Positions 1 through 52,452 of a stretch of DNA of 52,452 nucleotides are shown here, one piece after another. The stretch is taken from sequence record PQ818760.1; one strand, 5' to 3'. The position numbers and the translations under genes are program-made. The stretch comes from Escherichia phage EcoM1. How positions within the stretch are numbered: the first letter of the stretch is position 1; each line of letters opens with the position of its first letter. The notes beneath the pieces were generated by a model, which was given only the letters and a program-made list of their open reading frames with translations, was not told where the DNA came from and did no database searches.

Positions 1-1395
1 CTATAGAGTTGAGACTTGTTCATTTGACAGCGCATTGTCCCAAATACGAAGGGACCGTACAGCAAACTCTGCCCTTGTAATGGCAGAAGATTTGGTCCAC
101 GTCGATAGTGTTGGCCGACGGTTGTTGGAATCTATGCCTGGAATACTGTGCCTGGCCACAAGAACACCGTCAACAAATATTCTTGCAGTGGTGTCTGCCA
201 CTGTTACACAAATTCTGGACCATTTCCCGACAGTTGCGACAGCAGGACTAATAACCTTGGGAGTGTTTACAAGGACTCCTGACGGGTTTCGGTATCGCAG
301 AATGACGCCACCGTCAAAACATACGAGAACCTTCAAGGTTTCCATACCAAAGCCAAATTGCCAGTTACCATCCGCACCATCTTGAACAATCTTCGTATAG
401 TCTACACATATCGTGTACCTGGAACCATTCGACAATTGCGTATTGTTGAACCAGTTTATACCCGCAGAACCAACATCAGGAGATACAAAAGCCAGTGCCC
501 CACCAAGAGCCTCATTGTAGGCAGGTTCTGTTGCAAACGTATTGAAAATTCCAGCGCCACGAAGAATGTTTACAGACTTAATAAGCGACATTTCATATGC
601 CGGAAGTTCAACAGCATATCTCGGCTCTTGTGCTGCCTTCACATCTGGGAAGTTTAGTTCCGTAACAATATTAGACTTGCTCGAAGCAGTACCAGTTTCC
701 GCATTCCCTGTGGAATTATTGATGCCGAGGTAGTAGCTCCCATTACGAAGATACAATCCACCGTCATTAACAATCTGTGCAGTCTTAGAATCATTTAAGT
801 ACACAGTCGTGAAGGTTACTTCACCAGTGTATGCCCCACCAGTTACAGGAACAGCACCAACTTGAGTTGCAGTAAGTTTGTGTGGATTGTTGTAATCCGT
901 TACGTGTGCTTGAACCATTGCACGATAGTTGGCAACAATCGAATCAAGTTCGGATTTGTCATATGCACCAATTTGTGCAGCAGTTACTTTGTGCGGGTTT
1001 GTGGTTACATCTGCAATGTGCGCATTGATTGCTGCAACAATTGAGTCGTAATTTGCACGAGAAACTTGAATGGAGCTTGGACTCCACTGTGCAGAGTTCT
1101 CACTTGGGCGTAGTGTTTTGCTAGGGTTGGTGACAGTACAAACATAAATCGTTTTGTTTGTTTCGTCCCAAGCCAAACTACCAACGCCATAACTTACATC
1201 ACTGCCCCACTCAAAGATTCCACGTTCCGCTTGAGCAAGCATAGTGGTGTCAATCTTGTATTGCAGGTAGTTAAGAACCTGGTAAGTTGGTATCTCTGCA
1301 ACCCAGCCCTTGAGATATTTTGCATCGCCTGGGTCACGTCTTGCGACAGAGTTGTTTGAGGTCCAGACTCGGTTCAGTTTAGGACGAATTGCCAT
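1..1395 (-). CDS. tail fiber protein (distal fiber gene)
   Basis: Ends with TAG at window positions 1-3; ATG at 1393-1395 overlaps the upstream stop by 1 nt (track ORF extends to a TTG at 1464). Two NPHK(V/L)TA.Q(I/V)GA fibre-repeat-like motifs; last gene of the baseplate/fiber cluster. Call from context and motif only. Confidence 0.5.
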   Translation of the reverse strand: MAIRPKLNRVWTSNNSVARRDPGDAKYLKGWVAEIPTYQVLNYLQYKIDTTMLAQAERGIFEWGSDVSYGVGSLAWDETNKTIYVCTVTNPSKTLRPSENSAQWSPSSIQVSRANYDSIVAAINAHIADVTTNPHKVTAAQIGAYDKSELDSIVANYRAMVQAHVTDYNNPHKLTATQVGAVPVTGGAYTGEVTFTTVYLNDSKTAQIVNDGGLYLRNGSYYLGINNSTGNAETGTASSKSNIVTELNFPDVKAAQEPRYAVELPAYEMSLIKSVNILRGAGIFNTFATEPAYNEALGGALAFVSPDVGSAGINWFNNTQLSNGSRYTICVDYTKIVQDGADGNWQFGFGMETLKVLVCFDGGVILRYRNPSGVLVNTPKVISPAVATVGKWSRICVTVADTTARIFVDGVLVARHSIPGIDSNNRRPTLSTWTKSSAITRAEFAVRSLRIWDNALSNEQVSTL

Positions 1396-2543
1396 TATGG
1401 CCTCACTAACATTGATTGTTGATATGCGGTAAGAGTTGGGTAACAGGTAATTCTCTCGACCCAAACAGCAGAGGTGAATCCCATGTTTGTCAGTAGGGTT
1501 TCCATTGAAGTGTATCCAGCAGACGGAGCCTTTATGGACCTTGCTGTGATAAGATTTCCACCAGCATCTCTTCCGTACATGACGATTGACGTTGGGCAGG
1601 CAACATCAAAACCTTCGAAGGTTATTGTGTTGTCATCAACTTTAATCCCACCTTTGGGGTGAAATATTGGAGCATCCGACGTATTGATGGTCCACCCACG
1701 AGTTGACATGGCATCGTTGATAGATGTTTTCATGTTCATGTCGAGGTATGGTTGAGGCAGTGCGAACCTGTTTCCCCATCGGATTTGAAATTCCCAGTAA
1801 TTCAGTTCGGTCATCACTGGATATTCTTCACCACCAACTATGCTCCACAGAACATTGCCGAGTGCATCAATGGATAGAATCCTGTTACCTTCGCGCATCT
1901 CAATTCTACCATTTCCTGGGTTCATTCGGATTGAGATGTTTGTTTTAAACTTCATCCCACCAAGCAGTGACACTGGTCCAGAGAACTTACCGCCAGATGT
2001 TGGCAGTGTACCAAGCTGTTGAGGAGTTTCTTGGTGAACACGTCCAGTTTGCAGCTTGTGGTATACAATAGTTCTTGGGTCTGTTTTACTCCCAAAGGCA
2101 TCATCAATGGCAGACTTGTTGTAAGTCTTGTTTACTATAGTATCTACAGTATCCTTGTGTGGGTTGGTTGCAGCCAAGTGCCCATCGTAAATGGACTTCA
2201 AGTTGCTAATGTCATTAAGGTAATCAACCTTCTTAAGATTAAGTACCTCTTCCCAACCTGTGGCAGTATTAACACGAATAACACCATTAAGGGAAGACAC
2301 TGCACCAACCTGGTAGGTCACACTGGAATCAAACTCGGCGATACCACTAAACAAGAGCGAGATAATCTTCAAGTCACTAATCTGCGACAAGAAGTTTTGC
2401 CACTCGTTAGGTGGCTTCTCAACTTCCCAACCTAAGTCGGCATATCTGTTTTCGATAAAACTTGGTGCAGAGGTGTCCAAGTCCGGGTCTTTAACTTCAC
2501 CATCTTGCGCCCAGGGAAAATTAAACTTAAGACGTTGTGTCAT
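1395..2543 (-). CDS. tail fiber protein (proximal fiber gene)
   Basis: 382 aa; ATG overlaps upstream stop at 2543; has an ATNPHKDT motif like the next gene; sits after the J-like and I-like baseplate genes. Confidence 0.45.
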   Translation of the reverse strand: MTQRLKFNFPWAQDGEVKDPDLDTSAPSFIENRYADLGWEVEKPPNEWQNFLSQISDLKIISLLFSGIAEFDSSVTYQVGAVSSLNGVIRVNTATGWEEVLNLKKVDYLNDISNLKSIYDGHLAATNPHKDTVDTIVNKTYNKSAIDDAFGSKTDPRTIVYHKLQTGRVHQETPQQLGTLPTSGGKFSGPVSLLGGMKFKTNISIRMNPGNGRIEMREGNRILSIDALGNVLWSIVGGEEYPVMTELNYWEFQIRWGNRFALPQPYLDMNMKTSINDAMSTRGWTINTSDAPIFHPKGGIKVDDNTITFEGFDVACPTSIVMYGRDAGGNLITARSIKAPSAGYTSMETLLTNMGFTSAVWVERITCYPTLTAYQQSMLVRP

Positions 2544-3184
2544 TATTTCTCCGGAGGATAATCTTTGGAACCATAAACCAAGGCAATATTACCTCCAGCA
2601 TCTCTGAGGGTAATCTTGACACCAACAGGTTTAAAGTTTGGAAGCATGTGCGCCATAAGAACTTTCTCAGGTACAGACAACATTTCATGAACAACATAAT
2701 CCATTGTCTGAAATCCTTCTATGATTTGAAGTTTCAGTTCCCTTCCCACAACCAACTCAATGTACATGATGATTTGTTCGATGGTGCAGTTGCCAGTTAT
2801 CTTAATGATTCGGGCACGTATTGCAGCCTTCAACTGTGCATCTGTTCGAACAAAGTCCCCAGAGTCCCTGTCGTAGTCTGATTTCAGAATACCACCAACA
2901 TTTGGGTTATTGTCATCACCAGCAGAGAATGCACCTGGGTTGGCATAGAAGCCAAAGTACCCAAGTGCTGCGGCACCATGTATTACGCGAGAAGCCCCTA
3001 CAAGATATGCAAGGTCGTCAACCATGATGCCGAATGAGTCTGCTAAGTATCTGTACTTGATTGAGTCAGCCATGGCCTTCTTAACTTCTGCAAACTCTTC
3101 CAAGAAGATGGAGATATATTTGCGTAAGTTTGGTGAAAGTGCATACTGCGAAAGCAGCATGTCTAAGCCATGTTTACCAGCCAT
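2543..3184 (-). CDS. baseplate protein, tail-protein-I-like
   Basis: 213 aa directly downstream of the J-like gene, the position of gpI-type proteins in P2/Mu-like baseplate clusters. Positional inference. Confidence 0.4.
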   Translation of the reverse strand: MAGKHGLDMLLSQYALSPNLRKYISIFLEEFAEVKKAMADSIKYRYLADSFGIMVDDLAYLVGASRVIHGAAALGYFGFYANPGAFSAGDDNNPNVGGILKSDYDRDSGDFVRTDAQLKAAIRARIIKITGNCTIEQIIMYIELVVGRELKLQIIEGFQTMDYVVHEMLSVPEKVLMAHMLPNFKPVGVKITLRDAGGNIALVYGSKDYPPEK

Positions 3185-3185
3185 A

Positions 3186-4343
3186 TTATACTGTCACATC
3201 TGTGTAAGTTATGTTTGCAGCAACGCCACGAGCACGCTTATCAATATCCAAATCAATGGTTGCTGTTCCAGATGGGCTTGGAGCAATACCAATAAATAAT
3301 GAATCAATTTCAAGCGACTGTGTTGCAGCCATGATTGGAGCAAACATGTTAGACCATACCACACTCTGACCTGGTTGCAGGGAGTTGAGGTAGTTAACAG
3401 TTGCTTCGGTTAACTGACGAATAGCATCGTTAGAACTCAGGTTGGCATTTGCACGGCGACGGAACGTACCTTTGACATAAATGTCTGTGTAAGTTGGTCG
3501 GCTGAAATGAATATCGTGCGGATAGCCTTTCGAGTCTGTAACAGTGATTGTGATATCGCCATGTGTCGGAACACCGCCAGTCTTGGCGTTGTAGATTCGA
3601 CGTGCAATATCATTGCTAGTGCCGCCATCAACTACAACAAATACAGTGCCCGAAGGCTGACTGCCAATAGGAGAGCCGGTATCATTATCACGAACACGAA
3701 TGTAATCAATATCGAGGTCAGCGAGTGAAGCATAGATTGCTTCGACTGTGGCTGTGCTACTGACTGCCGTAGTCCTTTCTCGACGTGCACGGAGTTGTGG
3801 GTCCGGTTCATAGTTAATACCAGTTTCTCCAGCTGTTTCGTTGTTGACAGAAGTCCAACCAGCAACAGGAGTTACGATTTTGTTGATGGAGTTTGGTGCG
3901 ATGTAATACTCGCCAGCTTCTTCTGCGATAACAGTTACGTCACCTGGAAGTGTTACGTCTGTATCAAGAGTGAAGCGCATGGTTCCGTCAGTTACAACAG
4001 AGCCAGCAGGTACAACAGTACCTGAATCACCACTGCACAAAACAGTTGCCTGTGAAGGCTTGTCAACATATCGAACAGTGTTTGTTAATTCGCAAATGTT
4101 GTCCAACCCAATACCAGATACAGCACCAGGACGGAAGGCGTTAAACACTTGTTCGGCCTGTTCCCAGCACGAGGCTATTTCGTCGGCCATGATTCCGATA
4201 TATTGCCCATCAGGAGATTCTGGACTTATGTCAAAGTTGGAACCAAATGCGGCAATAAATTTGTTATTGAGGTTAGCTACAACGTCGGCCACAGGCTTGC
4301 GAACAAAGCCATTCTCTGTTACGCCGTATTGGATTGTTGCCAT
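3186..4343 (-). CDS. baseplate J-like protein
   Basis: 385 aa, size and position between the W-like and I-like genes typical of baseplate J/gp6 family. Not confirmed by search. Confidence 0.5.
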   Translation of the reverse strand: MATIQYGVTENGFVRKPVADVVANLNNKFIAAFGSNFDISPESPDGQYIGIMADEIASCWEQAEQVFNAFRPGAVSGIGLDNICELTNTVRYVDKPSQATVLCSGDSGTVVPAGSVVTDGTMRFTLDTDVTLPGDVTVIAEEAGEYYIAPNSINKIVTPVAGWTSVNNETAGETGINYEPDPQLRARRERTTAVSSTATVEAIYASLADLDIDYIRVRDNDTGSPIGSQPSGTVFVVVDGGTSNDIARRIYNAKTGGVPTHGDITITVTDSKGYPHDIHFSRPTYTDIYVKGTFRRRANANLSSNDAIRQLTEATVNYLNSLQPGQSVVWSNMFAPIMAATQSLEIDSLFIGIAPSPSGTATIDLDIDKRARGVAANITYTDVTV

Positions 4344-4690
4344 GTTAAGAATTCCGTAATGTTGCCATAATCAGACAATGCAGTGAAGGAGATTCCAAGT
4401 TTTCTGTCTCGATAGTCTGCATCAATATCTATGGAAAGCAGTTGCTGAACACCAGCAGTCCCTCGGATGATGTTGGCTATTGCTGCCTCAATATCCGAAG
4501 GGCGAACTTGCTTGGTAAAGATTGCTTCGAACCACGGTAAGCCCAACGAATTGTCGAGCTTCCATTCGCCGAATATTGTCAGCAACCTGCACTTAACCAA
4601 TTGAGCAACTTGAGCAGCACCTGAAATACGGGTTGTTCCACGCCCAATAATAATGTCGTGGTTTGAATCAAGAGCTAAATTTCCAGCCAT
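4319..4690 (-). CDS. baseplate wedge protein, gpW/gp25-like
   Basis: 123 aa between spike-like and J-like genes; size and order typical of gpW/gp25. Confidence 0.45.
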   Translation of the reverse strand: MAGNLALDSNHDIIIGRGTTRISGAAQVAQLVKCRLLTIFGEWKLDNSLGLPWFEAIFTKQVRPSDIEAAIANIIRGTAGVQQLLSIDIDADYRDRKLGISFTALSDYGNITEFLTWQQSNTA

Positions 4691-5505
4691 TATTTCATCG
4701 GCCCAACATCGCCGCCTTCTGGGTTAGTGTGAGTGTGACCATCAACCTTAATGCCATTAAGAGTGAGGGAACCAGTTTGAACCATGTTACCATCCATCTT
4801 AAAGCTGCCAGTGAACGTTGCAGTGGAGCCATCTTTAGTGCCAGATACAGCCATACCACCCATCACTGTTAAGGATTTTGTAACGGTCGTGTCGCCATCC
4901 AATGTAATCTGCGGCGCTTTAACTGTAGCTTGCGACGTAACTTCAACAAGAATCTCCGAATCTTTTGCGATTTGAATCTTCGCAGCGCCAGTAATGATTT
5001 CAATTAAACCGTCGCCGTGCAGTGTCAGTCTTTGGCTTCTGTCTGCATTGCGCAGTTCTGCTACTCCACCATTAAATCCTGGAATAACTTTGGTCAAAGG
5101 TTGAGTCCCAATAGTACATACAGCAGCATTGTGGGAAAACAATTGGCTAAACTCAGGAGCAGGACGCCCATTTATTAAGCCAGCGCTGTCTTTGTTCTGT
5201 GACAACCAATGGTCTATTCCTCGTTGTGAGAAATGAACATAGCATGGCGTACCATCGGGAACAGGGTGGGTTAAACTCCAGCCACCACCCTGAATAAACT
5301 GTACAGGAACACCCTGCAACCTTTGTTTAGGCTGCAAGGTATAGGCTTCGGCATAACCCACAAACAGGTTTTCGATTGCAAGCTGGACTTCACACGTTTG
5401 TGTTTTGTCATCGAAGTTGTAGATGTGTCCTGGATAACTTGTGTTAATGTCAGGAGCATTTTGGTTATTGTTATGACTAGCCACGTTCAAGTACACTCTC
5501 GTCAA
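4690..5505 (-). CDS. baseplate central spike protein, gpV-like
   Basis: 271 aa with C-terminal KVDGHTHTNPEGG His-rich tip reminiscent of metal-binding spike apex domains; located before the W-like gene. Confidence 0.45.
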   Translation of the reverse strand: MTRVYLNVASHNNNQNAPDINTSYPGHIYNFDDKTQTCEVQLAIENLFVGYAEAYTLQPKQRLQGVPVQFIQGGGWSLTHPVPDGTPCYVHFSQRGIDHWLSQNKDSAGLINGRPAPEFSQLFSHNAAVCTIGTQPLTKVIPGFNGGVAELRNADRSQRLTLHGDGLIEIITGAAKIQIAKDSEILVEVTSQATVKAPQITLDGDTTVTKSLTVMGGMAVSGTKDGSTATFTGSFKMDGNMVQTGSLTLNGIKVDGHTHTNPEGGDVGPMK

Positions 5506-5839
5506 TAATGAACAGGTAGAGTTGTCTGTAGCTTGTTACTTCTTCACCAGGGAATACTGTGTTAGCTGCATACATGTTTGGTAGCGGAGTTTTGTACTGC
5601 TTAAGGATATTAATTCCACATCGAATTGGGATGCCGAATATCTTATCCGTTGCTCCCCAAGCCAAGTCAAACATGTAGCAGTTTAAGTATTCGTTTAAAT
5701 ACAGTGCAGACATTTTAACTGTCACACCATTAAATTCAAACGAAACATCCTTACTTATATTGTAAGGAACACTCTTCACATATCCGGTAGGCAGAAGTTC
5801 AGCAATCTGTTTTAGAGCTTGATGTTCCTGCTCAATCAT
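5477..5839 (-). CDS. tail/baseplate assembly protein
   Basis: 120 aa in the translationally coupled baseplate cluster; no recognisable motif. Confidence 0.3.
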   Translation of the reverse strand: MIEQEHQALKQIAELLPTGYVKSVPYNISKDVSFEFNGVTVKMSALYLNEYLNCYMFDLAWGATDKIFGIPIRCGINILKQYKTPLPNMYAANTVFPGEEVTSYRQLYLFIIDESVLERG

Positions 5840-6723
5840 AGGATACGTCCCTTGATAGAAGAAAGCGGAGAAGCAAGTTTACTCAACTTACCTTTCAAGT
5901 TGGATAACTGTTTGGTTGGAGGAGTGCCAAGAGCACCGAGTCCTGGGAGTGGAACACCTCCAAGAACACCCATACCCAAACTTTGAGCAACCTTCGCAAA
6001 TTCAGAATAATCAGACATTGATTCCATTGCCTTACGAGCTTCACTGGCAAGAACATCTTCACCTACTGTCTGCAATTCTTCAAATAAGATTTCAACTGAC
6101 AACATTGCAGAAGTCATCTTATCATGTTTGGTTTTGATTGAGGTTACTACACAATTCAAATAAGGCCCAAGAATGGTGGAAATGTATAACTTCTGCCCCG
6201 TAACACGGAAGCTGTTAAACAAATCGTAGGTAGACTGGATTCGGTTGCTTGTTTCAAATGCAGAAGCAACGCCACCAGCAATTCCACCAAGGATTGGGAT
6301 GATTGGGCTATTGAAGATTGCGCCAGAAGCAACAGATAAGCCTTGTACAGATGCAGACCACATGGAGGAGTTCTGCATGTTGACAGCAACGGCAGTCAGC
6401 TTAAGCACCCTGTTCTGATTAATAACATGGTCACTAACCATGAAGCCAGAACTAACAGGGAACTTGGTTACGGTTGTTTCAGACGCATGTTCTTCACTAA
6501 CCATCGCATCAAATTTAAAAGAGTTAAAACTTTCGGTGGCAGCTTCACCAACAACAGGCAAGCTCTCAAGCGATTTCGCAAATCCACCAAACAGTCCAGA
6601 TTCCTCTTCCTTCTGAGATGCAGGTCCGTTGGACCACATAACAATAGATGGATGATGCCCGTAGCTGAAATTCTTCAAGCCTTTGGACACACCACCAATG
6701 AGGTCGGTATCAAAGATAGACAT
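5836..6723 (-). CDS. tail/baseplate hub-associated protein
   Basis: 295 aa, ATGA overlap with next gene; between tape measure and spike genes. Confidence 0.3.
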   Translation of the reverse strand: MSIFDTDLIGGVSKGLKNFSYGHHPSIVMWSNGPASQKEEESGLFGGFAKSLESLPVVGEAATESFNSFKFDAMVSEEHASETTVTKFPVSSGFMVSDHVINQNRVLKLTAVAVNMQNSSMWSASVQGLSVASGAIFNSPIIPILGGIAGGVASAFETSNRIQSTYDLFNSFRVTGQKLYISTILGPYLNCVVTSIKTKHDKMTSAMLSVEILFEELQTVGEDVLASEARKAMESMSDYSEFAKVAQSLGMGVLGGVPLPGLGALGTPPTKQLSNLKGKLSKLASPLSSIKGRIL

Positions 6724-7832
6724 TAAAATGACTCCATTGCCATTCCACTGTTAGCATACATTTCCTGCCACGCAGCTTCCTTACCACCCATCATTGTATT
6801 ACCACCCAATATTGCAGTGATTGATGTTTGATAAATGGTTGAGTGAGTCGAACCTTTATGCACAACTTCCATGATGAAGTATTTGTCTTCAACAGCCCAC
6901 CGGAATACAGATTGGTCTGTGTTAAGAACAATGCCTTCCCCTGAAACAGAGGTTACACCATTGGCAAGCAGTTCGTCTCCCAGCAAAGGAGATACATCAA
7001 GAATCATCCCTGGTTGGAAAGATGGGTTTAGGAATGTGTTTAAAGTATAGGTGCAGATTCCAGCAACAGGATTTCCAATAACTGAGTTGGCATCCAGCTT
7101 AACTGGCTCTCTGTCTTTGGACATTCTGTTTACTGCATCTTTATCACCAAAAGTGTCTGGGAATATTTGAACTTCACCAGTTGTAACAGTGTATAGCAAA
7201 TTATATTCGCCAAGCATGTTACGAAATTCATTCAAGAATGTGTCGTGAAACACACGCCCACGAGGCATTACTGTTTCAAGGACTGAATCTTCAACACCAA
7301 ATGTGGAGATGGTATTGAATCCATAGTCAGAACACATTGAGCGCATTGCATCAATGAGCTTGGTTCCAGGCTTGATTGCTGTCAGCTGTTTGAAATCAGT
7401 TGATGCACCATATGCCTTAGAAATACAGAACAATTGTGTTACGTGTTCAGGAGGCTTTCTGTAGCCAACTGCGTTTGTGATAATGCCAGAGAAGATGGTT
7501 GGCAGCGAGGTGGACACTGTTACGCGGTCACTCTGTTCAGCCTTTTGACCAAACTTCTTAACACCACCACTAGAAGTCCCGCCACCAGAATCGGAGCGTT
7601 CATCTTCTGCATACCCTGCACGAATTTCAATATACATATCTCCGTAGGACTTGTCTTGGAGGAACTTAACTTCTTCTAACGACAAGTTAAACAGAGTTAT
7701 GTTTGCTGTATCGGCGGGCCACCCAACAGTAGAACGGACTTCAAAATCAATACGATGTGATTTAAATACCGTCCGAATGCTTGGGTCTTCTTTACGTGAA
7801 ACTATTACTTCAACTCTGCGTAGCCACGGCAT
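6723..7832 (-). CDS. tail protein (hub or DNA-circulation-like)
   Basis: 369 aa, first gene after the tape measure gene; preceded by a promoter-like element and a terminator-like hairpin. Confidence 0.3.
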   Translation of the reverse strand: MPWLRRVEVIVSRKEDPSIRTVFKSHRIDFEVRSTVGWPADTANITLFNLSLEEVKFLQDKSYGDMYIEIRAGYAEDERSDSGGGTSSGGVKKFGQKAEQSDRVTVSTSLPTIFSGIITNAVGYRKPPEHVTQLFCISKAYGASTDFKQLTAIKPGTKLIDAMRSMCSDYGFNTISTFGVEDSVLETVMPRGRVFHDTFLNEFRNMLGEYNLLYTVTTGEVQIFPDTFGDKDAVNRMSKDREPVKLDANSVIGNPVAGICTYTLNTFLNPSFQPGMILDVSPLLGDELLANGVTSVSGEGIVLNTDQSVFRWAVEDKYFIMEVVHKGSTHSTIYQTSITAILGGNTMMGGKEAAWQEMYANSGMAMESF

Positions 7833-7857
7833 TGCGATATACCTATTGAAATTAATA

Positions 7858-7874
7858 CATATTCAACTAATGTA
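7858..7874 (-). promoter_or_regulatory. phage promoter-like element (variant copy)
   Basis: + strand catattcaactaatgta, a variant of the recurrent cacatccaactaatg element; ends 26 nt upstream of the ATG at 7832. Confidence 0.35.
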
Positions 7875-7884
7875 AAGGAAAGCT

Positions 7885-7898
7885 GGGGATTTCTCCCC
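7885..7898 (-). terminator. terminator-like hairpin after tape measure gene
   Basis: GGGGA-tttc-TCCCC stem-loop 7 nt after the TMP stop (7905-7907); on the minus strand it is followed by a T-rich tract. Confidence 0.4.
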
Positions 7899-7904
7899 AA
7901 CTCC

Positions 7905-10900
7905 TTATCTTCTTTGTTGCGCACCGTTGTTCATGTTCATCTGTTGAGTCACAGTCTGACCACCAGGAATTGCCACTGTAGCAGAAGCAGTCTGGTTGTT
8001 GACCTTAGCATCAATCTTAACATTAACAACAGTTTGGGTTTGACCGTATGACATTCCATTACGAGTAAACCCTGTAGCACCTTCTTCCAAAGACTGAGAA
8101 GACTTGGACCATTCACGGAATGCTTTGACGCGATTCTGTGCTTGCACGGGAACAGCAGTTAGCCAATCCAACCCATTCTTATCAACAGCTTTGTCAACAG
8201 TGCCAGGACCATCGGTGTAAGCAGCCATTGCCTTTTCGTGGTCGCCATAACGCTTGTACATTGCGTCATAATATTCACGACCAACTCGCGCATCATCTTC
8301 TGGAGTTCCATCAGACGGCTTGATTCCAAATCCTGGGTCACGGGCAGTCGAAGGAAGAATTTGCATTATTCCACGAGCACCAGTGCGACTTGTTACACGA
8401 GAACCATCTTTATTGTATTCACGACCACCGGATTCTTCCTGAGCGATAAAGTCATAAACACTTCCAGCAAACTCACGGGCCTGATTGTATCCAGTACGAG
8501 CACCGTCAAGTGCAGCACTTCCGGCTTCGAAGATTGGAGCACCATTAGATAGGACACTTTGTGGCACGTTGTAGCTAGGCAGCACGCGTGCGCGGCTCCC
8601 CTGCAACATTTCTGACTGAGCCATACCTTCGGCAAAGTCAGAGTTTCTACCCGCTTCTACCACCGAACCAGCTTGCTCATGGCTGTATTCCGTGCGGTCG
8701 TAGGCTCGCGCCATCCCATTCAGGCCAGCCATTTCGGCAGCACCTGCGATACGGGCCTGACTCCAGCCACGCTCCTTGCCCCTTTCCTGCATGATGCGAG
8801 CCAGGGCCACAGGGTCGCCGCCTGTCGCACGAATATCACCTATGGTGAGCAATCCCCTACTGCCGCGAACGATGTTCACAGCGGCGCTGGGGTCGCCGTT
8901 AAGCATGGTGTTGTAGGCACTATGTGTGGTTTGATTCAGACGTGCCGCTTGTTGTGAATTGAGTCCTAACATCTCCAAGCCTTGCGACATGGAAGAATAT
9001 TCATTAGGATTCATAACACCAGCATCAAGCGAGTTGCCGATAAAGTCATTCATGTATTCAGCAGCTTCATTGCCAATCTGAATAGCACCAATGCCTACAG
9101 CAGCCATACGTCCCGCAGGAGTTGCCATCAATGCTTGCATAACTCCGTTGGTTGCTGAACCAATACTGCCGCCAGCAATACCAGCAGCTAATGAACCACC
9201 CATGCGACCGTAGTCATCATAGTAGTTGCCACCACTTGTAAAGTTACCGCCACGACCACCGCCACCGCCAGAATATCCACCGCCATTGGCAGCATCAAAT
9301 CTTTCGCGGTCCCAACCCATTGAGTCGGCTTTGCCATTAAAGTCTGCGTCTGCACCAATACCCTTCTGCCTGTTTTCTTCCTGAGCAGCAAGGATACCTT
9401 TCTTAACAGACAATGCCATCGAGTCATTTCCAGTATCACCGTTTCCTGTGGTTGCTGGAAAGTTTTGCTCGTGCATTACAAAGTTTGGCTGGTAGTCAGA
9501 GTAAGATGCCGTTGGGTTGTACGAAGAGCGTGAACCAATGAATGGGTCTTCTGGAGTTCCAGCAACGGCAGAATAGCCACGAGTGGACCTTTGACGAATA
9601 TCTTTCCAGATTCCATCACCAGTCATTGCACTTCTTGCACCAGAAATCAGTTCTTCACGGTCTAGCCCAGCATTGTTTCTAACAAACTCTCGCCCAGCAT
9701 CAAGACGGCCAAGCACAGAATCAAGACGATTTCGGTTTCTCTCGTACCATCCTTCGTCCTTCTCAATCCATTGTGAACGTGTTTCGTCGTTGATGGTTTG
9801 TGAGAACAAAGCACGAGAACGGCCAGAAACGTGCATACCAAATTGAATTTGGTCCATGTAATCTGGATGGTCGCCTTTAAGAAGGTCGGCAAACTTACCA
9901 GCCCTTTGCGGATTCTTGTGCTCCCAAATGGCATCATCGCCAATAAGGCCATCAGGAGAATACATGAAGGCGGGATAGTTGTCATTTGTTATAGCGCCAG
10001 TTTGTTTGATATCGAATCCAAATTCCTTACCAACACGAGCGCGTGCTTCTTCTTCCGTCCTGTGACCATCAGCGAACATCTTTTTGGTGAAATCGCTGTG
10101 CTCTTTACTACGAGATAAACCAATCTTGTCAATCATTCCCGCCCAAGGTCGGGTATACGGGTTGTTTCCTAAGAAGGTTCCAACAGTTGAGCCAGTTATG
10201 TCATAATTTTTACGGAAGTCTAGCCACTCTTGGCTACCCTGTTCTAAGTCATGGAATCTGACGGGAGACTCGGAACGTCCTGTACCATAGTCGGATACAT
10301 CACGGAATCCAGCACTATCCATGTTTGCAATCGCAATTTCCTCACGACGCATTCTTGCAGAGTTCCAATTAGTGGCCTCTCCAAGTTGTGCTGTAAATTC
10401 TGTAGATGTTGATTGCGAATCTTTTTCGACTCGCTGTGATGCTCCCTTCATCTTTGGAATGCGAACAGGTTCGGCATCCATTTTGTCATAAGTGTTTTCG
10501 AGAATAGCTCGAACACTCGATGCAGAATAAGCTGGTTCATCTGCAAGTTCAGAACGAAGGTTTTCATACCCGCTTCTGGCTTCTTCCAAATCTGTATAGC
10601 GAGTTGCGCTATCCATAATCATGTCACGGTCAGATACTTCGTGACGAGTATTCATCATCCCTTTGGAGCCAGAATAAACTTTGGCAGCAGATTTAACAGC
10701 TTCACTAATGGAAGAATACAAAGCCTTGCTTGGTTCGCTCCAACCTGTGCCACCAGTTAATGATGCAGTGAGGGAGTATTCTGGATTTATGCCGGAACCA
10801 TAAGAACCAAGTGGGAGTCCAGATGCGTTAAGAGGTGCACGAGGATGTGCAATGCCAGAAACAATTGAAGGAGAACCAATCTGAGGAAGTGCATCCATGT

Positions 10901-11630
10901 AAGAAATATGTGGGGCCGATTTATTTCCTACATTAGAGGCCGAGGTATACCCAACTTCCTTAAAGGCTGTGGGTAACTCTTGTTCCAGACGTTTGGCAAC
11001 TCGACTAATGTCTCTTGCGTATTGTTCATGATTGCTGTATTGCTCACGGTCAACATACATGTGAGCCATGTAGTTGTATGAGTCGGCAATGTTTCCACGG
11101 TTGGTGGAGTATTCTGCCATAATATCACCAGCATAATGACCTGGGATTTCTGGCATAATATCTTGATGCCCTTGCAAAGTATCTCGCATGTAGGCATTAA
11201 GCATGTTGAAGCTACCTTGCGGTAAGTTCGGATTTGGCTTTGGCATGTGCATCCACACATCGTCTGTGTTGACACCAAGCCTTTCCATGTATGCGTGAAC
11301 AGCTTCTACATGGTGTGTTGGGCCATTCATTGCTGCATGAAATGCTTCTGTGTAGCCAGCACTTGAAAGCACTTGTGCAATGTGGGCAGCGTCTGAAATC
11401 ATGGAAGAGTCGCCCAAAGATTCAGTAATTAAACTGTCATCTTCAAACGACCCACCCATTAATTCTGCATTTGTATCCAGCCATCCCGAAGCAGCGCTCG
11501 CACTAAGTTGTTGAACCATGTGCGACTTCTTCATACCAGCATGGAAAGTCAGACCGCTTTGAGAGCCTAATGCAATTAACTCATTAACGCTCAACTTCAT
11601 TAAATCTTTTTGATTAGCCATTGTCTTCAT
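7905..11630 (-). CDS. tail tape measure protein with lytic transglycosylase (SLT) domain
   Basis: 1241 aa, largest ORF, downstream of tube and chaperone genes; contains GARGIMQILPSTA...YTDGPG transglycosylase-like segment and a Gly-rich region. Confidence 0.7.
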   Translation of the reverse strand: MKTMANQKDLMKLSVNELIALGSQSGLTFHAGMKKSHMVQQLSASAASGWLDTNAELMGGSFEDDSLITESLGDSSMISDAAHIAQVLSSAGYTEAFHAAMNGPTHHVEAVHAYMERLGVNTDDVWMHMPKPNPNLPQGSFNMLNAYMRDTLQGHQDIMPEIPGHYAGDIMAEYSTNRGNIADSYNYMAHMYVDREQYSNHEQYARDISRVAKRLEQELPTAFKEVGYTSASNVGNKSAPHISYMDALPQIGSPSIVSGIAHPRAPLNASGLPLGSYGSGINPEYSLTASLTGGTGWSEPSKALYSSISEAVKSAAKVYSGSKGMMNTRHEVSDRDMIMDSATRYTDLEEARSGYENLRSELADEPAYSASSVRAILENTYDKMDAEPVRIPKMKGASQRVEKDSQSTSTEFTAQLGEATNWNSARMRREEIAIANMDSAGFRDVSDYGTGRSESPVRFHDLEQGSQEWLDFRKNYDITGSTVGTFLGNNPYTRPWAGMIDKIGLSRSKEHSDFTKKMFADGHRTEEEARARVGKEFGFDIKQTGAITNDNYPAFMYSPDGLIGDDAIWEHKNPQRAGKFADLLKGDHPDYMDQIQFGMHVSGRSRALFSQTINDETRSQWIEKDEGWYERNRNRLDSVLGRLDAGREFVRNNAGLDREELISGARSAMTGDGIWKDIRQRSTRGYSAVAGTPEDPFIGSRSSYNPTASYSDYQPNFVMHEQNFPATTGNGDTGNDSMALSVKKGILAAQEENRQKGIGADADFNGKADSMGWDRERFDAANGGGYSGGGGGRGGNFTSGGNYYDDYGRMGGSLAAGIAGGSIGSATNGVMQALMATPAGRMAAVGIGAIQIGNEAAEYMNDFIGNSLDAGVMNPNEYSSMSQGLEMLGLNSQQAARLNQTTHSAYNTMLNGDPSAAVNIVRGSRGLLTIGDIRATGGDPVALARIMQERGKERGWSQARIAGAAEMAGLNGMARAYDRTEYSHEQAGSVVEAGRNSDFAEGMAQSEMLQGSRARVLPSYNVPQSVLSNGAPIFEAGSAALDGARTGYNQAREFAGSVYDFIAQEESGGREYNKDGSRVTSRTGARGIMQILPSTARDPGFGIKPSDGTPEDDARVGREYYDAMYKRYGDHEKAMAAYTDGPGTVDKAVDKNGLDWLTAVPVQAQNRVKAFREWSKSSQSLEEGATGFTRNGMSYGQTQTVVNVKIDAKVNNQTASATVAIPGGQTVTQQMNMNNGAQQRR

Positions 11631-11789
11631 CTACTGGTTCGAGTTTCTTACGCAAATCGAGAATGTCGTGGAATAGCAATAAGTCCATAATCGAATAGGT
11701 TCCATCTTGCAATTCATGTAACTTGCAGAGAGAACTGTCTTCGATTATAGGACGATGCAGAAAATATTTTATGTCGGGGAACAGGGATA

Positions 11790-12248
11790 CTAAACTGTCT
11801 CCGGACTCGAATTCTTCTGCTCTGCCAGCTTGGATGCTTCCTCCGCCTCCAATCGTCTCTGTTCGTTGATTTCGAGCCCTTGCTTGAAAAAATCAAGGAA
11901 GTTTGCTTCGAGTACGAAAGCAAAGACATGGCAAGACAACATCAATTCGCCATTGAACTGCATATCATATAATGCAGGTTTGATTTCTTGTCCGTCTATG
12001 GACGAGTGCATGCTGATAACACGCTTAAACAATTCTGTGAATACGGTATGCTCTACTTGCTGCATCAAGTATATAATATCAGCGAAGTTATATTTACCTT
12101 CGATGAATGGAAATACTCGTGAGCCTAACTTGCTTACCAACTCCGCGTGAAGAGACAGTGCAGCCGAAGCCGACAATTGTCGAACAACGACTAACACTGT
12201 TTCGCCTTTGGAGTTTGTGAATTCACGTTGAAGCAATTCACAAGCCAT
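11790..12248 (-). CDS. tail assembly chaperone
   Basis: 152 aa between tube and tape measure genes; both alternative frames stay open past its stop. Confidence 0.45.
   Translation of the reverse strand: MACELLQREFTNSKGETVLVVVRQLSASAALSLHAELVSKLGSRVFPFIEGKYNFADIIYLMQQVEHTVFTELFKRVISMHSSIDGQEIKPALYDMQFNGELMLSCHVFAFVLEANFLDFFKQGLEINEQRRLEAEEASKLAEQKNSSPETV
11886..11892 (-). other. candidate programmed frameshift site (T_TTT_TTC) in tail chaperone gene
   Basis: Minus-strand GAT TTT TTC in the chaperone frame forms an X_XXY_YYZ heptamer; the -1 frame has a TGA immediately upstream and is then open for about 89 codons to about 11618. Confidence 0.35.
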
Positions 12249-12259
12249 ACTTACTCCAA

Positions 12260-12715
12260 TTAAACGCCAATTTCCGGATAAGAGCCAGTCTTAATCTGGA
12301 GGCGCTCTACAAAGATAGACCACACGTTAGACGTGAAGGACACACCACGCTGAATTGCAGGTTGCTGCAAGATAGCGCCGTTTACACCATTGACCAGTAC
12401 ATCACCCATCTTGTCAACAATCTGAATCTGGAGCGGTTGCCACAGAGATTTGTTACCAGACAGGCCAGTTGCCTGAGTTAATTGAGCACGGCTGTACAGG
12501 ATTTCGTTCCAGTCTGCGGTTTGCAGAAGCGGGAAAGTAATAGTACCGGATAAGTCAGCCGTAGTAGCTACAGCCAACTTACCATACGCGTCAATAACAG
12601 GCAGGTGTTGAGGTGCGTTACGACGAGCAGTGATGATAGAGTTACCAGAAGTAAAACCATCTACACGAGCACCGTCGATAATGAGGTCGGTATTATAGAA
12701 AGAATATTGTTTCAC
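12260..12715 (-). CDS. tail tube protein
   Basis: 151 aa immediately downstream of the sheath-sized gene; positional inference. Confidence 0.45.
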   Translation of the reverse strand: MKQYSFYNTDLIIDGARVDGFTSGNSIITARRNAPQHLPVIDAYGKLAVATTADLSGTITFPLLQTADWNEILYSRAQLTQATGLSGNKSLWQPLQIQIVDKMGDVLVNGVNGAILQQPAIQRGVSFTSNVWSIFVERLQIKTGSYPEIGV

Positions 12716-12725
12716 TTATCGCACC

Positions 12726-14174
12726 TTACTGAACGAAGTTGCCGGAGATAACTGCACCTTGCAGTGCACCAGAACCAATCGCAATGAAGGAAGTACCTTC
12801 CCAGATACGAGCACCTTTCTGAGATTGCATCAGAGCCAAGTCGGTAGACAGGACTTTGTAACCATCCGGATAGAAGTTGCCTTCATTGTCGTAACCTGGA
12901 GCAATCAGACCATTGGTCACAGCCAGTTCCAGAGCCAGAGTAACCTGTTGGTTTACCAGAGCCACACCAGTATCGGTCCAAGGAATCTTGGTCGTAGAAG
13001 TGTAGAACAGGTTGAACACGTTGGCACGAACTTTAGAGGTCAGCCAAGATACACCCTGAACGGTATCGAACCAAGTGCCGTCAGCCATCTTGCCGTTGTA
13101 GAACATAGTGTTCCCACCAACGTTGATGAATGCGTTACCATTTACACGCTCAAGTGCAGCGAGCTGGTTCGGGGACAGGTCAGCAGTCTTGATAGCCGGA
13201 CCCTGTTTAAATGCCAGAACGAGTGCAGAGTTTGCAACGTTGAAGTTGACAGTAGATGCACGGCCCAGGATAGAAATCTCCGGATACTCGTCACCATTGT
13301 CAGAGGCATCATATACCAGCAGGGTACGCTGGAGGTTCTGTTCTTTAGCCCGTTTGAAGCTAGATTCTGCACCAACAACAAGAATCTGTGGGTCGCTGTC
13401 AGCCCAGCCGAACACTTTCTCGTTTGCTTCTGCCCATTTAGCAACGGTCATCTGAACATTGCCAGAAGAACTGCCGCGATATTTGCGGTCAATTGCAACG
13501 AAGAAGAAGTCGAACGTAGAGTTGAGGATTGCGTTCAGGTCGGAACCTACAGATACTTCATCAGTGCCATGCACATACACCGGACTTGATTCCGCATCCA
13601 GTTTGAATGCTGGAGCAGCAGAGCCGTATACGTCACCAATAATGGAGCTAGCGCCCACAGACTTGGCGACAACTTTGAAAGTACCTTCGCTGTTGGACAT
13701 GGTTACTGGGATACCCGCAGCAACCAGTGCCGCGTTTGCCATAGAGGTAGCAGCATCAAAGTCATGTGCAGAAGAGAAGTTGATTGGAGCGGTAGAACGG
13801 TCTACGCCATCAACGTTAATGGACAGCACGCCATTGGTTAACGCAGTGATAGTTTCCAGAGTTGCAGCAGCAGATGCTGTGACAGACCCAGAAGTTGCCG
13901 GAGTAACATCTTCATGAGTGATAGCACCCACAAGGAAATACTTCGGAGTCGGTTTCTGAGAAAACCACGCCAAAGCTGCATTATAGATTTCACCAGATGG
14001 GAAATCAGCAGATACAGCAGCCATGCTGGTATACTGGCGTACAGGAACGCGTTCGCCCGGCGCTGGAACAAACTGCTTGCTCAAGAACAGGAGCGGACCA
14101 AAACCCTCCACGGCAACAGCATTCGGAGATACCGCAATGTTGACCTGGATGATATCGGAAATTGGAATTGCCAT
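12726..14174 (-). CDS. tail sheath protein
   Basis: 482 aa directly upstream of the tube-sized gene, the canonical sheath-tube order of contractile tails; no motif check possible. Confidence 0.5.
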   Translation of the reverse strand: MAIPISDIIQVNIAVSPNAVAVEGFGPLLFLSKQFVPAPGERVPVRQYTSMAAVSADFPSGEIYNAALAWFSQKPTPKYFLVGAITHEDVTPATSGSVTASAAATLETITALTNGVLSINVDGVDRSTAPINFSSAHDFDAATSMANAALVAAGIPVTMSNSEGTFKVVAKSVGASSIIGDVYGSAAPAFKLDAESSPVYVHGTDEVSVGSDLNAILNSTFDFFFVAIDRKYRGSSSGNVQMTVAKWAEANEKVFGWADSDPQILVVGAESSFKRAKEQNLQRTLLVYDASDNGDEYPEISILGRASTVNFNVANSALVLAFKQGPAIKTADLSPNQLAALERVNGNAFINVGGNTMFYNGKMADGTWFDTVQGVSWLTSKVRANVFNLFYTSTTKIPWTDTGVALVNQQVTLALELAVTNGLIAPGYDNEGNFYPDGYKVLSTDLALMQSQKGARIWEGTSFIAIGSGALQGAVISGNFVQ

Positions 14175-14687
14175 TTAGATTCCCTTAATTAAGATGGGTT
14201 CACCACCATCATAGAATTTGCCGCCAACACTGGCGTCAGACATTGTTCCAATATTCATTACGTCTTCACGAAGAACATTGAATTTAATTTGGATTCCTTC
14301 TCGGAATTCCCAATTTGTCTCAAGAGTTAACGAGGCAAGATTCAGTGGATTTTTGTCAAGTGTTGCAAAGCCTTTGCTCTTAAGCATGGCCTGAACATCT
14401 GGACGGAAGAAGGAATTGTCGAACTTAACATATTCACTCCCACGACGTGAGAAGAGAATATAGAAGGTTAAGATTCGAATCCCTCTCGTAACAAATACTT
14501 CCTCGCCATTTCGGACTTCGATTCGAGTTTCGTCAAAGCCTGGGTTAACTGACGACACGCACTTTATTGCGGCATAGTTTTCAGATGGTCGAGGTGCGTT
14601 TACTTGCATCTCATAGGAGAAGCGAGGGACGCCAACGCAGACGTCCACAATATCCTTCATCGCCTGAATATCTTCATCGTAAATCAT
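14175..14687 (-). CDS. neck / tail terminator protein
   Basis: 170 aa, immediately upstream of the sheath gene. Confidence 0.3.
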   Translation of the reverse strand: MIYDEDIQAMKDIVDVCVGVPRFSYEMQVNAPRPSENYAAIKCVSSVNPGFDETRIEVRNGEEVFVTRGIRILTFYILFSRRGSEYVKFDNSFFRPDVQAMLKSKGFATLDKNPLNLASLTLETNWEFREGIQIKFNVLREDVMNIGTMSDASVGGKFYDGGEPILIKGI

Positions 14688-15046
14688 TTCTCTAACTCCT
14701 TAGCAGCAATGACTTCAAAGAACCCAGCCGCCTTGTAGTCAGAAACAGAAATAACTTTATAACGAAGGCCGTAGATAGTAAGGATAGACTTCATCGGCAT
14801 TTCAGTTCGGGAATGTACTTGCATGAATGCAGGTTGGCGCTCTCCGACTTCTGTAGCTTTAAGCGATTGACCGCTTACGCCAGAATCCCTGTCACCATAA
14901 GGTATGGGAGTACATCGGATGGGTTTCTTTGGAGCATATGAATCACCAACCCAATTATTTTTGTCATCGTAGTAACCTTCTTGATATACCTCAAGATACA
15001 TACGAGTGGTTGTGTAGCGGTTGAATGCTCGACGCTGGTTAATCAA
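14684..15046 (-). CDS. head-tail joining protein
   Basis: 120 aa, ATGA-coupled in the connector region between capsid and sheath genes. Confidence 0.3.
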   Translation of the reverse strand: MINQRRAFNRYTTTRMYLEVYQEGYYDDKNNWVGDSYAPKKPIRCTPIPYGDRDSGVSGQSLKATEVGERQPAFMQVHSRTEMPMKSILTIYGLRYKVISVSDYKAAGFFEVIAAKELEK

Positions 15047-15432
15047 AACTGTGACCCAGGGCTAACCCTCGGCCCAGCAAATGCCATTCGCCGCCATTGC
15101 AAGTAACGTTGACCGTACACAGTAGACATGAAATCAGCTTCAACATAAGGAATTGTTGAAATGATTCGGTCGCTAAACTCTACCTGAACATCGTCCACAT
15201 CGGTACGACTAACAGGCATAGCTGGCATTGCGGCATCACCAGGCATTAGGTCGTCAATTGTTGCAGACCAATGCGCTACAAGTGATGCCATAGCTGGGTC
15301 ATAAAACCCACACCAACGCGATTCGATTGTCCCCATGATAAGTTTCGCATCTTCAACTAATATGTCAAAACGCTCTGGGGTCATGTCAGCCATTGCCGGA
15401 TAACGTTTAACCAAATCGGTTAGTGTTATCAT
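15043..15432 (-). CDS. head-tail connector / head completion protein
   Basis: 129 aa in the connector region. Confidence 0.3.
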   Translation of the reverse strand: MITLTDLVKRYPAMADMTPERFDILVEDAKLIMGTIESRWCGFYDPAMASLVAHWSATIDDLMPGDAAMPAMPVSRTDVDDVQVEFSDRIISTIPYVEADFMSTVYGQRYLQWRRMAFAGPRVSPGSQF

Positions 15433-15873
15433 TTACGCCAACTTATCGTAGAGTGCCAGTTTAACGTCTTCCGGCATGCCCTTAATATCAATACCGTTCT
15501 TAGTCAGAATAGCATCAATGTCAGGCATACCAACTTTCACACGTTCAACAATGGTAAGAGAACCAGCTTTGATTGCCTCTTTAACCAGGTTGACCTTGCG
15601 AGTTTTGCCAGTGCTGTAATACTCTTTAATGACAAGAGCTTCTTTACCGGTCTTAACAGAAGCACCGATATTCTCGTCATCAAGCGGAACCACTTCTTCG
15701 CGCAGTTCTTCAACTTCCGTCAGAGATGCCGTAAGAGATTTGTAGATTTCATCGTCGATTTCTACAGTTGCGCCACCAGGAATGTGAACAAAGTCTAGCT
15801 CAGATTTGCCAGACTTTCCCTTCTTATAGAAGAAGAATTGAAGGTTGCGTGATTCGTTGTTCTTAATCTGCAT
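15433..15873 (-). CDS. hypothetical structural protein
   Basis: 146 aa, first gene after the major capsid gene. Confidence 0.3.
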   Translation of the reverse strand: MQIKNNESRNLQFFFYKKGKSGKSELDFVHIPGGATVEIDDEIYKSLTASLTEVEELREEVVPLDDENIGASVKTGKEALVIKEYYSTGKTRKVNLVKEAIKAGSLTIVERVKVGMPDIDAILTKNGIDIKGMPEDVKLALYDKLA

Positions 15874-15893
15874 TACTATTTCTCTTAAGTTAT

Positions 15894-15913
15894 GGGCGAG
15901 AACAGTCCCGCCC
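15894..15913 (-). terminator. stem-loop downstream of major capsid gene
   Basis: GGGCG-10 nt-CGCCC hairpin between the capsid stop (15920) and next start (15873); no U-tract on the gene strand, so more likely a stability element than a strong terminator. Confidence 0.3.
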
Positions 15914-15919
15914 TATTTA

Positions 15920-16960
15920 TCAGATGCCGGAGTTGATGGAGATTGCTGCCGGATACATCGCCTGGAAGCCAGCGAAACGACCACGACCAGGAACTTCATA
16001 AACCAGGCCATGAAGCTGTACCGGTTGCCAGGTCAGCGGCAGAGGTTCACGCAGACGGAAAGTGCGGTTGCCCATTGCATTGCGGCAAACAACAACGAAG
16101 CAATCAGAACCAGCATCGCCGTGACCTTTGATTGCGTTCAGGCCCTTGATTTTATCGCGGGAGTTGATGAACTGGTTGTTGTCAATGAAGAACTGACCAA
16201 TCGTCTTGTCAGACTGTTCAGAACGTGCAGTGTTGAAGATGTACTGCTCATGCTCAACAGGCATCCAGATTTCGTCCGGGCGCATGATTTTCAGAGTAGA
16301 AGCATACATTGCAGACACAGCAGCAGTCAGGTCAGCAATAACTTCGGTCGGAGTCTTCTCGGCCCACTTGGTAGAACCACCAGCACCCTGAGCAACAGTT
16401 GCTTTGGTAATGTCTGGGTTTTCGAAGAAGCCAACAAAGCCGTTAGCTTTATCTCCGTACCATGCAGCAGAGTTAACATACTGTTCGTAACCACGAATAG
16501 CAGCATTTGCTTTACGGGTTTCCAGCGGGAGGCCAGTAACAGCAGCAGACGCTACTTCGTCAATATCGTAGTCGAATGCAGTACCAACTGATTTAACAGG
16601 GATGCTGTATTCTTTACCAGAAATGCTGGACTTCGGCAGGTCGGTTGCACGGGCGTTAATTACCTGAGCTTTACCAACATGGTTGTAAGAACGGTAGGTC
16701 AGAGTGTTTACGCCAGCGCCACCAGTGGTGTCCACGCCGAAAGCAGCGCGAGCTTCCAGTTCTGGATACAGGGTGTCGTAAGTTTGAGCTTCAATGAACT
16801 CAAGCTGGCGTTGAAAGAATACTGCATCGTCGTCATTCAGGACAACAGTGCCAGAATCCTGAATACGGGTGATAGCGTCGTTCAGTTCGAATTCAGAACC
16901 GTCCGCCAGTTTAATCATCTTAGGCATGTAATTTAATCCATATTGTTTGGTGAGGCGCAA
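15920..16960 (-). CDS. major capsid protein
   Basis: 346 aa, downstream of portal, scaffold-like and decoration-like genes, bracketed by hairpins. Track start 16960 is TTG; first ATG is at 16927. Confidence 0.6.
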   Translation of the reverse strand: MRLTKQYGLNYMPKMIKLADGSEFELNDAITRIQDSGTVVLNDDDAVFFQRQLEFIEAQTYDTLYPELEARAAFGVDTTGGAGVNTLTYRSYNHVGKAQVINARATDLPKSSISGKEYSIPVKSVGTAFDYDIDEVASAAVTGLPLETRKANAAIRGYEQYVNSAAWYGDKANGFVGFFENPDITKATVAQGAGGSTKWAEKTPTEVIADLTAAVSAMYASTLKIMRPDEIWMPVEHEQYIFNTARSEQSDKTIGQFFIDNNQFINSRDKIKGLNAIKGHGDAGSDCFVVVCRNAMGNRTFRLREPLPLTWQPVQLHGLVYEVPGRGRFAGFQAMYPAAISINSGI

Positions 16961-16974
16961 CTATTAATTGCGCC
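16954..16974 (-). promoter_or_regulatory. stem-loop upstream of major capsid gene
   Basis: GGCGCAA-ctattaa-TTGCGCC 7-bp hairpin in the leader of the capsid gene. Confidence 0.3.
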
Positions 16975-16982
16975 AGTGCAAC

Positions 16983-17195
16983 TTAAGCCTTCGGCGTAAT
17001 GGTAATTTCTTTGGTTGCAGTTACGCCAGATGCTGTTTTATTTGTTGCCTTGATTGTCGCAGAAGTATCTGTGGTTGTCTCATTCAGGACAGTCACAGTG
17101 CCGTTTGCCGCCACGGAAACACCAGTCACGGGAGGTGTAACAGCGAAGTTATAGTCTGTTGCTGTAGAGTTCTCAAACTTAAACAGCTTGTCCAC
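16983..17195 (-). CDS. small Thr/Ala-rich capsid-associated protein
   Basis: 70 aa, T/A/V-rich beta-strand-like composition, between decoration-like and capsid genes. Confidence 0.3.
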   Translation of the reverse strand: MDKLFKFENSTATDYNFAVTPPVTGVSVAANGTVTVLNETTTDTSATIKATNKTASGVTATKEITITPKA

Positions 17196-17275
17196 AGTTA
17201 CAGTAGCATCAGATACAGATGCGTCAGCAGTTACAACTCCTGCTACAGCAGATACTGTAGGAGCTGGAGGTGGCG

Positions 17276-17749
17276 TTACGGCTTTGGGACTACGTTAATC
17301 ATGACCGGAACAACATCACCAGCGGAAGCCGGATAACGCAGGGCAGTCAGGTTGGTTGCCTTAGTGTACCCAGCACCAACACCACCAAATTCACCTTTAG
17401 TGGATACGCCAATGTTCTTGTCGGTGATTGCGGTTTTCAGTTTGACCATGATTGGGCCAGACAGCATAACGCCCAGAGGCCAGCCAACTTTAATTGCAAC
17501 AGTGCCGTCGCCAGGACGAGTAGCAGATTCGATGTTAATCTGGCGCATAGCAATGCCCAGAACAGTGCCGTCGGATTCAATACCAGGCTTAACCTGATTG
17601 GATGCCGTGCCTTGAACAACAGCCAGACCAAAGTTTGCCATTTCTTCTTCGGCAACGTAGGTCAGGCGCTGGGAGTTGGTGGTAGCCAGGCCATATTGTT
17701 CACCTGCATATGCTTCACCAGTATTAATAGACCAATCTTGCTTTGGCAT
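17276..17749 (-). CDS. head decoration-like protein
   Basis: 157 aa, Gly/Ala/Val-rich, between scaffold-like and capsid genes. Confidence 0.3.
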   Translation of the reverse strand: MPKQDWSINTGEAYAGEQYGLATTNSQRLTYVAEEEMANFGLAVVQGTASNQVKPGIESDGTVLGIAMRQINIESATRPGDGTVAIKVGWPLGVMLSGPIMVKLKTAITDKNIGVSTKGEFGGVGAGYTKATNLTALRYPASAGDVVPVMINVVPKP

Positions 17750-17758
17750 TGTCTTACC

Positions 17759-18709
17759 TTATAAAGAGTTGAAGCGTTCTAAACGACGTTTGTTAGCTTC
17801 TTCGGAAATAGAAACTTTAGGTTTACGAGCTTCTGAATCTTTCTTAGCAGCGAATTGCATAGACTGATTCAGGGCATCCCCTAAAGTAATGGAATCGCAA
17901 TCTTCAAGAGCTGCATCGAAACGGGCGGAGATGTAGTCTTCGCTCTTATCGCTGAAATCCTTGTCATGCAATTTATTAACTACAGCCAACTTAATTTCTG
18001 CATCGGTCTTGCCGGAGAAATCGAGGTTGGAGAACTCGTCGCCAAGACGGGCCACATCAACAAGCAGTGCTGTACGAGCAACTACACGTTTGTCTACCTC
18101 AGCCTGAATAGCTTCATCGGATAGTCGTGCAGTTTCTGCATCAGCAAGTTTCTGTTCAAGGGCGCTAATCTTGTCAAGCGCTGCATCACGCTCTGCTTCA
18201 ACAACATCAAAGGTTGCCTTATCAACAATGGCAATCTCTTCACCAGAGTCACCAATGCGAGTAGTCTGAGCACGACCACGAACAACAATTGCAGCATGGT
18301 TAGGGATAATGCGAACTTTATCGAAGTCGGCTTCGTCATCTTCTGACACAGCCAGTTCAGCATTATGGCCCAAGGAGATTTGGTCAACACCAGAATCAAC
18401 TAATCGAATAGCTTGCTCGTCATTCAAAACGATTGATGCAGCCAAGAAAGAACCGTCTGCAACTGGACGCCCTTCGATGAACCCTTTCTGGAGTTCTTTG
18501 TTGTTCTTGATGTTAACATCATTTTTCGGATGGCCGATAGTTACCGGAATTGAACGACAGCCTTCGATGGTTGCTTCGTCAAATAATACTTCCGGCTTGG
18601 TACGAACACGGCAAATAGATTCTGGGTCCAGATGTTTTGCGATTTCACCAAGTTCTTTCGCTTTGTACAGCATAGTGCCAGTACGAGCGATGGTGCATTC
18701 TGCAATCAT
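17759..18709 (-). CDS. head scaffolding / prohead core protein
   Basis: Follows portal; acidic with coiled-coil-like segment (ERDAALDKISALEQKLADAETARL). Track ORF starts at 18919 overlapping portal by 128 nt; reported start is the first ATG past the portal stop; a GTG near 18773 is also possible. Confidence 0.4.
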   Translation of the reverse strand: MIAECTIARTGTMLYKAKELGEIAKHLDPESICRVRTKPEVLFDEATIEGCRSIPVTIGHPKNDVNIKNNKELQKGFIEGRPVADGSFLAASIVLNDEQAIRLVDSGVDQISLGHNAELAVSEDDEADFDKVRIIPNHAAIVVRGRAQTTRIGDSGEEIAIVDKATFDVVEAERDAALDKISALEQKLADAETARLSDEAIQAEVDKRVVARTALLVDVARLGDEFSNLDFSGKTDAEIKLAVVNKLHDKDFSDKSEDYISARFDAALEDCDSITLGDALNQSMQFAAKKDSEARKPKVSISEEANKRRLERFNSL

Positions 18710-18791
18710 TTCGCCAGAGTCACGTAAACGACGGGTCGTTAAAGTAGCCTTGTCGTTCAACAAAACTACTTCATTCACGGTATCTTCGTCG

Positions 18792-20111
18792 TTAAGCTGA
18801 ACCAGGTTTTGGTTTTGCTTCACTTGCGTTACCCTTTTGGATGTTAGGAGGATTAGGATTTGGCTTACCAAGGCCACAAGTCCCGAACACGCCCGAATGG
18901 AACATGACTTCGTTTGCAACTTCAGTAGTTATGGTGCCGTTGTTAACCAGCAGGTCAACAGCGAATGCCAAATCTTTAGCTCGCTTCGCTTTCTCAACAT
19001 TGGATTCAGGGAAGATATCTAACCATTCGTAGTCATATTCTTCAATGCCAAAGTGCGCCTGGACAATCTTGTCTACCACATCTAAACGAGGGTCGAACAC
19101 AGAAGTCTGCAAGCCAGTCAACAAGTCGATATAGTTTACGAGGTCGGATTCGCCCGTAGCATTCATACCGTCTGGAGATGCAGAAAGGAAACGTGTAGCC
19201 GGAATACCAACTGCGGCAGCAACTATCTTTAAGTATTCCCAAATCAAATCTTTCACGCCAGATAGCGCAATTGACTTGGTGTCATACTTCTCAGTATTGT
19301 CGAGAATTAAGACGTTATAAATACTCTTTGCCAGCTTCATAAGTTTGAAGCGCTTCATCACAGCAGCTTCACCTTCCGGTGATGTAAGCAAGGATTGTAA
19401 GCCTTCAACAGTTACCACATCAATTGTGGCTTCTTGGGCAAGGCTGGCAGCAGCAGCGGCAGTTGTGTAGAATTGGTCAATCGTTTTCAGCAGTGGAATA
19501 AGTACCGAATCGGAATACCACATGTTGCGTTGGAATTCGAACAGCGGCAGTTCAGTACCCTCGAACCGAAGAAAGCGAGTGTAGTGGATATAGCCGGGAT
19601 ATCCAGCCAAAGTGTAATACTCTGGCAAACCATAGTGAGGACTTAAAGGGTCCAGAACCATAGTCCCTGCGGCAAATAAGCGTGAGCGGTCAATAACTCT
19701 CATGGATTTAATACATCCAGTCTTCAAGTTATCCAGTCGCAATGGTGTATCAAGTTTGCCCGTACCTTTCAGGTCGAGCAGAACAAATGAAGTACCATAC
19801 AATCTGGCCCATTGATATGCCTCACGGAACAGCTTGCGAATACGAAGTTTCTTATCCGCTCTGCGTCCTTCTTCACTATCAATATGTCGCCACTTACGCG
19901 TCATATCTTGAGGAATGACGGTACACACTTTCTGTGCAACCCAATCCTCACGGAAGCGGTTCATAAGTTCGCGATAGTTCGCGTTCTTGTTTGAGAAAGT
20001 CCACTGGTTGAAAGTAGACTTATCTGCTTGACCGCCTAACCCCGTTACAAGGTTTTCTAACCCATCTGCAACTTTAACAGAGAGATTGTTTTTCTTCTTC
20101 TTGGAAGTCAT
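18792..20111 (-). CDS. portal protein
   Basis: 439 aa immediately downstream of the terminase large subunit and upstream of scaffold/capsid genes. Confidence 0.6.
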   Translation of the reverse strand: MTSKKKKNNLSVKVADGLENLVTGLGGQADKSTFNQWTFSNKNANYRELMNRFREDWVAQKVCTVIPQDMTRKWRHIDSEEGRRADKKLRIRKLFREAYQWARLYGTSFVLLDLKGTGKLDTPLRLDNLKTGCIKSMRVIDRSRLFAAGTMVLDPLSPHYGLPEYYTLAGYPGYIHYTRFLRFEGTELPLFEFQRNMWYSDSVLIPLLKTIDQFYTTAAAAASLAQEATIDVVTVEGLQSLLTSPEGEAAVMKRFKLMKLAKSIYNVLILDNTEKYDTKSIALSGVKDLIWEYLKIVAAAVGIPATRFLSASPDGMNATGESDLVNYIDLLTGLQTSVFDPRLDVVDKIVQAHFGIEEYDYEWLDIFPESNVEKAKRAKDLAFAVDLLVNNGTITTEVANEVMFHSGVFGTCGLGKPNPNPPNIQKGNASEAKPKPGSA

Positions 20112-20335
20112 TATTTCTTCCTTAGAATAGTTCCATTACCCTTAACAATTTGAATGTTGTCGGAGGTGTGGAGTCGCAGATTTGACTCGTGCTTTAACTT
20201 AACACAGTCGCTCTCTGTGGTAGAAACTGCCTCAATCACACATAAAATGTTTCCTTCCAAATCTTGAATCTGGAAGGAGTTGTTCTTGCGTGAGCGGGCA
20301 TCTAAACGAGTGATAACCGCCATATTTACATCCAT
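20111..20335 (-). CDS. hypothetical protein
   Basis: 74 aa ORF overlapping the terminase 3' end and coupled to the portal start. Confidence 0.3.
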   Translation of the reverse strand: MDVNMAVITRLDARSRKNNSFQIQDLEGNILCVIEAVSTTESDCVKLKHESNLRLHTSDNIQIVKGNGTILRKK

Positions 20336-22371
20336 GCGGAGTAGTTGGCACTTGGGCCTGAGAATTCGATTGCAACCATATCTGAAACGTTATCGACACA
20401 ATCGTCGTGTCCAGTACCACTACCCAAAGAAGTGAATCCAAGTATTTCACGTCTAACGTGGTCGATGTGTTCATGACCAGCAGGGAAGAATATTCTCTTT
20501 TGTGAGAAATATGGGATTGCGTTAAGGAATCGAGTTACCTTGTCATTACCATTAATCCCATCACGAGGCAATGGTAAAACTCGGACACTCCCATCTCTGA
20601 TAAATTGTTGGTTCAAGAATTGTCCGGCAGACTTGTCTTCCATGTACAGTGCACGAGGAATACAACCTACACACTTCAAGTCCAACTTGTTGCATTTGTT
20701 CCAGAAGTCGATGATAGCAGTCTTGAGTTCTGGAGTTTCAAACTTACCAAGCATAATATCTAAACAATAAACATCACGCTCTTTAGTCACGCCCCAATGC
20801 TTAAGGACCGAATAATCAGAATAGGACTTGGCAGTTGATGCCGTATCCGCTGTAATAAAGCTTCTGACTATGCGACTTCTGTCGAAAACGTCTGGTTCAT
20901 ACTCTTGCCACCAATCTTCTTTGATAAGGCCGTGGCCTTGTGCAGATGGGTCGCCAGCATACTGTGAATTGTATGTGTATGGGTTAGACTCTTTCATTGC
21001 CTCCAGAGATTCTAAGCTCTTACGTGAAGGCCATAATGCAGACTTCTCTTCCTTCCTGTTCAAATTATACAGAATGGGAATAGCATGAGTGTAGTTCTGC
21101 TTCTTGATTAACTTATCATACCATTCAGCACTTCCAACTCCCTTCTCAATAATCGCTGGGATATTGAGATAGTGGTATTTGTCAGAAGAGCCGCCACGGA
21201 GTATATAACCAACTAAATCCTGGTCGTGAACTCGCTGCATGATGATAACCATTGGTGTACGGGCACACTTAATTTGGTTTCCGTACGAATCAGTTATGCA
21301 ACCATCGTTGGCAAGACGTGACATGAAGGTGTTATCAAATCGGTCGTTGATTTCTGCTCGAACTGTGTCAGAGTAGGCATCTTTAGGTTTGATAACGTCA
21401 TCCACCACGAAACAACCGGAGTATTTTGCAACAAGAAGTCCAGCACCTTTACCAGTTAACTTACCGCCAGTTGGTACTGCGTGCATAACTCCAGCTTTGG
21501 TTGTACCCCAACGTTCAAGAGAACGTTTGTTAGGGTCGATTCTCACCTTCGGGAATATGCGTTGGAACAGTGGGTCCATCATTACAGCACGGATGTAACC
21601 ACTCGATTCAAGAACAACGTCTTCTGCATACGAGGTGATAATGTTATGACTCGATTCATTGTGGCAAAATGAATACAAGGGCAATGCAATACTCATGAGC
21701 TGAGTCTTAGAGTGTCGTGGTGGAATGGTCACTATTAAGCGGTCAATCTCACCGTCAACAACCTTCTGACCAACACTGAATATTACATCGTGAAAGTCTT
21801 GTGCTTGAAATGGAAATCCCATCTGAATATGGAACTGCCATTTACCAAAGGCTTCGAAACTTTTCATCAAGATTTTGCGAACACGTTCTGCAACCTTGGC
21901 AGGGATTACAGTTGGGTCCACGTTATGTGGGTCATGCAGAATCTTGTCTACAAGTTCATCGGTGTTATCATGCTCCGAGTTTGGCTCCTCTAATGTGGAA
22001 CCTGCAACACGGTCAGTAACACCTGCTTGAATACCTTTCTTCAACTCATCTGCATAGGCAGTCGAGTCTTTCTTGTCGCCAGAGCGAAGACGCTCAAGTT
22101 GTGCTCTGAAAACGGAACGCAATACAGCATCGTTTTCAAGACCCTGGCCTTCTAACTCTGCTTGAATTTGTTCTTCATAGCTGTCAACTATTGCAGTATT
22201 TTCTGAAATATATCGACGGAGCAATGGCAAAGATAGAATACAGAATCTTTCTCTTGAGACTTTTAATACGTCACCGTAGTGTTTGGCGAGATACGAGGCT
22301 ACTGTATCATTAAACTCCGGTCCGAGGTCATCAGTCTTTGACATTGATTCGTTCTCTTTGTTTTTAATCAC
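20326..22371 (-). CDS. terminase large subunit
   Basis: 681 aa with Walker-A-like IPPRHSKTQ, Walker-B CFVVDDV, and C-terminal nuclease-like GHDDCVDNVSDM; upstream of portal. Track start is GTG at 22371; first ATG at 22344. Confidence 0.8.
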   Translation of the reverse strand: MIKNKENESMSKTDDLGPEFNDTVASYLAKHYGDVLKVSRERFCILSLPLLRRYISENTAIVDSYEEQIQAELEGQGLENDAVLRSVFRAQLERLRSGDKKDSTAYADELKKGIQAGVTDRVAGSTLEEPNSEHDNTDELVDKILHDPHNVDPTVIPAKVAERVRKILMKSFEAFGKWQFHIQMGFPFQAQDFHDVIFSVGQKVVDGEIDRLIVTIPPRHSKTQLMSIALPLYSFCHNESSHNIITSYAEDVVLESSGYIRAVMMDPLFQRIFPKVRIDPNKRSLERWGTTKAGVMHAVPTGGKLTGKGAGLLVAKYSGCFVVDDVIKPKDAYSDTVRAEINDRFDNTFMSRLANDGCITDSYGNQIKCARTPMVIIMQRVHDQDLVGYILRGGSSDKYHYLNIPAIIEKGVGSAEWYDKLIKKQNYTHAIPILYNLNRKEEKSALWPSRKSLESLEAMKESNPYTYNSQYAGDPSAQGHGLIKEDWWQEYEPDVFDRSRIVRSFITADTASTAKSYSDYSVLKHWGVTKERDVYCLDIMLGKFETPELKTAIIDFWNKCNKLDLKCVGCIPRALYMEDKSAGQFLNQQFIRDGSVRVLPLPRDGINGNDKVTRFLNAIPYFSQKRIFFPAGHEHIDHVRREILGFTSLGSGTGHDDCVDNVSDMVAIEFSGPSANYSAWM

Positions 22372-22549
22372 AATCCACTAATGGCTGAGTTTGCACGGGA
22401 TTGATGCGAATGATGCTGCCTAAACCAGAATCGGCCTTTAAATACAGGCGGTTTAGTGGCATGTATGAATCACAGATAGGACATTGCTGCGTTATGAAAT
22501 CATCTTCTGCAATTTCATAATGGCAGTTAGGACATTGTATTGTGCGCAT
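22364..22549 (-). CDS. zinc-ribbon protein
   Basis: 61 aa with CPNC...17 aa...CPIC; overlaps the terminase start. Confidence 0.4.
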   Translation of the reverse strand: MRTIQCPNCHYEIAEDDFITQQCPICDSYMPLNRLYLKADSGLGSIIRINPVQTQPLVDCD

Positions 22550-22569
22550 AAGCGACTCCGAATAAGATA

Positions 22570-22587
22570 GGAGGCCAGATAGCCTCC
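22570..22587 (-). terminator. terminator-like hairpin
   Basis: GGAGGC-cagata-GCCTCC hairpin between the stop at 22605 and the start at 22549; followed on the gene strand by TATCTTATT. Confidence 0.4.
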
Positions 22588-22604
22588 CTAATTACGCGTG
22601 TCGC

Positions 22605-22934
22605 TTAATATTTAATATCGCTCCAGGCCATATCTTTATAGAAATCTTCAAGATATGCTTGGGTAGAACCAACAACCACCACAATCTTAAATGGCAGTAT
22701 CAGCGGCTTAACAGCCGACATTAAATCTTCGCGCCCACGCTTGATACGTTCGACGTTCTTGATTGTGTTTTCACCATGAGGGAGCATGAAAACAATAACA
22801 TCCGCACCTGTTTCGTTGCGAACTGCAAGTGCACGGGTGAGATAAGTCCCGCCACCAGTGGAGGTGACATTAGACTTGAGATATGCAAATTTAACTTTGC
22901 GGTTATTTACTACAACAGGTGAGGACAGTTTCAT
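22605..22934 (-). CDS. hypothetical protein
   Basis: 109 aa between dUTPase and terminase genes; could be a small terminase subunit by position but no motif supports it. Confidence 0.3.
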   Translation of the reverse strand: MKLSSPVVVNNRKVKFAYLKSNVTSTGGGTYLTRALAVRNETGADVIVFMLPHGENTIKNVERIKRGREDLMSAVKPLILPFKIVVVVGSTQAYLEDFYKDMAWSDIKY

Positions 22935-22973
22935 TTCAGATAGGTTCCAATTGGTTACTGAGAATGTCGAATA

Positions 22974-23495
22974 TTACTTGGCAATGCTGTGATTGTGGAC
23001 TGTCAAGCCTTCTGGAATATGTGGTCTTTCATGCTGACCAAGTTCCACACGACCAGTTGAGCCAAAGCCACCTTCACCACGACCAGTTGCATTCAAGCGG
23101 TCAACTTCAACGAAATGGTGTTGAGTAGCTTTACTAACTTGCACCTGACAAATACGTTCACCTGGCTGAACCACAAAGGCTGTGTCCGAGTCGTTGTGCA
23201 ACTTAACCATAAGATTGCCACGATAATCGGAGTCCAGAATTCCTGTGCAGTTTGCCAGGCGAATGCCAGACTTAAAGCCATGACCAGAACGGCTATGTAC
23301 TTTGAGTTCGTATCCAACTGGAATCTCGAATTGGAGGCCAGTATCGAAAACAGCAGAGCAGCCGGGATTGATAACAACAGTGCTATCGGAGATAGTGCAA
23401 ACGTCAGCAGCAGCAGCGCCAGCAGTAGCGTACACAGGTAATTTCGCATTAGGATGCACTCGCTTTACAGCAACAACTTGGGTCATACAAGACAT
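22974..23495 (-). CDS. dut: dUTP pyrophosphatase
   Basis: Conserved dUTPase motifs: RSGHG-like, GILDSDYRGN, GERICQ, RGEGGFGSTG. Confidence 0.85.
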   Translation of the reverse strand: MSCMTQVVAVKRVHPNAKLPVYATAGAAAADVCTISDSTVVINPGCSAVFDTGLQFEIPVGYELKVHSRSGHGFKSGIRLANCTGILDSDYRGNLMVKLHNDSDTAFVVQPGERICQVQVSKATQHHFVEVDRLNATGRGEGGFGSTGRVELGQHERPHIPEGLTVHNHSIAK

Positions 23496-23497
23496 GA

Positions 23498-24124
23498 TTA
23501 TTTCTCTACTTGATAAGTTACGCGTTCAATCCAGTTGAACACTTTGAATACAGAATCACCCACTTTACCATCAACTAAATGTTCGTCCACTGTTACGCGG
23601 GTAGGTGTGTCTGGGAGGTTGATGTATCTGCGAGAATCGCCCGTGAAATCAAAACCATCACGATGCAAACGCACAATGAGGACAAAATCATAAGCAGACT
23701 CAATGGCAACGACTTCATCACCAAAACCGCCATCGGGATAAATGACATTAATAATGCCACCCATACGCCCCGCGAGTTCTTCAACACGAGCAGCTTCAAC
23801 CTTACCGAAGTAGTCTTGTCCGTGGCGAGGTTTATACACGTCTTCGCTAACGTGAATAAGAGCCTGACGAGGTGTTCTGCCACCAAGACCTGCAAGGGAG
23901 ATAGAGTCTTTGAGGTCACGGTCCGAAGCGTAGTGAATAAACTTGTCCACATCAACTTGAAAGTGTTTGGCAGTATGCTCATACAGTGCATCCTTAAACT
24001 GGTGTTTAATGAATTTGCGTCTACCGAGAAAGTATGGTTCCTCGGCAGCAACAATCTTATTTACAATGGTATCTTTACCGCAGCCAGGAGGTCCATTGAG
24101 AATAACAGCTAGTCGCTTAATCAA
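23498..24124 (-). CDS. P-loop nucleotide kinase (dNMP-kinase-like)
   Basis: Walker A GPPGCGKDT near the N-terminus. Start taken as TTG at 24122-24124 with GAGGAAA 5 nt upstream, overlapping the ligase stop; the track ORF extends to 24226 inside the ligase gene. Confidence 0.5.
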   Translation of the reverse strand: MIKRLAVILNGPPGCGKDTIVNKIVAAEEPYFLGRRKFIKHQFKDALYEHTAKHFQVDVDKFIHYASDRDLKDSISLAGLGGRTPRQALIHVSEDVYKPRHGQDYFGKVEAARVEELAGRMGGIINVIYPDGGFGDEVVAIESAYDFVLIVRLHRDGFDFTGDSRRYINLPDTPTRVTVDEHLVDGKVGDSVFKVFNWIERVTYQVEK

Positions 24125-24872
24125 AACTTTCCTCACTTTTGTCTGCACGTAAACGGACGAGTGACGGGAACCGGAACTTGCCAGCTTCTGTCTTCTCACG
24201 ATATCGAACTTGCATAATCGAACCAATTAGCTCGTGGCGATGTTCCCACAACCACTTACGAATCAATGGGTTAGATTCTGGAACACCGTGGTCTGCCAGG
24301 CAATCTTTCACCATTGAACCAGCACTACCGTAGTTCGAGGAGATAGAACCACACATACCTTTAAGAGCACCAGTACCTTCTTTCATACCAGTAATCTTCA
24401 CATCGGCATATTTATATGGTACAATCTTCCACCATTTACCTCTTGCATCACGGACAATGATACCTTCATGACCAAGCGCCAGATATTTATCCATCAATGC
24501 CTTAAGGTTTTCATTGCTTGGGTCTTTGCACCAGCCGATGTACAGGCGTGGGTCAACAGCACCATCACTCAACTCGTAAACGTTTTCTTGCGATAACGGT
24601 ACGGTCGGAGGGTCGATACGCCCAAGGATAGATGAAGTCTCGTTCCAGGAACCGCGAAAGATTTCTGCATCTTTAAATTTGAGATGGTCGCAGTGAGGGA
24701 GAGGTTTAGAGTTGCGGCTCCATACCTCACCAGAAGCATTACGAATCGCTCGTATGCCGTCAATTTTGATGTACAATTCGCATCGACCACGAATAAGACA
24801 GTTTGGGTCTTCCCAATCATGTGCGTGAGCCTTTGTATATCTTGTACCATCAGCGAGGAGCTTAATAGACAT
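24117..24872 (-). CDS. ATP-dependent DNA ligase
   Basis: Adenylation motif I YIKIDGIR (KxDG) plus EGIIVRD; small ligase as in T7-type replication modules. Confidence 0.8.
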   Translation of the reverse strand: MSIKLLADGTRYTKAHAHDWEDPNCLIRGRCELYIKIDGIRAIRNASGEVWSRNSKPLPHCDHLKFKDAEIFRGSWNETSSILGRIDPPTVPLSQENVYELSDGAVDPRLYIGWCKDPSNENLKALMDKYLALGHEGIIVRDARGKWWKIVPYKYADVKITGMKEGTGALKGMCGSISSNYGSAGSMVKDCLADHGVPESNPLIRKWLWEHRHELIGSIMQVRYREKTEAGKFRFPSLVRLRADKSEESFD

Positions 24873-25386
24873 TAAGATTCTTTCTCAGGTATTCTCGAAC
24901 AGCATTCTTGCGTCCGATTTTGGTTTTAGGGACTGGCTCTATTTTAGCAAGATTGCACTTGGCAATTTGCTCTTCGTCAGACAATTTGGCAAATGCGATA
25001 CACTTCTTCTCAATGACTGCATCACGACGTGATACACCATATCGTTCCATGTATGTAATAATGCCGTGACAATCTTTACACAGCAATTCCAAATCTTCTG
25101 GCTGAACCAGTAGAAGGTTGTCCACAAAGCGGTGCAGGTCTTCCAATTTAAGGAGGCCACCAACCTGAACTTTGTGGTTTACTTCAATCTCTTTGAGCTT
25201 ATACAACTTCTTGCAATGGTAGCATTGAATGTGGAAGATTGGTTTCTTTGAGTCACCGACCTTCAATGCAATGCGTCGAGATTGTATCAGCGCAAGTTTG
25301 CTTGGGTGTTTAGACCAAACACTTCGAATAGCAGATTGGAGCCAAGATACAAACTTGGCTTCCGTTCCACAATAACCGTAAGCCAT
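24862..25386 (-). CDS. HNH endonuclease
   Basis: CYHCKK...EVNHKV...CKDCH, an HNH/zinc-finger nuclease arrangement; free-standing between ligase and exonuclease. Confidence 0.65.
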   Translation of the reverse strand: MAYGYCGTEAKFVSWLQSAIRSVWSKHPSKLALIQSRRIALKVGDSKKPIFHIQCYHCKKLYKLKEIEVNHKVQVGGLLKLEDLHRFVDNLLLVQPEDLELLCKDCHGIITYMERYGVSRRDAVIEKKCIAFAKLSDEEQIAKCNLAKIEPVPKTKIGRKNAVREYLRKNLNVY

Positions 25387-25397
25387 TCCAACTCCAA

Positions 25398-26435
25398 TTA
25401 TTTCTGGAGGTACTCTTCTTGAGTGAGGATACGATTCTCTTTAAGGTCAAAGTATTCGTTAATGTTCTTGTAATGCCACAAGCGAACACAATTACCCTTT
25501 TCAATTTGATGGTGCATGTAAACAAGACGGCCCACTTTGAGCAGCTCTTGTTCCCAACCATCTCCGAAGCGCATAATGTATGCACCAATAACTTTCTTCA
25601 AACCTTCTGCATAGGAGGTTGTACCATCCAGCATTTCGAATGAAGCGACTGCACCAATGCCGTCACGACGGAAATAAGTTTCACCAGCTTTGGCACCAGT
25701 TTTGTAAATTCTTTCTTCAAGAACTCCGCAACCCATAACGTTATCCGTTGAGTCGCCAATAAGCAATTGATGCAAGAAGAATTTAGGGCCATTACCTTTA
25801 ACTTCTTTCTTCTTCGATTTGCCATTGTCCTTGATGATTAATTTGAGTTCTCCGTAGTCCTGCGGAGTTACAACCTTCTCACCAATACCCTGGGTTTCTC
25901 GTTCCCATTGGTAATGTTTAATTACTGGACCAGCACCACCATTCTGCCCGATTTGTCGCAAGTCTTTGTCCAGCGACGCAATCCAGACTTCATCATATGT
26001 GCAAGGACCAATGCGCTTGAGGCTCTTAATCTCATTACGTTTGCCCATTGTCATTTCGTATTCATGACGTGCGAATACAGCAAGTAGGTCGTCTGCTTCC
26101 AGACCTTTCATCCACACACCGTTCCAGGCAACCATAAGATGTGCTTTCGCATTCTTCAAGTTTTCTGGTCGCCAAACATCATCACGGTTGCCTTTGTAAT
26201 TCTCGGCAAGAACGTTACGGAATGTTTTGGATGGTGAAATGCAGGTAACTACTTCTGTAGCTCCCACACGTTTCGCAAGGAATTCCATCTTGGAATCCAT
26301 TGACATTTGAATCTTAGCAAAGTTAATATCTTCTGAATCTTTGCCGTATTCCTCAGCAGCACAGTGACTGAATGCAACCATGTCGCCGTCAACCAGCAAC
26401 AAAACTCGTTTCTTACTCACTTTGGTAAGCTCCAA
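25398..26435 (-). CDS. 5'-3' exonuclease / flap endonuclease
   Basis: N-terminal LLLVDGDMVAF and GDSTDNVMGCGV motifs of the FEN/5'-3' exonuclease family. Track start is TTG; a GTG at 26420 has better Shine-Dalgarno spacing. Confidence 0.8.
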   Translation of the reverse strand: MELTKVSKKRVLLLVDGDMVAFSHCAAEEYGKDSEDINFAKIQMSMDSKMEFLAKRVGATEVVTCISPSKTFRNVLAENYKGNRDDVWRPENLKNAKAHLMVAWNGVWMKGLEADDLLAVFARHEYEMTMGKRNEIKSLKRIGPCTYDEVWIASLDKDLRQIGQNGGAGPVIKHYQWERETQGIGEKVVTPQDYGELKLIIKDNGKSKKKEVKGNGPKFFLHQLLIGDSTDNVMGCGVLEERIYKTGAKAGETYFRRDGIGAVASFEMLDGTTSYAEGLKKVIGAYIMRFGDGWEQELLKVGRLVYMHHQIEKGNCVRLWHYKNINEYFDLKENRILTQEEYLQK

Positions 26436-26442
26436 AATTAAA

Positions 26443-26458
26443 GGCTCCCGAAGGAGCC
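26443..26458 (-). terminator. intrinsic-terminator-like hairpin
   Basis: GGCTCC-cgaa-GGAGCC hairpin between the stop at 26469 and the exonuclease start, followed on the gene strand by TTTAATTTT. Confidence 0.5.
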
Positions 26459-26468
26459 ATATTTATAA

Positions 26469-27335
26469 TTAGAACGGCATACCCGTACCGCCAGCAGCAC
26501 CACCTTCTGCTTCACGCTGTGCTTTTGCAGCAGCCTGTGCTTCCAGTTCAGCTTTCATAGCTGCATCAACTTCTTCATCAGAAGCCTGATTCGGTACAGC
26601 ACCTTCATCGGCAGGTTTACCGCCTAACAGCGCAGACAGCTTAGTCTTGTAGAAATCAACACCGGAAGTAATACGGTTCTTGATTGCATACGGAGATTCG
26701 CCACCTGGCAGTTTGTTGAATACTTCTAAGTCTGGCTCAGACATGTCAAAGAAGACAGTTGGGTTAACCAGAGCTTTAGCTTCTTTCTTCTCTTTGGATT
26801 TCATCGGGGAGAAAGTAGCTACTTTGTTTGCAACCTGGCCAGCATTCTTACCTGACTGCTTGGTATACTGAACAATGCCAACAATCAGAGGTTCGCCCAA
26901 CCAATCCGGCAGGTTCTTGGCAGGATGGCCCTGAATACCTTGTTCCAGGTTAGGTTTAACTTCCAGTGCATCAATCGCCTTAGCGAATTTGTAGATGTGG
27001 GAGTTCTCACCCATGAAGCCGTCAGCATTATAGGTAAACTCAAAGTCAAACCAACGCGGCTTGTCTTCAAGATTCTTCGCCATCATGATGCCGTCATCTT
27101 CGTCTGGGTCTTGAACCATGACCATTTTACCTTCACTGTCAACTTCTTTCATGTACTCGTCGAGCAGTTCGAAAGTCACCAGAAGTTTCAGAGATGGAGT
27201 AGGATATTTAGCAGAACCAGGCTGTAAGCCCAGGTCGATAATACGGCAGACACGAGCAGGATAACCACCCGCTTCCAGTAATGGTGCAGCAGAAGGAGTC
27301 TTGTTCGAGGCCAGTGTAGGAGCAGCAAATGCCAT
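26469..27335 (-). CDS. putative ssDNA-binding/annealing protein
   Basis: 288 aa at the position of an SSB gene between DNA polymerase and exonuclease; acidic C-terminus ending ...GGTGMPF. Family not verifiable by eye. Confidence 0.3.
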   Translation of the reverse strand: MAFAAPTLASNKTPSAAPLLEAGGYPARVCRIIDLGLQPGSAKYPTPSLKLLVTFELLDEYMKEVDSEGKMVMVQDPDEDDGIMMAKNLEDKPRWFDFEFTYNADGFMGENSHIYKFAKAIDALEVKPNLEQGIQGHPAKNLPDWLGEPLIVGIVQYTKQSGKNAGQVANKVATFSPMKSKEKKEAKALVNPTVFFDMSEPDLEVFNKLPGGESPYAIKNRITSGVDFYKTKLSALLGGKPADEGAVPNQASDEEVDAAMKAELEAQAAAKAQREAEGGAAGGTGMPF

Positions 27336-27351
27336 TTTGAGTACCTTTAAA

Positions 27352-27597
27352 TTACAGTTGAGTGATAACTAGGGAGAAGTCCAGGTCGTTCATACAAGAG
27401 ATTAACTCTTGCTCATTGACGACAGGACCAGATAAAGTTTTAATGAATGCCTGATACATTGAATTGGTAGCATAATCACTTCCAAATAATGCTTCAACAT
27501 TCTCGGTAATTACAGACAGCACAGCTTCCCGTGCGTCTTCACCTTTCTTGACAAAATGGAAATGGTCCACTTTGTCGAATATAGATACAACAACCAT
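27352..27597 (-). CDS. hypothetical protein
   Basis: 81 aa coupled to the DNA polymerase stop. Confidence 0.35.
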   Translation of the reverse strand: MVVVSIFDKVDHFHFVKKGEDAREAVLSVITENVEALFGSDYATNSMYQAFIKTLSGPVVNEQELISCMNDLDFSLVITQL

Positions 27598-29510
27598 TAG
27601 TGAATCTCTGCGTAGTTATCGCCAAATTGTACATCACATGCACAATCGCGATTGAGTTTAAGTTCTTTGTTGGTTCGGCCCATTGCCTCATTAAGCAAGT
27701 CCGTCCACAAATCACGGAAACCTTTCTTAACTTGGAGAATCAATTCATCATGGAATTGCCCGGACAGAAGCGGGTCACAGCCCCAACGTTCATTACAAAT
27801 TGCAATGATGTTGTTACACCAAATATCAAACACATATGCACCAGTACCCTGACACAATGTTGAGAAGCGGTCTTTCTCTGTACGCAGCGAATACCAGAAT
27901 TTGTTTACTGGATTCTGTTGCCACATCTGACCATCAATTGTTACAACTTTGGTATTGGCTGCAATCTCTTTGATTGACCAGTTCAAGTCCCAATATGCTT
28001 TATGAAGTCGTGCAGCAGTAGTCTGGTCACAGCCAGCAGAACGAGCTACAGTTGGTACACCAGCGCCATACTGACAAGCATAGTTTGTGGTCTTAAACAT
28101 TGGACGTTGTTTACACTTCTTAATTCCGTCCTTGTGGTCCTGAGATTCTTGTTCTGTAATAAATCCACCAATTACGCCGATTGCAAGGTGAGCATCATAG
28201 TCTGGTGCCAACTGCTTCTTAACGTATTCAGGGTCATACATCCACTGGAAGTGGTGTTTACAACGGTCTTCCAGAGAACACAAGTCAGAGCCTAGCTGTT
28301 CGTAGTCTTCACGCCACGCTTCCAGCATTGAACGCAGTTCTTCACCGCCAAATACACGAATAGAAGGGAGGTTAACAAGTTCGCGATGTTTAAGGCGTAA
28401 AGTATTGGTAAGGCCACCACATCGTGCAGTAAGGAACCCATCTTCATCGACGTCGCGAAGGAAGCCATTAACAACAGACAGACGGTGTTTATACACGCCC
28501 ATCCCAATAAGATGTTGAATACCAGATTCGGGGTTTCTTTCCGCCAGCTTATGCAAGCTCGGACATATTTCAGGATTGCCATCTTCATCCTTCACAGTGA
28601 TTTGTGGAATCTGGCGAGTTTCACCTGTTTCCTTGTTACGGTCAAACTTAAAGGTTTCCGGTTCCCAGCCTAGGCTGAACAACCAATCTTTGATTTGAAC
28701 ATGTGAACCAGCATTAGGCTTCTTATAACCTTTAAGAACTTTGATAGCCAGGTCTGGGTCTTTCCAATCCAAACCGTTCGCATCACAAATAGCCTTCCAC
28801 TTAATTCCAGTGGCAGACAGTTGCCCGTTCATCTTGTGGCATTTAGCTGGACGGGTTTTGATAACATATTCCGGAACACGCGGCATTGATGCTTCCAATG
28901 CGTCCGTCTTCTCTTTAATCATTGGCTCCAGCTTGGCCTTAAATGCCAATGCCTTCTCAATGTTCAGCTTCCAGCGAGTACGTTGCTGAATAACTTGTTG
29001 ACGAGCTTTTGTCATCAGGTATTCAACGAAGCGTTTAACTTCGCTAGGAGATTTATAAATCTTCAAGAGTTGAATGTATTGCTGTTCCCACAGCTTCAAC
29101 TGAATCTTGCAGTCTTCCATCACACGATGGTTGTACTCTTCTTGAGTTTGATTTTCCCAATCTTCAATGACTGGTTTTGGCACACCAAACTCTTCACCAT
29201 AACCCTCTAAGCCGTGCTTAACACGACGAGGTTGCAGATACCAACTGATAAACAAGGTATCAATCAGAGTACATTTTGAAACGTCATAACCCAAGAACCT
29301 CAATGCTTCAAAGTCAAAGGTTGCGCCATTGTGCATGATTAGTGTTGGGCCTGTATCCAGAAATGCCTGGATAGATTTTCTGTCGGTCCACTCTATTACA
29401 GTTTCTTCACGAGTTAGAACATCAATATATCCGATGTTGTGAAGACGTGGTGCAGCTTGCTTGCGCATTTGCTCCAACAGGCCAGTTGTTTCAATGTCAC
29501 TGGCATACAT
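27597..29510 (-). CDS. DNA polymerase, family A (T7 gp5-like)
   Basis: N-terminal MYASDIETTGL exonuclease motif (T7 DNAP begins MIVSDIEAN), motif B RPMFKTTNYACQYGAG, motif C QFHDE. Start at ATG 29510; track extends to GTG 29531. Confidence 0.85.
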   Translation of the reverse strand: MYASDIETTGLLEQMRKQAAPRLHNIGYIDVLTREETVIEWTDRKSIQAFLDTGPTLIMHNGATFDFEALRFLGYDVSKCTLIDTLFISWYLQPRRVKHGLEGYGEEFGVPKPVIEDWENQTQEEYNHRVMEDCKIQLKLWEQQYIQLLKIYKSPSEVKRFVEYLMTKARQQVIQQRTRWKLNIEKALAFKAKLEPMIKEKTDALEASMPRVPEYVIKTRPAKCHKMNGQLSATGIKWKAICDANGLDWKDPDLAIKVLKGYKKPNAGSHVQIKDWLFSLGWEPETFKFDRNKETGETRQIPQITVKDEDGNPEICPSLHKLAERNPESGIQHLIGMGVYKHRLSVVNGFLRDVDEDGFLTARCGGLTNTLRLKHRELVNLPSIRVFGGEELRSMLEAWREDYEQLGSDLCSLEDRCKHHFQWMYDPEYVKKQLAPDYDAHLAIGVIGGFITEQESQDHKDGIKKCKQRPMFKTTNYACQYGAGVPTVARSAGCDQTTAARLHKAYWDLNWSIKEIAANTKVVTIDGQMWQQNPVNKFWYSLRTEKDRFSTLCQGTGAYVFDIWCNNIIAICNERWGCDPLLSGQFHDELILQVKKGFRDLWTDLLNEAMGRTNKELKLNRDCACDVQFGDNYAEIH

Positions 29511-29557
29511 ATTTTCCCAAGGATACAACACAGTATGGCTCCAATGGATTGGTGAGG

Positions 29558-29589
29558 GCTACGCTGGTGGGCGAACCATGCAGCGTAGC
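29558..29589 (-). promoter_or_regulatory. stem-loop between primase-helicase and DNA polymerase genes
   Basis: Perfect 9-bp inverted repeat GCTACGCTG / CAGCGTAGC with 14-nt loop in the intergenic leader of the polymerase gene. Confidence 0.3.
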
Positions 29590-29596
29590 AGCTCTG

Positions 29597-31363
29597 TTAT
29601 TGATGTGGACCGTTCTTCTTAGTAAGTTGAACAATCTCTTTGGTTTCGAACAGCGAGTCGTCCCAAGAACGTTGAATAATTCGACCAGATTCGGTGTCAT
29701 AATACGTCTTGAAGCCTTCTGTTTTACCACTCTTACGAGCCTTAATGGAACGAATGATAGAACAGTTTGGGTCAACTGCCTGGCTATTACGCTCAAAGCC
29801 AAACATACCATGAGAATATTTAGCAGCAGCACGAGAGCCAGTAAAGTCTGACTTCTTAATACGTCCACCATCCTCATGAGGTCGTTGACCTTTTGCCACA
29901 GGGTTAAGGTGCGACAAGATATTTACATGGAACTGGTATTGGTCTGCCAGCTTAGTAATATCTGCATACAGCTTACCTAAGAAGTCGTTCTTCTCTGAGG
30001 CAGAAATCCCTTCCGATAAGTAGGTTAAGTTATCAAGGACAAACATATCAATGTCTGGTCCAATCTGACGAAGAATCGTCTTTAACCCATCCCAGGTTTC
30101 ATAAGGGTCTTCTCCAGCTTGCTTGCGGTCCCAAATCTCCATGTTACGAAGCATCTTCGCAGCAGTTTGACGGAACTTAGCTTCATCATATCGAGGGTCT
30201 TCACGAGTAAACGCAGGTTCCCAATACGGCAAGTTGTCATTAAGGCCAGCCATTCGGCGCAGTGTTTCTGTAGGAGTTTCCTCCATGTATGCAGTAAACA
30301 CTCCCCAATCGTGCTTGGTAATGTTGTGATGCACAATCTGACGGGACAAGGTAGTTTTACCACCACCTTCTGCACCACCTATTGTAATAACTTCGGCTCG
30401 ACGTTGACCAAACATTAAGTCGGTTAACTTGGGCCAAGGATAGTCCACACCCTGTTCAACCTCATCATCAAGCTCTTCCATAAGAAGTTCTTTGTTGACA
30501 AGTGCTGTAGGCAGAGGACGAGCAGCACGGAACACAACAGCAGATTGAGTAGCTTTCAGCAAGCCACGCTTCAAACAATCGTTAGCATCGTTAGCTGGAA
30601 GTGTTGCAATCATTGCACCAGGCAACAATCGGCACGCTTCTTTTGCAGCTTTACGTCCAGGCTCATCATCATCAAATACGATAACAACCTGCTCCCAACG
30701 TTGCTTAATTTCTTCTGCAACTGGTGACAAACATTTGTGTACGGAATCACTTCCGTCACTCAAACTAATTACAGCAAAATCCAAATCCTCATATGCACCA
30801 CCACGGTTCATAGTTTTGAGGATTTGACGCAATGCGATGCAGTCTTCTTCACCTTCTGTGATGAACAGTGTCTTACCGCCAATTGCTTTTGCAGCCATCC
30901 AGTTGTAAGGGTCGTTACCCTGGGTGTCGCCAACTGACCACATAACTTTCTTGTTCAGAAGTTTAATCTTCCAACGAACAAGTTTACCATTTTTGGTGTA
31001 GCCATGCGCCAGAGCATTTGGAGTCTTCCCATCATACTCTGAATACAGAAGTCGAACACCAGCAGCTTTCCAGAATTCTGGCTCGATGCTGCGATGGGTT
31101 AAATCAAACGGGGGACAAGCAGTGATTTCATCAACTTCTTCCTGAATTTCTTCTGGAGTTTTGACTTTAATCTCTGGAATGTTCTCCGGATTATTACCAT
31201 AAGGATTTGGTACTAGAACGCCACATGCAAAGCAGTAACCAGAGAAGTTCTTATTACCAGCTTCATCGACATTCAACCAAACCTGTAAAGACTTGCCAGA
31301 TGTGGATTTACAGTCTGGTACATCGTGTTTAATCTTGGCAACACATTGCTTAACGTTCATCAT
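29597..31363 (-). CDS. primase-helicase (T7 gp4-like)
   Basis: N-terminal Cys4 zinc ribbon (C..C...C..C), TOPRIM-like FITEGEEDCIA, DnaB-type Walker A GGAEGGGKTT. Confidence 0.85.
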   Translation of the reverse strand: MMNVKQCVAKIKHDVPDCKSTSGKSLQVWLNVDEAGNKNFSGYCFACGVLVPNPYGNNPENIPEIKVKTPEEIQEEVDEITACPPFDLTHRSIEPEFWKAAGVRLLYSEYDGKTPNALAHGYTKNGKLVRWKIKLLNKKVMWSVGDTQGNDPYNWMAAKAIGGKTLFITEGEEDCIALRQILKTMNRGGAYEDLDFAVISLSDGSDSVHKCLSPVAEEIKQRWEQVVIVFDDDEPGRKAAKEACRLLPGAMIATLPANDANDCLKRGLLKATQSAVVFRAARPLPTALVNKELLMEELDDEVEQGVDYPWPKLTDLMFGQRRAEVITIGGAEGGGKTTLSRQIVHHNITKHDWGVFTAYMEETPTETLRRMAGLNDNLPYWEPAFTREDPRYDEAKFRQTAAKMLRNMEIWDRKQAGEDPYETWDGLKTILRQIGPDIDMFVLDNLTYLSEGISASEKNDFLGKLYADITKLADQYQFHVNILSHLNPVAKGQRPHEDGGRIKKSDFTGSRAAAKYSHGMFGFERNSQAVDPNCSIIRSIKARKSGKTEGFKTYYDTESGRIIQRSWDDSLFETKEIVQLTKKNGPHQ

Positions 31364-32014
31364 CTATTCCTGTTTAATGAGTGCCTCCCAGCAAACAGGA
31401 AACAACTCTGACATAATTTTATTAACTTCTTCTGCAAACAAACGTGCCTCATATTGGGCGTGCTCTGTAGAGCGTTGCTTGTACATATTAGCCCAGCCCA
31501 GCAAAGAGCCAGTCCAAATCCATGTAGTCATCATGGATTGTGGCAACACCATTCGGGCTTGCTCTGGAGCAATCCCCAAACCAATTAACGTTTCATACTC
31601 TGCAATGCAAGCCTTGTTGTGGATTTCCATGCGATAGTGAATATCGTCAGCAAAATCCTGTGGCAATGGTTGTGCGGTCTGAGTCATCAACTTTTCAGGA
31701 CGACCAAACACCACATCAGGTACAAAGCATTCAATTTCGATTGCTTCTCCATCTTTGTAACGACGGCTAACTTCGTTCCAACGAAATCCCACCTGGTGCT
31801 TACCCAGTTGGCGTGCAACAAAGATTGGTGCAGTGCAGCGTAATGTTACATACGCATGGGCAAAAGGTGTATTGTGCTTATGCTTTGCGAGAAATTCAAT
31901 CAGCTTCTCGTCGCGCAATGTCATCTCGTGGGACTCTGCACCATAAGAAGCTCGTGCAGCATTAACAGTTGTGAGGTCGCTGCCCATGTGGTCAACGAGT
32001 GTTGCAGTAATCAT
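31364..32014 (-). CDS. thyX: flavin-dependent thymidylate synthase homolog (ThyX family)
   Basis: Aligns by eye to ThyX across the signature region and the C-terminal ARMVLPQS...STEHAQYEARLFAEEV block, but the RHR triad reads KHQ. Confidence 0.65.
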   Translation of the reverse strand: MITATLVDHMGSDLTTVNAARASYGAESHEMTLRDEKLIEFLAKHKHNTPFAHAYVTLRCTAPIFVARQLGKHQVGFRWNEVSRRYKDGEAIEIECFVPDVVFGRPEKLMTQTAQPLPQDFADDIHYRMEIHNKACIAEYETLIGLGIAPEQARMVLPQSMMTTWIWTGSLLGWANMYKQRSTEHAQYEARLFAEEVNKIMSELFPVCWEALIKQE

Positions 32015-32069
32015 TTGCTCTCCGGTTCATATGGTGGGAGATAATTAGCTCCGCACCATGATAATGGTA

Positions 32070-32300
32070 TTATTTTAATGACGCCTGTATTTCTTTCAGC
32101 GACGCATTTAGTACAGAACGCTTTTCATATTCGCGTTGATTGTACGTGTTTGTCAGTGCTTCCGCAGCTTCTATTGACAAGATTGCAAAACCACCAAAGG
32201 CATTGCGAACTTCTTCAATATCCAGGTGCAGGACTTCACTTGTGATTTGACTGGCTATTACGGCCTTATAAATCTCTTCGGCAATTTCAGCAGTTTTCAT
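32070..32300 (-). CDS. hypothetical protein
   Basis: 76 aa minus-strand ORF upstream of the ThyX-like gene. Confidence 0.35.
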   Translation of the reverse strand: MKTAEIAEEIYKAVIASQITSEVLHLDIEEVRNAFGGFAILSIEAAEALTNTYNQREYEKRSVLNASLKEIQASLK

Positions 32301-33244
32301 GTTTCTCTCCGGTTAAAATTTAAGTAAGTGTCCTGACGTGGACTATTACGAACATTACAATACATTGGCTTAAATGGTGTTTCCACTGCGGCCAAGACAC
32401 TTATTAAATTTGATTCGAACCGCCCAAGTGAATCAGCCTTGTTTATGGGGACCATCGGGGAAAAGTATAAACCCGCCTAATGCTCGCATCATGTTTGAAC
32501 ATTAAGAACCCTCGACTTGCATATTTCATGTGTATAGGAACATAGTCTGGATTTTGAATCCAGCTAACTTCGGGATGAGGAGTAACCCAAACGAAAGCCT
32601 GAACTTTCTTTCTGCACAACACAATCAGCGCAACTAAGCCGTATCGCTACGGTATGCCAGACGCTCGCATGAGCCTTTTGAACAGAGGCATAACTGTTTG
32701 TTAAAAGTTGGGAGGGTGGAATGCGACCACCTACGATACAATATCGTCCACAGCACTTTCTCCCGGGTATTTGGTGGATTCGGTGAACGATAAGTTCACA
32801 ATTACACAGTCGGCCTCGGATGCTTCATCCCTATCCCATCGTGCAGGTTTAATTAACTCTACGAATCCATTGAATTTGGTGACCGATACGTTGGTCAGAC
32901 GCTGTGGCCTTTACGCGGCCAACGTGCCATTAATGCTGGCAAGACAGAGCTAACGTTCTCAAGCACTTTGGCGAGGATGTTCTCGGACACTGTTTTAGGA
33001 AGTGACCACCTGAACTTTCTCGCGTTCAATACGAGGCAGCAATTTTAATTGTTATGCCCAGAGCAACTTGCAGGTTTGTTTGAGTTGGAGTCCTGCTTCC
33101 AAACGCATGGGCTTACACCATCACCGCAATAAGTTGCTAGAGTCTCGTTATTTAAAGTCGCGCACTCCCTCGACTATAATGTACGTGTATTTAAAGTCCC
33201 GTACCGGACTGCCAAATGAAATGCTATGGCGAGCATTTGTTCAC

Positions 33245-33454
33245 TCACTGTCGGGTAAGTTTCGAACACTTTTGTGCCCACGTTTCATTGTGGACTAAAA
33301 TCTGTGTTTTGGTTTCGCGTGACAGTATTTTCACTTCTGCAACATCCAAATATATTGGTTGTGCAATTAAGCAATAATCACTTACGAACCCACTTTGAGA
33401 GCAACTCACTATCGACATTGCTATCAGAACTGCTAGACACTTCTTTCTGAACAT
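33245..33454 (-). CDS. o-spanin (Rz1-like outer-membrane lipoprotein)
   Basis: 69 aa with lipoprotein signal ending SIVSC (lipobox-like), two further Cys; starts inside the i-spanin gene in another frame and extends beyond it. Confidence 0.5.
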   Translation of the reverse strand: MFRKKCLAVLIAMSIVSCSQSGFVSDYCLIAQPIYLDVAEVKILSRETKTQILVHNETWAQKCSKLTRQ

Positions 33455-33614
33455 GCGATTTAATCTCGATAGATTCTTTTAATGAATCTAGTTGCTTCTC
33501 TTTGGCTTCCTGACGCTCCTCGGCTTTGCCTGAGCTTTTGCCTTTGAGGAACACTGCAATAAGAATACCAAATGCAGTCAGGACGCCAAGAACTATTGAT
33601 TTAAGCTGTTGCAT
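33378..33614 (-). CDS. i-spanin (Rz-like)
   Basis: 78 aa: N-terminal transmembrane helix (IVLGVLTAFGILIAVFL) followed by a charged coiled-coil-like region; overlapped by the o-spanin frame. Confidence 0.55.
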   Translation of the reverse strand: MQQLKSIVLGVLTAFGILIAVFLKGKSSGKAEERQEAKEKQLDSLKESIEIKSHVQKEVSSSSDSNVDSELLSKWVRK

Positions 33615-33622
33615 AAATCACC

Positions 33623-33763
33623 TTAGATGGCACACGCACCGCTTGAGCAGTCATTATCGCCAGCACCAGGAACGATTGCTTCTTCGTCCTGCTTCTTCTT
33701 GAGTTCTTCAATTGCTTCTTCGGCAGCACCGAAGTCCAAATTGTCTAGTGCATCAATGTCCAT
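33623..33763 (-). CDS. small acidic protein (46 aa)
   Basis: ATG at 33761-33763 to TAA at 33623-33625, found by hand (below the track threshold); sits between the tRNA-like gene and the spanins. Confidence 0.2.
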   Translation of the reverse strand: MDIDALDNLDFGAAEEAIEELKKKQDEEAIVPGAGDNDCSSGACAI

Positions 33764-33789
33764 GAGGACTCCATGTTATTGTTGAAGTG

Positions 33790-33884
33790 GGTGGACGAGG
33801 TTGGATTCGAACCAACGACACATCTGTCGAACAGATTGCTCTACCTGACTAAGCTCTGGAGCAGACCTTCTGAGCTACTCGTCC
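33790..33884 (-). tRNA. tRNA-like gene, possibly tRNA-Leu(CAG), non-canonical D-arm
   Basis: Perfect 7-bp acceptor stem (GGACGAG/CTCGTCC), canonical T-arm GTTGG-TTCGAAT-CCAAC, discriminator A then CC; candidate anticodon loop GT-CAG-GT with a long variable hairpin. I could not fold a standard D-stem by hand. Confidence 0.45.
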
Positions 33885-34782
33885 GAATAAGGTGGGGTTT
33901 TGGTAACGCAGGTTTTCCCGAACTGCGAGGCTTGTAGAATCCGTGAGTCGCCTACTGTGTTTTGACATAACGTGGGATTGATGGTCCCGACTCACTTCAT
34001 CTCAGGTACGAGGCACTACTTTGCGAGTGCAAGCAGGTGTTGAACCCAAGTACCAACAGGCAACCTGATTTAATCTACCTTTGTAGATACCATCGGTTAT
34101 GAGCAGTTTATTTCCATGCTCAGGGCAACTCACTTTAGGGTGAATTAGGTTACGCAGTGCAGCTTCGAAGTCGCTGCCACAGGCTTGAGATTCCTGTGTG
34201 GAGGGAAATCCAGAGGAGCACTTCCCCAAGGAGTTACGTTTCAAATTGGCATAGCTTCTCACACTAAACCAATTGAAGACATTCCAGTGTGCTCGTCCGT
34301 CCTCTAGAAATATCCAACTGCATAATTAAGTTTGTACTCTGTCACATCCCCACGCGCACTGGAGGACTTAAGCCTGCTTTGCATCGCAGAATACAAATTA
34401 ATTATTGCTCCGATTTATTAATCACATCTCGAAGCCACAATGCGCCAAATTTGGTTACGTGGGATTGGAAGACCACGGAGAGGACTTAAATTTAATTAAG
34501 CCGCAACTCGCATTTCAGAATCATTTGCATTTATTTTAAATGAATAAAACAGTCGCAATAACTTCGGGCAGTTTAGGCCCGTCGTAAGACTCAGAAAACT
34601 ACTTCAATGAACACTCTTGTCTGGGCCACGAGATTGGGCATCGGCCTACCTCCCAACTCTAATCACAAGAATGCTCATTGAAGCCCACTCTTCCTTTCAG
34701 AATGGGTTCAAGGCAGCACCGGAAAACTTCCAGTGCATGCCAGATCGATTTAGCTTAGTCTCTCAAGTTTGCCATCGGCAAC

Positions 34783-35121
34783 TTAGAATACCGGAGCTTC
34801 TTCAACCGCAGCTTCGGCAGCTTCGGCAACACTTGCGTCAGCAACTTTAGCTTCTTTCGGAGTATCGAACTTAGTACGCTCAACTTCCGGCTCACCAGCT
34901 TCAACCCACGGCAGATAGAATGCCAGGAACTGCTCGATGGTGTTCTTCTGCATGGAGCGAGAACGGTCGATAGCACCAACGGTGTTCAGGTACGCTTCGG
35001 CAGCTTTCTCAATTTTAGCACCGTTTTCCAGTTTGAAGTCATGTGCATTACACTCTGCTTCGGTCAGGAACAGGGAACCATCGTTAGCTTCGTACTGAGT
35101 TACGGTTACAATCTTAGCCAT
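34783..35121 (-). CDS. acidic early protein
   Basis: 112 aa with strongly acidic Ala/Glu-rich C-terminus; ATG 80 nt downstream of a copy of the promoter-like element. Confidence 0.4.
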   Translation of the reverse strand: MAKIVTVTQYEANDGSLFLTEAECNAHDFKLENGAKIEKAAEAYLNTVGAIDRSRSMQKNTIEQFLAFYLPWVEAGEPEVERTKFDTPKEAKVADASVAEAAEAAVEEAPVF

Positions 35122-35200
35122 TTGTATATACCTTATATTGAATAGTTTTGCACGCCACGGTGACGTGACTTAGATAAAAATTAAAGAGCCTTTCTCTTTC

Positions 35201-35221
35201 CACATCCAACTAATGTTTCAG
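35201..35221 (-). promoter_or_regulatory. phage promoter-like element
   Basis: + strand cacatccaactaatgtttcag; gene-strand reading ctgaaACATTAGTTGGATGTG; 80 nt upstream of the ATG at 35121. Confidence 0.4.
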
Positions 35222-35245
35222 AACTGCTCTGATTCGTCAAACGAC

Positions 35246-35920
35246 TCAATATCTATTGAATCGTTCTAGTGTTTTATTTACTAAATCCTTTGTCTCAGCG
35301 ACAGTGAGTTCAGTGATGATTGATTCGTCATAACCCTCAATCTGGATTGCTACAAAACGCCCAACTCCAGTTACAGTGAGTCGGTTTGTTCTGTCACGAA
35401 CAACTACACCAGCTTCTTGCGCGACTGCTCGCAACAATTTCCAGCGTAAAGTTCGATTTGGCACAGCAAAGCCTTTTGCCAAGAACAACTCTTTCATGAG
35501 TTCTCCAAGACAAACAGCTTCAATGTTTTGTCCTCTTCCAACTAATTCTTGCAACAGGCACAGTGTCAACATTTCTAAATTGTTGAAGTGTCCAGCGCGC
35601 TCCAAATTAAAGAACTCTGGAGGAACAGTTGAACGAGATTTAACAGCTTGCTTGTATGCACGTTCTTCTTCCTGTGCAGCAAGCATTAGCATCTCTGGCT
35701 TGATGTACTTCATAGCAGAGAAGCCAGCGCGTGTGGCTTTAATTATGCGACAAGCCTCTTTCATCTTGTAGCGTTGCCACTCACCGCGCTTCGATTCTGG
35801 ATTAAAATGGACCCACATAATGATAACATCTTCCTTGGCAAGATAGACGGCATCATTATCATTGAGCCATTGCTTACACGTTGATAGTGCAATCTCTTTG
35901 TCATCATCATGATAAGACAT
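35246..35920 (-). CDS. hypothetical early protein
   Basis: Start taken at ATG (MSYHDDD...) just past the upstream stop; track ORF extends to 35977. Confidence 0.35.
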   Translation of the reverse strand: MSYHDDDKEIALSTCKQWLNDNDAVYLAKEDVIIMWVHFNPESKRGEWQRYKMKEACRIIKATRAGFSAMKYIKPEMLMLAAQEEERAYKQAVKSRSTVPPEFFNLERAGHFNNLEMLTLCLLQELVGRGQNIEAVCLGELMKELFLAKGFAVPNRTLRWKLLRAVAQEAGVVVRDRTNRLTVTGVGRFVAIQIEGYDESIITELTVAETKDLVNKTLERFNRY

Positions 35921-35921
35921 T

Positions 35922-36212
35922 TTAGTGGCCTTGTAGGATACGTTTGTTCGCAGTTTCTGCGTCGATTCCCAAATCAACTAATGTCACCAAGCACTGCGAA
36001 ATCCGCTCTTGCGCAGCTTTCTCCAGAATTTGGTATTTTTCGTTGTCAACGCCTAACACATTCTTGGCATGAATGAGTGTAGCCATCAGACCGTGACCCA
36101 AAGCAACAGCTTGCATTGCCTGGAGTTCAAAGTTAATTGTGATGCCAGCGAGTTCGTGCTCTTTCTGGATAATCTCAATCAACTCTTCTTTAGATTTGTC
36201 TTGTAAGTTCAA
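35922..36212 (-). CDS. hypothetical early protein
   Basis: Start taken as TTG overlapping the upstream stop with GGAG 8 nt upstream; track ORF extends to 36299. Confidence 0.3.
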   Translation of the reverse strand: MNLQDKSKEELIEIIQKEHELAGITINFELQAMQAVALGHGLMATLIHAKNVLGVDNEKYQILEKAAQERISQCLVTLVDLGIDAETANKRILQGH

Positions 36213-36499
36213 AATGGAACTCCGTACATTGGCTGGTTTGTTGTCCAGCTGTAAATGAAGGATTTGGACAGAAGATGCTCGACTGGCTTGCCGAAACAAT
36301 ATTCCATGAATGATGGGGCATAGGTCGCATTGTTTAACAACTCTTTAATCGAATACATATTCATAAAGAAGTTAAACTTTGATTCGCTTCCTTCCCAACC
36401 AAATAAGTAAAACTTTCCACCCAAGAAAGCAAATGCTTCCATCTCTCCTGTGTGTACATTACGGGCCTTAATGACCCGGATAGAATGCTTGCGAATCAT
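36209..36499 (-). CDS. hypothetical early protein
   Basis: 96 aa, ATGA-coupled to the upstream gene. Confidence 0.4.
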   Translation of the reverse strand: MIRKHSIRVIKARNVHTGEMEAFAFLGGKFYLFGWEGSESKFNFFMNMYSIKELLNNATYAPSFMEYCFGKPVEHLLSKSFIYSWTTNQPMYGVPF

Positions 36500-36699
36500 T
36501 TTTGCAGCTCCTTAATTTTGGCAATCAAGTCGCGCATAATTTTGGGACCAATAGCTAAGTCACCAGTCATATCAGCAAGGTCACTTCCTATTGCTTTCGC
36601 ATTCATATCCCAGCCCTCAATAAGTTCCAACAACTCATCAATTGTGAAACCTTTGAACTGGAAGTTTTCGGTATTAATTACACCATATTTTTGAACCAT
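36496..36699 (-). CDS. hypothetical early protein
   Basis: 67 aa; first gene after the 36.7-37.56 kb non-coding island. Confidence 0.4.
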   Translation of the reverse strand: MVQKYGVINTENFQFKGFTIDELLELIEGWDMNAKAIGSDLADMTGDLAIGPKIMRDLIAKIKELQK

Positions 36700-37422
36700 A
36701 GGAACTCTCCAATTTTCGATTCAATGTTTGTGACTTCTCTTCTCATCTTTTGGCCCAGGAACAGGCCACAGGGTAGCGCAGGAAGGCCGAAAATCGGGCC
36801 ACTGCCTACCGTTTGTGTCAATTCTGGATAACTGCATTGGTGAAGGGTTACTCCCGTTAGGGTGCGATACGCTAATCACATGAGTGTCGTCGCCTTGCGG
36901 CTCAGGCGTGTCACAGAGGCTTTGCAACCCTTCCCAATACATTCACCCAATCCACCTGCTTTGGCATAGCTGGTGGCGCGGTTTTGTGCGGATTATGCCA
37001 CTCTAAGCCCTGTTTGTCCGACTTCCTCAGAGCACCAGCGGCTTGTGGCACAAACCTATTTTCGAATGACTAACATAAGCATGAGGCATAACCCTCTAAT
37101 TATTCAGCCCTAACAGCTTGCTTATTTAGTTCCAATTCATCCCAATACATCGCCTATAACAAGTGAATAGCTTTTCTGCGAAGAAGTATTCCGGCCCTTT
37201 GGCCTATGTTAAAAGATAAATGTATATGATGGAAACATTCCATCGAAAATAACTTTGTAGAATGAGTCGAACATTCTCGCACGATGCGGCCGCAACGGTC
37301 TACCGAGTTACAAAGTTATTATCTGATGTTGTTTCTTCAATTCCAACTAATGTTTCAGAATTATTCCAATATTCCAAACAAAAAGAATAATAAGAATAAA
37401 TTAAAATAAATGAAGAAAGTGC

Positions 37423-37452
37423 TTGACACTCATTTGGCGATAAGTGTATAAT
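37423..37452 (+). promoter_or_regulatory. consensus sigma70-type promoter, plus strand (antisense to genes)
   Basis: TTGACA (37423-37428), 18-bp spacer, TATAAT (37447-37452); preceded by a 45-nt A/T-rich tract (37376-37420) resembling an UP element. Coordinates anchored on the ORF ending at 37488. Confidence 0.5.
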
Positions 37453-37458
37453 GCCTTT
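37441..37458 (-). promoter_or_regulatory. phage promoter-like element
   Basis: + strand ttccaactaatgtttcag; lies inside the non-coding island, overlapping the -10 of the plus-strand sigma70 promoter. Confidence 0.35.
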
Positions 37459-37482
37459 CTTCCCTAAGTGGTCAGAATCAAA

Positions 37483-37499
37483 TCCCACTAATGTTTCAG
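37483..37499 (-). promoter_or_regulatory. phage promoter-like element (variant)
   Basis: + strand tcccactaatgtttcag, 30 nt right of the sigma70 -10 box. Confidence 0.35.
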
Positions 37500-37563
37500 A
37501 CTAAAGCCGAAGGCCAATGCGAGCACAAAACCCGCTTGGCACTTCGAAGAAACCCGCTTGGAA

Positions 37564-37863
37564 CTATAGTGTTTTCCAATCTGAGTCAAATAGCTCTTTC
37601 GGTCGTGTGTAGATAGTAGAAGAATCAATACTCAAGAAAGTATGGTCCCCGTACTTCTTCACTTCTTGGTAAGCAAACCCATCCACCCAACTTCCGCAGT
37701 GAGTTTTAATCTTTGTAGGCCCAAGAATACGATAGAAAGTGTTTCGAGGCTGGTGGTGAACAATCAATCCAGCCTCAAGTTCAGAAATATTTAAATCACG
37801 CATTTGAGAATAGTATCCCTTCGGAGAAAGTGTAATCACTTCCGTAATCTCTTGCAACTGCAT
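37564..37863 (-). CDS. hypothetical early protein
   Basis: 99 aa; 5' end overlaps the ArdA-like gene, true start may be the internal ATG near 37803. Confidence 0.35.
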   Translation of the reverse strand: MQLQEITEVITLSPKGYYSQMRDLNISELEAGLIVHHQPRNTFYRILGPTKIKTHCGSWVDGFAYQEVKKYGDHTFLSIDSSTIYTRPKELFDSDWKTL

Positions 37864-38344
37864 CCCAATCGATATATGGACGAAGATGGTCTGGAACTTC
37901 TATGCCATCATATTGCTGGAAATAATCCGCAATTGAATTACATCGGCAAATAACCTTGTCATTCAAGTCGTCTACAGTGAAAATATCAATATCACCACTG
38001 CGGAATGCCGCAAGAATTACATCCAAATCAGTATCAACAAGCAGTTCGTTGAATTTGTCGTATCTGCGAATGCTGAACAGGCCGTTGGCAAAGCAAACTT
38101 CGGTAACATCTTCTTCATTTGACTCAATTACGTCATATGTACCGGATTCTGGATACTCAATGCCGTATTCTTCATGCAAATATTCCCGCATGTCGAAATC
38201 ATAGTGACGCCAAGATAGGCCATCAATCCACGCATCTACAAATTCAGAATTAGTCTCGCCTGTGTAGAAACGAACCAGTAGGGTTTCATCTCTACGCCAG
38301 GACTTTAGCTGTTCTACTGCTTGAGTAATGTTATCGTTTTGCAT
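37796..38344 (-). CDS. ardA: ArdA-like anti-restriction protein
   Basis: Acidic protein whose C-terminus (HLRPYIDWDAVARDYGSDYTFSEGILFSN) matches the conserved ArdA C-terminal motif as I recall it (YIDYQAYGRDLDLSGTF...). Start taken at the ATG just past the upstream stop. Confidence 0.65.
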   Translation of the reverse strand: MQNDNITQAVEQLKSWRRDETLLVRFYTGETNSEFVDAWIDGLSWRHYDFDMREYLHEEYGIEYPESGTYDVIESNEEDVTEVCFANGLFSIRRYDKFNELLVDTDLDVILAAFRSGDIDIFTVDDLNDKVICRCNSIADYFQQYDGIEVPDHLRPYIDWDAVARDYGSDYTFSEGILFSNA

Positions 38345-38621
38345 TGAGTTTCTCCCACATGCCTTGGAGTTCCGCATTAAGGATTTTGAGCTGTTCGATT
38401 CGCTCCTTTCCACCCTTTACTAATATGTCTAAGATGGCAGTCTTCTCGTCGTATGTTACCGGATAGCAACAACCATCAACCGAAATTTCGTATCGTAGAT
38501 TTCGAGAATCGTACACATAGTTTGACAAATGCTGGTGGAGTTCTGCCTCTGCACGAGATGTGCGAGATTGCATACGCTCTAACTCTTTCGGTATTTCCTG
38601 ATATTCCATCGGATGCTCCAT
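38331..38621 (-). CDS. hypothetical early protein
   Basis: 96 aa, contains a CC pair and a coiled-coil-like C-terminus. Confidence 0.4.
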   Translation of the reverse strand: MEHPMEYQEIPKELERMQSRTSRAEAELHQHLSNYVYDSRNLRYEISVDGCCYPVTYDEKTAILDILVKGGKERIEQLKILNAELQGMWEKLNAKR

Positions 38622-38629
38622 TGATGAAG

Positions 38630-39046
38630 TTATGCTGGAAGTTCGAAGTGCGGCATATCAATCAGCTTCTTCTTACCTGGTGCAAGTGGCGGATACGGCT
38701 GATTTTCATCAATACGGCTCCAATTCCCACCCCAACGAATGGTAATTCCAAGCTCTTTTGCAGCTTTGAACATATGGTGAGCTAAAACTTTGAATCGTTC
38801 GAGGTCATTCCAGTCAATTGGATATGGTGCAATGTCTAAAGCATTGCCTGACATGTGTCGGCTAACTGAAACTTTGGTTGCACCTTGCTTTAAAAGCTCT
38901 TGTTGACGCTCGTAGGTGCGCAAACCTTCGAGAACAGTTACATCAAACGGCATTGTTTCACATGCACGCTTGAAAACTGCCACCAATGAAGGGTTTACGC
39001 CCTTTAATCGGTCAAGAGAACGTTGGCCCAGCTTAACATTAGACAT
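38630..39046 (-). CDS. endolysin, peptidase M15 family (L-alanyl-D-glutamate peptidase-like)
   Basis: 138 aa with SRHMSGNALDI, DWNDLE and DMPHFE motifs, matching the zinc-binding H..D...H arrangement and the size of T5-type endolysins. Confidence 0.8.
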   Translation of the reverse strand: MSNVKLGQRSLDRLKGVNPSLVAVFKRACETMPFDVTVLEGLRTYERQQELLKQGATKVSVSRHMSGNALDIAPYPIDWNDLERFKVLAHHMFKAAKELGITIRWGGNWSRIDENQPYPPLAPGKKKLIDMPHFELPA

Positions 39047-39308
39047 TTTTCAGCTCCTGGTCCAGAGTTTCTTGCAATGTTACGAGCAAGTTCTCAAGTG
39101 TTTCCACACGCTTTTCCAATTCAGCAAGACGGTCTTCCTGAATCTTAATAAACTGTGCACGATTCATTGAAAACCAGACATTATCTGTAAATAGCTGGAT
39201 TTCTTCGGACGTTGAACCTTGCCCTTTCAGTGTTTCAACACGTTCTGAGTGAGTTGCAAGCTCTCGTTTTGCTGCCTTAAGTTGGTCAGCCAGTTCTTCA
39301 ACTTTCAC
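39039..39308 (-). CDS. coiled-coil protein
   Basis: 89 aa, heptad-rich (LAELEKRVETLENLLVTLQETL). Confidence 0.4.
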   Translation of the reverse strand: MKVEELADQLKAAKRELATHSERVETLKGQGSTSEEIQLFTDNVWFSMNRAQFIKIQEDRLAELEKRVETLENLLVTLQETLDQELKNV

Positions 39309-39531
39309 GGAATGGGTTTCCTGTTGGGTTGATGGTTAATTTAAAAGATACAAGCTCCCGATTGATTTCGGTTGTCCCTTCTACTGTGGCTGTAGTCAGA
39401 ATAGCTGCATCTTTCCCTACTCGCTCCAAGAATTTGACTACTCGGTCGCGAATTACTGACCAGTGACGATATTCGCAACTGGATTCAAGTAAGTACGGTA
39501 CTCCATCAATGGTAAATTCGGATGACGTCAT
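39298..39531 (-). CDS. hypothetical early protein
   Basis: 77 aa minus-strand ORF in the coupled array. Confidence 0.4.
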   Translation of the reverse strand: MTSSEFTIDGVPYLLESSCEYRHWSVIRDRVVKFLERVGKDAAILTTATVEGTTEINRELVSFKLTINPTGNPFRES

Positions 39532-39878
39532 TTAACTTCCTTACAGTAGGTTGATAACAATGGAAATTTGGCATGAAAGAAGTCAATGTCACGATAAATC
39601 TGTAGCACTAGACGTTCCTCAGCGTCAACACCAACTAAAGCCAGCTTACTGCTCTGTGTGTTGTAGAACACTGTGGACATTGGGTTAGGATTTCCGTTAT
39701 CTGGAATCTCAATCCAAGTACCCTCGTGCAAAGATATTGTTGCAATGAGTGGCTGGCTCATTGTGATTGTTTCAACAGACATTTTGTATCCGCCGCACTG
39801 GAAGTTACGAACAGATGCTTCCGATTTGAATGCGAATACCCCGAAAAGAATTGTTAGTGCAATGTATAAAGTTTTCAC
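39528..39878 (-). CDS. putative secreted protein
   Basis: Start taken as GTG (VKTLYIALTILFGVFAFKSEA...) giving a signal-peptide-like N-terminus; track ORF extends to 40025. Confidence 0.3.
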   Translation of the reverse strand: MKTLYIALTILFGVFAFKSEASVRNFQCGGYKMSVETITMSQPLIATISLHEGTWIEIPDNGNPNPMSTVFYNTQSSKLALVGVDAEERLVLQIYRDIDFFHAKFPLLSTYCKEVK

Positions 39879-40066
39879 GGAATTAGTGCCTCTGAATAAT
39901 TTTAGATACAGTATGTAGCTTACCTTTATAAAGAATTGCACACCCAACTGTAATAAATTGTTTATTAAGTGTTGAAATTGGCTCGTCAACACCTTCAAGA
40001 TAAATATCCCACATAAATCCTCCAATAATTAATCGAGGCCACTCGAAGTGGAATGACCTCTGTTAA

Positions 40067-40984
40067 TTACAGCTTCTTGATAAGCTCTGCGGATTTGCTT
40101 GCGGCAGCTTTCATTTCATCGCGTGCGGCTTTAACGATTGTTGCCTTGTCCACGCGAATTGATGCATTGCCAATTGCCATCTTGCCATCTTCTGTTGGAG
40201 GAAGTTGGGTTAAATCAAGCATTTGTTCCAGCTTTTGCAAGAGAATACGTTGTGCTTCAATTGCATTTTGAATGTTTAAAGTTTCCATTACTGCTCTTAC
40301 CTTTCTCGAATAAATTCCAGTTAATGTTAGGCGTACTTGCAAACCTTTTACACCATCGTAGTCAATATTGACTTTATTGTATGGTGAGTTTGGATGCTTA
40401 TACACGTTTGTAACAGTTGCCCAATTACCCTTGTACCAAATAACATCACCAACTTCCACATCAGCACCTTTAACATCCTCTTCATCTGAGAATGGTTTCA
40501 CTGCTTCCTCATATGGAAGGAACACTGGCTTTATTTGAGTATCGAACTTCACCGTAGGAGTTTCCTGTGCTGGTGGCGTATTAACAATGTGGACTATGCG
40601 GTTGGGTGAAAAGTCAAAGTATCCTGTTACATGGGTTAATCGAACCACATTTTCAGGTATTTCCCCAAGGTCTTTAACTTCCTTTATCTCAAAGAATCTG
40701 ATTCCATAAGATAAGATGTTTCCAGGTCGTACTTCATGCGCCAATACTGCACGGGTTGTGGTAGGCTTTGTAAAAGATTCTGTAGTGGGACGTTTTTCCA
40801 ATACTCTGACTATACGGCCCAACTCAAAATTAAAGAATCCGCCAGCGTGTTGTAGCTGAACTACATCACTAAGTCTGTTGATGTGTACAATCGGATACCC
40901 TCTACCATCATGAAATACAACATCGCCAGTTTTGACCAAATTTGCAGGTATTTCAACAACATTAATTGCCATGATATTCCTCAC
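40067..40984 (-). CDS. repeat-domain protein
   Basis: 305 aa with three internally similar ~65-aa segments (each beginning V.xGD(V/I)...) and a C-terminal coiled coil; no family recognised. Confidence 0.45.
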   Translation of the reverse strand: MRNIMAINVVEIPANLVKTGDVVFHDGRGYPIVHINRLSDVVQLQHAGGFFNFELGRIVRVLEKRPTTESFTKPTTTRAVLAHEVRPGNILSYGIRFFEIKEVKDLGEIPENVVRLTHVTGYFDFSPNRIVHIVNTPPAQETPTVKFDTQIKPVFLPYEEAVKPFSDEEDVKGADVEVGDVIWYKGNWATVTNVYKHPNSPYNKVNIDYDGVKGLQVRLTLTGIYSRKVRAVMETLNIQNAIEAQRILLQKLEQMLDLTQLPPTEDGKMAIGNASIRVDKATIVKAARDEMKAAASKSAELIKKL

Positions 40985-41094
40985 GCATTGCTGAACAGTG
41001 CTTACACACCCAAAAGGTTACATAATCGTTTGTATGAGAAATCTCCCAATTATGTAGCCCTATAAAACATAAAATTTTCATAGGGCATCTCCAA

Positions 41095-41466
41095 TTAGAA
41101 CGGAATGTCGTCGTCGAAGTCTTTCGGCTCATTCGGGTTATAATTGCTCCGCTGTTGTTGAGCAGGAGCTTGCTGTTGTGCAGAAGGTTGCTGGCGTTGC
41201 TGTTGCTGTTGGGCGGCAGCTTGAGGTTGAGCTTTGGCTTTAGCTTTCTCTTCACGCTTACGCATCATTTCATCGACCTGTTCTTGGGTCATGATGGTTA
41301 ATGCAAGTGAGGTAAATTCATTACCATTTGCTTGCTTGTTCCAGCCAGATACCCAATACCAGATTCCGTCAACGTTAATACGTCCACGAATGTCAGGATG
41401 TTTTGGGTCTTTCTTGAAGCCGTTAGGACCGATAATGCCAGTGTTTACATCTGAATATTGTGCCAT
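41095..41466 (-). CDS. protein with host-SSB-like C-terminal tail
   Basis: 123 aa: about 70-aa N-terminal region, Gln/Ala-rich linker, terminal NEPKDFDDDIPF matching the acidic tip of bacterial SSB; preceded by a promoter-like element. Confidence 0.55.
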   Translation of the reverse strand: MAQYSDVNTGIIGPNGFKKDPKHPDIRGRINVDGIWYWVSGWNKQANGNEFTSLALTIMTQEQVDEMMRKREEKAKAKAQPQAAAQQQQQRQQPSAQQQAPAQQQRSNYNPNEPKDFDDDIPF

Positions 41467-41539
41467 GATTAAGATTCTCTTAAGTTAATTACAGTTTAAG
41501 TTTCAGCGACATTGCTAACCACGGAATAGCTTTGTCTCT

Positions 41540-41557
41540 CACATCCAACTAATGTTA
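41540..41557 (-). promoter_or_regulatory. phage promoter-like element
   Basis: + strand cacatccaactaatgtta, 74 nt upstream of the ATG at 41466. Confidence 0.4.
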
Positions 41558-41595
41558 GATTAATCAGGAACACTCAATGAATGCTCCTTGTTAAT

Positions 41596-41796
41596 TTAAC
41601 AGGATTTACAATCGTTTATAAACTTTCTACGCAATTTGCGTACTTGCTTTTTGGTTGGCTTCGCTGGAAAGAATTTGCATTCAACGTTGTGCCAAAATGG
41701 GTTGTCATCCACTTCAACAAACCACAAAGTCCATCCAGCAGGAACTCCAGTAGGACTGTAACTTTTGTGGCTATACAAATGTGTATCTACAATCAT
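41596..41796 (-). CDS. hypothetical early protein
   Basis: 66 aa, Cys-containing C-terminus. Confidence 0.35.
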   Translation of the reverse strand: MIVDTHLYSHKSYSPTGVPAGWTLWFVEVDDNPFWHNVECKFFPAKPTKKQVRKLRRKFINDCKSC

Positions 41797-42050
41797 TATC
41801 TAACTCCACTAAGTGCTTTATCGAAGTACCACATATCTTTGGTAACCCACTCGCCGCTTGGTGATTTAAGATAGCAAGTGCCATTGATTGTATAGGTGAA
41901 CTCTGTTTGCTGTAGTTCTGCAAAAGTCTTGCACTCGTATTTGTAGACAAAGTATGTAGGCAATACGACCACAACTGCAAGCGCAACAGTGCAGACAACA
42001 ATAGGAAGAACCAATCCTGCAAATATTTCCTTAATATCTTCCTTCATCAC
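41796..42050 (-). CDS. small membrane protein
   Basis: 84 aa with one hydrophobic helix (LVLPIVVCTVALAVVVVLP). Confidence 0.4.
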   Translation of the reverse strand: MMKEDIKEIFAGLVLPIVVCTVALAVVVVLPTYFVYKYECKTFAELQQTEFTYTINGTCYLKSPSGEWVTKDMWYFDKALSGVR

Positions 42051-42334
42051 ATAACCTTTGAAATTGGAATTGGGTCCATATTTGATTCAGGCTTATACCA
42101 ACTAACTTCACCAGAATCTTTCACAAGTTCCCAATTATCGGAGAATGTACGATAACATAAATTGCGGTTATCGTCATTAACGACAAAACCCAAAGGAGAT
42201 TGAATATACGCACCGAGTGTACCGTTGTTGCGAGGAACCCCGTCACCACGACCTGCGACGATTTTGTATTTCTTACCGTTGGTAAAGTTGTAGTTTGTTT
42301 TACCAACATAACGTAAGACTGAATTCTTGTTCAT
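42047..42334 (-). CDS. hypothetical early protein
   Basis: 95 aa coupled ORF. Confidence 0.4.
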   Translation of the reverse strand: MNKNSVLRYVGKTNYNFTNGKKYKIVAGRGDGVPRNNGTLGAYIQSPLGFVVNDDNRNLCYRTFSDNWELVKDSGEVSWYKPESNMDPIPISKVM

Positions 42335-42564
42335 TGCTTTAGTTTCTCCAAAGCGGATAATACGGAATCTCCAGAACCACTAATCACAAGCGTTTCTCCT
42401 GGAAGATTGTAGGATATGTAAGAGAACGTCCATTTTACAATAGTTCTTTGATACGATGAGCTGTATTTATCAGACAGCTCTATATCTTGCCTTGCATCGT
42501 TTAGTAAGAACTCCTGCCCATTGATGGTCAGTTGCTTAAACATTTCGATATAATTCTTACCCAC
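42331..42564 (-). CDS. hypothetical early protein
   Basis: 77 aa coupled ORF. Confidence 0.4.
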   Translation of the reverse strand: MGKNYIEMFKQLTINGQEFLLNDARQDIELSDKYSSSYQRTIVKWTFSYISYNLPGETLVISGSGDSVLSALEKLKQ

Positions 42565-42847
42565 GCTTCACCTTCTCCCATTTGGATAAACCACCTTCAA
42601 GATTGAAGATGCGATTGCAACCAGATTCATCTTTGATGACAAACTGAGTTCCGGTTAACTGGATTGGCTCAAGAGCACCAAATATTACCTTAGGACTAGA
42701 TAAGCTGGTGGCAAGAACTTTATATGCTTTGCTTGGGCAAATATCAAAAGCAAAGTCACGAGTGTAAACTAAGTCACCAACTTTCAAATATGCTGGTAAC
42801 AAGCGACCTGTGGCTGGGTCACGTTGTAAACGGGTACGCTGTTTCAT
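42557..42847 (-). CDS. hypothetical early protein
   Basis: 96 aa coupled ORF. Confidence 0.4.
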   Translation of the reverse strand: MKQRTRLQRDPATGRLLPAYLKVGDLVYTRDFAFDICPSKAYKVLATSLSSPKVIFGALEPIQLTGTQFVIKDESGCNRIFNLEGGLSKWEKVKRG

Positions 42848-42910
42848 AAATGCTCCAAGTTAATTAATAATATTCAGCAACCACTCTCATTACAAAAGTG
42901 GTTGAGGAAA

Positions 42911-43141
42911 TTATTTAATTTCTTTCCAGGACCAGATTCCGCCCTCCAAAGGAACACTTTCTCCCTTGTCAAAGTACGGATTTCCATTGGCGTCTTTACG
43001 GTCACTGTCTTTTGAAATATCTATGCGAGGCTCGATTTTATAACCTCGCTTAACGTGCATAATTCTTCCCTCAATCACGTCACCAACTTTTGGAGAGTGT
43101 TCAGATGAAGAGGTTGATTTCACACATTTAAACTTTGTCAT
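42911..43141 (-). CDS. hypothetical early protein (paralog of the next gene)
   Basis: 76 aa beginning MTKFKCVKST, similar in opening and length to the upstream gene. Confidence 0.4.
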   Translation of the reverse strand: MTKFKCVKSTSSSEHSPKVGDVIEGRIMHVKRGYKIEPRIDISKDSDRKDANGNPYFDKGESVPLEGGIWSWKEIK

Positions 43142-43365
43142 TGTAGTAAACCTTGTTCACAAATATCTGCAAATTCTGCTTCATGGTCACGCTGCCATGT
43201 CCAGAATGCACCATTCATAGGAACGACAGCACCTTTACGAAATGCTGGAGAAACATCTTCAGCCGATTTGGTCACTTTAAATTCCAAAGGTGAGATAGCT
43301 TCACCTTCAACGATGAAGCCAACTGGAACATAGTCTTTGGTTGAAGCAACACATTTAAATTTCAT
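43138..43365 (-). CDS. hypothetical early protein (paralog)
   Basis: Start taken at MKFKCVASTK just past the upstream stop; track ORF extends to 43434. Confidence 0.4.
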   Translation of the reverse strand: MKFKCVASTKDYVPVGFIVEGEAISPLEFKVTKSAEDVSPAFRKGAVVPMNGAFWTWQRDHEAEFADICEQGLLQ

Positions 43366-43367
43366 GA

Positions 43368-43550
43368 TTATCCTTTTGGCGGGATATTCCCACTGTTGTC
43401 TATAAGTTTTCCACGATAAATGTTTAAACCACAATCTACACAGAATGCACTGTCCAGAACTACGGGACCATACATTCCCACTGCTTCGTGTGTTACATGG
43501 TCTACATTATTGCTGCCACACTTTGGGCAAACAACATCATCCTCATTCAT
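43368..43550 (-). CDS. zinc-ribbon protein
   Basis: 60 aa with CPKC...CVDC. Confidence 0.4.
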   Translation of the reverse strand: MNEDDVVCPKCGSNNVDHVTHEAVGMYGPVVLDSAFCVDCGLNIYRGKLIDNSGNIPPKG

Positions 43551-43803
43551 GGTACAGAACTCCTAATTCAGATTTGAGGTTAAATTCACGAAAGAAATCC
43601 ATTGTTACAAAACGGATTTTACCTTCGTCATCAACTACGTTACAGGAGATTTCGGAGTGGACCATACGGCCCAACTTCAAAGCAACTTCTGACAGGTTTG
43701 CTTCACCAGTGCCAGAAATCACTTCATAAATTTTATATGGTGTAAAGCCGCTTAAAGAGTTATTACGGCTTGGGACAATCATCATGCCTGTTCTAGTAGC
43801 CAT
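43543..43803 (-). CDS. hypothetical early protein
   Basis: 86 aa coupled ORF. Confidence 0.4.
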   Translation of the reverse strand: MATRTGMMIVPSRNNSLSGFTPYKIYEVISGTGEANLSEVALKLGRMVHSEISCNVVDDEGKIRFVTMDFFREFNLKSELGVLYHE

Positions 43804-43821
43804 AATAACTCCTAAGTTTAA

Positions 43822-44130
43822 TTAATTGGTTGATACTGCTACTGGTGTTAGCTCTTCAATTTGTCGAAGTGCATCAGCCAATTGTTCCTGGAGCTTGTTC
43901 TTTTGCTCCATCAGTTCATCGTAAGCACTTTGCTCTGCTGTACGAAGTTCACGAAGAGTGTCAATTGTCTCATTGGCTTGAGACAACTGCTCTTCAACGA
44001 GGTTGATGTGGTCCATTACAAAGGCCAACAAACTTACATCAACACGCATGTACGCAATTACATCCTGATTTTTCGGAATAGAATTCTTAGCAACATTTGC
44101 AATATTTGAGAATTCGAGTAAAGAAGCCAT
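43822..44130 (-). CDS. coiled-coil early protein
   Basis: 102 aa, C-terminal heptad-rich region. Confidence 0.4.
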   Translation of the reverse strand: MASLLEFSNIANVAKNSIPKNQDVIAYMRVDVSLLAFVMDHINLVEEQLSQANETIDTLRELRTAEQSAYDELMEQKNKLQEQLADALRQIEELTPVAVSTN

Positions 44131-44225
44131 TTAATTACCTTAGTTTAAGTACATGAAGCTGCCCACAACGAGCAGCGCCAGAGGGAACATTACGATACAG
44201 AATACTAATTTCTTAACAATTGACA

Positions 44226-44399
44226 TTATTTCACCAGGAAGTAGAGAACAATAGCAACACCAACACATGCAATGATTGTTGGCATATAATTATCAATTTT
44301 ACGATATCTACGTTCGACTGGCTTCTTGCCTTTAATGGCATCCATCAGTTCTTGATGATTAATCTGCTGCATGAATGTGTTGAATTGCTGGTCGTTCAT
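44226..44399 (-). CDS. small membrane protein (57 aa)
   Basis: Found by hand: AGGAG 6 nt upstream of ATG at 44399, C-terminal hydrophobic helix (IIACVGVAIVLYFLV); a further ~28-aa hydrophobic ORF may follow it. Confidence 0.3.
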   Translation of the reverse strand: MNDQQFNTFMQQINHQELMDAIKGKKPVERRYRKIDNYMPTIIACVGVAIVLYFLVK

Positions 44400-44408
44400 T
44401 TTATACTC

Positions 44409-44654
44409 CTACTGAACACTTGTCATGAAATTGGTTGTAATTTCTTTAACGACTTTATCTGTGAGAACATCATCAAGAAATTGCTTATTGGTCAGCTCAA
44501 TGCCGAACTCTTCTTTAACAATGGTGACTAGCTCATCTGTTGCAATATCCCACCAACCACCGTAGTTAACAACAAGACGCTCCTGAATGAATTCGACCTT
44601 TTCTTCATAAGAGGCCAACTCGATTAAATCTGCTTTTAACTTAAACTGGCTCAC
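44409..44654 (-). CDS. hypothetical early protein
   Basis: 81 aa acidic protein, ATGA-coupled. Confidence 0.4.
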   Translation of the reverse strand: MSQFKLKADLIELASYEEKVEFIQERLVVNYGGWWDIATDELVTIVKEEFGIELTNKQFLDDVLTDKVVKEITTNFMTSVQ

Positions 44655-44839
44655 TTGGCCTCCAGAATTTGGCTTAATGAACTGAACACGATTTCTTCAT
44701 GTTCGTCAGGTGTACATGCGTTGATGTATTCAAAGTCATACCCAACAAACTTCTCCGCCCACTGTTGCAAACGAAGTAAAGAATTGAAGTACAAACGTTG
44801 CTCTACACCATTTAACTTAAAGTAGACGATGAAGTCCAT
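44651..44839 (-). CDS. hypothetical early protein
   Basis: 62 aa coupled ORF. Confidence 0.4.
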   Translation of the reverse strand: MDFIVYFKLNGVEQRLYFNSLLRLQQWAEKFVGYDFEYINACTPDEHEEIVFSSLSQILEAK

Positions 44840-44841
44840 GA

Positions 44842-45078
44842 TTAACCTCGTGCTTTAATGAATTGAGGGTGAACAGCCATTGCCACAATTTTGTTGTGCT
44901 TGTCATTTTGAATTGCAAGCCAAACATATTCAGGGTGTGCAGCAGGTTTCCAGACCAGACGCCCTCTTTCTCCACAAATCACCGTGTCAGCCAACATTAC
45001 TGCCTTAGTTACGGTATTAACCAAAGCATGTGAAACAGCACCGTCACGATTGATGTACTGATACAGTGCATAATTCAT
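44842..45078 (-). CDS. hypothetical early protein
   Basis: 78 aa; preceded by GGAG and a C9/G9 tract. Confidence 0.4.
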   Translation of the reverse strand: MNYALYQYINRDGAVSHALVNTVTKAVMLADTVICGERGRLVWKPAAHPEYVWLAIQNDKHNKIVAMAVHPQFIKARG

Positions 45079-45119
45079 TTCTGCTCTCCAAATTTGGAGG
45101 GTTTACTCCCCCCCCCGCA

Positions 45120-45338
45120 TTAAACTTCAATTGGCTCTTGAACTAAATCAGAGGCTGAGATTTCTTTAAACTCCTCCTCGGTAAAAGTTCTCTCATTGTC
45201 ATTTAATAAAACACCAATGTTAGAATCACCAACGAATACTGCATTTACATTAACATCATCTTCCAAAACTTTTTGCAGGTGTTCTCCACCACGCGTAAAG
45301 AAGATTGCACCATCTTCCAAATCTTTAAAACGAGTCAT
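45120..45338 (-). CDS. hypothetical early protein (first gene of the early array)
   Basis: 72 aa acidic protein; AGGAG 8 nt upstream of the ATG; preceded by a long inverted repeat. Confidence 0.4.
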   Translation of the reverse strand: MTRFKDLEDGAIFFTRGGEHLQKVLEDDVNVNAVFVGDSNIGVLLNDNERTFTEEEFKEISASDLVQEPIEV

Positions 45339-45360
45339 TTTATTCTCCTAAGTTAAAAGA

Positions 45361-45424
45361 ACTCCCTACAGAACGATTGTGGAGGTCTTGTCTTACCTCA
45401 ATCCACCTTAAAGTTGTAGGGAGT
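45361..45424 (-). promoter_or_regulatory. structured leader (10-bp inverted repeat with nested stem)
   Basis: ACTCCCTACA (45361-45370) pairs with TGTAGGGAGT (45415-45424); nested GAGGT/ACCTC stem inside; 23 nt upstream of the first early gene. Confidence 0.35.
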
Positions 45425-45531
45425 ATGTGACACAGCAAGTGCCGAAAAACTACAATGATTAGCTTGGAGACATAATCTCTCTAAAATCTGTCACACAATT
45501 TCAGCAGAATTTACAGAGATTTGGTCTTATT

Positions 45532-45548
45532 CACATGCAACTAATGAT
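45532..45548 (-). promoter_or_regulatory. phage promoter-like element (GCATGTG variant)
   Basis: + strand cacatgcaactaatgat; same as the recurrent element with c-to-g at one position. Confidence 0.3.
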
Positions 45549-46446
45549 AAATGGACATGCTTAATTGCAACTAACTCATCTGCCAAATAGACGAATTTTG
45601 TCACAATTAAACATGCATCATTAATTACAGGTTTGCTCCTATCTTGGAATGTATTTGGCACATCAAGAAGTGGCGCAATAGGTACGGAAAACCGACCATT
45701 TACAGCATAATAAAACTAATTAAATAAAGGGTTTTACCCCAATATTGTCACAATATTTACATGCGATGATAAAGCCTTCGCTTGGCTGGAAGCCAGTATT
45801 CATGCGGGTTGCAAGAATATTGGGTCAATACTGATACAGCTATTACATGCGAAATTGGCACAAATGTTGTTACAAAATTAACATGCCAGATTGGTAGACG
45901 ATTGTATCTTCGAGGTGATTAGTCCTCTAACAATTCTGCCACATTCCAACATGCCAATTTGTAGCAATATTTACATGCCATACTGCGACAATATTGTCAC
46001 AATATTTGTTGCTCAAAATCGGGGCGGGCTACGGGATTAGTTTCGATGCTTTGTCCGACTTCTTCTCTTCTTTCGAATTCTGATTGAAAGAAAGAAGCAT
46101 GTCCAAAAGTTCCAATATTACCAAAGTTATCTCCCGGCTTGTGGGTGGGCCTTTATAATAGGAGATGGAGCAATATTGAAACAAGTGGACATGCTGATTT
46201 GCTGACTTTCTTGTAACTTAATCAAGATGGCTAACACGATGTTCTGTTGTTAGTTCAGCACCGGAAGTAACAGTTTCGAATGATAATCCTACTTCACACA
46301 TGGTTGCTGGAACTTTGTCCGGCCAAAGACAGGGAGTTCAATGATTGCCACATCATTACAACACTGTATGTTTAGTTGACATGCTGAAATGTTTCTAGAA
46401 TGATTTCAACATGACATGCGGAATACTTCTCCGTATTCTGTTACTT

Positions 46447-46464
46447 CACATCCAACTAATGTCG
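46447..46464 (-). promoter_or_regulatory. phage promoter-like element
   Basis: + strand cacatccaactaatgtcg; coordinates anchored on the plus ORF starting at 46411. Confidence 0.35.
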
Positions 46465-46512
46465 AATATCGAGACAATATTACATGCAGCAATATTGTCT
46501 GAATATTGGGAA

Positions 46513-46680
46513 TCAGTTGAGCGTAGGCTTAACAACTTCATACTGCTTATCACCATCAGTGATTTCACAGTCTACATAGATATTCTCTTCACGAGCTGCA
46601 AACTTACGTGCTTCCTCTAAAGTCTCAAACTTCTCACAAACTGTTTTGCCGTAGTATGTAACGAGGTTAACTGCAAACAT
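46513..46680 (-). CDS. small protein (55 aa)
   Basis: Found by hand: GGAG 7 nt upstream of ATG at 46680, TGA at 46513-46515; a variant promoter-like element ends 29 nt upstream. Confidence 0.3.
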   Translation of the reverse strand: MFAVNLVTYYGKTVCEKFETLEEARKFAAREENIYVDCEITDGDKQYEVVKPTLN

Positions 46681-46708
46681 ATTATGCTCCAAATTGGTTT
46701 ATTAGATT

Positions 46709-46725
46709 CACATGCAACTAATGCC
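46709..46725 (-). promoter_or_regulatory. phage promoter-like element (GCATGTG variant)
   Basis: + strand cacatgcaactaatgcc, immediately after the polymerase stop and 29 nt upstream of the 55-aa ORF. Confidence 0.3.
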
Positions 46726-46743
46726 ATCCTTGGCACATAGTTG

Positions 46744-48684
46744 TTACTGACAGAAGTAGTAAGCGTGTTCGCTCATCAGCAACTCTTCTGTAACAATGTT
46801 CTCATGATACATCTGAATGCCACCAAGTTGCTTAGACAGATTCTCGAATTGATTGTTGGTTACAAAGATTTCAACATATGCTGCACGAATAACTTCCATC
46901 ATACGTGGAGCATCTGCCAGACAGCAACGGAAACAATCATGGATTGAAGTAAAGCCACGAAGACCAGCCTCTTTAGCTTTAACTGCAACAGTACGAGCAA
47001 CCAATGCGTCAATACCTTGAATGTAGTTAACAACGAAAGTACGCTTGAATTCTTCTTTAGTTGGATTGGATTCACGAATGGTCCAAGGCTTATTCTCCTG
47101 AATCTGGCCAAAGATAACACGAGTTTGAGAGTCAACACGAATGCTGAATGCCTCACAGATTTCACGAGATGGGAAGCAAGGCTTCATTACAACCTGACCA
47201 TCAGTGTGACGATATGTGATGTACTCTTTACCAAGTTCAACACAACGGTTGTATGCAGCATCAGCAGCCTTCTCAATGAACATGTTAATCTTAGCACCCA
47301 ATGCGTTATGGATTGCTTCTACACACAGTTCAGCAAATGCCTCAGCTTTCTCCATAGGAATCTGGAGCGCTTCTGTCATGTAGCTAATGAAGTCAGATGA
47401 ACCAGTTAATGCAGCTTTACCACCACCATATTGAATAGCCATGTACGGAGTTTTGATAAACTTACGACCAGCTTTCGGATTCAAGAATTCATCCATGATT
47501 TCAGGAGATGGTTTCATTGAAGAACGGTCTAATAACTTCAACAGTTCACGAAGAGATAACTGGTATGGGTCAGATGCTTTAGTCTCAGAATCAACCAGAC
47601 CTGTTGCACGAGCCATTTCCATGTTACCAGCAATGAATGCCAGATATTGAGTACCAGAACATTTAGCATCTAGGCCAAAGCCTACACGAGAATCGCACTC
47701 ACCTGTAGTCTCAAACTTGAACCAATCCAGAGCCAGACGAACATAAGTGAATGGCTTGGAAGGACGTTCAGCTTTAGGCATGTTCATCATGCGAGCAAGT
47801 GAACCAGCTGGATTCTGAGCAACATAAGTTAAACGCTTAGCAGTACACCATTCACCACCCGAAATATCTTCCAGCTCTGCCATGAACATGTTGTATGCAA
47901 TGGTAGTAGAACCATCTTCGTTAAACTTCTTAACGATGTTCTCAACATTGTGAGAATACAAGCAACGAGCAAAGTCAGATGATTGTGGGTTAGGACCAGC
48001 ACATGCTACATGATACAGACGACCACGGTTATCAGCAAAGTAGTCAGAGTACAGCTTATCCTGATTCATCATTGCTACAGCATTGTTCCAAACATGGAGT
48101 TCAGTCTGGATTGCTTCTGGCATCTGCAAGCCACCATAAGTACGTTGCTCAATCATGGACTGGATGATGCGAACCATCTCAGTCTCCACATGGTACTCAG
48201 TATCTTGCAGGAATTCGATTGCAGCTTTCAGAGTTTTGGATGGCTTAACTTTGCCACCTTTAACGAAAGGCTTGCGACGAGATTCAGATGTAACACGCTC
48301 AGTGAATGGCACTGCTGTGTCTTTGGTTGTAACCAGCTCAACCCATGTGTCAGTCTGTTGGAATGACTTGTCTTCGTTCATGGTGATGAAGCCAAAGTGC
48401 TTAGCCAGACCAATGAGGTTGATAGCTGGGTCAACATAGTGCATTGCTTTCAAATCGTTGTTATAACGGTTGGCATCAGCAATAGAAGCAGAAGCCAGCT
48501 CAACCATCGCGATGGCAGGAACAACGTCATCACGAGTGAAAGACGTCATCATCTTGAAGATGGCTAAGGCAGCAATAGCACAAGTCTGAGGCTGCATATA
48601 GTTCTGTTTCTCTTTGGCACGGTATACCAGAGCAGTGATAGCAGGAACAACGGATTTGATAGTTTGAGTAGTGATAGTAGTCAT
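46744..48684 (-). CDS. single-subunit DNA-dependent RNA polymerase (T7-type)
   Basis: 646 aa with the three catalytic motifs of T7-class polymerases: LDAKCSGTQYLAFIAG (T7 DGSCSGIQHF, motif A), KTPYMAIQYGGGK (T7 KRSVMTLAYGSK, O-helix K/Y), TSIHDCFRCC (T7 LIHDSFGT, motif C). Shorter than T7 RNAP (883 aa). ATG start with GGAG 9 nt upstream. Confidence 0.85.
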   Translation of the reverse strand: MTTITTQTIKSVVPAITALVYRAKEKQNYMQPQTCAIAALAIFKMMTSFTRDDVVPAIAMVELASASIADANRYNNDLKAMHYVDPAINLIGLAKHFGFITMNEDKSFQQTDTWVELVTTKDTAVPFTERVTSESRRKPFVKGGKVKPSKTLKAAIEFLQDTEYHVETEMVRIIQSMIEQRTYGGLQMPEAIQTELHVWNNAVAMMNQDKLYSDYFADNRGRLYHVACAGPNPQSSDFARCLYSHNVENIVKKFNEDGSTTIAYNMFMAELEDISGGEWCTAKRLTYVAQNPAGSLARMMNMPKAERPSKPFTYVRLALDWFKFETTGECDSRVGFGLDAKCSGTQYLAFIAGNMEMARATGLVDSETKASDPYQLSLRELLKLLDRSSMKPSPEIMDEFLNPKAGRKFIKTPYMAIQYGGGKAALTGSSDFISYMTEALQIPMEKAEAFAELCVEAIHNALGAKINMFIEKAADAAYNRCVELGKEYITYRHTDGQVVMKPCFPSREICEAFSIRVDSQTRVIFGQIQENKPWTIRESNPTKEEFKRTFVVNYIQGIDALVARTVAVKAKEAGLRGFTSIHDCFRCCLADAPRMMEVIRAAYVEIFVTNNQFENLSKQLGGIQMYHENIVTEELLMSEHAYYFCQ

Positions 48685-48752
48685 TTGTAAGTCTCCAAGA
48701 TTGTGTATGATTTAACTGAAACGGATTATAATAGCGTAGCCATTACACAATT

Positions 48753-48770
48753 CACTTCCAACTAATATCA
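48753..48770 (-). promoter_or_regulatory. phage promoter-like element upstream of the polymerase gene
   Basis: + strand cacttccaactaatatca, 69 nt upstream of the polymerase ATG; a TATAAT hexamer lies between it and the gene. Confidence 0.35.
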
Positions 48771-48909
48771 CAAACCTGTGCCATTGTTACAACAGCACGG
48801 AGACTTTGACCTTGACCTATAAGCGAAGCGCCTAACTTGGTGTTGTTTGAAAGCCGATAGGCTTTAGGAAAAAGTTGGGGTAGGGACCGTATTTTAAGTC
48901 CGATAGGAC

Positions 48910-49270
48910 GTTGGGCTTCCCCTCCTCGGAGATAAAAATTTTAAAATAATAATGTCACAACTTCCCCTCCTCGCTGGCCCAAAAATAAAAATTATAATTT
49001 TGCCACAATTCTAGTCTCATTAATATTGTAGCAATTTGAGTCTCATTAATTCCGTAACAATATTCGAAATAAAAAAAATTATATAAAAATTTTTATAACA
49101 TAGTCGGACTTCTGTTGTTACTTCGTAACGGGTTCGAACAAATTTCGGCTAGATACAGCTGACCGACCGTGAACGAATCTATATCCAGGTACAGTTGACC
49201 GACCATGTACCATTTGGTTTTGAACTTTACGCATTCCTAATATTACTTTAAATATTGTAGCAATATTGGG
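48910..49270 (-). repeat. AT-rich non-coding block with paired direct repeats
   Basis: Duplicated cttcccctcctcg (48916, 48961), (t/g)agtctcattaat (49012, 49038), ACAG(C/T)TGACCGACC(G/A)TG (49155, 49191), aatattgtagcaat (49022, 49251), and long A/T runs. Coordinates anchored on the polymerase start and the nrdB stop. Confidence 0.45.
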
Positions 49271-49384
49271 AATAAGTAATATTTAACTTTACTTATTTTA
49301 TTCTAGCTCAAAGAGAAACGACGCTAACGCATCGAATCTCTTCTCGCATATTAACTGACAAACGTCAGCCCTCACCGTATCCAA

Positions 49385-50485
49385 TCATAATTCAAATCCA
49401 CCTAGAGCATTGGTATCCACTTCGGAGTCAATCTGCCCGACAAGGTACGAACTAATCTCCGTTTCCTGCGGAGCAACCTGTACAGCATCCGAATTCAACC
49501 ATGCGTTAATCCACGGAATCGGGTTAGTAGCACCTTTGAATGGAGCATCTAATCCAACTGCTTGCATACGAATATTCGTGATATATTCCACATATCCGCA
49601 CAGAATTTGCTTGTTTAAGCCAATCATTGAGCCATCTTTGAACAGATAATCAGCCCAATCTTTCTCTTGTTGGGCCACATTTTCGAACATTTCTTGGCAT
49701 TCTTGACGGCATTCTTTAGCAATTTCGGCCATTTCTGGGTCATCAACACCACTTGCAAGAAGGTTCAGCATGTGTTGAGTTCCGGTCAAATGGAGTGCTT
49801 CATCACGAGCAATTAAGCGAATAATCTTGGCATTTCCTTCCATTAACTTGCGTTCAGCGAAGGCAAATGAGCAAGCAAAGCTGACATAAAAGCGGATTGC
49901 TTCCAGTGCATTGATAGACATGAGGCATAAATACAGCTTCTTCTTAAGCTCACGAAGAGAAACTTTATCTTCATGCAGATGCCACATGGAAGTTAGATGT
50001 TGAAGCTCGTCATAATATTGGGAGATGCCAATTGCACGCATTTTAATATGCTCATTCTCCACAATTTCATCGAAAATTGCGCTTGGGTCTGTCACGATAT
50101 TACGAATAATATGCGTGTAAGAACGAGAATGAATTGTCTCTGAGAATGACCAAGTTTCAATCCAAGTTTCAAGCTCAGGAATGCTCACAATTGGTAGCAA
50201 AACTGTAGTTGGTCCGCGTCCTTGAATAGAATCAAGCAGGATTTGGTATCGTAAATTGCTGGTGAAAATGTGTTTCTCACACTCAGGAAGACCAGCATAG
50301 TCAATTCGGTCCTGGCTAACATCAACCTCCTCAGGTCGCCAAAAGAAAGACAACTGCTTCTCGATTAACTTCTCGAAGATGCTGTACTTCTGTTGGTCAT
50401 ATCGAGCAACGTTAACGTTCTGACCAAAGAACATTGGCTCTAGTAGTTGGTTATTCTTGGTTTGTGAAAAGGTAGTGTAAGCCAT
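49385..50485 (-). CDS. nrdB: ribonucleotide reductase class Ia beta subunit
   Basis: [15 protein letters not shown] with the E-x2-H-x3-Y iron/tyrosyl-radical arrangement, a second carboxylate-His site (RDEALH), and upstream Asp/Glu ligands; 366 aa. Confidence 0.9.
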
Positions 50486-51039
50486 TACAGATTTCCTAGA
50501 TACTCATAGAATTTATGGCCACCATAACGTCCCAAACCTTTTACATTCTTGAAGTTACACTTCTCCGATGCTGTACAAAAGTGGGTTGCTTTGGTGACAG
50601 AGGGTTGATTAAATAATACAAAAGAGATTGCAACATTAATGGTGTCCAGAACTTGTTGTTGTTCTGTGGCATAATTAATCTTTGCTACATGCTTCCATTG
50701 AGCATTCTTCTTCTTTGCTTCTCGTGTCCATGCAAATTGATTGCGTTGATAGACAACATCACAAACGGTGTTAGCGAATGGCTTCCCGAACTCTGTTCTA
50801 TTGCGGACGACATTAGCTACCAGAATCTTTCCATGTTTGTCTTCTCCGCGAGCCTCATACCAGATAACTTTAGTGTAGCATTCTAGCTCTTTGCGTTGTG
50901 AAGAAGATAGTTTCAGACTTCCATTTAAATAAGAATGACTTGCAAAATCTGTAATAGCAGAATTCACTGCCCCAACCGAAGCTGGGGCGTTGATGTGAAC
51001 TAAAGCTGTCAGAAGTGCAAGAACTTTGAATGATAGCAT
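50485..51039 (-). CDS. secreted cell-wall hydrolase, CwlJ/SleB-like
   Basis: N-terminal signal peptide ([24 protein letters not shown]) then [24 protein letters not shown] and [11 protein letters not shown], matching the CwlJ/SleB catalytic-domain signature; immediately downstream of the holin. Confidence 0.7.
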
Positions 51040-51056
51040 TCGAGTTCCTTATCATT

Positions 51057-51398
51057 TCATCGTGCCTTCTTGAACCACGTTAAAGGGTTAAGTTGTTTGA
51101 TTGCGCCAGAGAAGCTTTCCCTGACAGTTGTGATAATGAGGTTTGCACCGATGACACCAATCACGATAGCCAGAACTAACTGCATTGTGACGTTAGTGGT
51201 GAAAGTTTCAAACGTGCCAGCAACATGAAAGGCAAACAAGCCAATCAAGCTGCATAGCGCTGCATCCAGCAACGCTTTGCTTAAACCTTCACTTTCGTAT
51301 GCACCACGGATTAAAGCCGTCAGACCAGCCAGCAGCCCATGCCATACGCCATACTGGTGCATCAGGTCCACAAACATCTGAATGGATAAGCGTTCCAT
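51057..51398 (-). CDS. holin, lambda-S-like class I
   Basis: From MERLSIQMF...: three hydrophobic segments and LIRGAYESEGLSKALLDAALCSLIGLFAF aligning with lambda S ([28 protein letters not shown]). An in-frame upstream Met (MPSGNGWLKEIM) gives a possible dual-start antiholin form; track ORF extends to 51506. Confidence 0.7.
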   Translation of the reverse strand: MERLSIQMFVDLMHQYGVWHGLLAGLTALIRGAYESEGLSKALLDAALCSLIGLFAFHVAGTFETFTTNVTMQLVLAIVIGVIGANLIITTVRESFSGAIKQLNPLTWFKKAR

Positions 51399-51405
51399 GA
51401 TTTCC

Positions 51406-52452
51406 TTAAGCCACCCGTTTCCAGAAGGCATAATAGTGGGACGAGTTGCGCACGTTAAGCGCCGCGCCGTCACCAGTTGAGGTTGTAGTGTTGTTGCTAG
51501 GACCACCCGTGGTTAGTGCCGTGCCTCCCGTACTTCCTGCACTAGAGCCGCCACTTGTACCTGTGAAGTTAGGCAAGTCAACAGAGTGCGTGTGGTTGCC
51601 ATTAGCATTGGCTGTACCGCTAATGCTGTGGGTATGGTTGCCAGCACCGTTTGTCGAGCCAACGTGTGTCTGAGCAGAGTTTGAGGAAGCAACCCTACCA
51701 GAACGTACGTTGGCGTTATCACCCTGAGATATTGGGTGGGAGTGCTCACCAGCAGCGTTAGCTGTGCCACTAAGCGAGTGGTCGTGCCAACCAGCGGTGC
51801 TGGTGTTCACTGCCCCGTGGTCGTGGTTGATTGTGTGAGTGTGGGACATCGTGTGGGAGTGGGCTGCAATACCGTGAGTGTGGTTTTGCATTCCGTGTGT
51901 GTGGCCCGGCAAGTTGGCTACAGCAATGCTGGCAGTATCTGACCCAGCTACTGAACCAATCTGCCCATCAGCCGTCCCAGCTTCCGGACCAGTCGCAGCA
52001 CGGGCAGTACGACCATCAGTGATTTGTTCCCACACAGTACCGGTGAATGTGTTGTTCGGGTTGGTGGCATTATCAAACTTGAGGACAATACCGATTGGAT
52101 AGATTGCATTATAAATGTTGTTTGCATTTATAAGCTCCACCCAATTCCCAAATGCCTCACTATCTGCGGCATAGTTTTGGCTACGAACCCAGCAACGCAA
52201 TGTGCCGTATGTCGTATATCGTTGCATCACCCTACCAAACTTATTGGCGCTGTGAGGCAACACTTCAAGAGTTCCTGCCTGAGCACCTGCTGGGTAATTG
52301 TTTGAAGTCGTGGCATAAGCATTGGACGATTGGTAATACACACCTACACTGTCCATTCCCGTGAGGGTGTCCAATTTTGTATTGTCCAGGTTGGTACGAG
52401 ACTTCATGTAGTGCTCGTCAACCAGTGCATCTAAAGAATAGCCTTTAGCCAT
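51406..52452 (-). CDS. fiber-like protein with His-x-His repeats
   Basis: 348 aa; ATG is the last three bases of the window; C-terminal half has about 10 HxH motifs (GHTHGMQNHTHGIAAHSHTMSHTHTINHDH...NHTHSISG...NHTHSV) like metal-binding fiber tip domains. Assignment by motif analogy. Confidence 0.4.
   Translation of the reverse strand: MAKGYSLDALVDEHYMKSRTNLDNTKLDTLTGMDSVGVYYQSSNAYATTSNNYPAGAQAGTLEVLPHSANKFGRVMQRYTTYGTLRCWVRSQNYAADSEAFGNWVELINANNIYNAIYPIGIVLKFDNATNPNNTFTGTVWEQITDGRTARAATGPEAGTADGQIGSVAGSDTASIAVANLPGHTHGMQNHTHGIAAHSHTMSHTHTINHDHGAVNTSTAGWHDHSLSGTANAAGEHSHPISQGDNANVRSGRVASSNSAQTHVGSTNGAGNHTHSISGTANANGNHTHSVDLPNFTGTSGGSSAGSTGGTALTTGGPSNNTTTSTGDGAALNVRNSSHYYAFWKRVA

Follow-up and report, generated by a model that had tools for sequence, protein, structure and literature searches.

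A T7-type RNA polymerase (RNAP) encoded in the genome of a contractile-tailed phage was reportedly described in 2008 for phiEcoM-GJ1, so the RNAP itself is not a new finding; the combination is already known and is the trait that defines the Chaseviridae. We know of no published biochemistry or structure for a chasevirus RNAP, and to our knowledge the promoters predicted for phiEcoM-GJ1 and PP101 have never been validated. The two natural points of comparison differ from chaseviruses in distinct ways. T7 is a podovirus with a terminal repeat of 160 bp, whereas the chasevirus virion is that of a myovirus and the RNAP gene is predicted to lie inside a terminal repeat of ~3 kb. N4 RNAPII is built from two polypeptides and depends on accessory factors to use its promoters. 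Here we compare the RNAP locus of Escherichia phage EcoM1 with these systems and present a candidate promoter motif for the enzyme.

Genome identity and gene modules

The window, by which we mean the whole 52,452-bp stretch of EcoM1 DNA analysed, represents a complete genome of ~52 kb with one copy of the repeat. It is collinear from end to end with ST32 (95–97% nucleotide identity) and phiEcoM-GJ1 (88–92%), whose records are filed under Chaseviridae; Cleopatravirinae; Carltongylesvirus, and whole-genome comparison thus bears out the first-pass annotation, which had named phiEcoM-GJ1-like phages as carriers of this hybrid. On nucleotide identity, the predicted placement in the genus Carltongylesvirus and family Chaseviridae is clear. 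Assignment to the same species as ST32 would be borderline under the rule of >95% nucleotide identity across the genome (Chaseviridae, ICTV 2022), with 97.3% identity over bases 1–25000 and 95.2% across 94% of bases 25001–50000. The differences from ST32 are strain-level only, with a few indels in the early region.

Members of the family have dsDNA genomes of 52–56 kb with a G+C content of 39.3–52.5% and, further, are linear and non-permuted with direct terminal repeats of ~3 kb (ICTV 2022). The window, at 52,452 bp and a G+C fraction of ~0.39–0.50 (2-kb windows), lies within these bounds and carries the genes of a myovirus virion, including sheath, tube, chaperone, tape-measure-position protein, and baseplate hub/W/J genes. 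No tRNA genes were found in a search of the window. Literature support for the family traits comes from the ICTV profile (PMC12842549) and the ST32 paper (PMC6266442). The virion and replication genes are as follows.

12726..14174, (-): tail sheath, 482 aa (PHROG 205, E=5e-100; DUF3383; Pam3 sheath 8hdr_M, E=1.7e-17)
12260..12715, (-): tail tube, 151 aa (PHROG 280; 'Tube protein' 9mt4_P, E=9e-11; Pam3 tube)
11790..12248, (-): tail assembly chaperone (PF21822, PHROG 11820)
7905..11630, (-): tape-measure-position virion protein, 1241 aa, in which a lambda-exonuclease/YqaJ domain is embedded and an SLT lytic transglycosylase forms the C-terminal part
2543..7832, (-): baseplate module (hub, Dit-like, gp69 homologue, spike, W-like wedge, J-like, DUF2612 (I-like))
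29597..31363, (-): bifunctional primase/helicase, T7 gp4-type (Toprim and DnaB_C; PHROG 239, E=5e-147)
27597..29510, (-): family-A DNA polymerase, start MYASDIETTGLLE (PF00476; PHROG 17, E=2e-98; translation)
25398..26435, (-): 5'-3' exonuclease (profile searches)
24117..24872, (-): ATP-dependent DNA ligase (PHROG 114, E=4e-38)

Names in the baseplate module follow the ST32 RefSeq record, and its gp69 homologue is a small virion structural protein. Both modules had been proposed from the letters alone. The contractile-tail layout (sheath, tube, tape measure, baseplate) held up in the sheath and tube profile checks and in the chaperone, hub, spike, and W/J/I-like genes that accompany them. The T7-like replisome was likewise recovered as family-A polymerase (real start MYASDIETTGLLE), primase/helicase, exonuclease, and ligase, and an SSB gene was also confirmed among the replication genes. 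In this genome, a T7-class RNAP and a replisome resembling that of T7 stand beside a virion module of the contractile-tail type.

Catalytic core of the RNA polymerase

The polymerase gene is present in every Chaseviridae member, and its product in ST32, phiEcoM-GJ1, flopper, and TH53 (gp1) is the same 646-aa protein (92–99.8% amino acid identity), encoded by the first gene in the same organisation. The EcoM1 protein is 99.4–99.8% identical to the RNAPs of ST32, flopper, and TH53. Profile searches agree with the initial call of a T7-type polymerase: the 646-aa protein matched PF00940 (RNA_pol) at 65.3 bits, above the cut-off of 22 (E=5.9e-18), and PHROG 414 'RNA polymerase' at E=5e-98, the latter alignment beginning only at profile position 154. 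An AF2 model (pLDDT 92.4) retrieved T7 RNAP first in a Foldseek search (E=7e-19, TM 0.61), followed by the yeast and human mitochondrial RNAPs, which is the ranking of a right-hand, Pol I-like fold nearest to T7 and mitochondrial RNAPs.

46744..48684, (-): single-subunit T7-class RNA polymerase, 646 aa, gene 1 of chaseviruses, ATG-start ORF
47638..47682, (-): motif A, GFGLD339AKCSGTQYLA, aa 335–349 (hhalign); D339 = T7 D537, catalytic metal ligand
47422..47466, (-): motif B, R407KFIK411TPYMAIQY419GG, aa 407–421; = T7 R627, K631, Y639
46927..46953, (-): motif C, FTSIH582D583CFR, aa 578–586; D583 = T7 D812, second catalytic Asp

Profile alignment with T7 RNAP (hhalign) covered only residues 199–604, which correspond to T7 402–833. 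The three catalytic signatures read in the first pass all fall within this part and align with their T7 counterparts (D339/D583, R407, K411, and Y419 for T7 D537/D812, R627, K631, and Y639). In 65 homologues reaching down to 34% identity, the catalytic and NTP-selecting residues were invariant throughout: D339, S343, G344, T345, and Q346 in motif A; R407, K411, and Y419 (NTP binding, ribose discrimination) in motif B; and I581, H582, and D583 in motif C. The palm, fingers, and C-terminal fold are common to the chasevirus enzyme and T7 RNAP (Autographiviridae; PDB 1CEZ, 1QLN, 3E2E) at an identity of ~14–15%, with Q556 in place of T7 H784. The best match in both sequence and fold is T7 RNAP and not N4 RNAPII, a heterodimeric minimal T7-like enzyme (PDB 6DT7); unlike the latter, the chasevirus polymerase is one chain and keeps a specificity-loop-like hairpin. 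Judged from its sequence, the ORF at 46744..48684 encodes the T7-class single-subunit RNA polymerase of Carltongylesvirus.

Compact N-terminal region and putative specificity loop

Few single-chain enzymes of the T7 class are shorter than the chasevirus RNAP. The shortfall relative to T7 RNAP, first estimated at about 240 aa, is 237 aa (883-646), chiefly because ~200 N-terminal residues stand for ~400 in T7. Two regions bear on how the enzyme might recognise promoters.

48091..48684, (-): compact N-terminal region, aa 1–198, replacing T7 1–401 (promoter-binding domain and thumb)
47050..47202, (-): beta-hairpin region, aa 495–545 (...SIRVDSQTRVIFGQ...), placed where T7 has its specificity loop

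The ~198 chasevirus residues show no detectable sequence similarity to T7 1–401. A pairwise alignment of RNAP 1–215 with T7 1–420 was not significant (score 42; shuffles 34 ± 5), and a Foldseek search with the isolated N-terminal model gave no significant match. The earlier suspicion that the N-terminal, promoter-binding part may differ from that of T7 was therefore well founded, with only residues 199–604 alignable and residues 1–215 lacking significant similarity. In the predicted structure, residues 32–110 look, from fold searching, to have a winged-helix-like topology.

The hairpin strands (E506–537 in the AF2 model) precede the segment NYIQGID, which aligns to T7 781–787. This region is almost invariant in the enzymes of E. 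coli, Erwinia, and Proteus phages and differs in a distant clade, such that it is conserved where the candidate promoter motif described below is conserved. From its placement and conservation we infer a specificity-loop role for aa 495–545.

A conserved intergenic motif as candidate promoter

The best candidate promoter for the chasevirus RNAP, predicted from sequence, is a one-strand, intergenic motif with the core (a)CATTAGTTG[G/C]A[T/A]GTGAA. We scanned for the 16-mer with up to 3 mismatches and took significance from 100 shuffles. There were 12 matches against 1.5 expected (~8-fold enrichment; 0/100 shuffles reached 12), 11 of them on the coding strand. The motif ranked first among 11-mers in an unbiased coding-strand count and was among the top results of de novo searches restricted to intergenic sequence in three genera. 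With the independent RefSeq gene calls of ST32, 11 of 13 matches were intergenic in a genome with a non-coding share of 11.6% (P=3e-9). Sites lie 14–190 nt upstream of gene starts across the early and middle regions, and the late region is almost without good matches.

48751..48766, (-): candidate promoter ATTAGTTGGAAGTGAA, 66 nt ahead of the RNAP start codon; ST32 has the same site
46707..46722, (-): candidate promoter ATTAGTTGCATGTGAA, right after the RNAP stop, 14 nt before gp2
46445..46460, (-): candidate promoter ATTAGTTGGATGTGAA, = 'putative phage promoter 1' in the phiEcoM-GJ1 record
45530..45545, (-): candidate promoter ATTAGTTGCATGTGAA, = 'putative phage promoter 2' in the phiEcoM-GJ1 record, ahead of the cluster of early genes
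41538..41553, (-): candidate promoter ATTAGTTGGATGTGAG, 71 nt ahead of the SSB gene
37477..37492, (-): candidate promoter ctgaaacATTAGTGGGATTTGAT, in a gene-poor gap of ~1 kb
37336..37351, (-): candidate promoter ctgaaacATTAGTTGGAATTGAA, in the same ~1-kb gap
35199..35214, (-): candidate promoter ctgaaacATTAGTTGGATGTGGA, between the homologues of gp31 and gp32
27475..27490, (-): weaker candidate ATTATTTGGAAGTGAT, downstream of the DNA polymerase gene; within the small gp41 ORF in ST32
22367..22382, (-): weak candidate ATTAGTGGATTGTGAT with 4 mismatches, ~22 nt before the likely start of the terminase large-subunit gene (estimated from ST32 gene calls)
7856..7871, (-): candidate promoter ATTAGTTGAATATGTA, in the gap that separates the tape-measure-position and baseplate hub genes

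Five genera (Carltongylesvirus, Loessnervirus, Myducvirus, Sabourvirus, and Suwonvirus) show syntenic sites in the RNAP leader, after the RNAP gene, and ahead of the SSB gene. Variants of the motif include TTGGAT, TTGAGT, and TTGATT. Y2, Myduc, 4HA13, and PM1 carry the motif in the leader of the RNAP gene, where it stands at varying positions relative to other conserved blocks. The same four phages have post-RNAP sites syntenic with 46445..46460 and, together with ST32, the SSB-upstream site; Y2 also has a weak site syntenic with 7856..7871. The motif was absent from the distant VPs20, which has another one-strand motif, starting after its own RNAP gene.

The two 'putative phage promoters' in the phiEcoM-GJ1 record (EF460875), TATCATTAGTTGCATGTGAA and CGACATTAGTTGGATGTGAA, are the same motif as ours. 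For PP101, eight consensus promoters have been hypothesised (Lukianova et al. 2020, PMC6989608), and these may correspond to the present motif. To the predictions for these two phages, our analysis adds the enrichment, strand, and intergenic tests, the occurrence at syntenic sites in five genera, and the absence from the distant subfamily Nefertitivirinae. Two papers on single-subunit RNAP promoters (NAR 2025; Biotechnol J 2024) do not mention chaseviruses in their main text. The motif resembles T7/SP6-type promoters loosely at most, and its sites right after the RNAP gene recall phi1.1A after T7 gene 1.

Some other patterns were set aside or found to be only local. An iteratively refined position matrix drifted to coding-sequence patterns (GTTGATGGTGA...), and because all genes lie on one strand we dropped its 26–33 'sites' per genome and kept strict matches. 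The loose pattern GCATGTWAAT was not enriched genome-wide (16 matches versus 10.7 expected), and its copies are of note only where they cluster locally. The same genomes contain a second conserved motif family, made of GCATGT/AATATTGTGACAATATT units clustered downstream of gene 1, where a repeat-rich 1.1-kb spacer follows the gene; this family occurs only in two clusters close to the boundaries of the terminal repeat.

We also considered whether the motif could be a sigma-70 promoter whose -35 element is TTGGAT/TTGCAT. This reading was rejected on the three sites checked, none of which had a -10 element 16–18 nt downstream. A sigma-70 consensus scan of the coding strand from the inferred left end to the RNAP start found no site; a sigma-70-like site lies at 49020..48991, in the region that would precede the right-hand repeat copy.

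Alternative explanations

We put at roughly 90% the probability that the RNAP is an active, compact T7-class enzyme encoded by gene 1, with the proposed promoter set and promoter recognition involving a reduced N-terminus. An alternative that we consider unlikely accepts the polymerase and holds that the CATTAGTTGGATGTGAA motif is not its promoter. The motif could instead bind another phage or host factor (a regulator or anti-terminator), or be an RNA-level (processing or translation), recombination, or replication signal, with the true promoters elsewhere, for example in the GCATGT/AATATTGTGACAATATT units downstream of gene 1. The scarcity of good matches in the late region, the variable position in the RNAP leader, and the existence of the second motif family are all compatible with this idea. 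Regulator sites, however, are typically dyad-symmetric and indifferent to strand, whereas the motif is asymmetric, one-stranded, and intergenic, and precedes early and middle gene starts by 14–190 nt; no dyad symmetry was seen in a by-eye reading of the site sequences. T7-group promoters are of similar length and asymmetry, which suits the motif. The second family, for its part, occurs only in the two repeat-boundary clusters and is not spread ahead of gene blocks. The ICTV profile, which lists Chaseviridae promoters as unidentified (PMC12842549), can be counted on the side of this alternative.

Far less probable is a relic gene, degenerate or repurposed, whose product serves only as a replication primase-like or origin-activating enzyme while host RNA polymerase carries out essentially all transcription. 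Priming of replication at the primary origin beside gene 1 is a further function of T7 RNAP, and the repeat-rich spacer after gene 1 here and the drastically reduced N-terminal domain could be read in the same light. Against a relic, the catalytic and NTP-selecting residues are invariant in the 65 homologues down to 34% identity, and the gene is kept in every family member. Sigma-70-like sites in the 4.7 kb scanned around gene 1 were no commoner than in shuffles, and the inspected motif sites lack a properly spaced sigma-70 -10 element. The family profile has host machinery and viral RNAP both transcribing (PMC12842549), which can be counted in favour of the relic reading.

That the hybrid arose by misassembly, as a chimera of a T7-like podovirus with a myovirus, to which the unusual combination of gene modules alone might point, is refuted by the collinearity of the whole window, at 88–97% identity, with dozens of independently isolated and sequenced E. 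coli, Yersinia, and Shigella phages, and electron micrographs of members including phiEcoM-GJ1 show contractile tails (PMC12842549).

Proposed transcription scheme and its implications

Mapping by BLAST from relatives predicts that the RNAP gene lies within a terminal repeat. In Mangalitsa (1..3234), Myduc (1..3202), and 4HA13 (1..3120), the annotated PhageTerm repeats all span the gene.

46062..48897, (-): direct terminal repeat, approximate, containing the RNAP gene (inferred from relatives, BLAST-mapped)

Under the reading of an active enzyme with its own promoters, the RNAP gene would be the first on the genome, ~213 nt from the physical left end and within the ~3-kb direct repeat, and would therefore be expressed early, presumably by host RNA polymerase. 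The ST32 paper (PMC6266442) contains no virion proteomics bearing on RNAP packaging. The polymerase would then transcribe the single-strand gene array from ~9–11 directional promoters with the core (a)CATTAGTTG[G/C]A[T/A]GTGAA. One of these, in the leader of the RNAP gene itself, may provide positive feedback; two or three would lie just downstream of the gene, like T7 phi1.1A/B; and the remainder would precede the SSB, middle, and baseplate gene blocks. Recognition may involve the beta-hairpin 'specificity loop' region (aa ~495–545) together with the reduced N-terminal domain, a winged-helix-like unit of ~150–200 aa that would replace the ~400-residue N-terminal domain and thumb of T7.

The conserved intergenic motif is a directly testable promoter candidate. 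Promoter prediction has been reported as the limiting step for small orthogonal polymerases (PMC11475235), and the RNAP and its motif may be of interest for such enzymes in synthetic biology and RNA manufacture. More tentatively, and with somewhat less than even confidence in the combination, the parts could be read jointly as a minimised single-chain RNAP, with a ~150-aa winged-helix-like module, no T7 refolding subdomain, a 17–22-bp (a)CATTAGTTGGATGTGAA promoter in at least five genera, and autoregulation from the copy in its own leader. If this is true, chaseviruses would offer a compact orthogonal polymerase–promoter pair, and their polymerase would achieve initiation and promoter escape by a route unlike the large N-terminal refolding of T7 RNAP. 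The reduced N-terminal domain is relevant to the question of how much of T7 RNAP could be dispensed with in recognising and escaping a promoter.

Genome identity and gene modules

Records related to the window are classified in Chaseviridae, subfamily Cleopatravirinae, genus Carltongylesvirus. ST32 matched both window halves and the RNA polymerase (RNAP) region at 95%–97% nucleotide identity over 94%–100% of their length, phiEcoM-GJ1 matched at 88%–92%, and dozens of further E. coli, Yersinia, and Shigella isolates were collinear with the window. All substantial open reading frames (ORFs) lie on the minus strand. Given this collinearity, the taxonomy, and an RNAP 99.4%–99.8% identical to annotated RNA polymerases of TH53, flopper, and ST32, sequence comparison identifies the window as a complete chasevirus genome with its terminal repeat present once. 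The first-pass annotation had likened the hybrid of T7-type polymerase and contractile tail to phiEcoM-GJ1-like phages (Chaseviridae), and whole-genome comparison places the window among them. The observation is confirmed and its interpretation supported; the phenomenon is already known, being reported also for ST32 (PMC6266442). We note that PP952070.1, "Staphylococcus phage Pel53" (listed host Staphylococcus hyicus), shares ~89% DNA identity with the window over most of the genome; this host seems implausible for chaseviruses, and the label may reflect mis-assignment or contamination.

Features of the virion module and the polymerase gene are as follows.

482 aa: tail sheath (PHROG 205, E = 5e-100; Pam3 sheath, E = 1.7e-17)
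151 aa: tail tube (solved tube proteins, E = 9e-11)
7905..11630, minus strand: 1241-aa protein at the tape-measure position
46744..48684, minus strand: RNAP ORF (gene 1), ATG start, 646 aa

Profile searches matched the 482-aa and 151-aa proteins to sheath and tube families. Downstream are a tail assembly chaperone, the 1241-aa protein, a baseplate hub, and a Dit-like protein, and further baseplate genes encode a spike, a W-like wedge, a Baseplate_J protein, and a DUF2612 protein. The proposed sheath-tube-tape measure-baseplate layout of a contractile tail was therefore recovered, as was the proposed T7-like replisome of family-A DNA polymerase (with MYASDIETTGLLE at its true start), Toprim+DnaB primase/helicase, 5'-3' exonuclease, and ATP-dependent ligase, with SSB and ThyX as additional replication genes.

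The 1241-aa protein contains an embedded lambda-exonuclease/YqaJ-type nuclease domain (aa 440–660; PF09588, E = 2e-13; PHROG 434, RecE-like; solved exonuclease 3SYY, E = 1.8e-7) and a C-terminal SLT lytic transglycosylase domain (aa 1059–1152). The PD-(D/E)XK signature SPDG..D..EHK is kept, and the nuclease is probably active. A nuclease is an unusual component of a tail-tube-lumen protein; during ejection it might target host or incoming DNA.

A T7-class RNA polymerase with a reduced N-terminal region

The position, strand, and length first called for the RNAP ORF were exact. Residues 322–621 match Pfam RNA_pol (PF00940) at 65.3 bits (E = 5.9e-18), past the curated threshold of 22 bits, and residues 16–645 match PHROG 414 "RNA polymerase" (E = 5e-98), with the profile aligned only from position 154 of 816. 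A 65-homologue profile matched T7 RNAP with 97.9% probability, pairing residues 199–604 with T7 402–833. The three catalytic signatures claimed earlier are real: D339, R407, K411, Y419, and H582-D583 correspond to T7 D537, R627, K631, Y639, and H811-D812 and are invariant among the 65 homologues. In the same alignment, D218/R220/R222 correspond to T7 D421/R423/R425, and an invariant Q556 to T7 H784. The ribose-discriminating tyrosine is kept, so the protein should polymerize RNA and not DNA. From the 65-homologue alignment AlphaFold gave a confident model (pLDDT 92.4, pTM 0.86); the solved structures that matched it best were T7 RNAP complexes (E = 7e-19, TM 0.61, 14%–15% identity), with yeast and human mitochondrial RNAPs next.

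The 646-aa start has a TGGAGA Shine-Dalgarno sequence, and this length is conserved across the family. Some records and a metagenome cluster representative (P0001) carry a 704-aa version with an upstream in-frame start (e.g., Mangalitsa CDS 211..2325).

The RNAP falls 237 aa short of the length of T7 RNAP, close to the first estimate of ~240 aa, and the suspected difference in its N-terminal and promoter-binding parts is supported. About 198 N-terminal residues stand in place of the 401 of T7 (N-terminal domain plus thumb), with no significant similarity to T7 1–420 (Smith-Waterman 42; shuffles 34 +/- 5) and no Pfam match even at E <= 10. Modelled alone (pLDDT 87.5), the region has the order H-b-H-H-b-b at residues 32–110. 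Foldseek returned nothing significant for this model (best E = 0.045); the non-significant list is mostly winged-helix proteins, with T7 RNAP outside the top 50. We interpret the region as a heavily trimmed promoter-binding part whose core resembles a winged helix. It may be a shortened T7 domain, in which hairpin 100–110 would be the intercalating hairpin, or else a module of another kind.

RNAP homologues also occur in bacterial contigs. In a 4.8-Mb Hafnia alvei chromosome contig (NJFP02000002.1, 6881..21947), a 52% identical homologue adjoins host genes, and the order integrase, holin, endolysin, RNAP, small ORFs, ArdA equals the circular gene order of the window. Because of this arrangement, chasevirus-like prophages with an integrase seem to exist, though ICTV describes the family as lytic. 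A 51.8-kb Logan contig (L010) belongs to the same observation, and further homologues lie in contigs of Pseudomonas brenneri (6.3-Mb), Lelliottia, and P. laurylsulfatiphila.

A candidate promoter for the chasevirus RNA polymerase

In the phiEcoM-GJ1 record, two sites downstream of gene 1 are annotated as "putative phage promoters"; they share the core ATTAGTTG[C/G]ATGTGAA. This asymmetric 16-mer has 12 matches in the window at <=3 mismatches (1.5 expected; none of 100 shuffles had as many), 11 of them on the coding strand, a bias confounded by all genes lying on one strand. On that strand CATTAGTTGGA is the most over-represented 11-mer, and in de novo searches of non-coding gaps the motif was one of the top words for the window, for Erwinia phage Y2, and for Proteus phage Myduc. 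A loosened matrix drifted into codon patterns. Given this drift and the strand confounding, intergenic position was tested with independent RefSeq gene calls: in ST32, where non-coding DNA is 11.6% of the sequence, 11 of 13 coding-strand matches were intergenic (P = 3e-9), and one match was on the opposite strand.

Syntenic sites occur in five genera (Carltongylesvirus, Loessnervirus, Myducvirus, Sabourvirus, and Suwonvirus), whose RNAPs are 66%–77% identical: in the RNAP leader, just after the RNAP gene, and 30–70 nt upstream of the SSB gene. Within the leader, motif position varies relative to other conserved blocks, a pattern suggesting that a selected site has turned over. A sigma-70 promoter does not account for the motif, as three inspected sites had no properly spaced -10 element.

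The motif is found on neither strand of Vibrio phage VPs20 (Nefertitivirinae; RNAP ~36% identical). VPs20 has a different one-strand intergenic motif, GCTCGCCCACTAGAA, in seven copies starting right after its RNAP gene, a candidate promoter of this divergent RNAP clade. Copies of the motif, in longer form (GGGCTCG..)GCTCGCCCACTAGAA, lie within 2317..5120 and at 20996, with G+C-rich, possibly pairing segments before some of them. Where T7 has its specificity loop, the chasevirus enzyme has a hairpin region (...SIRVDSxTRVIFGQ...) that hardly varies among phages sharing the 16-mer motif and differs in the distant clade.

Taken together, enrichment, intergenic bias, synteny, the non-sigma-70 character, absence from VPs20, and the specificity loop make the motif our best candidate for the promoter of the chasevirus RNAP, with a probability of roughly 0.6. 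Its weak point is the late region, nearly devoid of good matches (only 22382 and 7871, both poor). The proposal is not original, as the two phiEcoM-GJ1 annotations precede it; eight consensus promoters were also hypothesized for PP101 in 2020 (PMC6989608).

Elements around the genome terminus

A near-palindrome, AATATTGTNACAATATT, occurs in about 10 copies in two clusters (45740..46520 and 49020..49270, minus strand), often after GCATGT(A/T)AA. One cluster lies in a 1.1-kb gene-free spacer downstream of gene 1 and the following gene, gp2; the other is upstream of the left end. Both are close to where comparison with relatives puts the terminal-repeat boundaries (about 46062 and 48897), and in non-coding DNA of Y2 and Myduc this motif family ranks at the top. 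The clusters could serve as a replication origin (in T7, too, the primary origin follows gene 1), as an array of regulator operators, or as signals for generating the terminal repeat.

A non-coding leader across the physical left end (48684..48960, minus strand) is conserved between genera in alignment, with the terminus sequence GACTTAAWAATACGGTCCC, an invariant AGCCTATCGGCT, and a second CCTATCGG just outside the end. It also holds GCTACGC beside a perfect TATAAT (48730..48725) without a recognizable -35. The conserved blocks may be signals for terminase or for recognition of the end, or they may form an early promoter of unconventional type. The last structure ahead of the region holding the genome end is a hairpin.

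49319..49334, minus strand: terminator-like hairpin CGATGCGTTAGCGTCG with T-rich tail, just after the nrdB gene

A proposed model of early expression

Judged from its sequence, gene 1 encodes a catalytically complete T7-class enzyme and is the first gene of a unidirectional array, in which a directional intergenic motif stands ahead of gene blocks. The RNAP gene would lie ~213 nt from the physical left end and within a ~3-kb direct terminal repeat. This placement draws on the repeats that PhageTerm gave for Mangalitsa, Myduc, and 4HA13, each of which covers the gene, on two records that start at one same query base, and on the Y2 record, which begins at the same sequence. No canonical sigma-70 promoter was found between this left end and the RNAP start codon. 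The best sigma-70-like site (49020..48991; 10 of 12 matches) is outside the left repeat copy and so would precede the right-hand copy only.

The first RNAP would be made by host RNA polymerase. The phage enzyme would then transcribe early-middle genes from ~9 strong sites, with read-through into late genes, and the motif site in its own leader could provide positive feedback. Beyond the known phenomenon, the value of these results lies in a testable promoter candidate and in the unusually small N-terminal domain of the RNAP.

Follow-up and report, generated by a model that had tools for sequence, protein, structure and literature searches.

A repeat-rich intergenic block of Escherichia phage EcoM1 and its probable place beside the left end of a long direct terminal repeat

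The sequence record of Escherichia phage EcoM1 (PQ818760.1; 52,452 nucleotides, hereafter the window) contains, at positions 48910-49270, a block rich in A/T and in short direct repeats, lying between two genes read on the same strand; which step of the phage cycle, if any, might such a block serve? A preliminary description suggested that the physical ends, terminal repeats or a packaging signal may be located here, with a replication origin as the alternative. The reading favoured here, with a confidence somewhat above even, is that the block represents the unique flank in front of a direct terminal repeat of ~2.85 kb, and that it carries a host-type early promoter and protein-binding repeats upstream of the phage RNA polymerase gene. 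The region is of a type already known, mapped here in more detail, and does not amount to a new kind of biology.

The EcoM1 sequence is that of a complete, phiEcoM-GJ1-like Carltongylesvirus genome (Chaseviridae), in permuted form and with its terminal repeat collapsed to one copy. That the window is a circular permutation, as had been surmised from gene order, is borne out at its edges: it opens at a stop codon and closes at a start codon, and no ORF extends across the junction. The collapse of the terminal repeat is apparent from a window devoid of any long repeat. According to the ICTV, Chaseviridae possess linear, non-permuted genomes with repeats of ~3 kb. A database search with the sequence of the intergenic gap matched 69 phage records, nearly all of them Chaseviridae from Escherichia, Yersinia and Erwinia. 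The gap had been given as 700 bp long and measures exactly that (48685-49384), from the RNA polymerase ORF to the NrdB ORF:

49385-50485, minus strand: nrdB, 366 aa (PF00268, E 1.6e-49), annotated as NrdB small subunit in phages flopper, PYps23T and MLP1
46744-48684, minus strand: single-subunit, T7-like RNA polymerase gene, 646 aa (PF00940), annotated as RNA polymerase in relatives

The polymerase gene previously noticed beside the gap does exist, and encodes an RNA polymerase rather than a DNA polymerase; its protein is 100% identical to the flopper counterpart. nrdB is the last gene of the late/lysis block, with the gap downstream of it, and the order nrdB, gap, RNA polymerase is the context of the left genome junction in Chaseviridae. 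GC content falls to 34% in the block and 37% in the entire gap, 1-kb windows of the sequence ranging from 38% to 52%.

Six Chaseviridae phages with direct terminal repeats, namely Mangalitsa (MN045229), vB_EcoM-4HA13 (MN136198), Myduc (MN098326), vB_EamM-Y2 (HQ728264), PM1 (KF534715) and JL1 (OR791690), belong to the same family as EcoM1, share its terminus element (see below) and have the same gene order (late genes, nrdB or lysis genes, gap, RNA polymerase). Their ends were either placed by PhageTerm (Mangalitsa, 4HA13 and Myduc) or taken from deposited records that include both repeat copies (Y2, PM1 and JL1). In these six phages the repeat is 2.6-3.2 kb long; it begins ~200-420 bp ahead of the RNA polymerase gene and stops in the non-coding DNA beyond that gene. 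The features of EcoM1 at the equivalent places are as follows:

48897-48902, minus strand: putative left physical end, i.e. left boundary of the direct terminal repeat, by homology with the six relatives
48846-48909, minus strand: twin-dyad terminus element, GTCC-TATC-GGAC and AAAGCC-TATC-GGCTTT, 46 nt apart, around TTAAAATACGGTCCCTA
46052-46062, minus strand: putative right boundary of the terminal repeat, between ...GAAGAAGTC and GGACAAAG, by homology with the relatives' repeat ends

The left ends of the six relatives all fall in the 3' arm of the first dyad, GTCC-TATC-GGAC, their repeats opening at the equivalent of T48897 in Mangalitsa and 4HA13, of G48900 in Y2 and PM1, and of C48902 in JL1 and Myduc; the sequence found at these ends (..CCTATCGGAC before the boundary, TTAAA(A)TACGGTCCC.. 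after it) is present at 48880-48909. The right boundary corresponds by homology to the points where the repeats of JL1, Myduc and PM1 end (after ..TC or ..AC, and before GGAC or GAAC), the repeat of Mangalitsa ending a few nucleotides earlier and that of 4HA13 a few nucleotides later, and it was found within the expected 2.3-3.2 kb downstream of the left one. EcoM1 would then carry a terminal repeat of ~2.84-2.85 kb with the RNA polymerase gene inside it, a length that derives from ends placed by homology and is unlike that of each of the six relatives. Because the repeat would end at 46052-46062, the second repeat block, previously noted at about 45.95 kb, would lie just beyond this other boundary.

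TCGGAC was considered as a cut motif shared by both boundaries and was discarded, as it occurs 15 times in the genome versus 19 expected and Y2 lacks it at the right boundary; its presence at both boundaries in the window, JL1, Myduc and 4HA13 is a weak observation.

Within the window, CCTATCGG occurs only twice, both times in the twin-dyad element, whose segments show pairwise identities of 0.89-0.98. Apart from this element, nothing in the gap can be aligned at the DNA level with Erwinia phages, the alignment with an Aeromonas phage extending further, and in Faunus and PM1 the pairing of the first dyad is kept despite changes on both sides. The earlier suggestion of physical ends and terminal repeats is thus supported for the 700-bp gap, by homology with the six relatives, and not for the block singled out within it, for the left end of EcoM1 would fall 8-13 bp to the left of its start at 48910, in the conserved element. 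As to a packaging signal, the terminus element of ~100 bp (~48830-48930), because it is conserved across genera, appears a better candidate than the block for terminase recognition and cutting. For the family as a whole, a candidate cut site is offered by the twin CCTATCGG dyad, which is conserved in five or more genera. The block itself would constitute the last ~360 bp of unique sequence, flanking the repeat on its outside.

From nrdB towards the left boundary, the features of the block and of its border are, in order along the minus strand:

49306-49347, minus strand: late terminator, an intrinsic hairpin after nrdB with inner stem CGAUGC-GUUA-GCGUCG and U-rich 3' side (terminator scan)
49251-49267, no strand assigned: perfect palindromic site AATATTGTAGCAATATT, inside a larger dyad (49239-49248 / 49274-49283)
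49151-49210, minus strand: two 24-nt direct repeats, 36 nt apart, with core GGTCGGTCA(A/G)CTGTA (repeat scan)
49069-49098, no strand assigned: pure A/T tract of 30 nt, maximum of AT richness in the 52-kb window, with a minus-strand TATAAT at 49078-49083
48995-49064, minus strand: three tandem 26-nt units (TTAAyGAGACTnnAATTGnnnCAATATT), iteron-like (repeat scan; 'repeat_region' in flopper)
48991-49020, minus strand: predicted sigma70-like promoter, ATGAGA-18-TATAAT followed by a T-run, directed towards the RNA polymerase gene (best minus-strand hit of the gap in two scans)
48916-48998, minus strand: tandem 45-nt unit, a T-run then CGAGGAGGGGAAG, with 13-nt cores at 48916-48928 and 48961-48973

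Four short sequences had been described as each occurring twice in direct orientation, and so they do: CTTCCCCTCCTCG at 48916 and 48961, AGTCTCATTAAT at 49013 and 49039, AATATTGTAGCAAT at 49022 and 49251, and TGACCGACC at 49160 and 49196 (13, 12, 14 and 9 nt, respectively). Such a number of exact direct repeats of at least 9 nt in 48910-49270 compares with 0.40 +/- 0.63 expected, and was reached by none of 2000 dinucleotide-preserving shuffles; imperfect extension of the exact repeats leads to units of 38, 26 and 24 nt. The long A/T runs are likewise present, the most extended being the 30-nt tract, and no 50-mer duplex of the window is less stable than the one around this tract (dG -49.7 kcal/mol vs a mean of -67.5, sd 3.9). 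The T-run of the tract differs in length among relatives; incidentally, the flopper record labels the tract merely as 'repeat_region'. As to the other repeats, the GGTCGGTCA core has no further occurrence in the window and is found in one or two copies in relatives, including Y2, Faunus, PM1 and L014; the 26-nt unit ranges from ~2.5 to 5 copies, its core being GAGACT, ACGGCTC or AGATTC according to lineage; the 45-nt unit is duplicated in the window, MLP1, TH28 and Bp10, and single in the other relatives.

Alignment with relatives reveals two indel-rich segments (49004-48945 and 49184-49105) and three modules (49344-49305, 49264-49205 and 49064-45) with pairwise identities of 0.93-1.0, versus 0.81-0.82 at third codon positions of the flanking genes; the order of modules is common to four or five genera. 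The terminator reaches 0.99-1.0 in 12 relatives, versus 0.81 at third codon positions, and its RNA fold (-23.8 kcal/mol, z = -5.5 vs shuffles) is the sole one, among the structures folded, that stands out against shuffled sequence. Stable secondary structure was also considered for both repeat boundaries and the GGTCGGTCA repeats, and rejected, the z values (-1.55, -0.23 and -0.29 for DNA, 0.17 for RNA) being within the shuffle range. A tRNA scan retrieved no tRNA in the window, and a search of 45000-49600 against Rfam no family, its sole hit being a sub-threshold miRNA model at 46446-46526. In the Chaseviridae literature searched, neither the repeat block nor the twin dyads nor the palindrome network (see below) was found described.

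A small protein encoded in the gap was rejected as well. The ORFs of the gap do not exceed 38 aa in the window, and in the aligned region of a 37-aa ORF the majority of substitutions between the window and PYps23T alter the amino acid, as judged by eye; the small ORFs called in the gap of related records, where some depositors have annotated ORFs of ~33-69 aa, are probably not genes. The larger indels in the 37-aa ORF are multiples of three (18, 18, 36 and 36 nt), two of them corresponding to the loss of one 36-nt repeat unit.

The predicted host-type promoter matches the consensus at 10 of 12 positions; its PWM score of 9.3 is equalled or exceeded by 38 hits genome-wide on the same strand, and a consensus scan of the region found no excess of promoter-like sites over shuffles. 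It is homologous to the TTGACG-18-TATTAT annotated in phiEcoM-GJ1 (EF460875, 364-393), the EcoM1 version being ATGAGA-18-TATAAT, and all promoters discussed here are predicted ones. The -10 element (TATAAT/TATTAT) and the T-run are kept in 12 of 12 close relatives and, together with GGGCC, in Y2, L014, L016 and PM1; the -35 element is variable and poorly conserved between genera. The stretch from the left end to the RNA polymerase ATG yielded no sigma70-like site that is conserved. The ICTV regards the phage promoters of Chaseviridae as 'not yet identified', and the promoters reported in the literature searched are predictions only. In phiEcoM-GJ1, nine 'putative phage promoters' are annotated; their motif, CATTAGTTGGATGTGAA, is found at homologous places in the window, where it scores 12 minus-strand hits versus one on the plus strand. 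One copy resides in the gap:

48751-48767, minus strand: one occurrence of the motif annotated in phiEcoM-GJ1 as 'putative phage promoter', here TATTAGTTGGAAGTGAA, located 67 bp before the ATG of the RNA polymerase gene

The palindromic pattern AATATTG-N3-CAATATT has three perfect (14/14) sites in the window, and 23 hits with at most three mismatches versus 4.55 +/- 2.18 expected, the enrichment being restricted to the non-coding DNA that flanks the RNA polymerase gene on its two sides. The site at 49251-49267 is invariant in 12 relatives and is found at the equivalent position in Y2, Faunus, PM1 and L014. The preliminary description had a motif, ttgtagcaatatt, recurring on the other side of the RNA polymerase gene, where it is indeed found at 45958-45971, within a larger group of sites:

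45741-46507, no strand assigned: second palindrome cluster, extending across and beyond the right boundary, with eight sites of at most two mismatches, of which two are perfect; it includes the 45.95-kb block

A palindrome site lies 46-74 bp past the repeat end in Mangalitsa, 4HA13, JL1, Y2 and PM1; before the left boundary the sites are at 112-354 bp, and some are also found inside the repeat. The predicted core promoters at 49020-48991 and 46016-45988 are overlapped by such sites. The palindrome may be viewed as a candidate operator, with the roles of the repeats deduced from their sequence and arrangement; present in the non-coding DNA both before and after the RNA polymerase gene, it is a candidate for the family too. 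With regard to the protein that might bind it, ten early small ORFs compared with Pfam and PHROGs gave neither a DNA-binding domain nor an informative hit.

Taken as the flank of the terminal repeat, the block would be located, in concatemers, between nrdB and the cut site of the left end. The succession from late terminator to palindrome, GGTCGGTCA repeats, A/T tract and 26-nt units would lead to the duplicated 45-nt unit, carrying the sigma70-type -10 (TATAAT) followed by a T-run. Host RNA polymerase would start at the TATAAT/T-run promoter or promoters and, reading past the repeat boundary, transcribe the phage RNA polymerase gene, thereby launching the phage transcription programme; a candidate host promoter for this step would become available for the whole family. 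Palindromes and iterons, which overlap the promoters and recur beside the other repeat boundary, would be the sites for a sequence-specific, probably phage-encoded, protein controlling early transcription, and the left-end cut would take place in the twin-dyad element, the more likely terminase target. Counting against this explanation, an early promoter outside the terminal repeat is a puzzle; of the two RNA polymerase gene copies in virion DNA, the right-hand one alone would be preceded by it. Moreover, the lineage-specific iteron cores point to a protein specific to the phage, and a terminase small subunit or a replication initiator would fit this description just as well.

The first of these two possibilities would turn the block into a packaging array, in which iterons, GGTCGGTCA repeats and bent A/T tract bind the terminase small subunit, in the manner of cosB or pacL/pacR, with the cut 90-300 bp downstream at 48897-48902 and a similar cluster serving the second cut. 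The direct repeats and the A/T tract do adjoin the cut site mapped in relatives, all repeat motifs are unique to the gap, the iteron cores co-vary with lineage, as is expected for a phage-encoded recognition protein, and the palindromes keep the distances given above past the right boundary, in five relatives, and before the left one. The proposal is nonetheless unlikely: the part conserved across genera is the terminus element, which could suffice for recognition and cutting, variation from 2.5 to 5 copies is tolerated, palindrome sites occur within the repeat too, and no terminase small subunit was recognised beside TerL (20329-22371), where the upstream ORFs of 61 and 109 aa, compared with Pfam and PHROGs, have no recognisable family. 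Palindromes fit dimeric regulators better, small subunits usually employing direct-repeat sites.

Tandem short repeats beside unstable or bent A/T DNA are shared by EcoM1 with the lambda origin and plasmid oriV, on one side, and with lambda cosB and SPP1 pacL/pacR, on the other; unlike those origins and terminase arrays, EcoM1 offers no assignable initiator or small-subunit gene, and no DnaA or IHF sites. An origin, either iteron-type or akin to the secondary origins that T7 has near its genome ends, is given a distinctly lower probability than a packaging array. What stands of it is the iteron-type arrangement, the tandem 26-nt iterons (48995-49064) abutting the tract that would unwind most easily in the genome (49069-49098), within conserved non-coding DNA. 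The gap, however, has no perfect DnaA box and no IHF consensus, DnaA-like boxes being depleted genome-wide, and no initiator-like protein was recognised in the ten early ORFs. A T7-type origin would moreover lack a phage-promoter motif upstream of the tract, the nearest being at 48767 (downstream) and a four-mismatch hit in nrdB; a better T7-like candidate is 37311-37411, the second most AT-rich region, between the phage-promoter motifs at 37493 and 37352. The cumulative GC skew falls steadily over the window and gives no origin location.

Comparably doubtful is a two-sided module at the repeat edges, whereby a phage dimeric protein would sit on AATATTG-N3-CAATATT beyond both boundaries, and host transcription into the twin dyads would be coupled to the terminase cut and to the duplication of the 2.85-kb repeat. 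In T7, transcription into the concatemer junction takes part in DNA maturation, and the module would be a host-polymerase analogue of the T7 requirement for transcription pausing at that junction. Such coupling may also be reflected in PYps23T, whose two ends each fall exactly within a phage-promoter motif.

Least credible, and very unlikely, is that the block has little or no function, being a slippage-prone, recombination-scarred spacer between two transcription units with spurious or real small ORFs, for which the variable copy numbers and T-run lengths, the two indel-rich segments, the ORFs annotated by depositors and hairpins near the ends no stabler than shuffled sequence may be invoked, but against which stand the conservation of several modules above third codon positions of the flanking genes, their order across four or five genera, a repeat content far above shuffles, and ORFs that are short and, in the 37-aa case, changed mostly at the amino acid level.

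Returning to the block as the flank of a terminal repeat, T7 is the obvious term of comparison. Both phages have a single-subunit RNA polymerase, non-permuted genomes with direct terminal repeats, and host promoters that drive the polymerase gene first (predicted ones in EcoM1); both also have arrays of short repeats in the unique sequence next to each repeat boundary, the T7 arrays being said to have been described by Dunn and Studier in 1983. The left end and concatemer junction of T7 feature a 160-bp terminal repeat, the early promoters A1-A3, phiOL/phiOR and the CJ pause site, whereas the EcoM1 repeat, ~18 times longer by the boundaries proposed here, would contain the polymerase gene, with the predicted host promoter outside it. 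The class II pause heptamer of T7, ATCTGTT, is found neither in the gap nor near 46052-46062, its nearest minus-strand copies being at 49647 and 39816. Phages of the EcoM1 type also differ from T7 in being myoviruses, with a terminase described as T1-like. Kilobase-scale repeats holding the genes needed first in infection are known from the pre-early region of T5 and the host-takeover module of SPO1; EcoM1 has no sequence relationship with either, and its repeat would hold essentially the RNA polymerase gene and a 55-aa ORF.

Published end mappings are in conflict, PYps23T standing against the six other relatives. The ends of PYps23T were mapped by ligation-PCR and run-off sequencing, and the left one is equivalent to 48756 (48756/7), still in the gap but at a different site from that of the six others; the other end corresponds to 46451. 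This repeat boundary is inside the phage-promoter motif at 48751-48767, and both ends lie in copies of the motif; single-strand nicks between CATTAGTTGGA and TGTGAA, if present at such motifs, would explain them. Headful packaging has been predicted for one Erwinia relative, and for phiEcoM-GJ1 a permuted genome was at first proposed, according to papers that cite its description.

A scan of IMG/VR for the terminus motif returned 11 stretches, all from relatives, one of them a contig with the motif at both ends that looks like a circular-assembly overlap and is uninformative on physical ends. For annotators, the EcoM1 genome would best be opened near 48897-48902, on the minus strand; with ~2.85 kb missing from the collapsed assembly, virion DNA should measure ~55.3 kb.

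The gap between nrdB and the polymerase gene (48685-49384) measures exactly 700 bp, as the preliminary description had it. In a similarity search 69 phage records match it at 76-90% identity, nearly all of them Chaseviridae of Escherichia, Yersinia and Erwinia, including phiEcoM-GJ1, ST32, flopper, MLP1 and the PYps23T group. The genes near the gap all lie on the minus strand:

50488-51039, minus: cell-wall hydrolase ORF
49385-50485, minus: NrdB (PF00268)
46744-48684, minus: single-subunit RNA polymerase, 646 aa (PF00940)

The polymerase is a T7-like RNA polymerase, gene no. 1 on the conventional map of the phiEcoM-GJ1-like group; its protein shows 100% identity to its counterpart in phage flopper. 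Since the window has a stop codon at its start and a start codon at its end, no ORF spans the junction and no long repeat was found within it, the record represents a complete genome, arbitrarily opened, in reversed orientation and with any terminal redundancy reduced to a single copy, in keeping with the circular permutation suspected earlier.

The ICTV profile gives Chaseviridae genomes as linear and non-permuted, with terminal redundancy and repeats of ~3 kb. For seven relatives, the limits of the direct terminal repeat (DTR) were determined and then projected onto the window:

Mangalitsa: 3234 bp, PhageTerm; left end starts TTAAAATACGG, directly after ..CCTATCGGAC
4HA13: 3120 bp, PhageTerm; left end starts TTAAATACGG
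Myduc: 3202 bp, PhageTerm; left end starts CGGGAG..
Y2: 2608 bp, exact, both copies in record; ..GTCCTGTCG before, start GACTTAATAATACGG
PM1: 2665 bp, exact, both copies in record; ..CTCCCTATCG before, start GGAGATAAATACGG
JL1: 2995 bp, exact, both copies in record; ..GTCCTAT before, start CGGACTTAAATACGG
PYps23T: 2339 bp, ligation-PCR and run-off sequencing; site differs from the other six

The left ends of all but PYps23T spread over at most 6 nt, equivalent to window 48897-48902, and sit in the 3' arm of a small dyad. The right boundary of JL1, Myduc and PM1 aligns to ..GAAGAAGTC/GGACAAAG.. at 46057/46056, and those of Mangalitsa and 4HA13 fall a few bases to either side (range 46052-46062). 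Projected in this way, the EcoM1 DTR would be ~2.84-2.85 kb long, which gives a predicted virion DNA of ~55.3 kb.

The PYps23T boundaries, equivalent to window 48756/7 and 46451/2, conflict with those of the six other family members, and both lie inside copies of the "putative phage promoter" motif of phiEcoM-GJ1 (..ATTAGTTGGA/YGTGAA..); they may represent a genuine second type of end, or else nicks or stops at the motif mistaken for ends. Two further sources count against fixed ends, with phiEcoM-GJ1 initially proposed as permuted and headful packaging predicted for an Erwinia relative. Physical ends and terminal repeats had been suspected in the AT-rich block at 48910-49270; by homology this holds for the gap, within which both candidate left ends (48897-48902 and the PYps23T-type 48756/7) fall, and is slightly off for the block itself, the putative left end being 8-13 bp left of its start.

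The gap is also a mosaic: its in-repeat part (48685-48915) shares 99.1% identity with phiEcoM-GJ1 and TH53, the whole gap at most 89.5% with any record, and with the gap of flopper, despite the identical RNA polymerase, only 84%. The pattern suggests breakpoints of recombination close to the repeat boundary (48685-48915 versus 48916-49384).

Twelve close relatives were aligned over the gap and compared with Faunus, Y2, PM1 and three metagenomic relatives. Throughout these the order of modules is constant, reading along the minus strand:

49347-49306, minus: module 1, strong terminator hairpin (-23.8 kcal/mol, z = -5.5)
49251-49267: module 2, perfect palindrome AATATTGTAGCAATATT
49151-49210: module 3, GGTCGGTCA(A/G)CTGTA, one or two copies
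49069-49098: module 4, A/T tract, T-run length variable
48995-49064: module 5, tandem 26-nt units (iterons) TTAAyGAGACT-nn-AATTGnnnCAATATT, ~2.5 to 5 copies
48916-48998: module 6, -10-like TATAAT/TATTAT, then TTTTTATTTTT-GGGCC and CGAGGAGGGGAAG; one copy, or two as a 45-nt tandem unit
48846-48909: module 7, terminus element GTCC-TATC-GGAC/TTAAAATACGGTCCCTAyyCCAACTTTTTC ... AAAGCC-TATC-GGCTTT
48767-48751: module 8, phage-promoter motif copy, then ribosome-binding site and RNA polymerase ATG

Pairwise identity at third codon positions in the genes on either side, taken as a near-neutral baseline, is 0.81-0.82; modules 1, 2 and 7 and the first iteron reach about 0.93-1.0, and two stretches, 49004-48945 and 49184-49105, are prone to indels. 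The core of the 26-nt unit varies by lineage, being GAGACT in Escherichia phages and Faunus, ACGGCTC in PM1, and AGATTC in Y2 and another relative's record, L017.

The block has a GC content of 34%, and the long A/T runs seen in it include 30 nt of pure A/T (49069-49098); nowhere is the window richer in A/T, and the 50-mer around this tract is the least stable duplex in all 52 kb. The four short sequences said to occur twice in direct orientation are likewise there, as exact repeats of at least 9 nt:

48916 and 48961: 13-mer
49013 and 49039: 12-mer
49022 and 49251: 14-mer
49160 and 49196: 9-mer

The expected number is 0.40 +/- 0.63, and four were reached in 0 of 2000 dinucleotide-preserving shuffles. 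A repeat search extended them imperfectly to units of 38, 26 and 24 nt at spacings of 45, 26 and 36 nt, and added a fifth pair in the gap (48846/48892). Genome-wide, the repeat motifs of the gap are specific to it, each with exactly two copies, all on the gene strand. The flopper record labels the iterons and A/T tract merely "repeat_region", and no description of the block was found in the published literature on the family, as far as examined.

The palindrome AATATTG-N3-CAATATT has 23 matches in the window with up to three mismatches (expected 4.55 +/- 2.18), three of them perfect (49251, 45990, 45741). Good matches are concentrated in two clusters, 48996-49267 and 45741-46507, in the non-coding regions around both repeat boundaries, hence the recurrence at 45.95 kb, across the polymerase gene, of a motif from the block. 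A site lies 46-74 bp past the right boundary in Mangalitsa, 4HA13, JL1, Y2 and PM1, and ~47-51 bp past it in the window; others lie 112-354 bp ahead of the left boundary, and some within the repeat.

The best-supported reading of the block is a predicted early promoter and operator region. The top gene-strand sigma70 match of the gap, ATGAGA-18-TATAAT (49020-48991), is homologous to the annotated promoter TTGACG-18-TATTAT of phiEcoM-GJ1, and its -10 plus T-run is conserved across genera. The RNA polymerase gene must first be transcribed by the host enzyme, and no conserved host-type promoter was found between the left end and its ATG. Repressor operators usually overlap core promoters; palindrome sites overlap both this predicted core promoter and another, TTGAGC-17-TATTGT (46016-45988), just past the right boundary. 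Counting against a promoter, the score is ordinary for the genome (38 equal or better matches on the same strand) and the -35 is not conserved between genera. As the predicted promoter lies outside the repeat, virion DNA would have it ahead of the right-hand RNA polymerase copy only. That the iteron cores are lineage-specific points to a phage-encoded protein; a search of ten early ORFs and those next to TerL identified no candidate.

Those cores, the position beside the cut and the two-sided distribution of the motif would also fit a terminase recognition array, yet this is rather unlikely, for the cross-genus conservation sits in the terminus element instead, and no small subunit can be named. 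TerL (681 aa, PHROG 38, Terminase_6C) lies within 20329-22934, where no terminase small subunit is recognisable; ahead of it are a 61-aa ORF with faint zinc-ribbon matches and a 109-aa ORF of unknown family. At the DNA level only ~77 bp around the cut align with Erwinia phages, and CCTATCGG has exactly two genome copies, 46 nt apart. Substitutions in the first dyad come in pairs: in place of GTCC/GGAC, Faunus has ATCCC/GGGAT and PM1 has CTCCC/GGGAG. Overall, pairing holds in 90% of cells, three pairs are altered on both sides, and pairing disappears on sliding the register; with only four distinct sequences, this apparent covariation is weak evidence. As single strands the terminus hairpins do not exceed shuffled sequence in stability, so that the conserved feature is dyad symmetry at the putative cut site, not strong structure. 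The ~100-bp terminus element, rather than the block, is most likely the site of terminase recognition and cutting.

A replication origin, the alternative raised at the outset, is more doubtful still: the iterons do adjoin the least stable duplex of the genome, but the A/T tract is not preceded by a phage promoter within the gap, which also has no perfect DnaA box or IHF consensus site; no initiator was found among ten early ORFs, and a more T7-like candidate exists at 37311-37493. That region, the genome's second most AT-rich and least stable, lies between tandem phage-promoter motifs (37493 and 37352), resembling the T7 primary origin with its two phage promoters and A/T-rich stretch; these motif copies, with 35192-35242, make up the window's sole direct repeat of at least 30 nt. 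DnaA-box-like 9-mers (TTWTNCACA, at most one mismatch) are depleted genome-wide (85 versus 146 +/- 12 in shuffles). A known RNA, a tRNA and a small protein were each rejected as identities of the block.

T7 has short-repeat arrays on the unique flanks of its repeat. The predicted promoter-operator region and its surroundings resemble a T7-type left-end/concatemer junction in such arrays, in the probable terminal repeat and in predicted host promoters for the polymerase gene. Unlike in T7, the EcoM1 repeat would be kilobase-scale with the polymerase gene inside it, the predicted promoter would lie outside it, and a T7-type pause site is lacking: in a motif search the class II heptamer, which acts at T7's own concatemer junction, was absent from the gap and the repeat boundaries. 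Judged by its sequence, the region falls under a type already on record, the Chaseviridae repeat junction; the finding is of an ordinary kind, with useful detail.

The "putative phage promoter" motif of phiEcoM-GJ1, CATTAGTTGGATGTGAA, has 12 gene-strand (minus) matches (48767, 46723, 46461, 45546, 41554, 37493, 37352, 35547, 35215, 27491, 22383 and 7872) versus one on the other strand, and an additional low-confidence match inside nrdB. Since Chaseviridae promoters are not yet identified according to ICTV, it is the obvious candidate.

Downstream of the RNA polymerase gene, ~1.2 kb (within 45339-46743) are nearly ORF-free, the only conserved ORF being one of 55 aa (46513-46680, PHROG 32102); identity to PYps23T and Mangalitsa is nevertheless 93-97%. 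GCATGT occurs there in 13 minus-strand copies (about 0.5 expected locally), usually immediately before the palindrome (GCATGT-AAATATTGnnnCAATATT), an arrangement with its like in Y2, PM1 and Myduc. The short spacer separating early ORFs 45120-45338 and 44842-45078 contains nine consecutive C (45108-45116; G9 on the gene strand), which may be prone to slippage or else an artefact of homopolymer sequencing. Finally, in TH28, JL1, Bp10, TH37 and Mangalitsa an additional coding segment of ~174 bp follows the terminus element, ahead of the conserved start of RNA polymerase; this segment may extend the protein at its N-terminus or be a small ORF in its own right, and the Mangalitsa, JL1 and Bp10 records annotate it as part of a 705-aa RNA polymerase.

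Follow-up and report, generated by a model that had tools for sequence, protein, structure and literature searches.

A holin and a signal-bearing SleB-type hydrolase of Escherichia phage EcoM1 as the putative late-operon part of a three-locus lysis system

Near the end of its late operon, Escherichia phage EcoM1 carries a holin gene followed by a gene for a SleB-type wall hydrolase with an N-terminal export signal. Judging from the sequence, we favour, with moderate confidence, the explanation that this pair is the late-operon cassette of a three-locus lysis system, in which an exported and cleaved hydrolase would act together with a cytoplasmic M15 peptidase and spanins. The window analyzed here is the whole 52,452-nt genome of the phage (PQ818760.1), a Carltongylesvirus (Chaseviridae); all coordinates refer to it, and the features given below lie on its minus strand.

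The cassette itself is already known and annotated, and its arrangement is in print. As a finding it adds little, because its genes are identical or near-identical to deposited, annotated ones; the hydrolase (50485..51039) matches the annotated endolysin of PO103-1 at 100% identity and that of SA91KD at 98.9%. Across the Carltongylesvirus relatives, the region shows 87-94% DNA identity with the order tail fibre-holin-endolysin-nrdB kept, and the two products are labeled holin and endolysin, "SAR endolysin" (as for Mangalitsa gp80 in GenBank) or "spore cortex-lytic enzyme". The SKA49 paper reports the same arrangement as a putative SAR endolysin with a pinholin, and already records two wall hydrolases and a distant spanin (PMC10282059). 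Both of these labels, 'SAR endolysin' and 'pinholin', were assigned in silico and appear unsupported by the present comparisons. In the literature on Chaseviridae or on Hydrolase_2 endolysins of Gram-negative phages, no study of the EcoM1 hydrolase was found. Two candidate precedents for the enzyme were set aside, as the Pantoea PA1 paper concerns an unrelated lysozyme-like enzyme and the 57_3Lys preprint a Drexlerviridae SAR lysozyme.

The holin and the SleB-type hydrolase

The initial annotation had placed a lambda-S-like class I holin and a CwlJ/SleB-like hydrolase here, and both genes are present at the positions it gave, on the minus strand. The holin (51057..51398, 113 aa) is a member of the lambda S family (class I), as it matched PF05106 (Phage_holin_3_1) with 33.3 bits (cut-off 23.8, E 6.8e-8) and phrog_126 (holin/anti-holin) with an E-value of 1.2e-17, while its match to TIGR01594 (holin_lambda, E 3e-7) stayed below the cut-off of that model. 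BLASTP aligned residues 22-94 with lambda S at 26% identity (E 6e-7), and PF05106 was present in all 99 holin homologues. In a hydropathy heuristic, residues 12-30, 46-63, and 65-92 came out as three stretches without charge, of which the first is only weakly hydrophobic, as in lambda S, and the C-terminal tail is basic (...WFKKAR). The class I assignment was thus borne out, and the pinholin identity used in the SKA49 paper found no support for this three-segment lambda S homologue.

The proposed dual start of the holin at 'MPSGNGWLKEIM' did not hold. The stretch is present, but it lies outside the interval that had been assigned to the pair and within the tail-fibre gene; its ATG (51431..51429), 11 codons upstream of the holin start, arises from the codons TAT-GCC of the tail fibre and lacks a Shine-Dalgarno sequence. 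The annotated holin ATG follows the tail-fibre stop codon by 7 nt and is preceded by a Shine-Dalgarno AAGGA, read from the sequence (51403..51407), which overlaps that stop (TAA, 51406..51408). No in-frame second start was found within four codons of the holin start, and EcoM1 has CTT (Leu) at the position of the lambda-like M-[DE]-x-K-M motif of its relatives. Met8 was also considered as a second start and was discarded, as it is not conserved among the homologues.

The gene that follows encodes a signal-bearing SleB-type wall hydrolase (50485..51039), a putative lytic transglycosylase endolysin of 184 aa with a precursor of 20.7 kDa. Its Hydrolase_2 catalytic domain (PF07486; Pfam envelope at residues 65-178, 50506..50847) scored 58.5 bits against a cut-off of 27, with an E-value of 1.1e-15 and 100 of 100 profile positions covered, and the protein falls in the endolysin family phrog_938 (E 4.8e-20). 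The profile E-values of holin and hydrolase are both far beyond chance. Just upstream of the Pfam domain, at its N-terminal edge, is the catalytic motif WYE62ARGE66; E62 and E66, unchanged in 59/59 homologues, align with 'YGESRGE' of SleB. Among solved structures, the SleB catalytic domains 4F55 and 4FET are its closest relatives, both in sequence and in fold. Foldseek placed the two at the top for the AF2 model (pLDDT 86), with a probability of 1.00 and TM-scores of 0.61-0.64, and the next matches were unrelated (probability below 0.2). The match to TIGR02869, the SleB equivalog, reached 29.4 bits against a cut-off of 236.5 and covered residues 45-105 only, so the protein is not SleB proper, and the domain search found no peptidoglycan-binding domain in it. 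By its sequence features, the hydrolase is a SleB-fold enzyme with an intact catalytic glutamate and an N-terminal export signal, and its lytic transglycosylase activity is putative. The CwlJ/SleB assignment therefore stands, with the profile search above its cut-off and the fold that of SleB. The accompanying remark that such a lysis partner is unusual does not, since Hydrolase_2 has its own PHROG endolysin family and 680 phage records match it; the domain is listed as one of the dominant catalytic domains in lysins of Gram-negative phages (PMC8223927).

Upstream of the holin lies directly the tail-fibre gene (51406..52452; phrog_2097, E 2.8e-40; PF21939). The TGA stop of the holin is separated from the hydrolase by a 17-nt spacer, in which a Shine-Dalgarno AAGGA can be read from the sequence (51046..51050), and the hydrolase stop overlaps the ATG of nrdB (TAATG), the ribonucleotide reductase small subunit gene (49385..50485; PF00268, E 1.6e-49). 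The cassette had been placed at the end of the late region; it is indeed near the end of the late operon, but the last gene is nrdB and not the lysin. About 50 nt after nrdB, a consensus scan picked up a weak terminator-like hairpin (49319..49334); the region gave no other, and this yield does not exceed shuffle expectation. The promoter scan of 48600..52452 gave 8 sites against a shuffle mean of 7.7, phage-RNAP promoters being outside its scope, and the tRNA scan gave none. The adjacency of holin and hydrolase is kept across genera in relatives down to 44-49% identity, and across Chaseviridae genera the Hydrolase_2 gene follows the holin by 12-17 nt.

Export signal and cysteines of the hydrolase

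The family alignment and the hydrophobic-core lengths predict a Sec signal peptide at residues 1-24 of the hydrolase (50968..51039). By a heuristic and by comparison with the homologues, we infer an n-region MLSFK, an h-region VLALLTALV(HI), and a c-region NAPASVGA with Pro at -6, and likely cleavage at VGA↓VN (the arrow marking the cut), which would leave about 18.3 kDa for the mature protein. Across the family, PASxGA in the c-region is kept while the h-region sequence varies, and the cleavage sites of relatives are textbook ones (ALA↓H, SHA↓N, AEA↓M, AMA↓S, and SQA↓S). In the AF2 model, pLDDT is low for residues 1-20, and the fold includes the conserved helix 22-38. Residues 1-24 contain neither a lipobox Cys nor a twin arginine, as would be looked for in a lipoprotein or a Tat signal.

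The cysteines also speak for export. All 59 homologues have C54 and C93, and C155 and C161 occur together in 56 of the 59 and are lost together in the other 3, a co-variation suggesting that C54-C93 and C155-C161 are probable disulfide pairs. The signal-bearing T5-like homologue has the C54/C93 pair too, but Bacillus SleB does not. The pairing of the cysteines points to a periplasmic location of the hydrolase.

The initial annotation had seen a cleavable-looking signal peptide and had left the choice between Sec export and SAR-type behavior. The former is well matched by the n/h/c layout, the AxA-type site and the short core, on the comparative and heuristic grounds given above; of the two options, an exported and cleaved signal is favored and the SAR anchor is disfavored by core length and hydropathy. 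If the hydrolase were a SAR endolysin and the holin a pinholin, on the model of P1 Lyz or R21/S21, an uncleaved anchor would tether the inactive enzyme to the inner membrane until depolarization driven by the holin set it free and activated it. This would account neatly for the harmlessness of an exported enzyme before triggering, it agrees with the labels of Mangalitsa gp80 and of the SKA49 paper (PMC10282059), and the 25 residues without charge between K5 and D31, rich in Ala, Ser, Gly, and Asn, could form a weak anchor. Against it, the uninterrupted apolar core is 9 residues long in EcoM1 and 9-13 in 58/59 homologues (median 11), compared with 20 in the SAR domains of P1 Lyz and R21 and 8-18 in three E. 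coli signal peptides, and the KD19 maximum is 1.64 compared with at least 2.07 in the SAR references, the comparison with these reference sequences being indicative only. His, Asn, and Pro break the stretch, and the AxA-type sites with Pro at -6 are conserved. In several homologues, a charged residue 11-14 residues into the segment shortens the hydrophobic stretch (E17 in P0024, K20 in gp31 of pAh6-C). Moreover, the holin is a three-segment lambda S relative rather than a two-segment pinholin, and a signal-less M15 peptidase encoded in the same genome needs large holes for its exit. We consider the SAR explanation quite improbable; because of the short apolar core, the AxA-type site and the Pro at -6, the signal is probably an ordinary cleavable Sec signal peptide.

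A second wall enzyme, spanins and the proposed lysis mechanism

The hydrolase had been taken as the lysis partner of the holin. It does adjoin the holin, but it is not the sole wall enzyme of the phage, as an M15 peptidase and spanins are encoded elsewhere. The peptidase, an L-alanyl-D-glutamate peptidase of the T5 endolysin type (38630..39046, 138 aa; PF13539, E 1.4e-8), lies in the early/middle region and was found by tblastn with Mangalitsa gp22 at 82% identity. It is 100% identical to its ST32 counterpart, its PDB relatives are 8Q2G (E 1e-23) and 2MXZ (EndoT5, E 5.5e-20), and it has no signal and no TM-like segment. The i-spanin (33378..33614, 78 aa) has an N-terminal membrane anchor, with a TM-like segment at residues 3-27, and is 92% identical to Mangalitsa gp37, an 'Rz-like spanin'; the gene of the o-spanin (33245..33454, 69 aa, lipobox IVSC, 97% identical to Mangalitsa gp38) overlaps it. 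The spanins of phiEcoM-GJ1 are listed in PMC6139136. With the peptidase 11 kb and the spanins 17 kb away from the holin, the lysis system is spread over three loci and is not a contiguous cassette of the lambda SRRzRz1 type.

The combination of a signal-bearing Hydrolase_2 enzyme and a signal-less second wall enzyme recurs in Chaseviridae and in T5-like phages. In Aeromonas phage pAh6-C, the M15 and Hydrolase_2 genes are adjacent and clustered with membrane proteins. No M15 homologue was found by tblastn in Pectobacterium phage PP101, which has a signal-less CHAP enzyme in the M15 slot and has retained Hydrolase_2.

In the explanation that we favor, the tail-fibre, holin, hydrolase, and nrdB genes would be transcribed as a single late message. 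The hydrolase would be exported by Sec during its synthesis and cut by signal peptidase I around Ala24, and the mature enzyme of about 18 kDa would fold in the periplasm with the disulfides C54-C93 and C155-C161 and cut the MurNAc-GlcNAc backbone as a lytic transglycosylase. The M15 peptidase would meanwhile build up in the cytoplasm. When the holin triggers, the membrane potential would collapse, large holes would release the peptidase, and the hydrolase already in the periplasm would probably be unleashed as well. With the glycan as well as the peptide bonds of the wall under attack, the spanins would then finish the outer membrane. Since early lysis would be expected from a free, active periplasmic lysin, some restraint would be required; our guess is that it comes either from the energized membrane, as for Lys44, or from the need for prior trimming of the wall by the peptidase.

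The latter idea can be extended to a gating by substrate, which we regard as a long shot. A SleB-type lysin that is soluble and fully processed in the periplasm might do no harm while it waits because it can cut only glycan with trimmed peptide stems, and the holin would free the peptidase or CHAP enzyme that licenses it. In the analogy drawn here, the spore relatives act on stem-less cortex. If true, this would be a two-enzyme, two-route lysis common to Chaseviridae and T5-like phages and undescribed for Gram-negative phages. Another reading, rather unlikely in our judgment, makes the M15 peptidase the real endolysin and Hydrolase_2 an accessory and dispensable periplasmic enzyme, as perhaps in T5-like phages, possibly for faster wall breakdown or for wall remodeling with another purpose. 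The M15 peptidase could do all of the essential work: the endolysin of T5 itself is a homologous M15 peptidase (2MXZ), a lambda-type holin suits a cytoplasmic endolysin, and phapecoctaviruses carry Hydrolase_2 next to a separate lysozyme. In T5-like phages, the signal-bearing SleB homologue is away from the holin and near a predicted early promoter, implying that this enzyme, once exported, does not bring about lysis for a long time. On the other hand, it is Hydrolase_2 and not M15 that keeps its place after the holin across the Chaseviridae genera, PP101 has swapped M15 for CHAP while keeping Hydrolase_2, and the catalytic residues of the hydrolase are invariant. This reading overlaps with the favored explanation, the main difference being which enzyme is essential. 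That the hydrolase is not a lysis enzyme at all, e.g., a virion-associated or superinfection-related wall modifier that happens to lie beside the holin, is extremely unlikely. Such a role would fit the need of Bacillus SleB-type enzymes for muramic-delta-lactam, which is absent from E. coli. However, the hydrolase gene is closely linked with that of the holin at the late-operon end and the synteny is conserved, its pAh6-C homologue clusters with M15 and membrane proteins, a signal peptide is ill-suited to a virion protein, and the hydrolase falls in a PHROG endolysin family.

Lysis by Gram-negative phages is pictured as the work either of cytoplasmic endolysins freed by holins or of SAR endolysins freed by depolarization. 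A lysin whose signal is cleaved in the ordinary way, together with a large-hole holin and another, cytoplasmic wall enzyme, the peptidase, would fit neither class cleanly. If confirmed, the favored explanation would raise the questions of what restrains a lysin that is free in the periplasm and why SleB-like enzymes with a signal so regularly accompany another wall enzyme. The 'SAR endolysin' and 'pinholin' labels that are spreading in the annotations of this phage group would be corrected by it as well, and antibacterial-enzyme mining should then express the mature form and not the precursor.

Comparison with known systems

The annotated holin/endolysin pairs of Carltongylesvirus (PO103-1, SA91KD, ST32, phiEcoM-GJ1, Mangalitsa gp79/gp80, and SKA49 ORF70/71) are the same genes as those of EcoM1, without substantive difference. 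T5-like phages (Demerecviridae) combine the same two enzyme families, an M15 endolysin and a SleB-like 'cell wall hydrolase', and their SleB homologue likewise has a signal peptide (MKAALLLVAALTFSFSSQA↓SHD) and the equivalents of C54 and C93. The arrangement is reversed, however, with M15 beside the holin and SleB elsewhere in the T5-like phages (PMC11180984), and SleB beside the holin and M15 elsewhere in EcoM1. The holin is homologous to lambda S from the end of TMD1 through TMD3, and both have three hydrophobic segments and a basic C-terminus, but EcoM1 has no Met-Lys-Met dual start. In addition, the gene directly downstream of lambda S encodes a soluble cytoplasmic transglycosylase, which that of EcoM1 does not, and the spanins are adjacent in lambda and non-adjacent to the holin in EcoM1.

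With Bacillus SleB/CwlJ (PF07486; 4F55, 4FET), the hydrolase shares the catalytic fold and the Glu motif, YGESRGE there and WYEARGE in EcoM1. The identity to SleB is only 18-21%, and the EcoM1 enzyme is without the N-terminal peptidoglycan-binding domain and differs further by two additional pairs of Cys and by a signal peptide of the Gram-negative kind. It must act on the vegetative E. coli wall and not on the cortex. The SAR endolysins P1 Lyz and R21 are also exported by Sec independently of the holin encoded in the same genome. Their domain of about 20 residues is uncleaved and weakly hydrophobic, whereas in EcoM1 a signal-peptidase-type site comes after a core of 9 residues, and their fold is T4-lysozyme-like instead of SleB-like. 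Closest in the proposed principle is Lys44 of Oenococcus phage fOg44, which São-José and co-workers are said to have described in 2000 as a Sec-exported endolysin with a cleaved signal and a co-encoded holin. By this analogy, EcoM1 would likewise combine Sec export and cleavage with a holin that serves as the trigger and not as the export route. Lys44 acts in a Gram-positive host and has an unrelated catalytic domain, and its processing and PMF dependence have been demonstrated, while for EcoM1 we infer them.

The holin-hydrolase pair and its setting

All long open reading frames of the window are carried by the minus strand. The 3.1 kb around the cassette share 87–94% DNA identity with the Escherichia phages ST32, TH53, Bp10, phiEcoM-GJ1, flopper, SKA49, and Mangalitsa, which belong to Chaseviridae, Cleopatravirinae, Carltongylesvirus. 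The holin and hydrolase genes proposed in the initial annotation are present exactly at 50485–51398. In the local order, the tail fibre gene (51406–52452) is followed by the genes for the holin (51057–51398, 113 aa) and the hydrolase (50485–51039, 184 aa), by nrdB, encoding the ribonucleotide reductase small subunit (49385–50485), by a terminator-like hairpin (49334–49319), and by the T7-like RNA polymerase gene (46744–48684), all on the minus strand. The fibre, holin, hydrolase, and nrdB genes are tightly coupled: 7 nt separate the first two, 17 nt lie between holin and hydrolase, and the last pair overlaps at TAATG. The cassette, which had been placed at the end of the late region, thus falls close to the end of the late operon, whose last gene is nrdB and not the lysin gene. 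Through the TAATG overlap nrdB is translationally coupled to the lysin, an odd site for a nucleotide-metabolism gene, and it is also odd as a solo gene; the Mangalitsa record has no annotated large subunit. The tail fibre's C-terminal portion contains dense His-x-His repeats (HTHGMQNHTHGIAAHSHTMSHTHTINHDHG...), reminiscent of metal-binding fibre tips, and matches PF21939 (Gp10_C). The RNA polymerase frame has 646 aa from its first ATG, while the Mangalitsa homologue is annotated with about 704 aa (211–2325); PhageTerm predicts a terminal repeat of 3.2 kb that contains the Mangalitsa gene.

The assignment of the hydrolase to the CwlJ/SleB type was borne out by the domain search, in which the protein covered the full PF07486 (Hydrolase_2) profile and scored 58.5 bits (cut-off 27); PHROG 938 (endolysin) was matched as well. 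Among solved structures, only the SleB catalytic domains 4F55 and 4FET are related to it by sequence, and the motif WYE62ARGE66 lines up with YGESRGE of SleB. An AlphaFold2 model built from 59 homologues (pLDDT 86, pTM 0.81) found the same two structures as its only confident fold matches (probability 1.00, TM 0.61–0.64). In the homologue alignment E62, E66, and about 30 further positions are invariant.

The lambda-S-like class of the holin was likewise confirmed, by a PF05106 match above threshold, by PHROG 126 (holin/anti-holin), and by an alignment of residues 22–94 to lambda S (26% identity, E 6e-7). Three stretches of the protein are free of charged residues, and its tail is basic. The dual start suggested for it does not hold. 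The minus strand reads ...CAC TAT TAT GCC TTC TGG, then AAA CGG GTG GCT and the fibre stop codon TAA, followed by GGAAATC and ATG GAA CGC..., so the proposed upstream Met is an ATG spanning the tail-fibre codons TAT-GCC (Tyr-Ala), and no Shine-Dalgarno-like sequence was seen before it. The annotated start, 7 nt past the fibre stop codon, is preceded by AAGGA. In lambda S, the dual start is Met-Lys-Met, whereas the upstream extension MPSGNGWLKEI, with one Lys and one Glu, adds no net charge. Many holin homologues begin with M-[DE]-x-K-M-[DE]-R (e.g. MEKQMERQ, MDNKMERH; alignment columns 20–30), a lambda-like start pair four codons apart with a Lys in between, and in these relatives a dual start may exist. 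The motif is absent from EcoM1, in which CTT (Leu) occupies the codon of the relatives' first Met.

The genes of the cassette are known, as is the phage genus; they have been annotated and discussed in print before. The annotated endolysin of phage PO103-1 matches the hydrolase at 100% identity, and that of SA91KD at 98.9%. The pair is labelled in GenBank as 'holin' with 'endolysin', 'SAR endolysin' (Mangalitsa), or 'spore cortex-lytic enzyme' (SKA49), and the hydrolase also as 'lytic transglycosylase' (PP101, Pel53). A CwlJ/SleB-type lysis partner had been regarded as unusual; this is refuted by tblastn matches in 680 phage records and by the listing of Hydrolase_2, with Glyco_hydro_19 and Phage_lysozyme, among the dominant domains of Gram-negative phage lysins (PMC8223927). 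The observation is therefore real and statistically solid, but ordinary. No experimental work on this hydrolase was found in the searchable literature.

Probable export of the hydrolase

The N-terminus of the hydrolase could be a cleaved Sec signal peptide or an uncleaved signal anchor (SAR), and the second hydrolase of SKA49 has been termed a putative SAR endolysin acting with a pinholin (PMC10282059). A set of 63 homologues was assembled, with identities from 98% down to 44% and lengths of about 173–190 aa except for two partial sequences, and 59 of them were aligned. What their N-termini have in common is a layout and not a sequence: the n-region is short and basic, the core apolar, and the c-region polar. 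The c-region usually reads N-x-P-A-S-x-G-A, so that a cut past the final Ala would have Pro at −6 and small residues at −3 and −1. The uninterrupted core has 9 residues in EcoM1 and 9–13 in 58 of the 59 homologues (median 11); for an indicative comparison, it measures 20 residues in the SAR domains of P1 Lyz and phage 21 R21, and 8–18 in the signal peptides of OmpA, PhoA, and MalE. In distant relatives the predicted signal-peptidase sites are unmistakable, both in the aligned homologues P0060 (...TQHALA|HSS), P0062/63 (...FQSHA|NFE), and P0041 (...AQSAEA|MPD) and in Erwinia phage Fifi44 (...NTSALA|TAD), Aeromonas phage pAh6-C gp31 (...PQKAMA|SKG), and the T5-like phage Bf23 (...FSSQA|SHD). In several distant relatives a charged residue occurs only 11–14 positions from the start of the hydrophobic stretch, so that a membrane span is ruled out in them. 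Residues 1–20 are of low confidence in the model, and the conserved helix 22–38, with invariant A33, Y37, and L38 followed by an invariant G40, is part of the folded domain according to model and alignment. This comparative anatomy makes a cleaved signal peptide more likely than a SAR anchor, as the earlier description of a cleavable-looking signal had it, and a cut after Ala24 would likely convert the 20.7 kDa precursor into an 18.3 kDa mature enzyme.

The cysteines offer independent support for a periplasmic location. Two of the four, C54 and C93, are invariant in all 59 sequences, and C155 and C161 are both present in 56 and both missing in the remaining three. Such pairwise retention and loss resembles the disulfides of an exported protein, and we infer the pairing from it. 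The C54/C93 pair also occurs in the signal-bearing T5-like homologue, whereas Bacillus SleB has Leu and Ser instead.

A second wall enzyme and a proposed course of lysis

The hydrolase had been taken as the only lysis partner. However, an M15 L-Ala-D-Glu peptidase of 138 aa is encoded in the early/middle region (38630–39046, minus strand), 11 kb from the holin; its identity is 100% to the ST32 counterpart and 82% to Mangalitsa gp22, and it matches PF13539 and the solved endopeptidases EndoT5 2MXZ (E 5.5e-20) and 8Q2G (E 1e-23). The Mangalitsa record likewise contains a second 'endolysin' (T5 L-alanyl-D-glutamate peptidase-like) and an overlapped Rz-like spanin pair, both within its early/middle genome region. 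In SKA49-type phages a distant spanin has been described together with an L-Ala-D-Glu peptidase and a second wall hydrolase 'in holin-hydrolase combination' (PMC10282059). In EcoM1 an overlapped spanin pair lies far from the holin at 33245–33614 on the minus strand, with an i-spanin of 78 aa (33378–33614) and an o-spanin of 69 aa with the lipobox IVSC (33245–33454). Both are much shorter than lambda Rz (153 aa). No hydrophobic N-terminus was found on the M15 peptidase, which must therefore await the holin hole in the cytoplasm. This gives a lambda-type, large-hole holin a client and makes the label 'pinholin' needless.

The protein identities, catalytic motif, signal anatomy, and gene arrangement are shown; from them we infer a course of lysis in which the fibre-holin-hydrolase-nrdB genes would be expressed from late transcription. 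The hydrolase would be exported by Sec, cleaved, and oxidized in the periplasm while the M15 peptidase builds up in the cytoplasm. Holin triggering would then depolarize the membrane and open holes, the wall would be attacked at glycan and peptide bonds, and the spanins would fuse the membranes. One candidate for restraint of the hydrolase before triggering is a dependence on membrane de-energization, as in Lys44 of fOg44, a lysin whose activity reportedly depends on it; another is residual tethering, as the SAR reading would have it. A preference for peptide-trimmed glycan is a speculation prompted by the cortex specificity of SleB and CwlJ and by the peptidase constantly found alongside, and it is weakened by the phapecoctaviruses, in which the partner is a GH24 enzyme. 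The export question and the two-enzyme logic are of modest interest.

Two-enzyme arrangements in other phages

Pectobacterium phage PP101 (Suwonvirus) retains the holin-Hydrolase_2 pair, and a CHAP-domain enzyme without a signal (6340–6816) takes the place of M15, in the slot that precedes the antirestriction gene by three genes (by two in Mangalitsa); the replacement is of unrelated fold in the same genomic position. Aeromonas phage pAh6-C belongs to the other subfamily, Nefertitivirinae; in it the M15 peptidase gp30 adjoins the signal-bearing Hydrolase_2 enzyme gp31 right after the tail-fibre genes and beside small membrane proteins. The region 18872–20387 of this unannotated genome encodes gp28 (133 aa, a single N-terminal TM segment), gp29 (55 aa), gp30, and gp31, likely a complete lysis cluster, although no PF05106 holin was found in it. 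Among the Loessnervirus phages of Erwinia, Fifi44 has the holin-Hydrolase_2 pair and Nougat an M15 peptidase (65% identity), and in phapecoctaviruses Hydrolase_2 is accompanied by a GH24 lysozyme. T5-like phages have both families with the positions swapped, M15 adjoining the holin and the signal-bearing SleB homologue lying elsewhere. A secreted SleB-like enzyme accompanied by another wall enzyme that lacks a signal thus looks like a recurring solution and not an accident of EcoM1. The SleB cell wall hydrolase of Bf23 (1447–1896) has a textbook signal peptide and the conserved Cys pair and lies behind a predicted early promoter. The T5-like enzyme may thus be made early without lysis, a placement which hints that the SleB-like class is tolerated for long in the periplasm.

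Follow-up and report, generated by a model that had tools for sequence, protein, structure and literature searches.

The beta subunit of class Ia ribonucleotide reductase (RNR), NrdB, usually has its alpha partner, NrdA, in the same genome, and in 74 of 80 bacterial loci, as well as in a T4-like phage, nrdA lay immediately upstream of its partner gene. In E. coli, the C-terminal tail of NrdB reaches into alpha and bears Y356. T4-like phages keep nrdA directly upstream of nrdB within a nucleotide-metabolism cluster that also contains td and frd. A different arrangement is documented for poxviruses: most chordopoxviruses encode R2 only, poxvirus R2 and host R1 form functional hybrids, and vaccinia F4 does so with host R1 via its C-terminal residues (PMC2900304). 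The phage locus described here resembles that case (PMC2900304) in having a small subunit only, a host-like sequence and a conserved C-terminal tail; however, the poxvirus system is eukaryotic, and there both the hybrid and its necessity were established by co-immunoprecipitation and mutants. Among bacterial viruses, the last ORFs of ST32 and phiEcoM-GJ1 have been described as encoding an RNR beta subunit (PMC6266442), and Dwivedi 2013 listed two nrdB-only phages, phiEcoM-GJ1 among them (Table S1, PMC3653736), and stated that whether incomplete RNR sets are functional was not known (PMC3653736). Both nrdB and its lone status are already known for Carltongylesvirus. The copies in phiEcoM-GJ1 (gp75), ST32 (ORF79), flopper (gp26), Mangalitsa (Mangalitsa_081) and SA91KD are the same gene as the one analysed here, likewise situated as the last ORF, behind the endolysin, in collinear genomes and with 93-99.7% protein identity, and show no material difference from it.

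We analysed the whole 52,452-nt stretch of Escherichia phage EcoM1 (PQ818760.1), hereafter the window. Megablast placed it among Carltongylesvirus-type phages of the Chaseviridae (flopper, Bp10, ST32 and others; 85-96% identity). Compared with the complete flopper genome (52,092 bp), 48,829 of the 52,452 window bases aligned at 80-99% identity, with flopper 1-14003 matching window 37342-52137 and flopper 14856-52003 matching window 548-37248. Window positions 1 and 52452 adjoin within the tail-fibre region in both flopper and Bp10. The window thus represents an entire ~52-kb Carltongylesvirus genome (Chaseviridae, Cleopatravirinae) in circularly permuted form. It has the collinear ~52-kb genome, the T7-like RNA polymerase (PF00940), which is a hallmark of Chaseviridae, and the single coding strand of that genus; large ORFs that match annotated genes of relatives are all on the minus strand.

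The minus-strand ORF at 49385..50485 is nrdB and encodes a 366-aa protein from an ATG start. The protein matched the Pfam profile of the RNR small chain (PF00268) over profile positions 7-281 of 281 (E = 1.6e-49, 169 bits against a cut-off of 33.6 bits), aligned end to end with the E. coli NrdB structure 7ai8_A (E = 8e-200), and shared 79.5% amino-acid identity with E. coli NrdB over the full length (tblastn). The six diiron ligands (D84, E115, H118, E204, E238 and H241) and the radical-bearing Y122 were present in the phage protein and in seven relatives, as were W48, F208, D237, I297, E350 and Y356. The residues for radical transfer and gating towards alpha (W48, D237, E52, E350 and Y356) were all conserved, and every cofactor and radical-transfer residue is shared with E. 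coli NrdB (1RIB, 7AI8, 6W4X). The ORF encodes an intact beta subunit of class Ia RNR, which bears out the original prediction of an intact protein with all metal ligands and the radical tyrosine. In length the protein differs from bacterial NrdB only by lacking the 10 residues that correspond to E. coli G173-V182, in a hairpin segment; PYps3T, MLP1 and Pel53 have a 4-residue deletion in this segment instead, and the Yersinia relatives and MLP1 have a 372-aa form with the smaller deletion. The phage copy further differs from E. coli NrdB by N131T, N343A and D368N and by its phage-like base composition, and its locus, unlike that of E. coli, lacks an adjacent nrdA or yfaE. A remnant of yfaE downstream of nrdB was considered, and tblastn against the window found none.

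No alpha subunit accompanies this gene. The best match of E. coli NrdA in the window had an E value of 1.1 (tblastn), a Pfam search of the window found no RNR alpha subunit, and nrdA was absent from the annotation of every relative examined; the usual presence of NrdA in the same genome as a class Ia beta does not hold here. The prediction had gone further in stating that no gene of alpha-subunit size exists in the window. This is correct as far as an RNR alpha is concerned, but ORFs of 588-1241 aa do exist. They encode the RNA polymerase, a family A DNA polymerase, a primase-helicase, the terminase and a 1241-aa virion protein bearing both a YqaJ and an SLT domain; further large ORFs specify portal, sheath and baseplate proteins. 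The prediction had also left room for an nrdA just outside the window, which would make the phage RNR complete, and had called for inspection of the full genome. Since the window is a circularly permuted whole genome, nothing lies beyond its edges, and an outside nrdA is excluded; the full genome, inspected here, contains none. What could be said for that alternative is that the window has edges, with no other support, and that bacterial nrdA so often sits directly upstream of nrdB. It would require a genome much larger than those of the relatives, with unique DNA inserted exactly at the arbitrary cut point of the window, although the window is collinear with the entire flopper genome, its two ends are joined in flopper and Bp10, the predicted physical ends fall within it (Table 1), and relatives have no annotated nrdA. 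We therefore give an outside nrdA practically no credence.

Table 1. Features at and around nrdB in the window.
Feature	Position	Strand	Evidence
nrdB, class Ia RNR beta subunit, intact, 366 aa	49385..50485	-	PF00268, E. coli structures, residues, dN/dS
C-terminal tail codons, residues 333-366 (E. coli D342-L375)	49388..49489	-	alignment with E. coli
Junction of 10-residue deletion (E. coli G173-V182, hairpin segment ~170-184)	49964..49969	-	alignments
RBS AGGAAA (50497-50492) and nrdB ATG (50485-50483)	50483..50497	-	sequence
Terminator-like hairpin followed by TTTCTCTTTG, 51 nt past nrdB stop	49319..49334	-	weak evidence
Endolysin (cell-wall hydrolase), directly upstream of nrdB, one-base overlap	50485..51039	-	PF07486, E = 1.1e-15
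Holin, 113 aa, start as in relatives	51057..51398	-	PF05106, E = 1.5e-7
Tail fibre, upstream of nrdB	51406-52452	-	
Predicted physical genome end, where ~3.2-kb direct terminal repeat with RNA polymerase gene begins	48897..48898	.	homology
T7-like single-subunit RNA polymerase, first gene of terminal repeat	46744..48684	-	PF00940, E = 5.9e-18; annotated in relatives

The neighbourhood of nrdB is that of lysis and tail-fibre genes (Table 1). Relatives annotate its upstream neighbour as an endolysin or SAR endolysin; the nrdB ATG and the endolysin TAA stop share one base (TAATG), the RBS lies within the end of the endolysin gene, and the same overlap is tabulated for ORF78/79 of ST32 (PMC6266442). 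The other nucleotide-metabolism genes are far away in the replication module (ThyX at 31364-32014, dUTPase at 22974-23495), in agreement with the predicted placement of nrdB beside lysis genes and apart from nucleotide metabolism. For the holin, the mechanically called ORF (51057-51506, minus strand) would start at a GTG, encode 149 aa and overlap the tail-fibre gene by 101 nt. A start at MERLSIQ (window 51398), as annotated in relatives, is more likely, and the resulting 113-aa reading agrees with their 342-nt holin gene.

Matches to sigma-70 promoters in 48500-52452, sought as a possible start before nrdB, were at chance level (8 found, 7.8 expected). The hairpin past the nrdB stop was the only terminator-like site in the same interval, where 3.3 were expected in shuffled sequences. 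We noticed that CATTAGTTGGAWNTG occurs in 11 copies on the coding (minus) strand and 13 on both strands against 1.1 expected, an enrichment that is partly circular because the motif was derived from the same sequence. The minus-strand copies are at 48753, 46709, 46447, 45532, 41540, 37479, 37338, 35533, 35201, 27477 and 7858; those compared with the ORF coordinates were intergenic, and the copies may be regarded as candidate promoters for the phage T7-like RNA polymerase. None of them falls within the ~10.9 kb from 7858 through the 1/52452 junction to nrdB, so nrdB would be the tail of a long late transcript. Judging from its position, the gene presumably shares its transcript with the tail-fibre and lysis genes, which are late. 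Such a late-operon position is odd for a gene of dNTP supply. A literature search for transcriptome data on Carltongylesvirus found nothing relevant.

The PhageTerm-annotated ends of Mangalitsa and 4HA13 both map to window 48897/48898 (blastn), and by homology we predict the physical end of the present phage at this point. Mangalitsa has a 3,234-bp direct terminal repeat that begins ~210 bp ahead of its RNA polymerase gene. With ends at this point, the unique region of the packaged genome would have nrdB as its final gene of any size, 487 bp before the right terminal repeat. The AT-rich spacer between the predicted boundary and nrdB (48898-49385) contains two CTTCCCCTCCTCG... copies at the boundary itself (48916-48953 and 48961-48998), along with recurring AATTGCTACAATATT-like elements and an ORF of 38 codons that itself contains a repeat. 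In flopper, the corresponding spacer has annotated repeat regions.

Four sister genera, represented by Loessnervirus Y2, Myducvirus Myduc, Sabourvirus 4HA13 and Suwonvirus PP101, carry at most tiny ORFs in this place behind the endolysin. The complete genome of 4HA13, which also infects E. coli, contains neither nrdB nor nrdA, and its endolysin and genome ends align to the window with a clean gap at the nrdB position. The gene is thus an accessory insertion, found in Carltongylesvirus and in the Yersinia PYps3T/MLP1 lineage, and a copy at least 90% identical occurs in 45 phage records. Because sister genera do without nrdB, including 4HA13 on the same host species, any benefit to the phage would be conditional. 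Escherichia phage 18-1-2 was considered as a second small phage with a lone nrdB and was rejected, as its record is a partial scaffold that carries nrdA. PP952070.1, "Staphylococcus phage Pel53", has 89% DNA identity here and carries the same nrdB; its stated host, Staphylococcus hyicus, looks doubtful. Partial nrdB matches were also seen in 202 E. coli plasmid records (~75% identity over ~130 nt).

Among phage nrdB copies, dN/dS was 0.02-0.08 with dS of up to 0.75, indicating strong purifying selection. Nucleotide identity to E. coli nrdB was only ~70%, with saturated dS, and GC3 was 0.41, like that of other phage genes, versus 0.63 in E. coli nrdB. Taken together, the low dN/dS, the saturated dS against E. 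coli and the phage-like GC3 show that nrdB is old in these phages and has been maintained by selection. Its identity to bacterial proteins is flat, marginally highest for Escherichia and Klebsiella at 80% and at 75-78% for other Enterobacterales and Pasteurellaceae. A neighbour-joining tree rooted with T4-like NrdB placed the phage clade outside Enterobacterales, Pasteurellales and Vibrio, a placement to which long-branch attraction may contribute. Recent capture from the present host was not supported by the nucleotide identity, saturated dS, GC3 and tree placement, although the slight peak in protein identity falls on Escherichia and Klebsiella.

We compared the alpha-facing residues of the phage protein using the direct alpha-beta contacts given in Tables S9-S10 of PMC11551348 for the 2.6-A cryo-EM structure of E. 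coli alpha2beta2. The phage protein is identical to E. coli at 29 of the 32 contact residues of beta (13/13 in the body, 11/13 in the tail and 5/6 across protomers); N131T, N343A and D368N are the exceptions, the latter two in the tail. The C-terminal tail, which the original prediction had singled out for comparison with the host, is identical at 26 of 34 residues and keeps the anchors L370, F373 and L375; on this alignment it has the make-up expected of an alpha-binding tail. Identity at contact residues (29/32) did not significantly exceed that in the remainder of the protein (269/343; Fisher p = 0.11). T4-like NrdB, which has its own NrdA, belongs to the same broad class Ia beta family (~53% identity) and has several residue states in common with the phage copy; it keeps only 23 of the 32 E. 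coli contacts and has a different tail end, KKYF. On the opposite side of the interface, the 31 alpha residues that face these contacts were invariant or nearly so across 74 species of Enterobacterales and Pasteurellales, candidate hosts among which are Escherichia and Yersinia, the genera that this phage clade infects. Given such a near-invariant docking surface, one phage beta could serve all hosts of the clade. Both N131T and N343A occur in all phage copies at positions invariant in 115 bacterial NrdBs, which counts against pairing with host alpha.

Since the phage has no alpha of its own, its beta2 most likely docks on host NrdA. Our preferred explanation, which we hold to be probable, is that a working class Ia beta2 docks on host NrdA (alpha2) and that the resulting hybrid adds to or sustains dNTP supply. 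The phage gene would yield a working beta2, the diferric-tyrosyl radical protein; this would dock on host alpha2 to form a hybrid enzyme, which would in turn add to or sustain ribonucleotide reduction and hence dNTP supply during infection. We infer the physical pairing, the activity and the benefit to the phage from the contacts, the tail, the selection on the gene and the invariant host surface, and of the two options raised in the prediction, pairing with the host alpha is accordingly the better supported. The phage has no viral large subunit, and its small subunit is intact and predicted to be catalytically competent, as in small-subunit-only systems. As to why beta alone should be carried, we can only speculate that the radical cofactor can limit activity and that the gene is a third of the size of nrdAB, the same strategy being documented for R2-only poxviruses. 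The late-operon position, the two fixed contact changes, the absence of the gene from sister genera and the non-significant excess of identity at the contacts weigh against the hybrid. A literature search for biochemical or genetic work on the phage NrdB of any member found none.

Other explanations are less likely than the hybrid. One is that the hybrid forms but is regulated differently, for instance by escaping dATP feedback as T4 RNR does, with altered regulation as its purpose. In its favour, all phage copies are substituted at positions invariant in close bacterial homologues: nineteen phage-fixed substitutions fall at positions almost invariant in 115 of these, among them R292K, D302Q and Q306G on the helix that bears I297, and seven of the fixed states are common to T4-like NrdB. 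Yet I297, through which beta locks the dATP-inhibited alpha4beta4 ring (PMC11447812), is kept together with its neighbours S295, M296 and N300, while position 297 is Pro in the T4-like protein; escape from dATP inhibition was rejected on this ground. The supposedly phage-specific states are also common in the wider class Ia family, T74, I81, N340 and T351 being the commonest states among 87 wider-family representatives, so they look like ordinary family variation or the mark of an early-branching origin. Only positions 131 and 343 of the nineteen are direct alpha contacts, and adaptation of the alpha interface was not supported, in view of this count (2/19), the commonness of the states in the wider family and the p value of 0.11. 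The hairpin segment varies from 0 to 51 residues across the same 87 representatives and is therefore a variable surface element; with its unequal shortening within the phage clade, this led us to reject its deletion as a functional adaptation. The sequence comparisons gave no evidence of altered regulation, and we consider altered regulation as the purpose of the gene unlikely. It is similarly improbable that the hybrid of phage beta2 and host NrdA behaves unlike the host enzyme in ways that go beyond added capacity, for example through weaker dATP-induced rings, YfaE independence or resistance to radical quenching; if it did, this would be the first bacterial virus to take over the regulation of a host enzyme by swapping one subunit.

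A decoy or dominant-negative role, in which the phage protein ties up host NrdA or enters mixed dimers with the NrdB of the host and so throttles or redirects host dNTP synthesis, would account for the conserved tail and contacts, and the late-operon position is consistent with some task apart from feeding replication. There is also a precedent, in that a poxvirus R2 without catalytic activity but still able to bind R1 acts as a dominant negative (PMC2900304). A decoy needs a binding surface only, yet the six metal ligands, Y122, W48, D237, E52, E350 and Y356 were kept in 8/8 copies, the whole protein is under strong purifying selection, and the phage encodes ThyX and dUTPase, which point to a need for dNTPs; we regard a decoy as quite unlikely. 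That nrdB is a decaying or neutral passenger from the host or another phage, with no current function, would fit its status as an accessory insertion absent from four sister genera and the shrinking of the hairpin segment, by 4 residues in some lineages and 10 in others. However, that segment is variable family-wide, the frame is intact in all copies examined, the 45 records retain the gene, its base composition is now phage-like, and the selection data (dN/dS and dS as above) disfavour neutrality, making a passenger very unlikely.

If the hybrid is real, it would be a counterpart, among bacterial viruses, of the poxvirus R2-only strategy and would point to the radical-bearing small subunit as what limits dNTP supply in infected E. 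coli. The system lends itself to study, given that E. coli alpha2 belongs to the best-studied RNR and that sister phages on the same host are naturally without nrdB.

In a public protein collection, we came across a 494-aa "NrdB" with repeated ...VSYTHLDVYKRQ... segments. It contains DVYKRQ, which we take to be a translated Nextera adapter, and the entry looks more like a product of misassembly than a genuine variant. Elsewhere in the window, five ~27-nt repeats (CAATATTGTCACAATATTTACATGCGA) lie at 45740-46015 with spacings of 35-92 nt, downstream of the gene for RNA polymerase and inside the predicted terminal repeat; possible roles include those of early promoters, operators and origin elements. 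Finally, the 1241-aa virion protein (7905-11630, minus strand), whose 4HA13 counterpart is called "tape measure", carries both a YqaJ-like nuclease domain (residues 468-604) and an SLT transglycosylase domain (residues 1059-1152).

Follow-up and report, generated by a model that had tools for sequence, protein, structure and literature searches.

A 348-residue tail fiber protein of Escherichia phage EcoM1 with nine His-x-His motifs and similarity to the T4 gp37 receptor-binding tip

What is the function of a gene that lies at the very end of the Escherichia phage EcoM1 sequence (PQ818760.1), directly beside the lysis genes, and that encodes a protein with a dense array of His-x-His (HxH) motifs? 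The stretch of DNA analyzed here, designated as the window, is 52,452 nt long and is a nearly complete Carltongylesvirus genome (Chaseviridae). A sequence-only reading of the window had proposed a receptor-binding fiber tip or adhesin. The analysis points to a structural tail fiber protein, most likely a homotrimer, that functions as a receptor-binding module of a contractile-tailed phage, and the probability of this assignment is estimated at roughly 0.8.

The 3' end of the window shows 83-90% DNA identity to Escherichia phages including ST32, TH53, phiEcoM-GJ1, Bp10, and flopper. The genomes of Carltongylesvirus relatives are 51.5-55.6 kb in length, and the window is of comparable size. All long ORFs of the window are carried on the minus strand. 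The ATG of the fiber gene corresponds to the final three bases, and the window thus ends exactly on the start codon, as had been noticed earlier. The coordinates of the gene, its segments, and its neighbors are shown in Table 1. In tblastn searches, the 348-aa protein aligned over 100% of its length with ST32 gp76 (89% amino acid identity) and phiEcoM-GJ1 gp72 (71%). Both are annotated as "tail fiber protein", and judged by sequence similarity the EcoM1 protein is their orthologue. The look-up returned no record with the exact sequence of the 348-aa protein; a 98%-identical relative (P0001) is encoded on a metagenomic contig of 52,448 nt with the same gene order.

Table 1. Coordinates of the tail fiber gene, the segments of its product, and the neighboring genes in the window.
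Feature	Coordinates	Strand	Description
Tail fiber gene, whole	51406..52452	-	348 aa; stop codon 51406-51408; from ORF list and translation
N-terminal peptide, aa 1-15, MAKGYSLDALVDEHY	52408..52452	-	Proposed docking element
Variable beta "knob" domain, aa ~16-110	52123..52407	-	Inserted between N-terminal peptide and collar
Collar domain, aa ~111-183, YPIGIVLKFDNATNPNN...	51904..52122	-	Conserved; mean pairwise identity 0.80; Pfam Gp10_C
Outgoing needle strand, aa 184-239	51736..51903	-	Seven HxH (184, 191, 198, 204, 210, 223, 237); aligned to 2XGF
Hypervariable "head", aa ~240-272	51637..51735	-	Aligns with T4 gp37 ~930-958; predicted chain-reversal point
Return needle strand, aa 273-335	51448..51636	-	HxH at 273 and 287, then His-free Gly/Ser/Thr-rich stretch; aligned to gp37 966-1013
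C-terminal motif, aa 336-348, NSSHYYAFWKRVA	51409..51447	-	Near-invariant in homologues; aligned with gp37 C-terminus
Holin, 113 aa	51057..51398	-	PHROG 126 holin/anti-holin, 1.2e-17; 7 nt after fiber stop codon
Endolysin, 184 aa, Hydrolase_2/SleB-like	50485..51039	-	PHROG 938; Pfam PF07486 on 98%-identical relative
Fiber protein, 464 aa, ST32 gp75 orthologue	1..1395	-	PHROG 8147 tail fiber, 2e-126; immediately upstream on circular map
Fiber protein, 382 aa, ST32 gp74 orthologue	1395..2543	-	PHROG 8147, 2e-129; conserved among relatives

In ST32, gp74 (382 aa) and gp75 (465 aa) are followed by gp76, the orthologue of the fiber gene analyzed here, and then by the 113-aa holin gp77. The order of two fiber genes followed by the orthologue of the 348-aa protein is kept in 12 annotated relatives, among them ST32, GJ1, flopper, SA91KD, Bp10, Mangalitsa, Bp7, JL1, SKA49, DE15, and TH53, and in one metagenomic contig. 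The two ORFs at the opposite end of the window (positions 1 to 2543) are the orthologues of the genes that precede it in these relatives; therefore, the suggestion that the window is circularly permuted and that the gene directly follows these two fiber genes was right. The relatives have an 8-nt spacer between the gp75 and gp76 orthologues (GATTCAAA in ST32), which is absent at the ends of the window. The 382-aa and 464-aa proteins have N-terminal matches to PHROG 2282 and PHROG 20878 in common, and on this sequence evidence they are paralogues in their N-terminal parts. The 348-aa fiber gene is the final gene of the baseplate/fiber block.

On the other side, the holin and endolysin genes were found downstream on the minus strand, in agreement with the earlier placement of the gene upstream of the lysis genes. 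Pfam Phage_holin_3_1 was recognized on the holin of a 98%-identical relative. A terminator scan of the interval between the fiber gene and the holin gene revealed 0 sites. This immediate proximity, with no terminator in between, would suit a protein that is not part of the virion, either an accessory of the lysis cassette or a fiber chaperone, and the T4 gene between fiber gene 37 and holin t indeed encodes a chaperone. Such a function is, however, extremely improbable. No similarity of the 348-aa protein to lysis proteins or chaperones was found, and every family, sequence, and fold match is a fiber or receptor-binding protein, so both candidates were rejected.

The most conspicuous feature of the protein is its HxH array. 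Nine HxH motifs lie within aa 184-289, and 18 of the 22 histidines in the whole protein belong to HxH pairs. Shuffling of the whole protein sequence generated 1.3 HxH on average (sd 1.1), with none of 20,000 shuffles reaching nine; when only the His-rich stretch of aa 180-310 was shuffled, the mean was 2.6 and a single shuffle of 20,000 reached nine. A chance compositional repeat was rejected on the basis of the whole-protein shuffles. The array described in the sequence-only reading is thus far above chance, although the count is exactly nine and not about ten. Its description of a Gly/Ser/Thr/Asn-rich context also matches the composition of aa 181-300, which is H 16%, S 13%, G 12%, T 12%, N 11%, and A 11%.

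Of 120 listed homologues, with identities of 58-98%, 119 have nine HxH motifs and the remaining one has ten. In an alignment of 57 homologous sequences, all 18 paired histidines are invariant, and the residue between them varies freely (T, S, or D), as do the surroundings. At the DNA level, the direct repeats in the fiber gene are limited to three short families of two copies each, 15-19 nt in length. Therefore, the HxH array is not a recent duplication but an old feature that is preserved at the protein level.

Invariant histidines amid freely varying residues are the pattern of metal ligands, and the homologous di-histidine motifs of T4 gp37 coordinate iron along the needle (PMC12609058; PMC6563267). 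It is unlikely that the array functions without metal, as a compositional or structural repeat with hydrogen-bonded His ladders or with another ligand, although the division of its HxH between the outgoing strand (seven) and the return strand (two) is unlike that of T4 and would favor such a repeat.

Homology searches were performed with the protein sequence and with a profile of its family. The only significant sequence match in PDB was 2XGF, the receptor-binding tip of T4 gp37, with an E-value of 3.1e-9 by phmmer and 6.6e-9 with the family profile, and HMMER flagged a high composition bias for it (30.6 of 39.6 bits). Composition-adjusted BLASTP aligned aa 207-293 with gp37 899-986 at 38% identity over 88 aa (E 2e-9), an interval that takes in the head and the motifs beside it. 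The second match of the profile was the long tail fiber of cyanophage A-1(L) (8KEC, E 0.006). The best PHROG match was PHROG 2097 "tail fiber protein" (2.8e-40), and fibers of Felixounavirus are 46-47% identical over aa 121-293. The similarity to a known fiber tip, PHROG 2097, the Felixounavirus fibers, and the position after two fiber genes together uphold the fiber-tip or adhesin assignment proposed from the letters.

Matches to the T4 baseplate protein gp10 were also returned by these searches. Pfam Gp10_C (PF21939) was recognized with an E-value of 7e-6 at aa 114-237, as a partial match covering 85 of 139 profile positions (2-86) and exceeding the gathering threshold narrowly (27.5 bits against the cut-off of 27.0). 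The match is stronger in a relative, Myduc gp76 (39.6 bits), and is precomputed on most homologues. The family profile also weakly matched T4 gp10 chains (E 0.18-0.37, aa 106-137). These matches would suit a gp10-like baseplate protein that organizes other fibers and does not itself bind the receptor. This function is very unlikely, because the Gp10_C match lies at the cut-off and is confined to a collar motif common to gp10, gp12, and gp37 (PMC3004832), and because the match to the gp37 tip is much stronger. In addition, a hypervariable head and knob, described below, are not expected in an internal part of the baseplate, and the gene is located after the fiber genes, not among the wedge genes. 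Wedge proteins are encoded at 2543..3184 and 3186..4343 of the window.

Another candidate, an iron-loaded tip of the central spike like those of P2 gpV and phi92 gp138, was rejected. Such tips carry just one HxH, at the apex of a beta-helical spike formed by the C-terminus, and are encoded together with the hub. The EcoM1 protein has its nine HxH distributed along 106 residues, Pfam and PHROGs returned no family of the spike, OB-fold, or beta-helix kind for it, and the gene lies after the fiber genes, not at the baseplate hub.

The protein was divided into segments based on the gp37 alignment, the conservation among homologues, and an AlphaFold2 (AF2) model. In the N-terminal peptide, aa 1-11 and E13 are invariant, and H14 and Y15 are at least 90% conserved among 57 homologues. 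The counterpart of the collar block YPIGIV...FDNATNPN in the gp37 alignment is the motif YPIGAPIPW, at T4 residue 812. The head aligns with the segment of T4 gp37 containing its own head, which we take to be residues 933-959. Downstream of the head, aa 273-348 are again conserved, with a mean pairwise identity of 0.80. The C-terminal motif (HYYAFWKRVA) resembles the C-terminus of T4 gp37, FNYIVRLA, and is kept as ...Y(Y/x)A.W.R(T/V)A in distant relatives.

This alignment predicts that the chain doubles back at the head and that the C-terminus returns to the collar. The outgoing strand is 59 aa and the return strand 64 aa; similar strand lengths are what a hairpin needs, and they fit this topology, as does the gp37-like C-terminal motif. 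The spacings around the head are 13/14, about 36, and 14, and match those of T4 (14, 37, and 14). The AF2 monomer model, built with the 57-sequence alignment, reaches high confidence in the knob alone, where most of aa 21-110 has pLDDT values of 85-94, and is poor in the collar and needle, with values of 32-74 across aa 111-348. Therefore, the fold of the collar and needle gains no independent support from the model. A poor monomer model of the collar and needle is expected for an obligate intertwined trimer.

The following architecture is proposed. Each chain would start with the conserved 15-residue peptide, which may dock the protein to its carrier, pass through the variable beta knob and the conserved collar, and extend outward along a thin needle with the seven outgoing HxH. 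It would turn in the small hypervariable head and run back along the return strand, with the two remaining HxH and the Gly/Ser/Thr-rich stretch, to end near the collar. By analogy to T4 gp37, each HxH would face the needle axis from all three chains of the trimer, and the six imidazoles could hold one metal ion there in octahedral coordination. Up to nine such ions would staple the six-stranded needle together; if the metal is the same as in T4, it would be Fe2+. The head would be the part that touches the host receptor, as it does in T4.

The variability among relatives is consistent with this role of the head. Across the three fiber genes, the head is the most variable segment, with a mean pairwise identity of 0.25 and a minimum of 0.11, and a variability peak at this position is expected for a receptor-contact site. 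The residues aa ~240-272 are predicted to constitute both the receptor-contact tip and the chain-reversal point. The head of EcoM1 belongs to the type of ST32 and TH53 (85-97% identical) and is unrelated to that of GJ1 and SKA49 (12%).

The 464-aa protein has a conserved N-terminal part of 260 aa and a hypervariable C-terminal ConA-like domain (identity 0.34), with a match to Pfam Laminin_G_3 at aa 379-463 (8e-11). It is probably a second receptor-binding protein. The three hypervariable modules, namely this upstream lectin domain, the knob, and the head, recombine independently among 12 phages, and the assortment of head types does not follow that of knob types. The pair GJ1 and SKA49 agrees in the head (0.90) and the lectin domain (0.88) and has different knobs (0.42), while JL1 and DE15 agree in the knob (0.97) and not in the head (0.23). 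The heads of TH53 and EcoM1 are alike (0.85), and their lectin domains are unlike (0.28). Over the set of phages, the knob is weakly correlated with the upstream lectin domain (r 0.28), and the lectin domain is better correlated with the head (r 0.54, Mantel p 0.001). The latter correlation fits shared host adaptation or linkage and names no docking partner.

A search at E <= 0.001 against a library clustered at 50% identity revealed 944 relatives. In many of them, the module corresponding to aa ~111-348 forms the C-terminus of proteins with lengths of 200-1351 aa. The N-terminal peptide is likewise found outside the full-length architecture. It heads relatives of 212-237 aa that have no knob (4HA13 gp77, P0122, P0131, and P0138), as well as a 452-aa protein that has no HxH (P0143). 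At the same gene position in 4HA13 (Sabourvirus), the 212-aa protein has the N-terminal peptide joined straight to the collar (MARGYSLGGLINDLYKLVYPVGICIDFDNATNPN...), and the knob is therefore regarded as an insertion. Myduc has two such fiber genes in tandem.

How the trimer is attached to the virion was considered from these relatives. There is about an even chance that it is the distal tip carried on a fiber made of the upstream gene products. A T4-like three-part fiber was proposed for this phage group by Lukianova et al. (PMC6989608), with the receptor contact assigned to the protein at this position; active protein was not obtained in that study. The short relatives, with only the 15-residue peptide before the collar, argue for docking onto another fiber protein.

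Not much less likely, at somewhat below even odds, is direct attachment of the trimer to the baseplate. The protein would then be a separate, self-contained short fiber sitting on the wedge, with A-1(L) gp34, T4 gp12, and the short tail fiber of Bas63 as parallels, and the upstream 382-aa and 464-aa proteins would form another two fibers, each independent. Several observations speak for this arrangement. A-1(L) gp34 (379 aa) consists of an anchor and a gp37-like arm and binds the wedge directly (PMC10966104). The common N-terminal domain of the 382-aa and 464-aa proteins suits two parallel baseplate-bound fibers, as in Bas63, and for an invariant peptide, the hypervariable lectin C-terminus of the 464-aa protein would be an unusual place to dock. 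However, A-1(L) gp34 is anchored by a shoulder of 155 aa, whereas the short relatives have only about 15 residues before the collar. Electron micrographs of the related phage Y2 are cited as showing two-part fibers with a globular junction (PMC6989608), and the adjacency of the genes with an 8-nt spacer fits co-assembly without proving it.

The distribution of the N-terminal peptide tentatively suggests a "plug-in" system, which is possible but stays below even odds. The invariant 15-residue peptide would dock interchangeable tips at a conserved fiber site of Chaseviridae, and the lectin domain, knob, and head would be exchanged independently. The needle would be a variant of the gp37 design in which the metal sites number up to nine and the outgoing strand alone supplies the five closest to the collar. 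Collar plus needle, knob plus collar plus needle, and the HxH-less C-terminal domain of P0143 would be the interchangeable tips.

The literature search found no published experiment on any orthologue and no published statement of a gp37-like HxH needle in a Chaseviridae protein. For the structural proteomics of Y2, it returned nothing useful, and for a cryo-EM baseplate structure of Chaseviridae, none was found. In the virion proteome table of 4HA13, proteins appear only from 50% coverage upward; the homologue is not among them, and its absence is uninformative (PMC9699118).

The assignment itself is routine, as the orthologous group is already annotated as "tail fiber protein" and the architecture is that of a known gp37-type tip. 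The current understanding of fiber architecture is unchanged, and the importance is modest. Carltongylesvirus phages such as GJ1, ST32, and their relatives are biocontrol candidates against enterotoxigenic and Shiga-toxin-producing E. coli. Targets for host-range engineering are the upstream lectin domain, the knob, and the 33-residue head (aa 240-272), the likely site of receptor contact; the conserved N-terminal peptide may offer a simple route for grafting foreign tips. By analogy to T4, these phages may represent one more lineage whose fibers carry iron.

The T4 gp37 tip is one of the closest characterized systems. It shares with the EcoM1 protein HxH in a Gly/Ser/Thr/Asn-rich repeat (G-x-H-x-H-S-x-S-G-T...), the YPIG collar motif, a similar C-terminal motif, and a head that is the variable part, and in both genomes the fiber gene is just upstream of the holin region. 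The T4 tip makes up the final 240 aa of a chain of 1026 aa, whereas the EcoM1 protein is a stand-alone protein of 348 aa, with the N-terminal peptide and knob instead of a long shaft. The distribution of the motifs also differs. In EcoM1 the outgoing strand bears seven of the nine HxH and the return strand the other two, against three and four of the seven in T4; therefore, the needle packing must differ in detail. The folding of T4 gp37 needs gp38 and gp57A (PMC3004832), whereas no gp38- or gp57A-like chaperone gene was found adjoining the EcoM1 fiber gene. In the Yersinia-infecting relatives, a chaperone gene follows a divergent fiber (PMC8762354).

The long and short tail fibers of Felixounavirus (Bas63 and Felix O1-like phages) resemble the EcoM1 protein over the collar and needle. 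Cryo-EM of Bas63 revealed the same terminal organization in its fibers as in T4 gp37, with a collar followed by a needle that has HxH motifs and a chain that doubles back, and by a head (PMC12609058). Unlike in these phages, the module in EcoM1 is carried by a separate small protein with nine HxH. The gp34 protein of A-1(L), whose arm was described as gp37-like (PMC10966104), is similar in size and in combining an anchor with this arm, and it has a dense outgoing run of HxH just after the collar; the match is weak, and its wedge-binding shoulder has no recognizable counterpart in EcoM1.

The closest relatives are found within the Chaseviridae. ST32 gp76 and phiEcoM-GJ1 gp72, which correspond to the "tail fiber 3" position of PP101, have the same length as the EcoM1 protein and the same place between the 464-aa fiber gene and the holin gene, and differ from it in sequence detail alone. 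The proteins of the 4HA13 gp77 type, from other Chaseviridae and metagenomes, share the N-terminal peptide, collar, HxH needle, C-terminal motif, and genomic position with the EcoM1 protein, and are distinguished from it by the lack of the knob of aa 16-110 and by an HxH number that ranges from six to nine.

The 464-aa fibre protein encoded directly upstream of the HxH fibre gene (the orthologue of ST32 gp76) in the circular map probably acts as a second receptor-binding protein. The C-terminal lectin domain of this protein is hypervariable, with a mean pairwise identity of 0.34 among 12 phages. The lectin-domain type is correlated (r 0.54; Mantel p 0.001) with the type of the head, the hypervariable segment at aa ~240-272 of the HxH fibre.

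Features of the fibre and lysis neighbourhood, the 1241-aa protein and the Myduc fibre locus
Feature	Location	Strand	Description
Upstream fibre protein (gp75 orthologue)	window 1..1395	(-)	464 aa; C-terminal Laminin_G_3 (ConA-like lectin) domain
1241-aa protein	window 7905..11630	(-)	ST32 gp66 counterpart; PHROG 19855 match
ORFs at early-region side of lysis block	window 46744..48684 and 49385..50485	(-)	
Two tandem fibre genes, Proteus phage Myduc	L015:3937-6605		437 and 451 aa

At position 1 the window opens with the gp75-orthologue stop codon, and at its other end (52452) stands the ATG of the gp76 orthologue; that the end falls exactly on the start codon of the fibre gene was noted in the sequence-only reading. 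The 8-nt spacer found in relatives at the gp75/gp76 boundary (GATTCAAA in ST32; 2992 to 3001 in L016, the sequence of a relative) is missing from the window ends. Because the ends sit on the stop codon and the ATG without this spacer, PQ818760.1 looks like a permuted genome whose sequence was opened, or trimmed, at the gp75/gp76 junction. [quoted passage not shown]

The 1241-aa protein looks more like a tape measure protein than a tail fibre. Its ST32 counterpart is annotated as "tail fiber", and the PYps23T counterpart, Gp76 (1224 aa), was named "large main tail fiber" (PMC8762354). The PHROG match is described as "virion structural protein", a lysozyme/transglycosylase-like segment is present at aa ~1044-1214, baseplate genes are located immediately downstream, and a 128-kDa "tail tape measure protein" is listed in the 4HA13 proteome.

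A Carltongylesvirus-like fibre/holin/endolysin region was also observed in PP952070.1, "Staphylococcus phage Pel53", whose stated host is Staphylococcus hyicus. Identity is 88% for the DNA, across 60% of the query, and 65% for the fibre protein. The Staphylococcus label looks doubtful, being out of keeping with the fibre and lysis genes.

The holin frame is open upstream to a GTG within the fibre gene; read from there, it is a 149-aa ORF (window 51057..51506 (-)) that overlaps the final 33 codons and the stop codon of the fibre gene. The alternative start, an ATG at 51398, seven bases past the fibre stop codon and directly preceded by AAGGAAA, gives 113 aa. This 113-aa form is the annotation in most of the relatives compared, while the flopper record has a longer form (132 aa) and the Bp7 holin is shorter.

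The Myduc tandem fibres occupy the same genomic position as the HxH fibre gene. Both show a MAKGWSF-type N-terminus, a Gp10_C collar and, in two copies, a segment that is knob-like, but HxH motifs are few in both.
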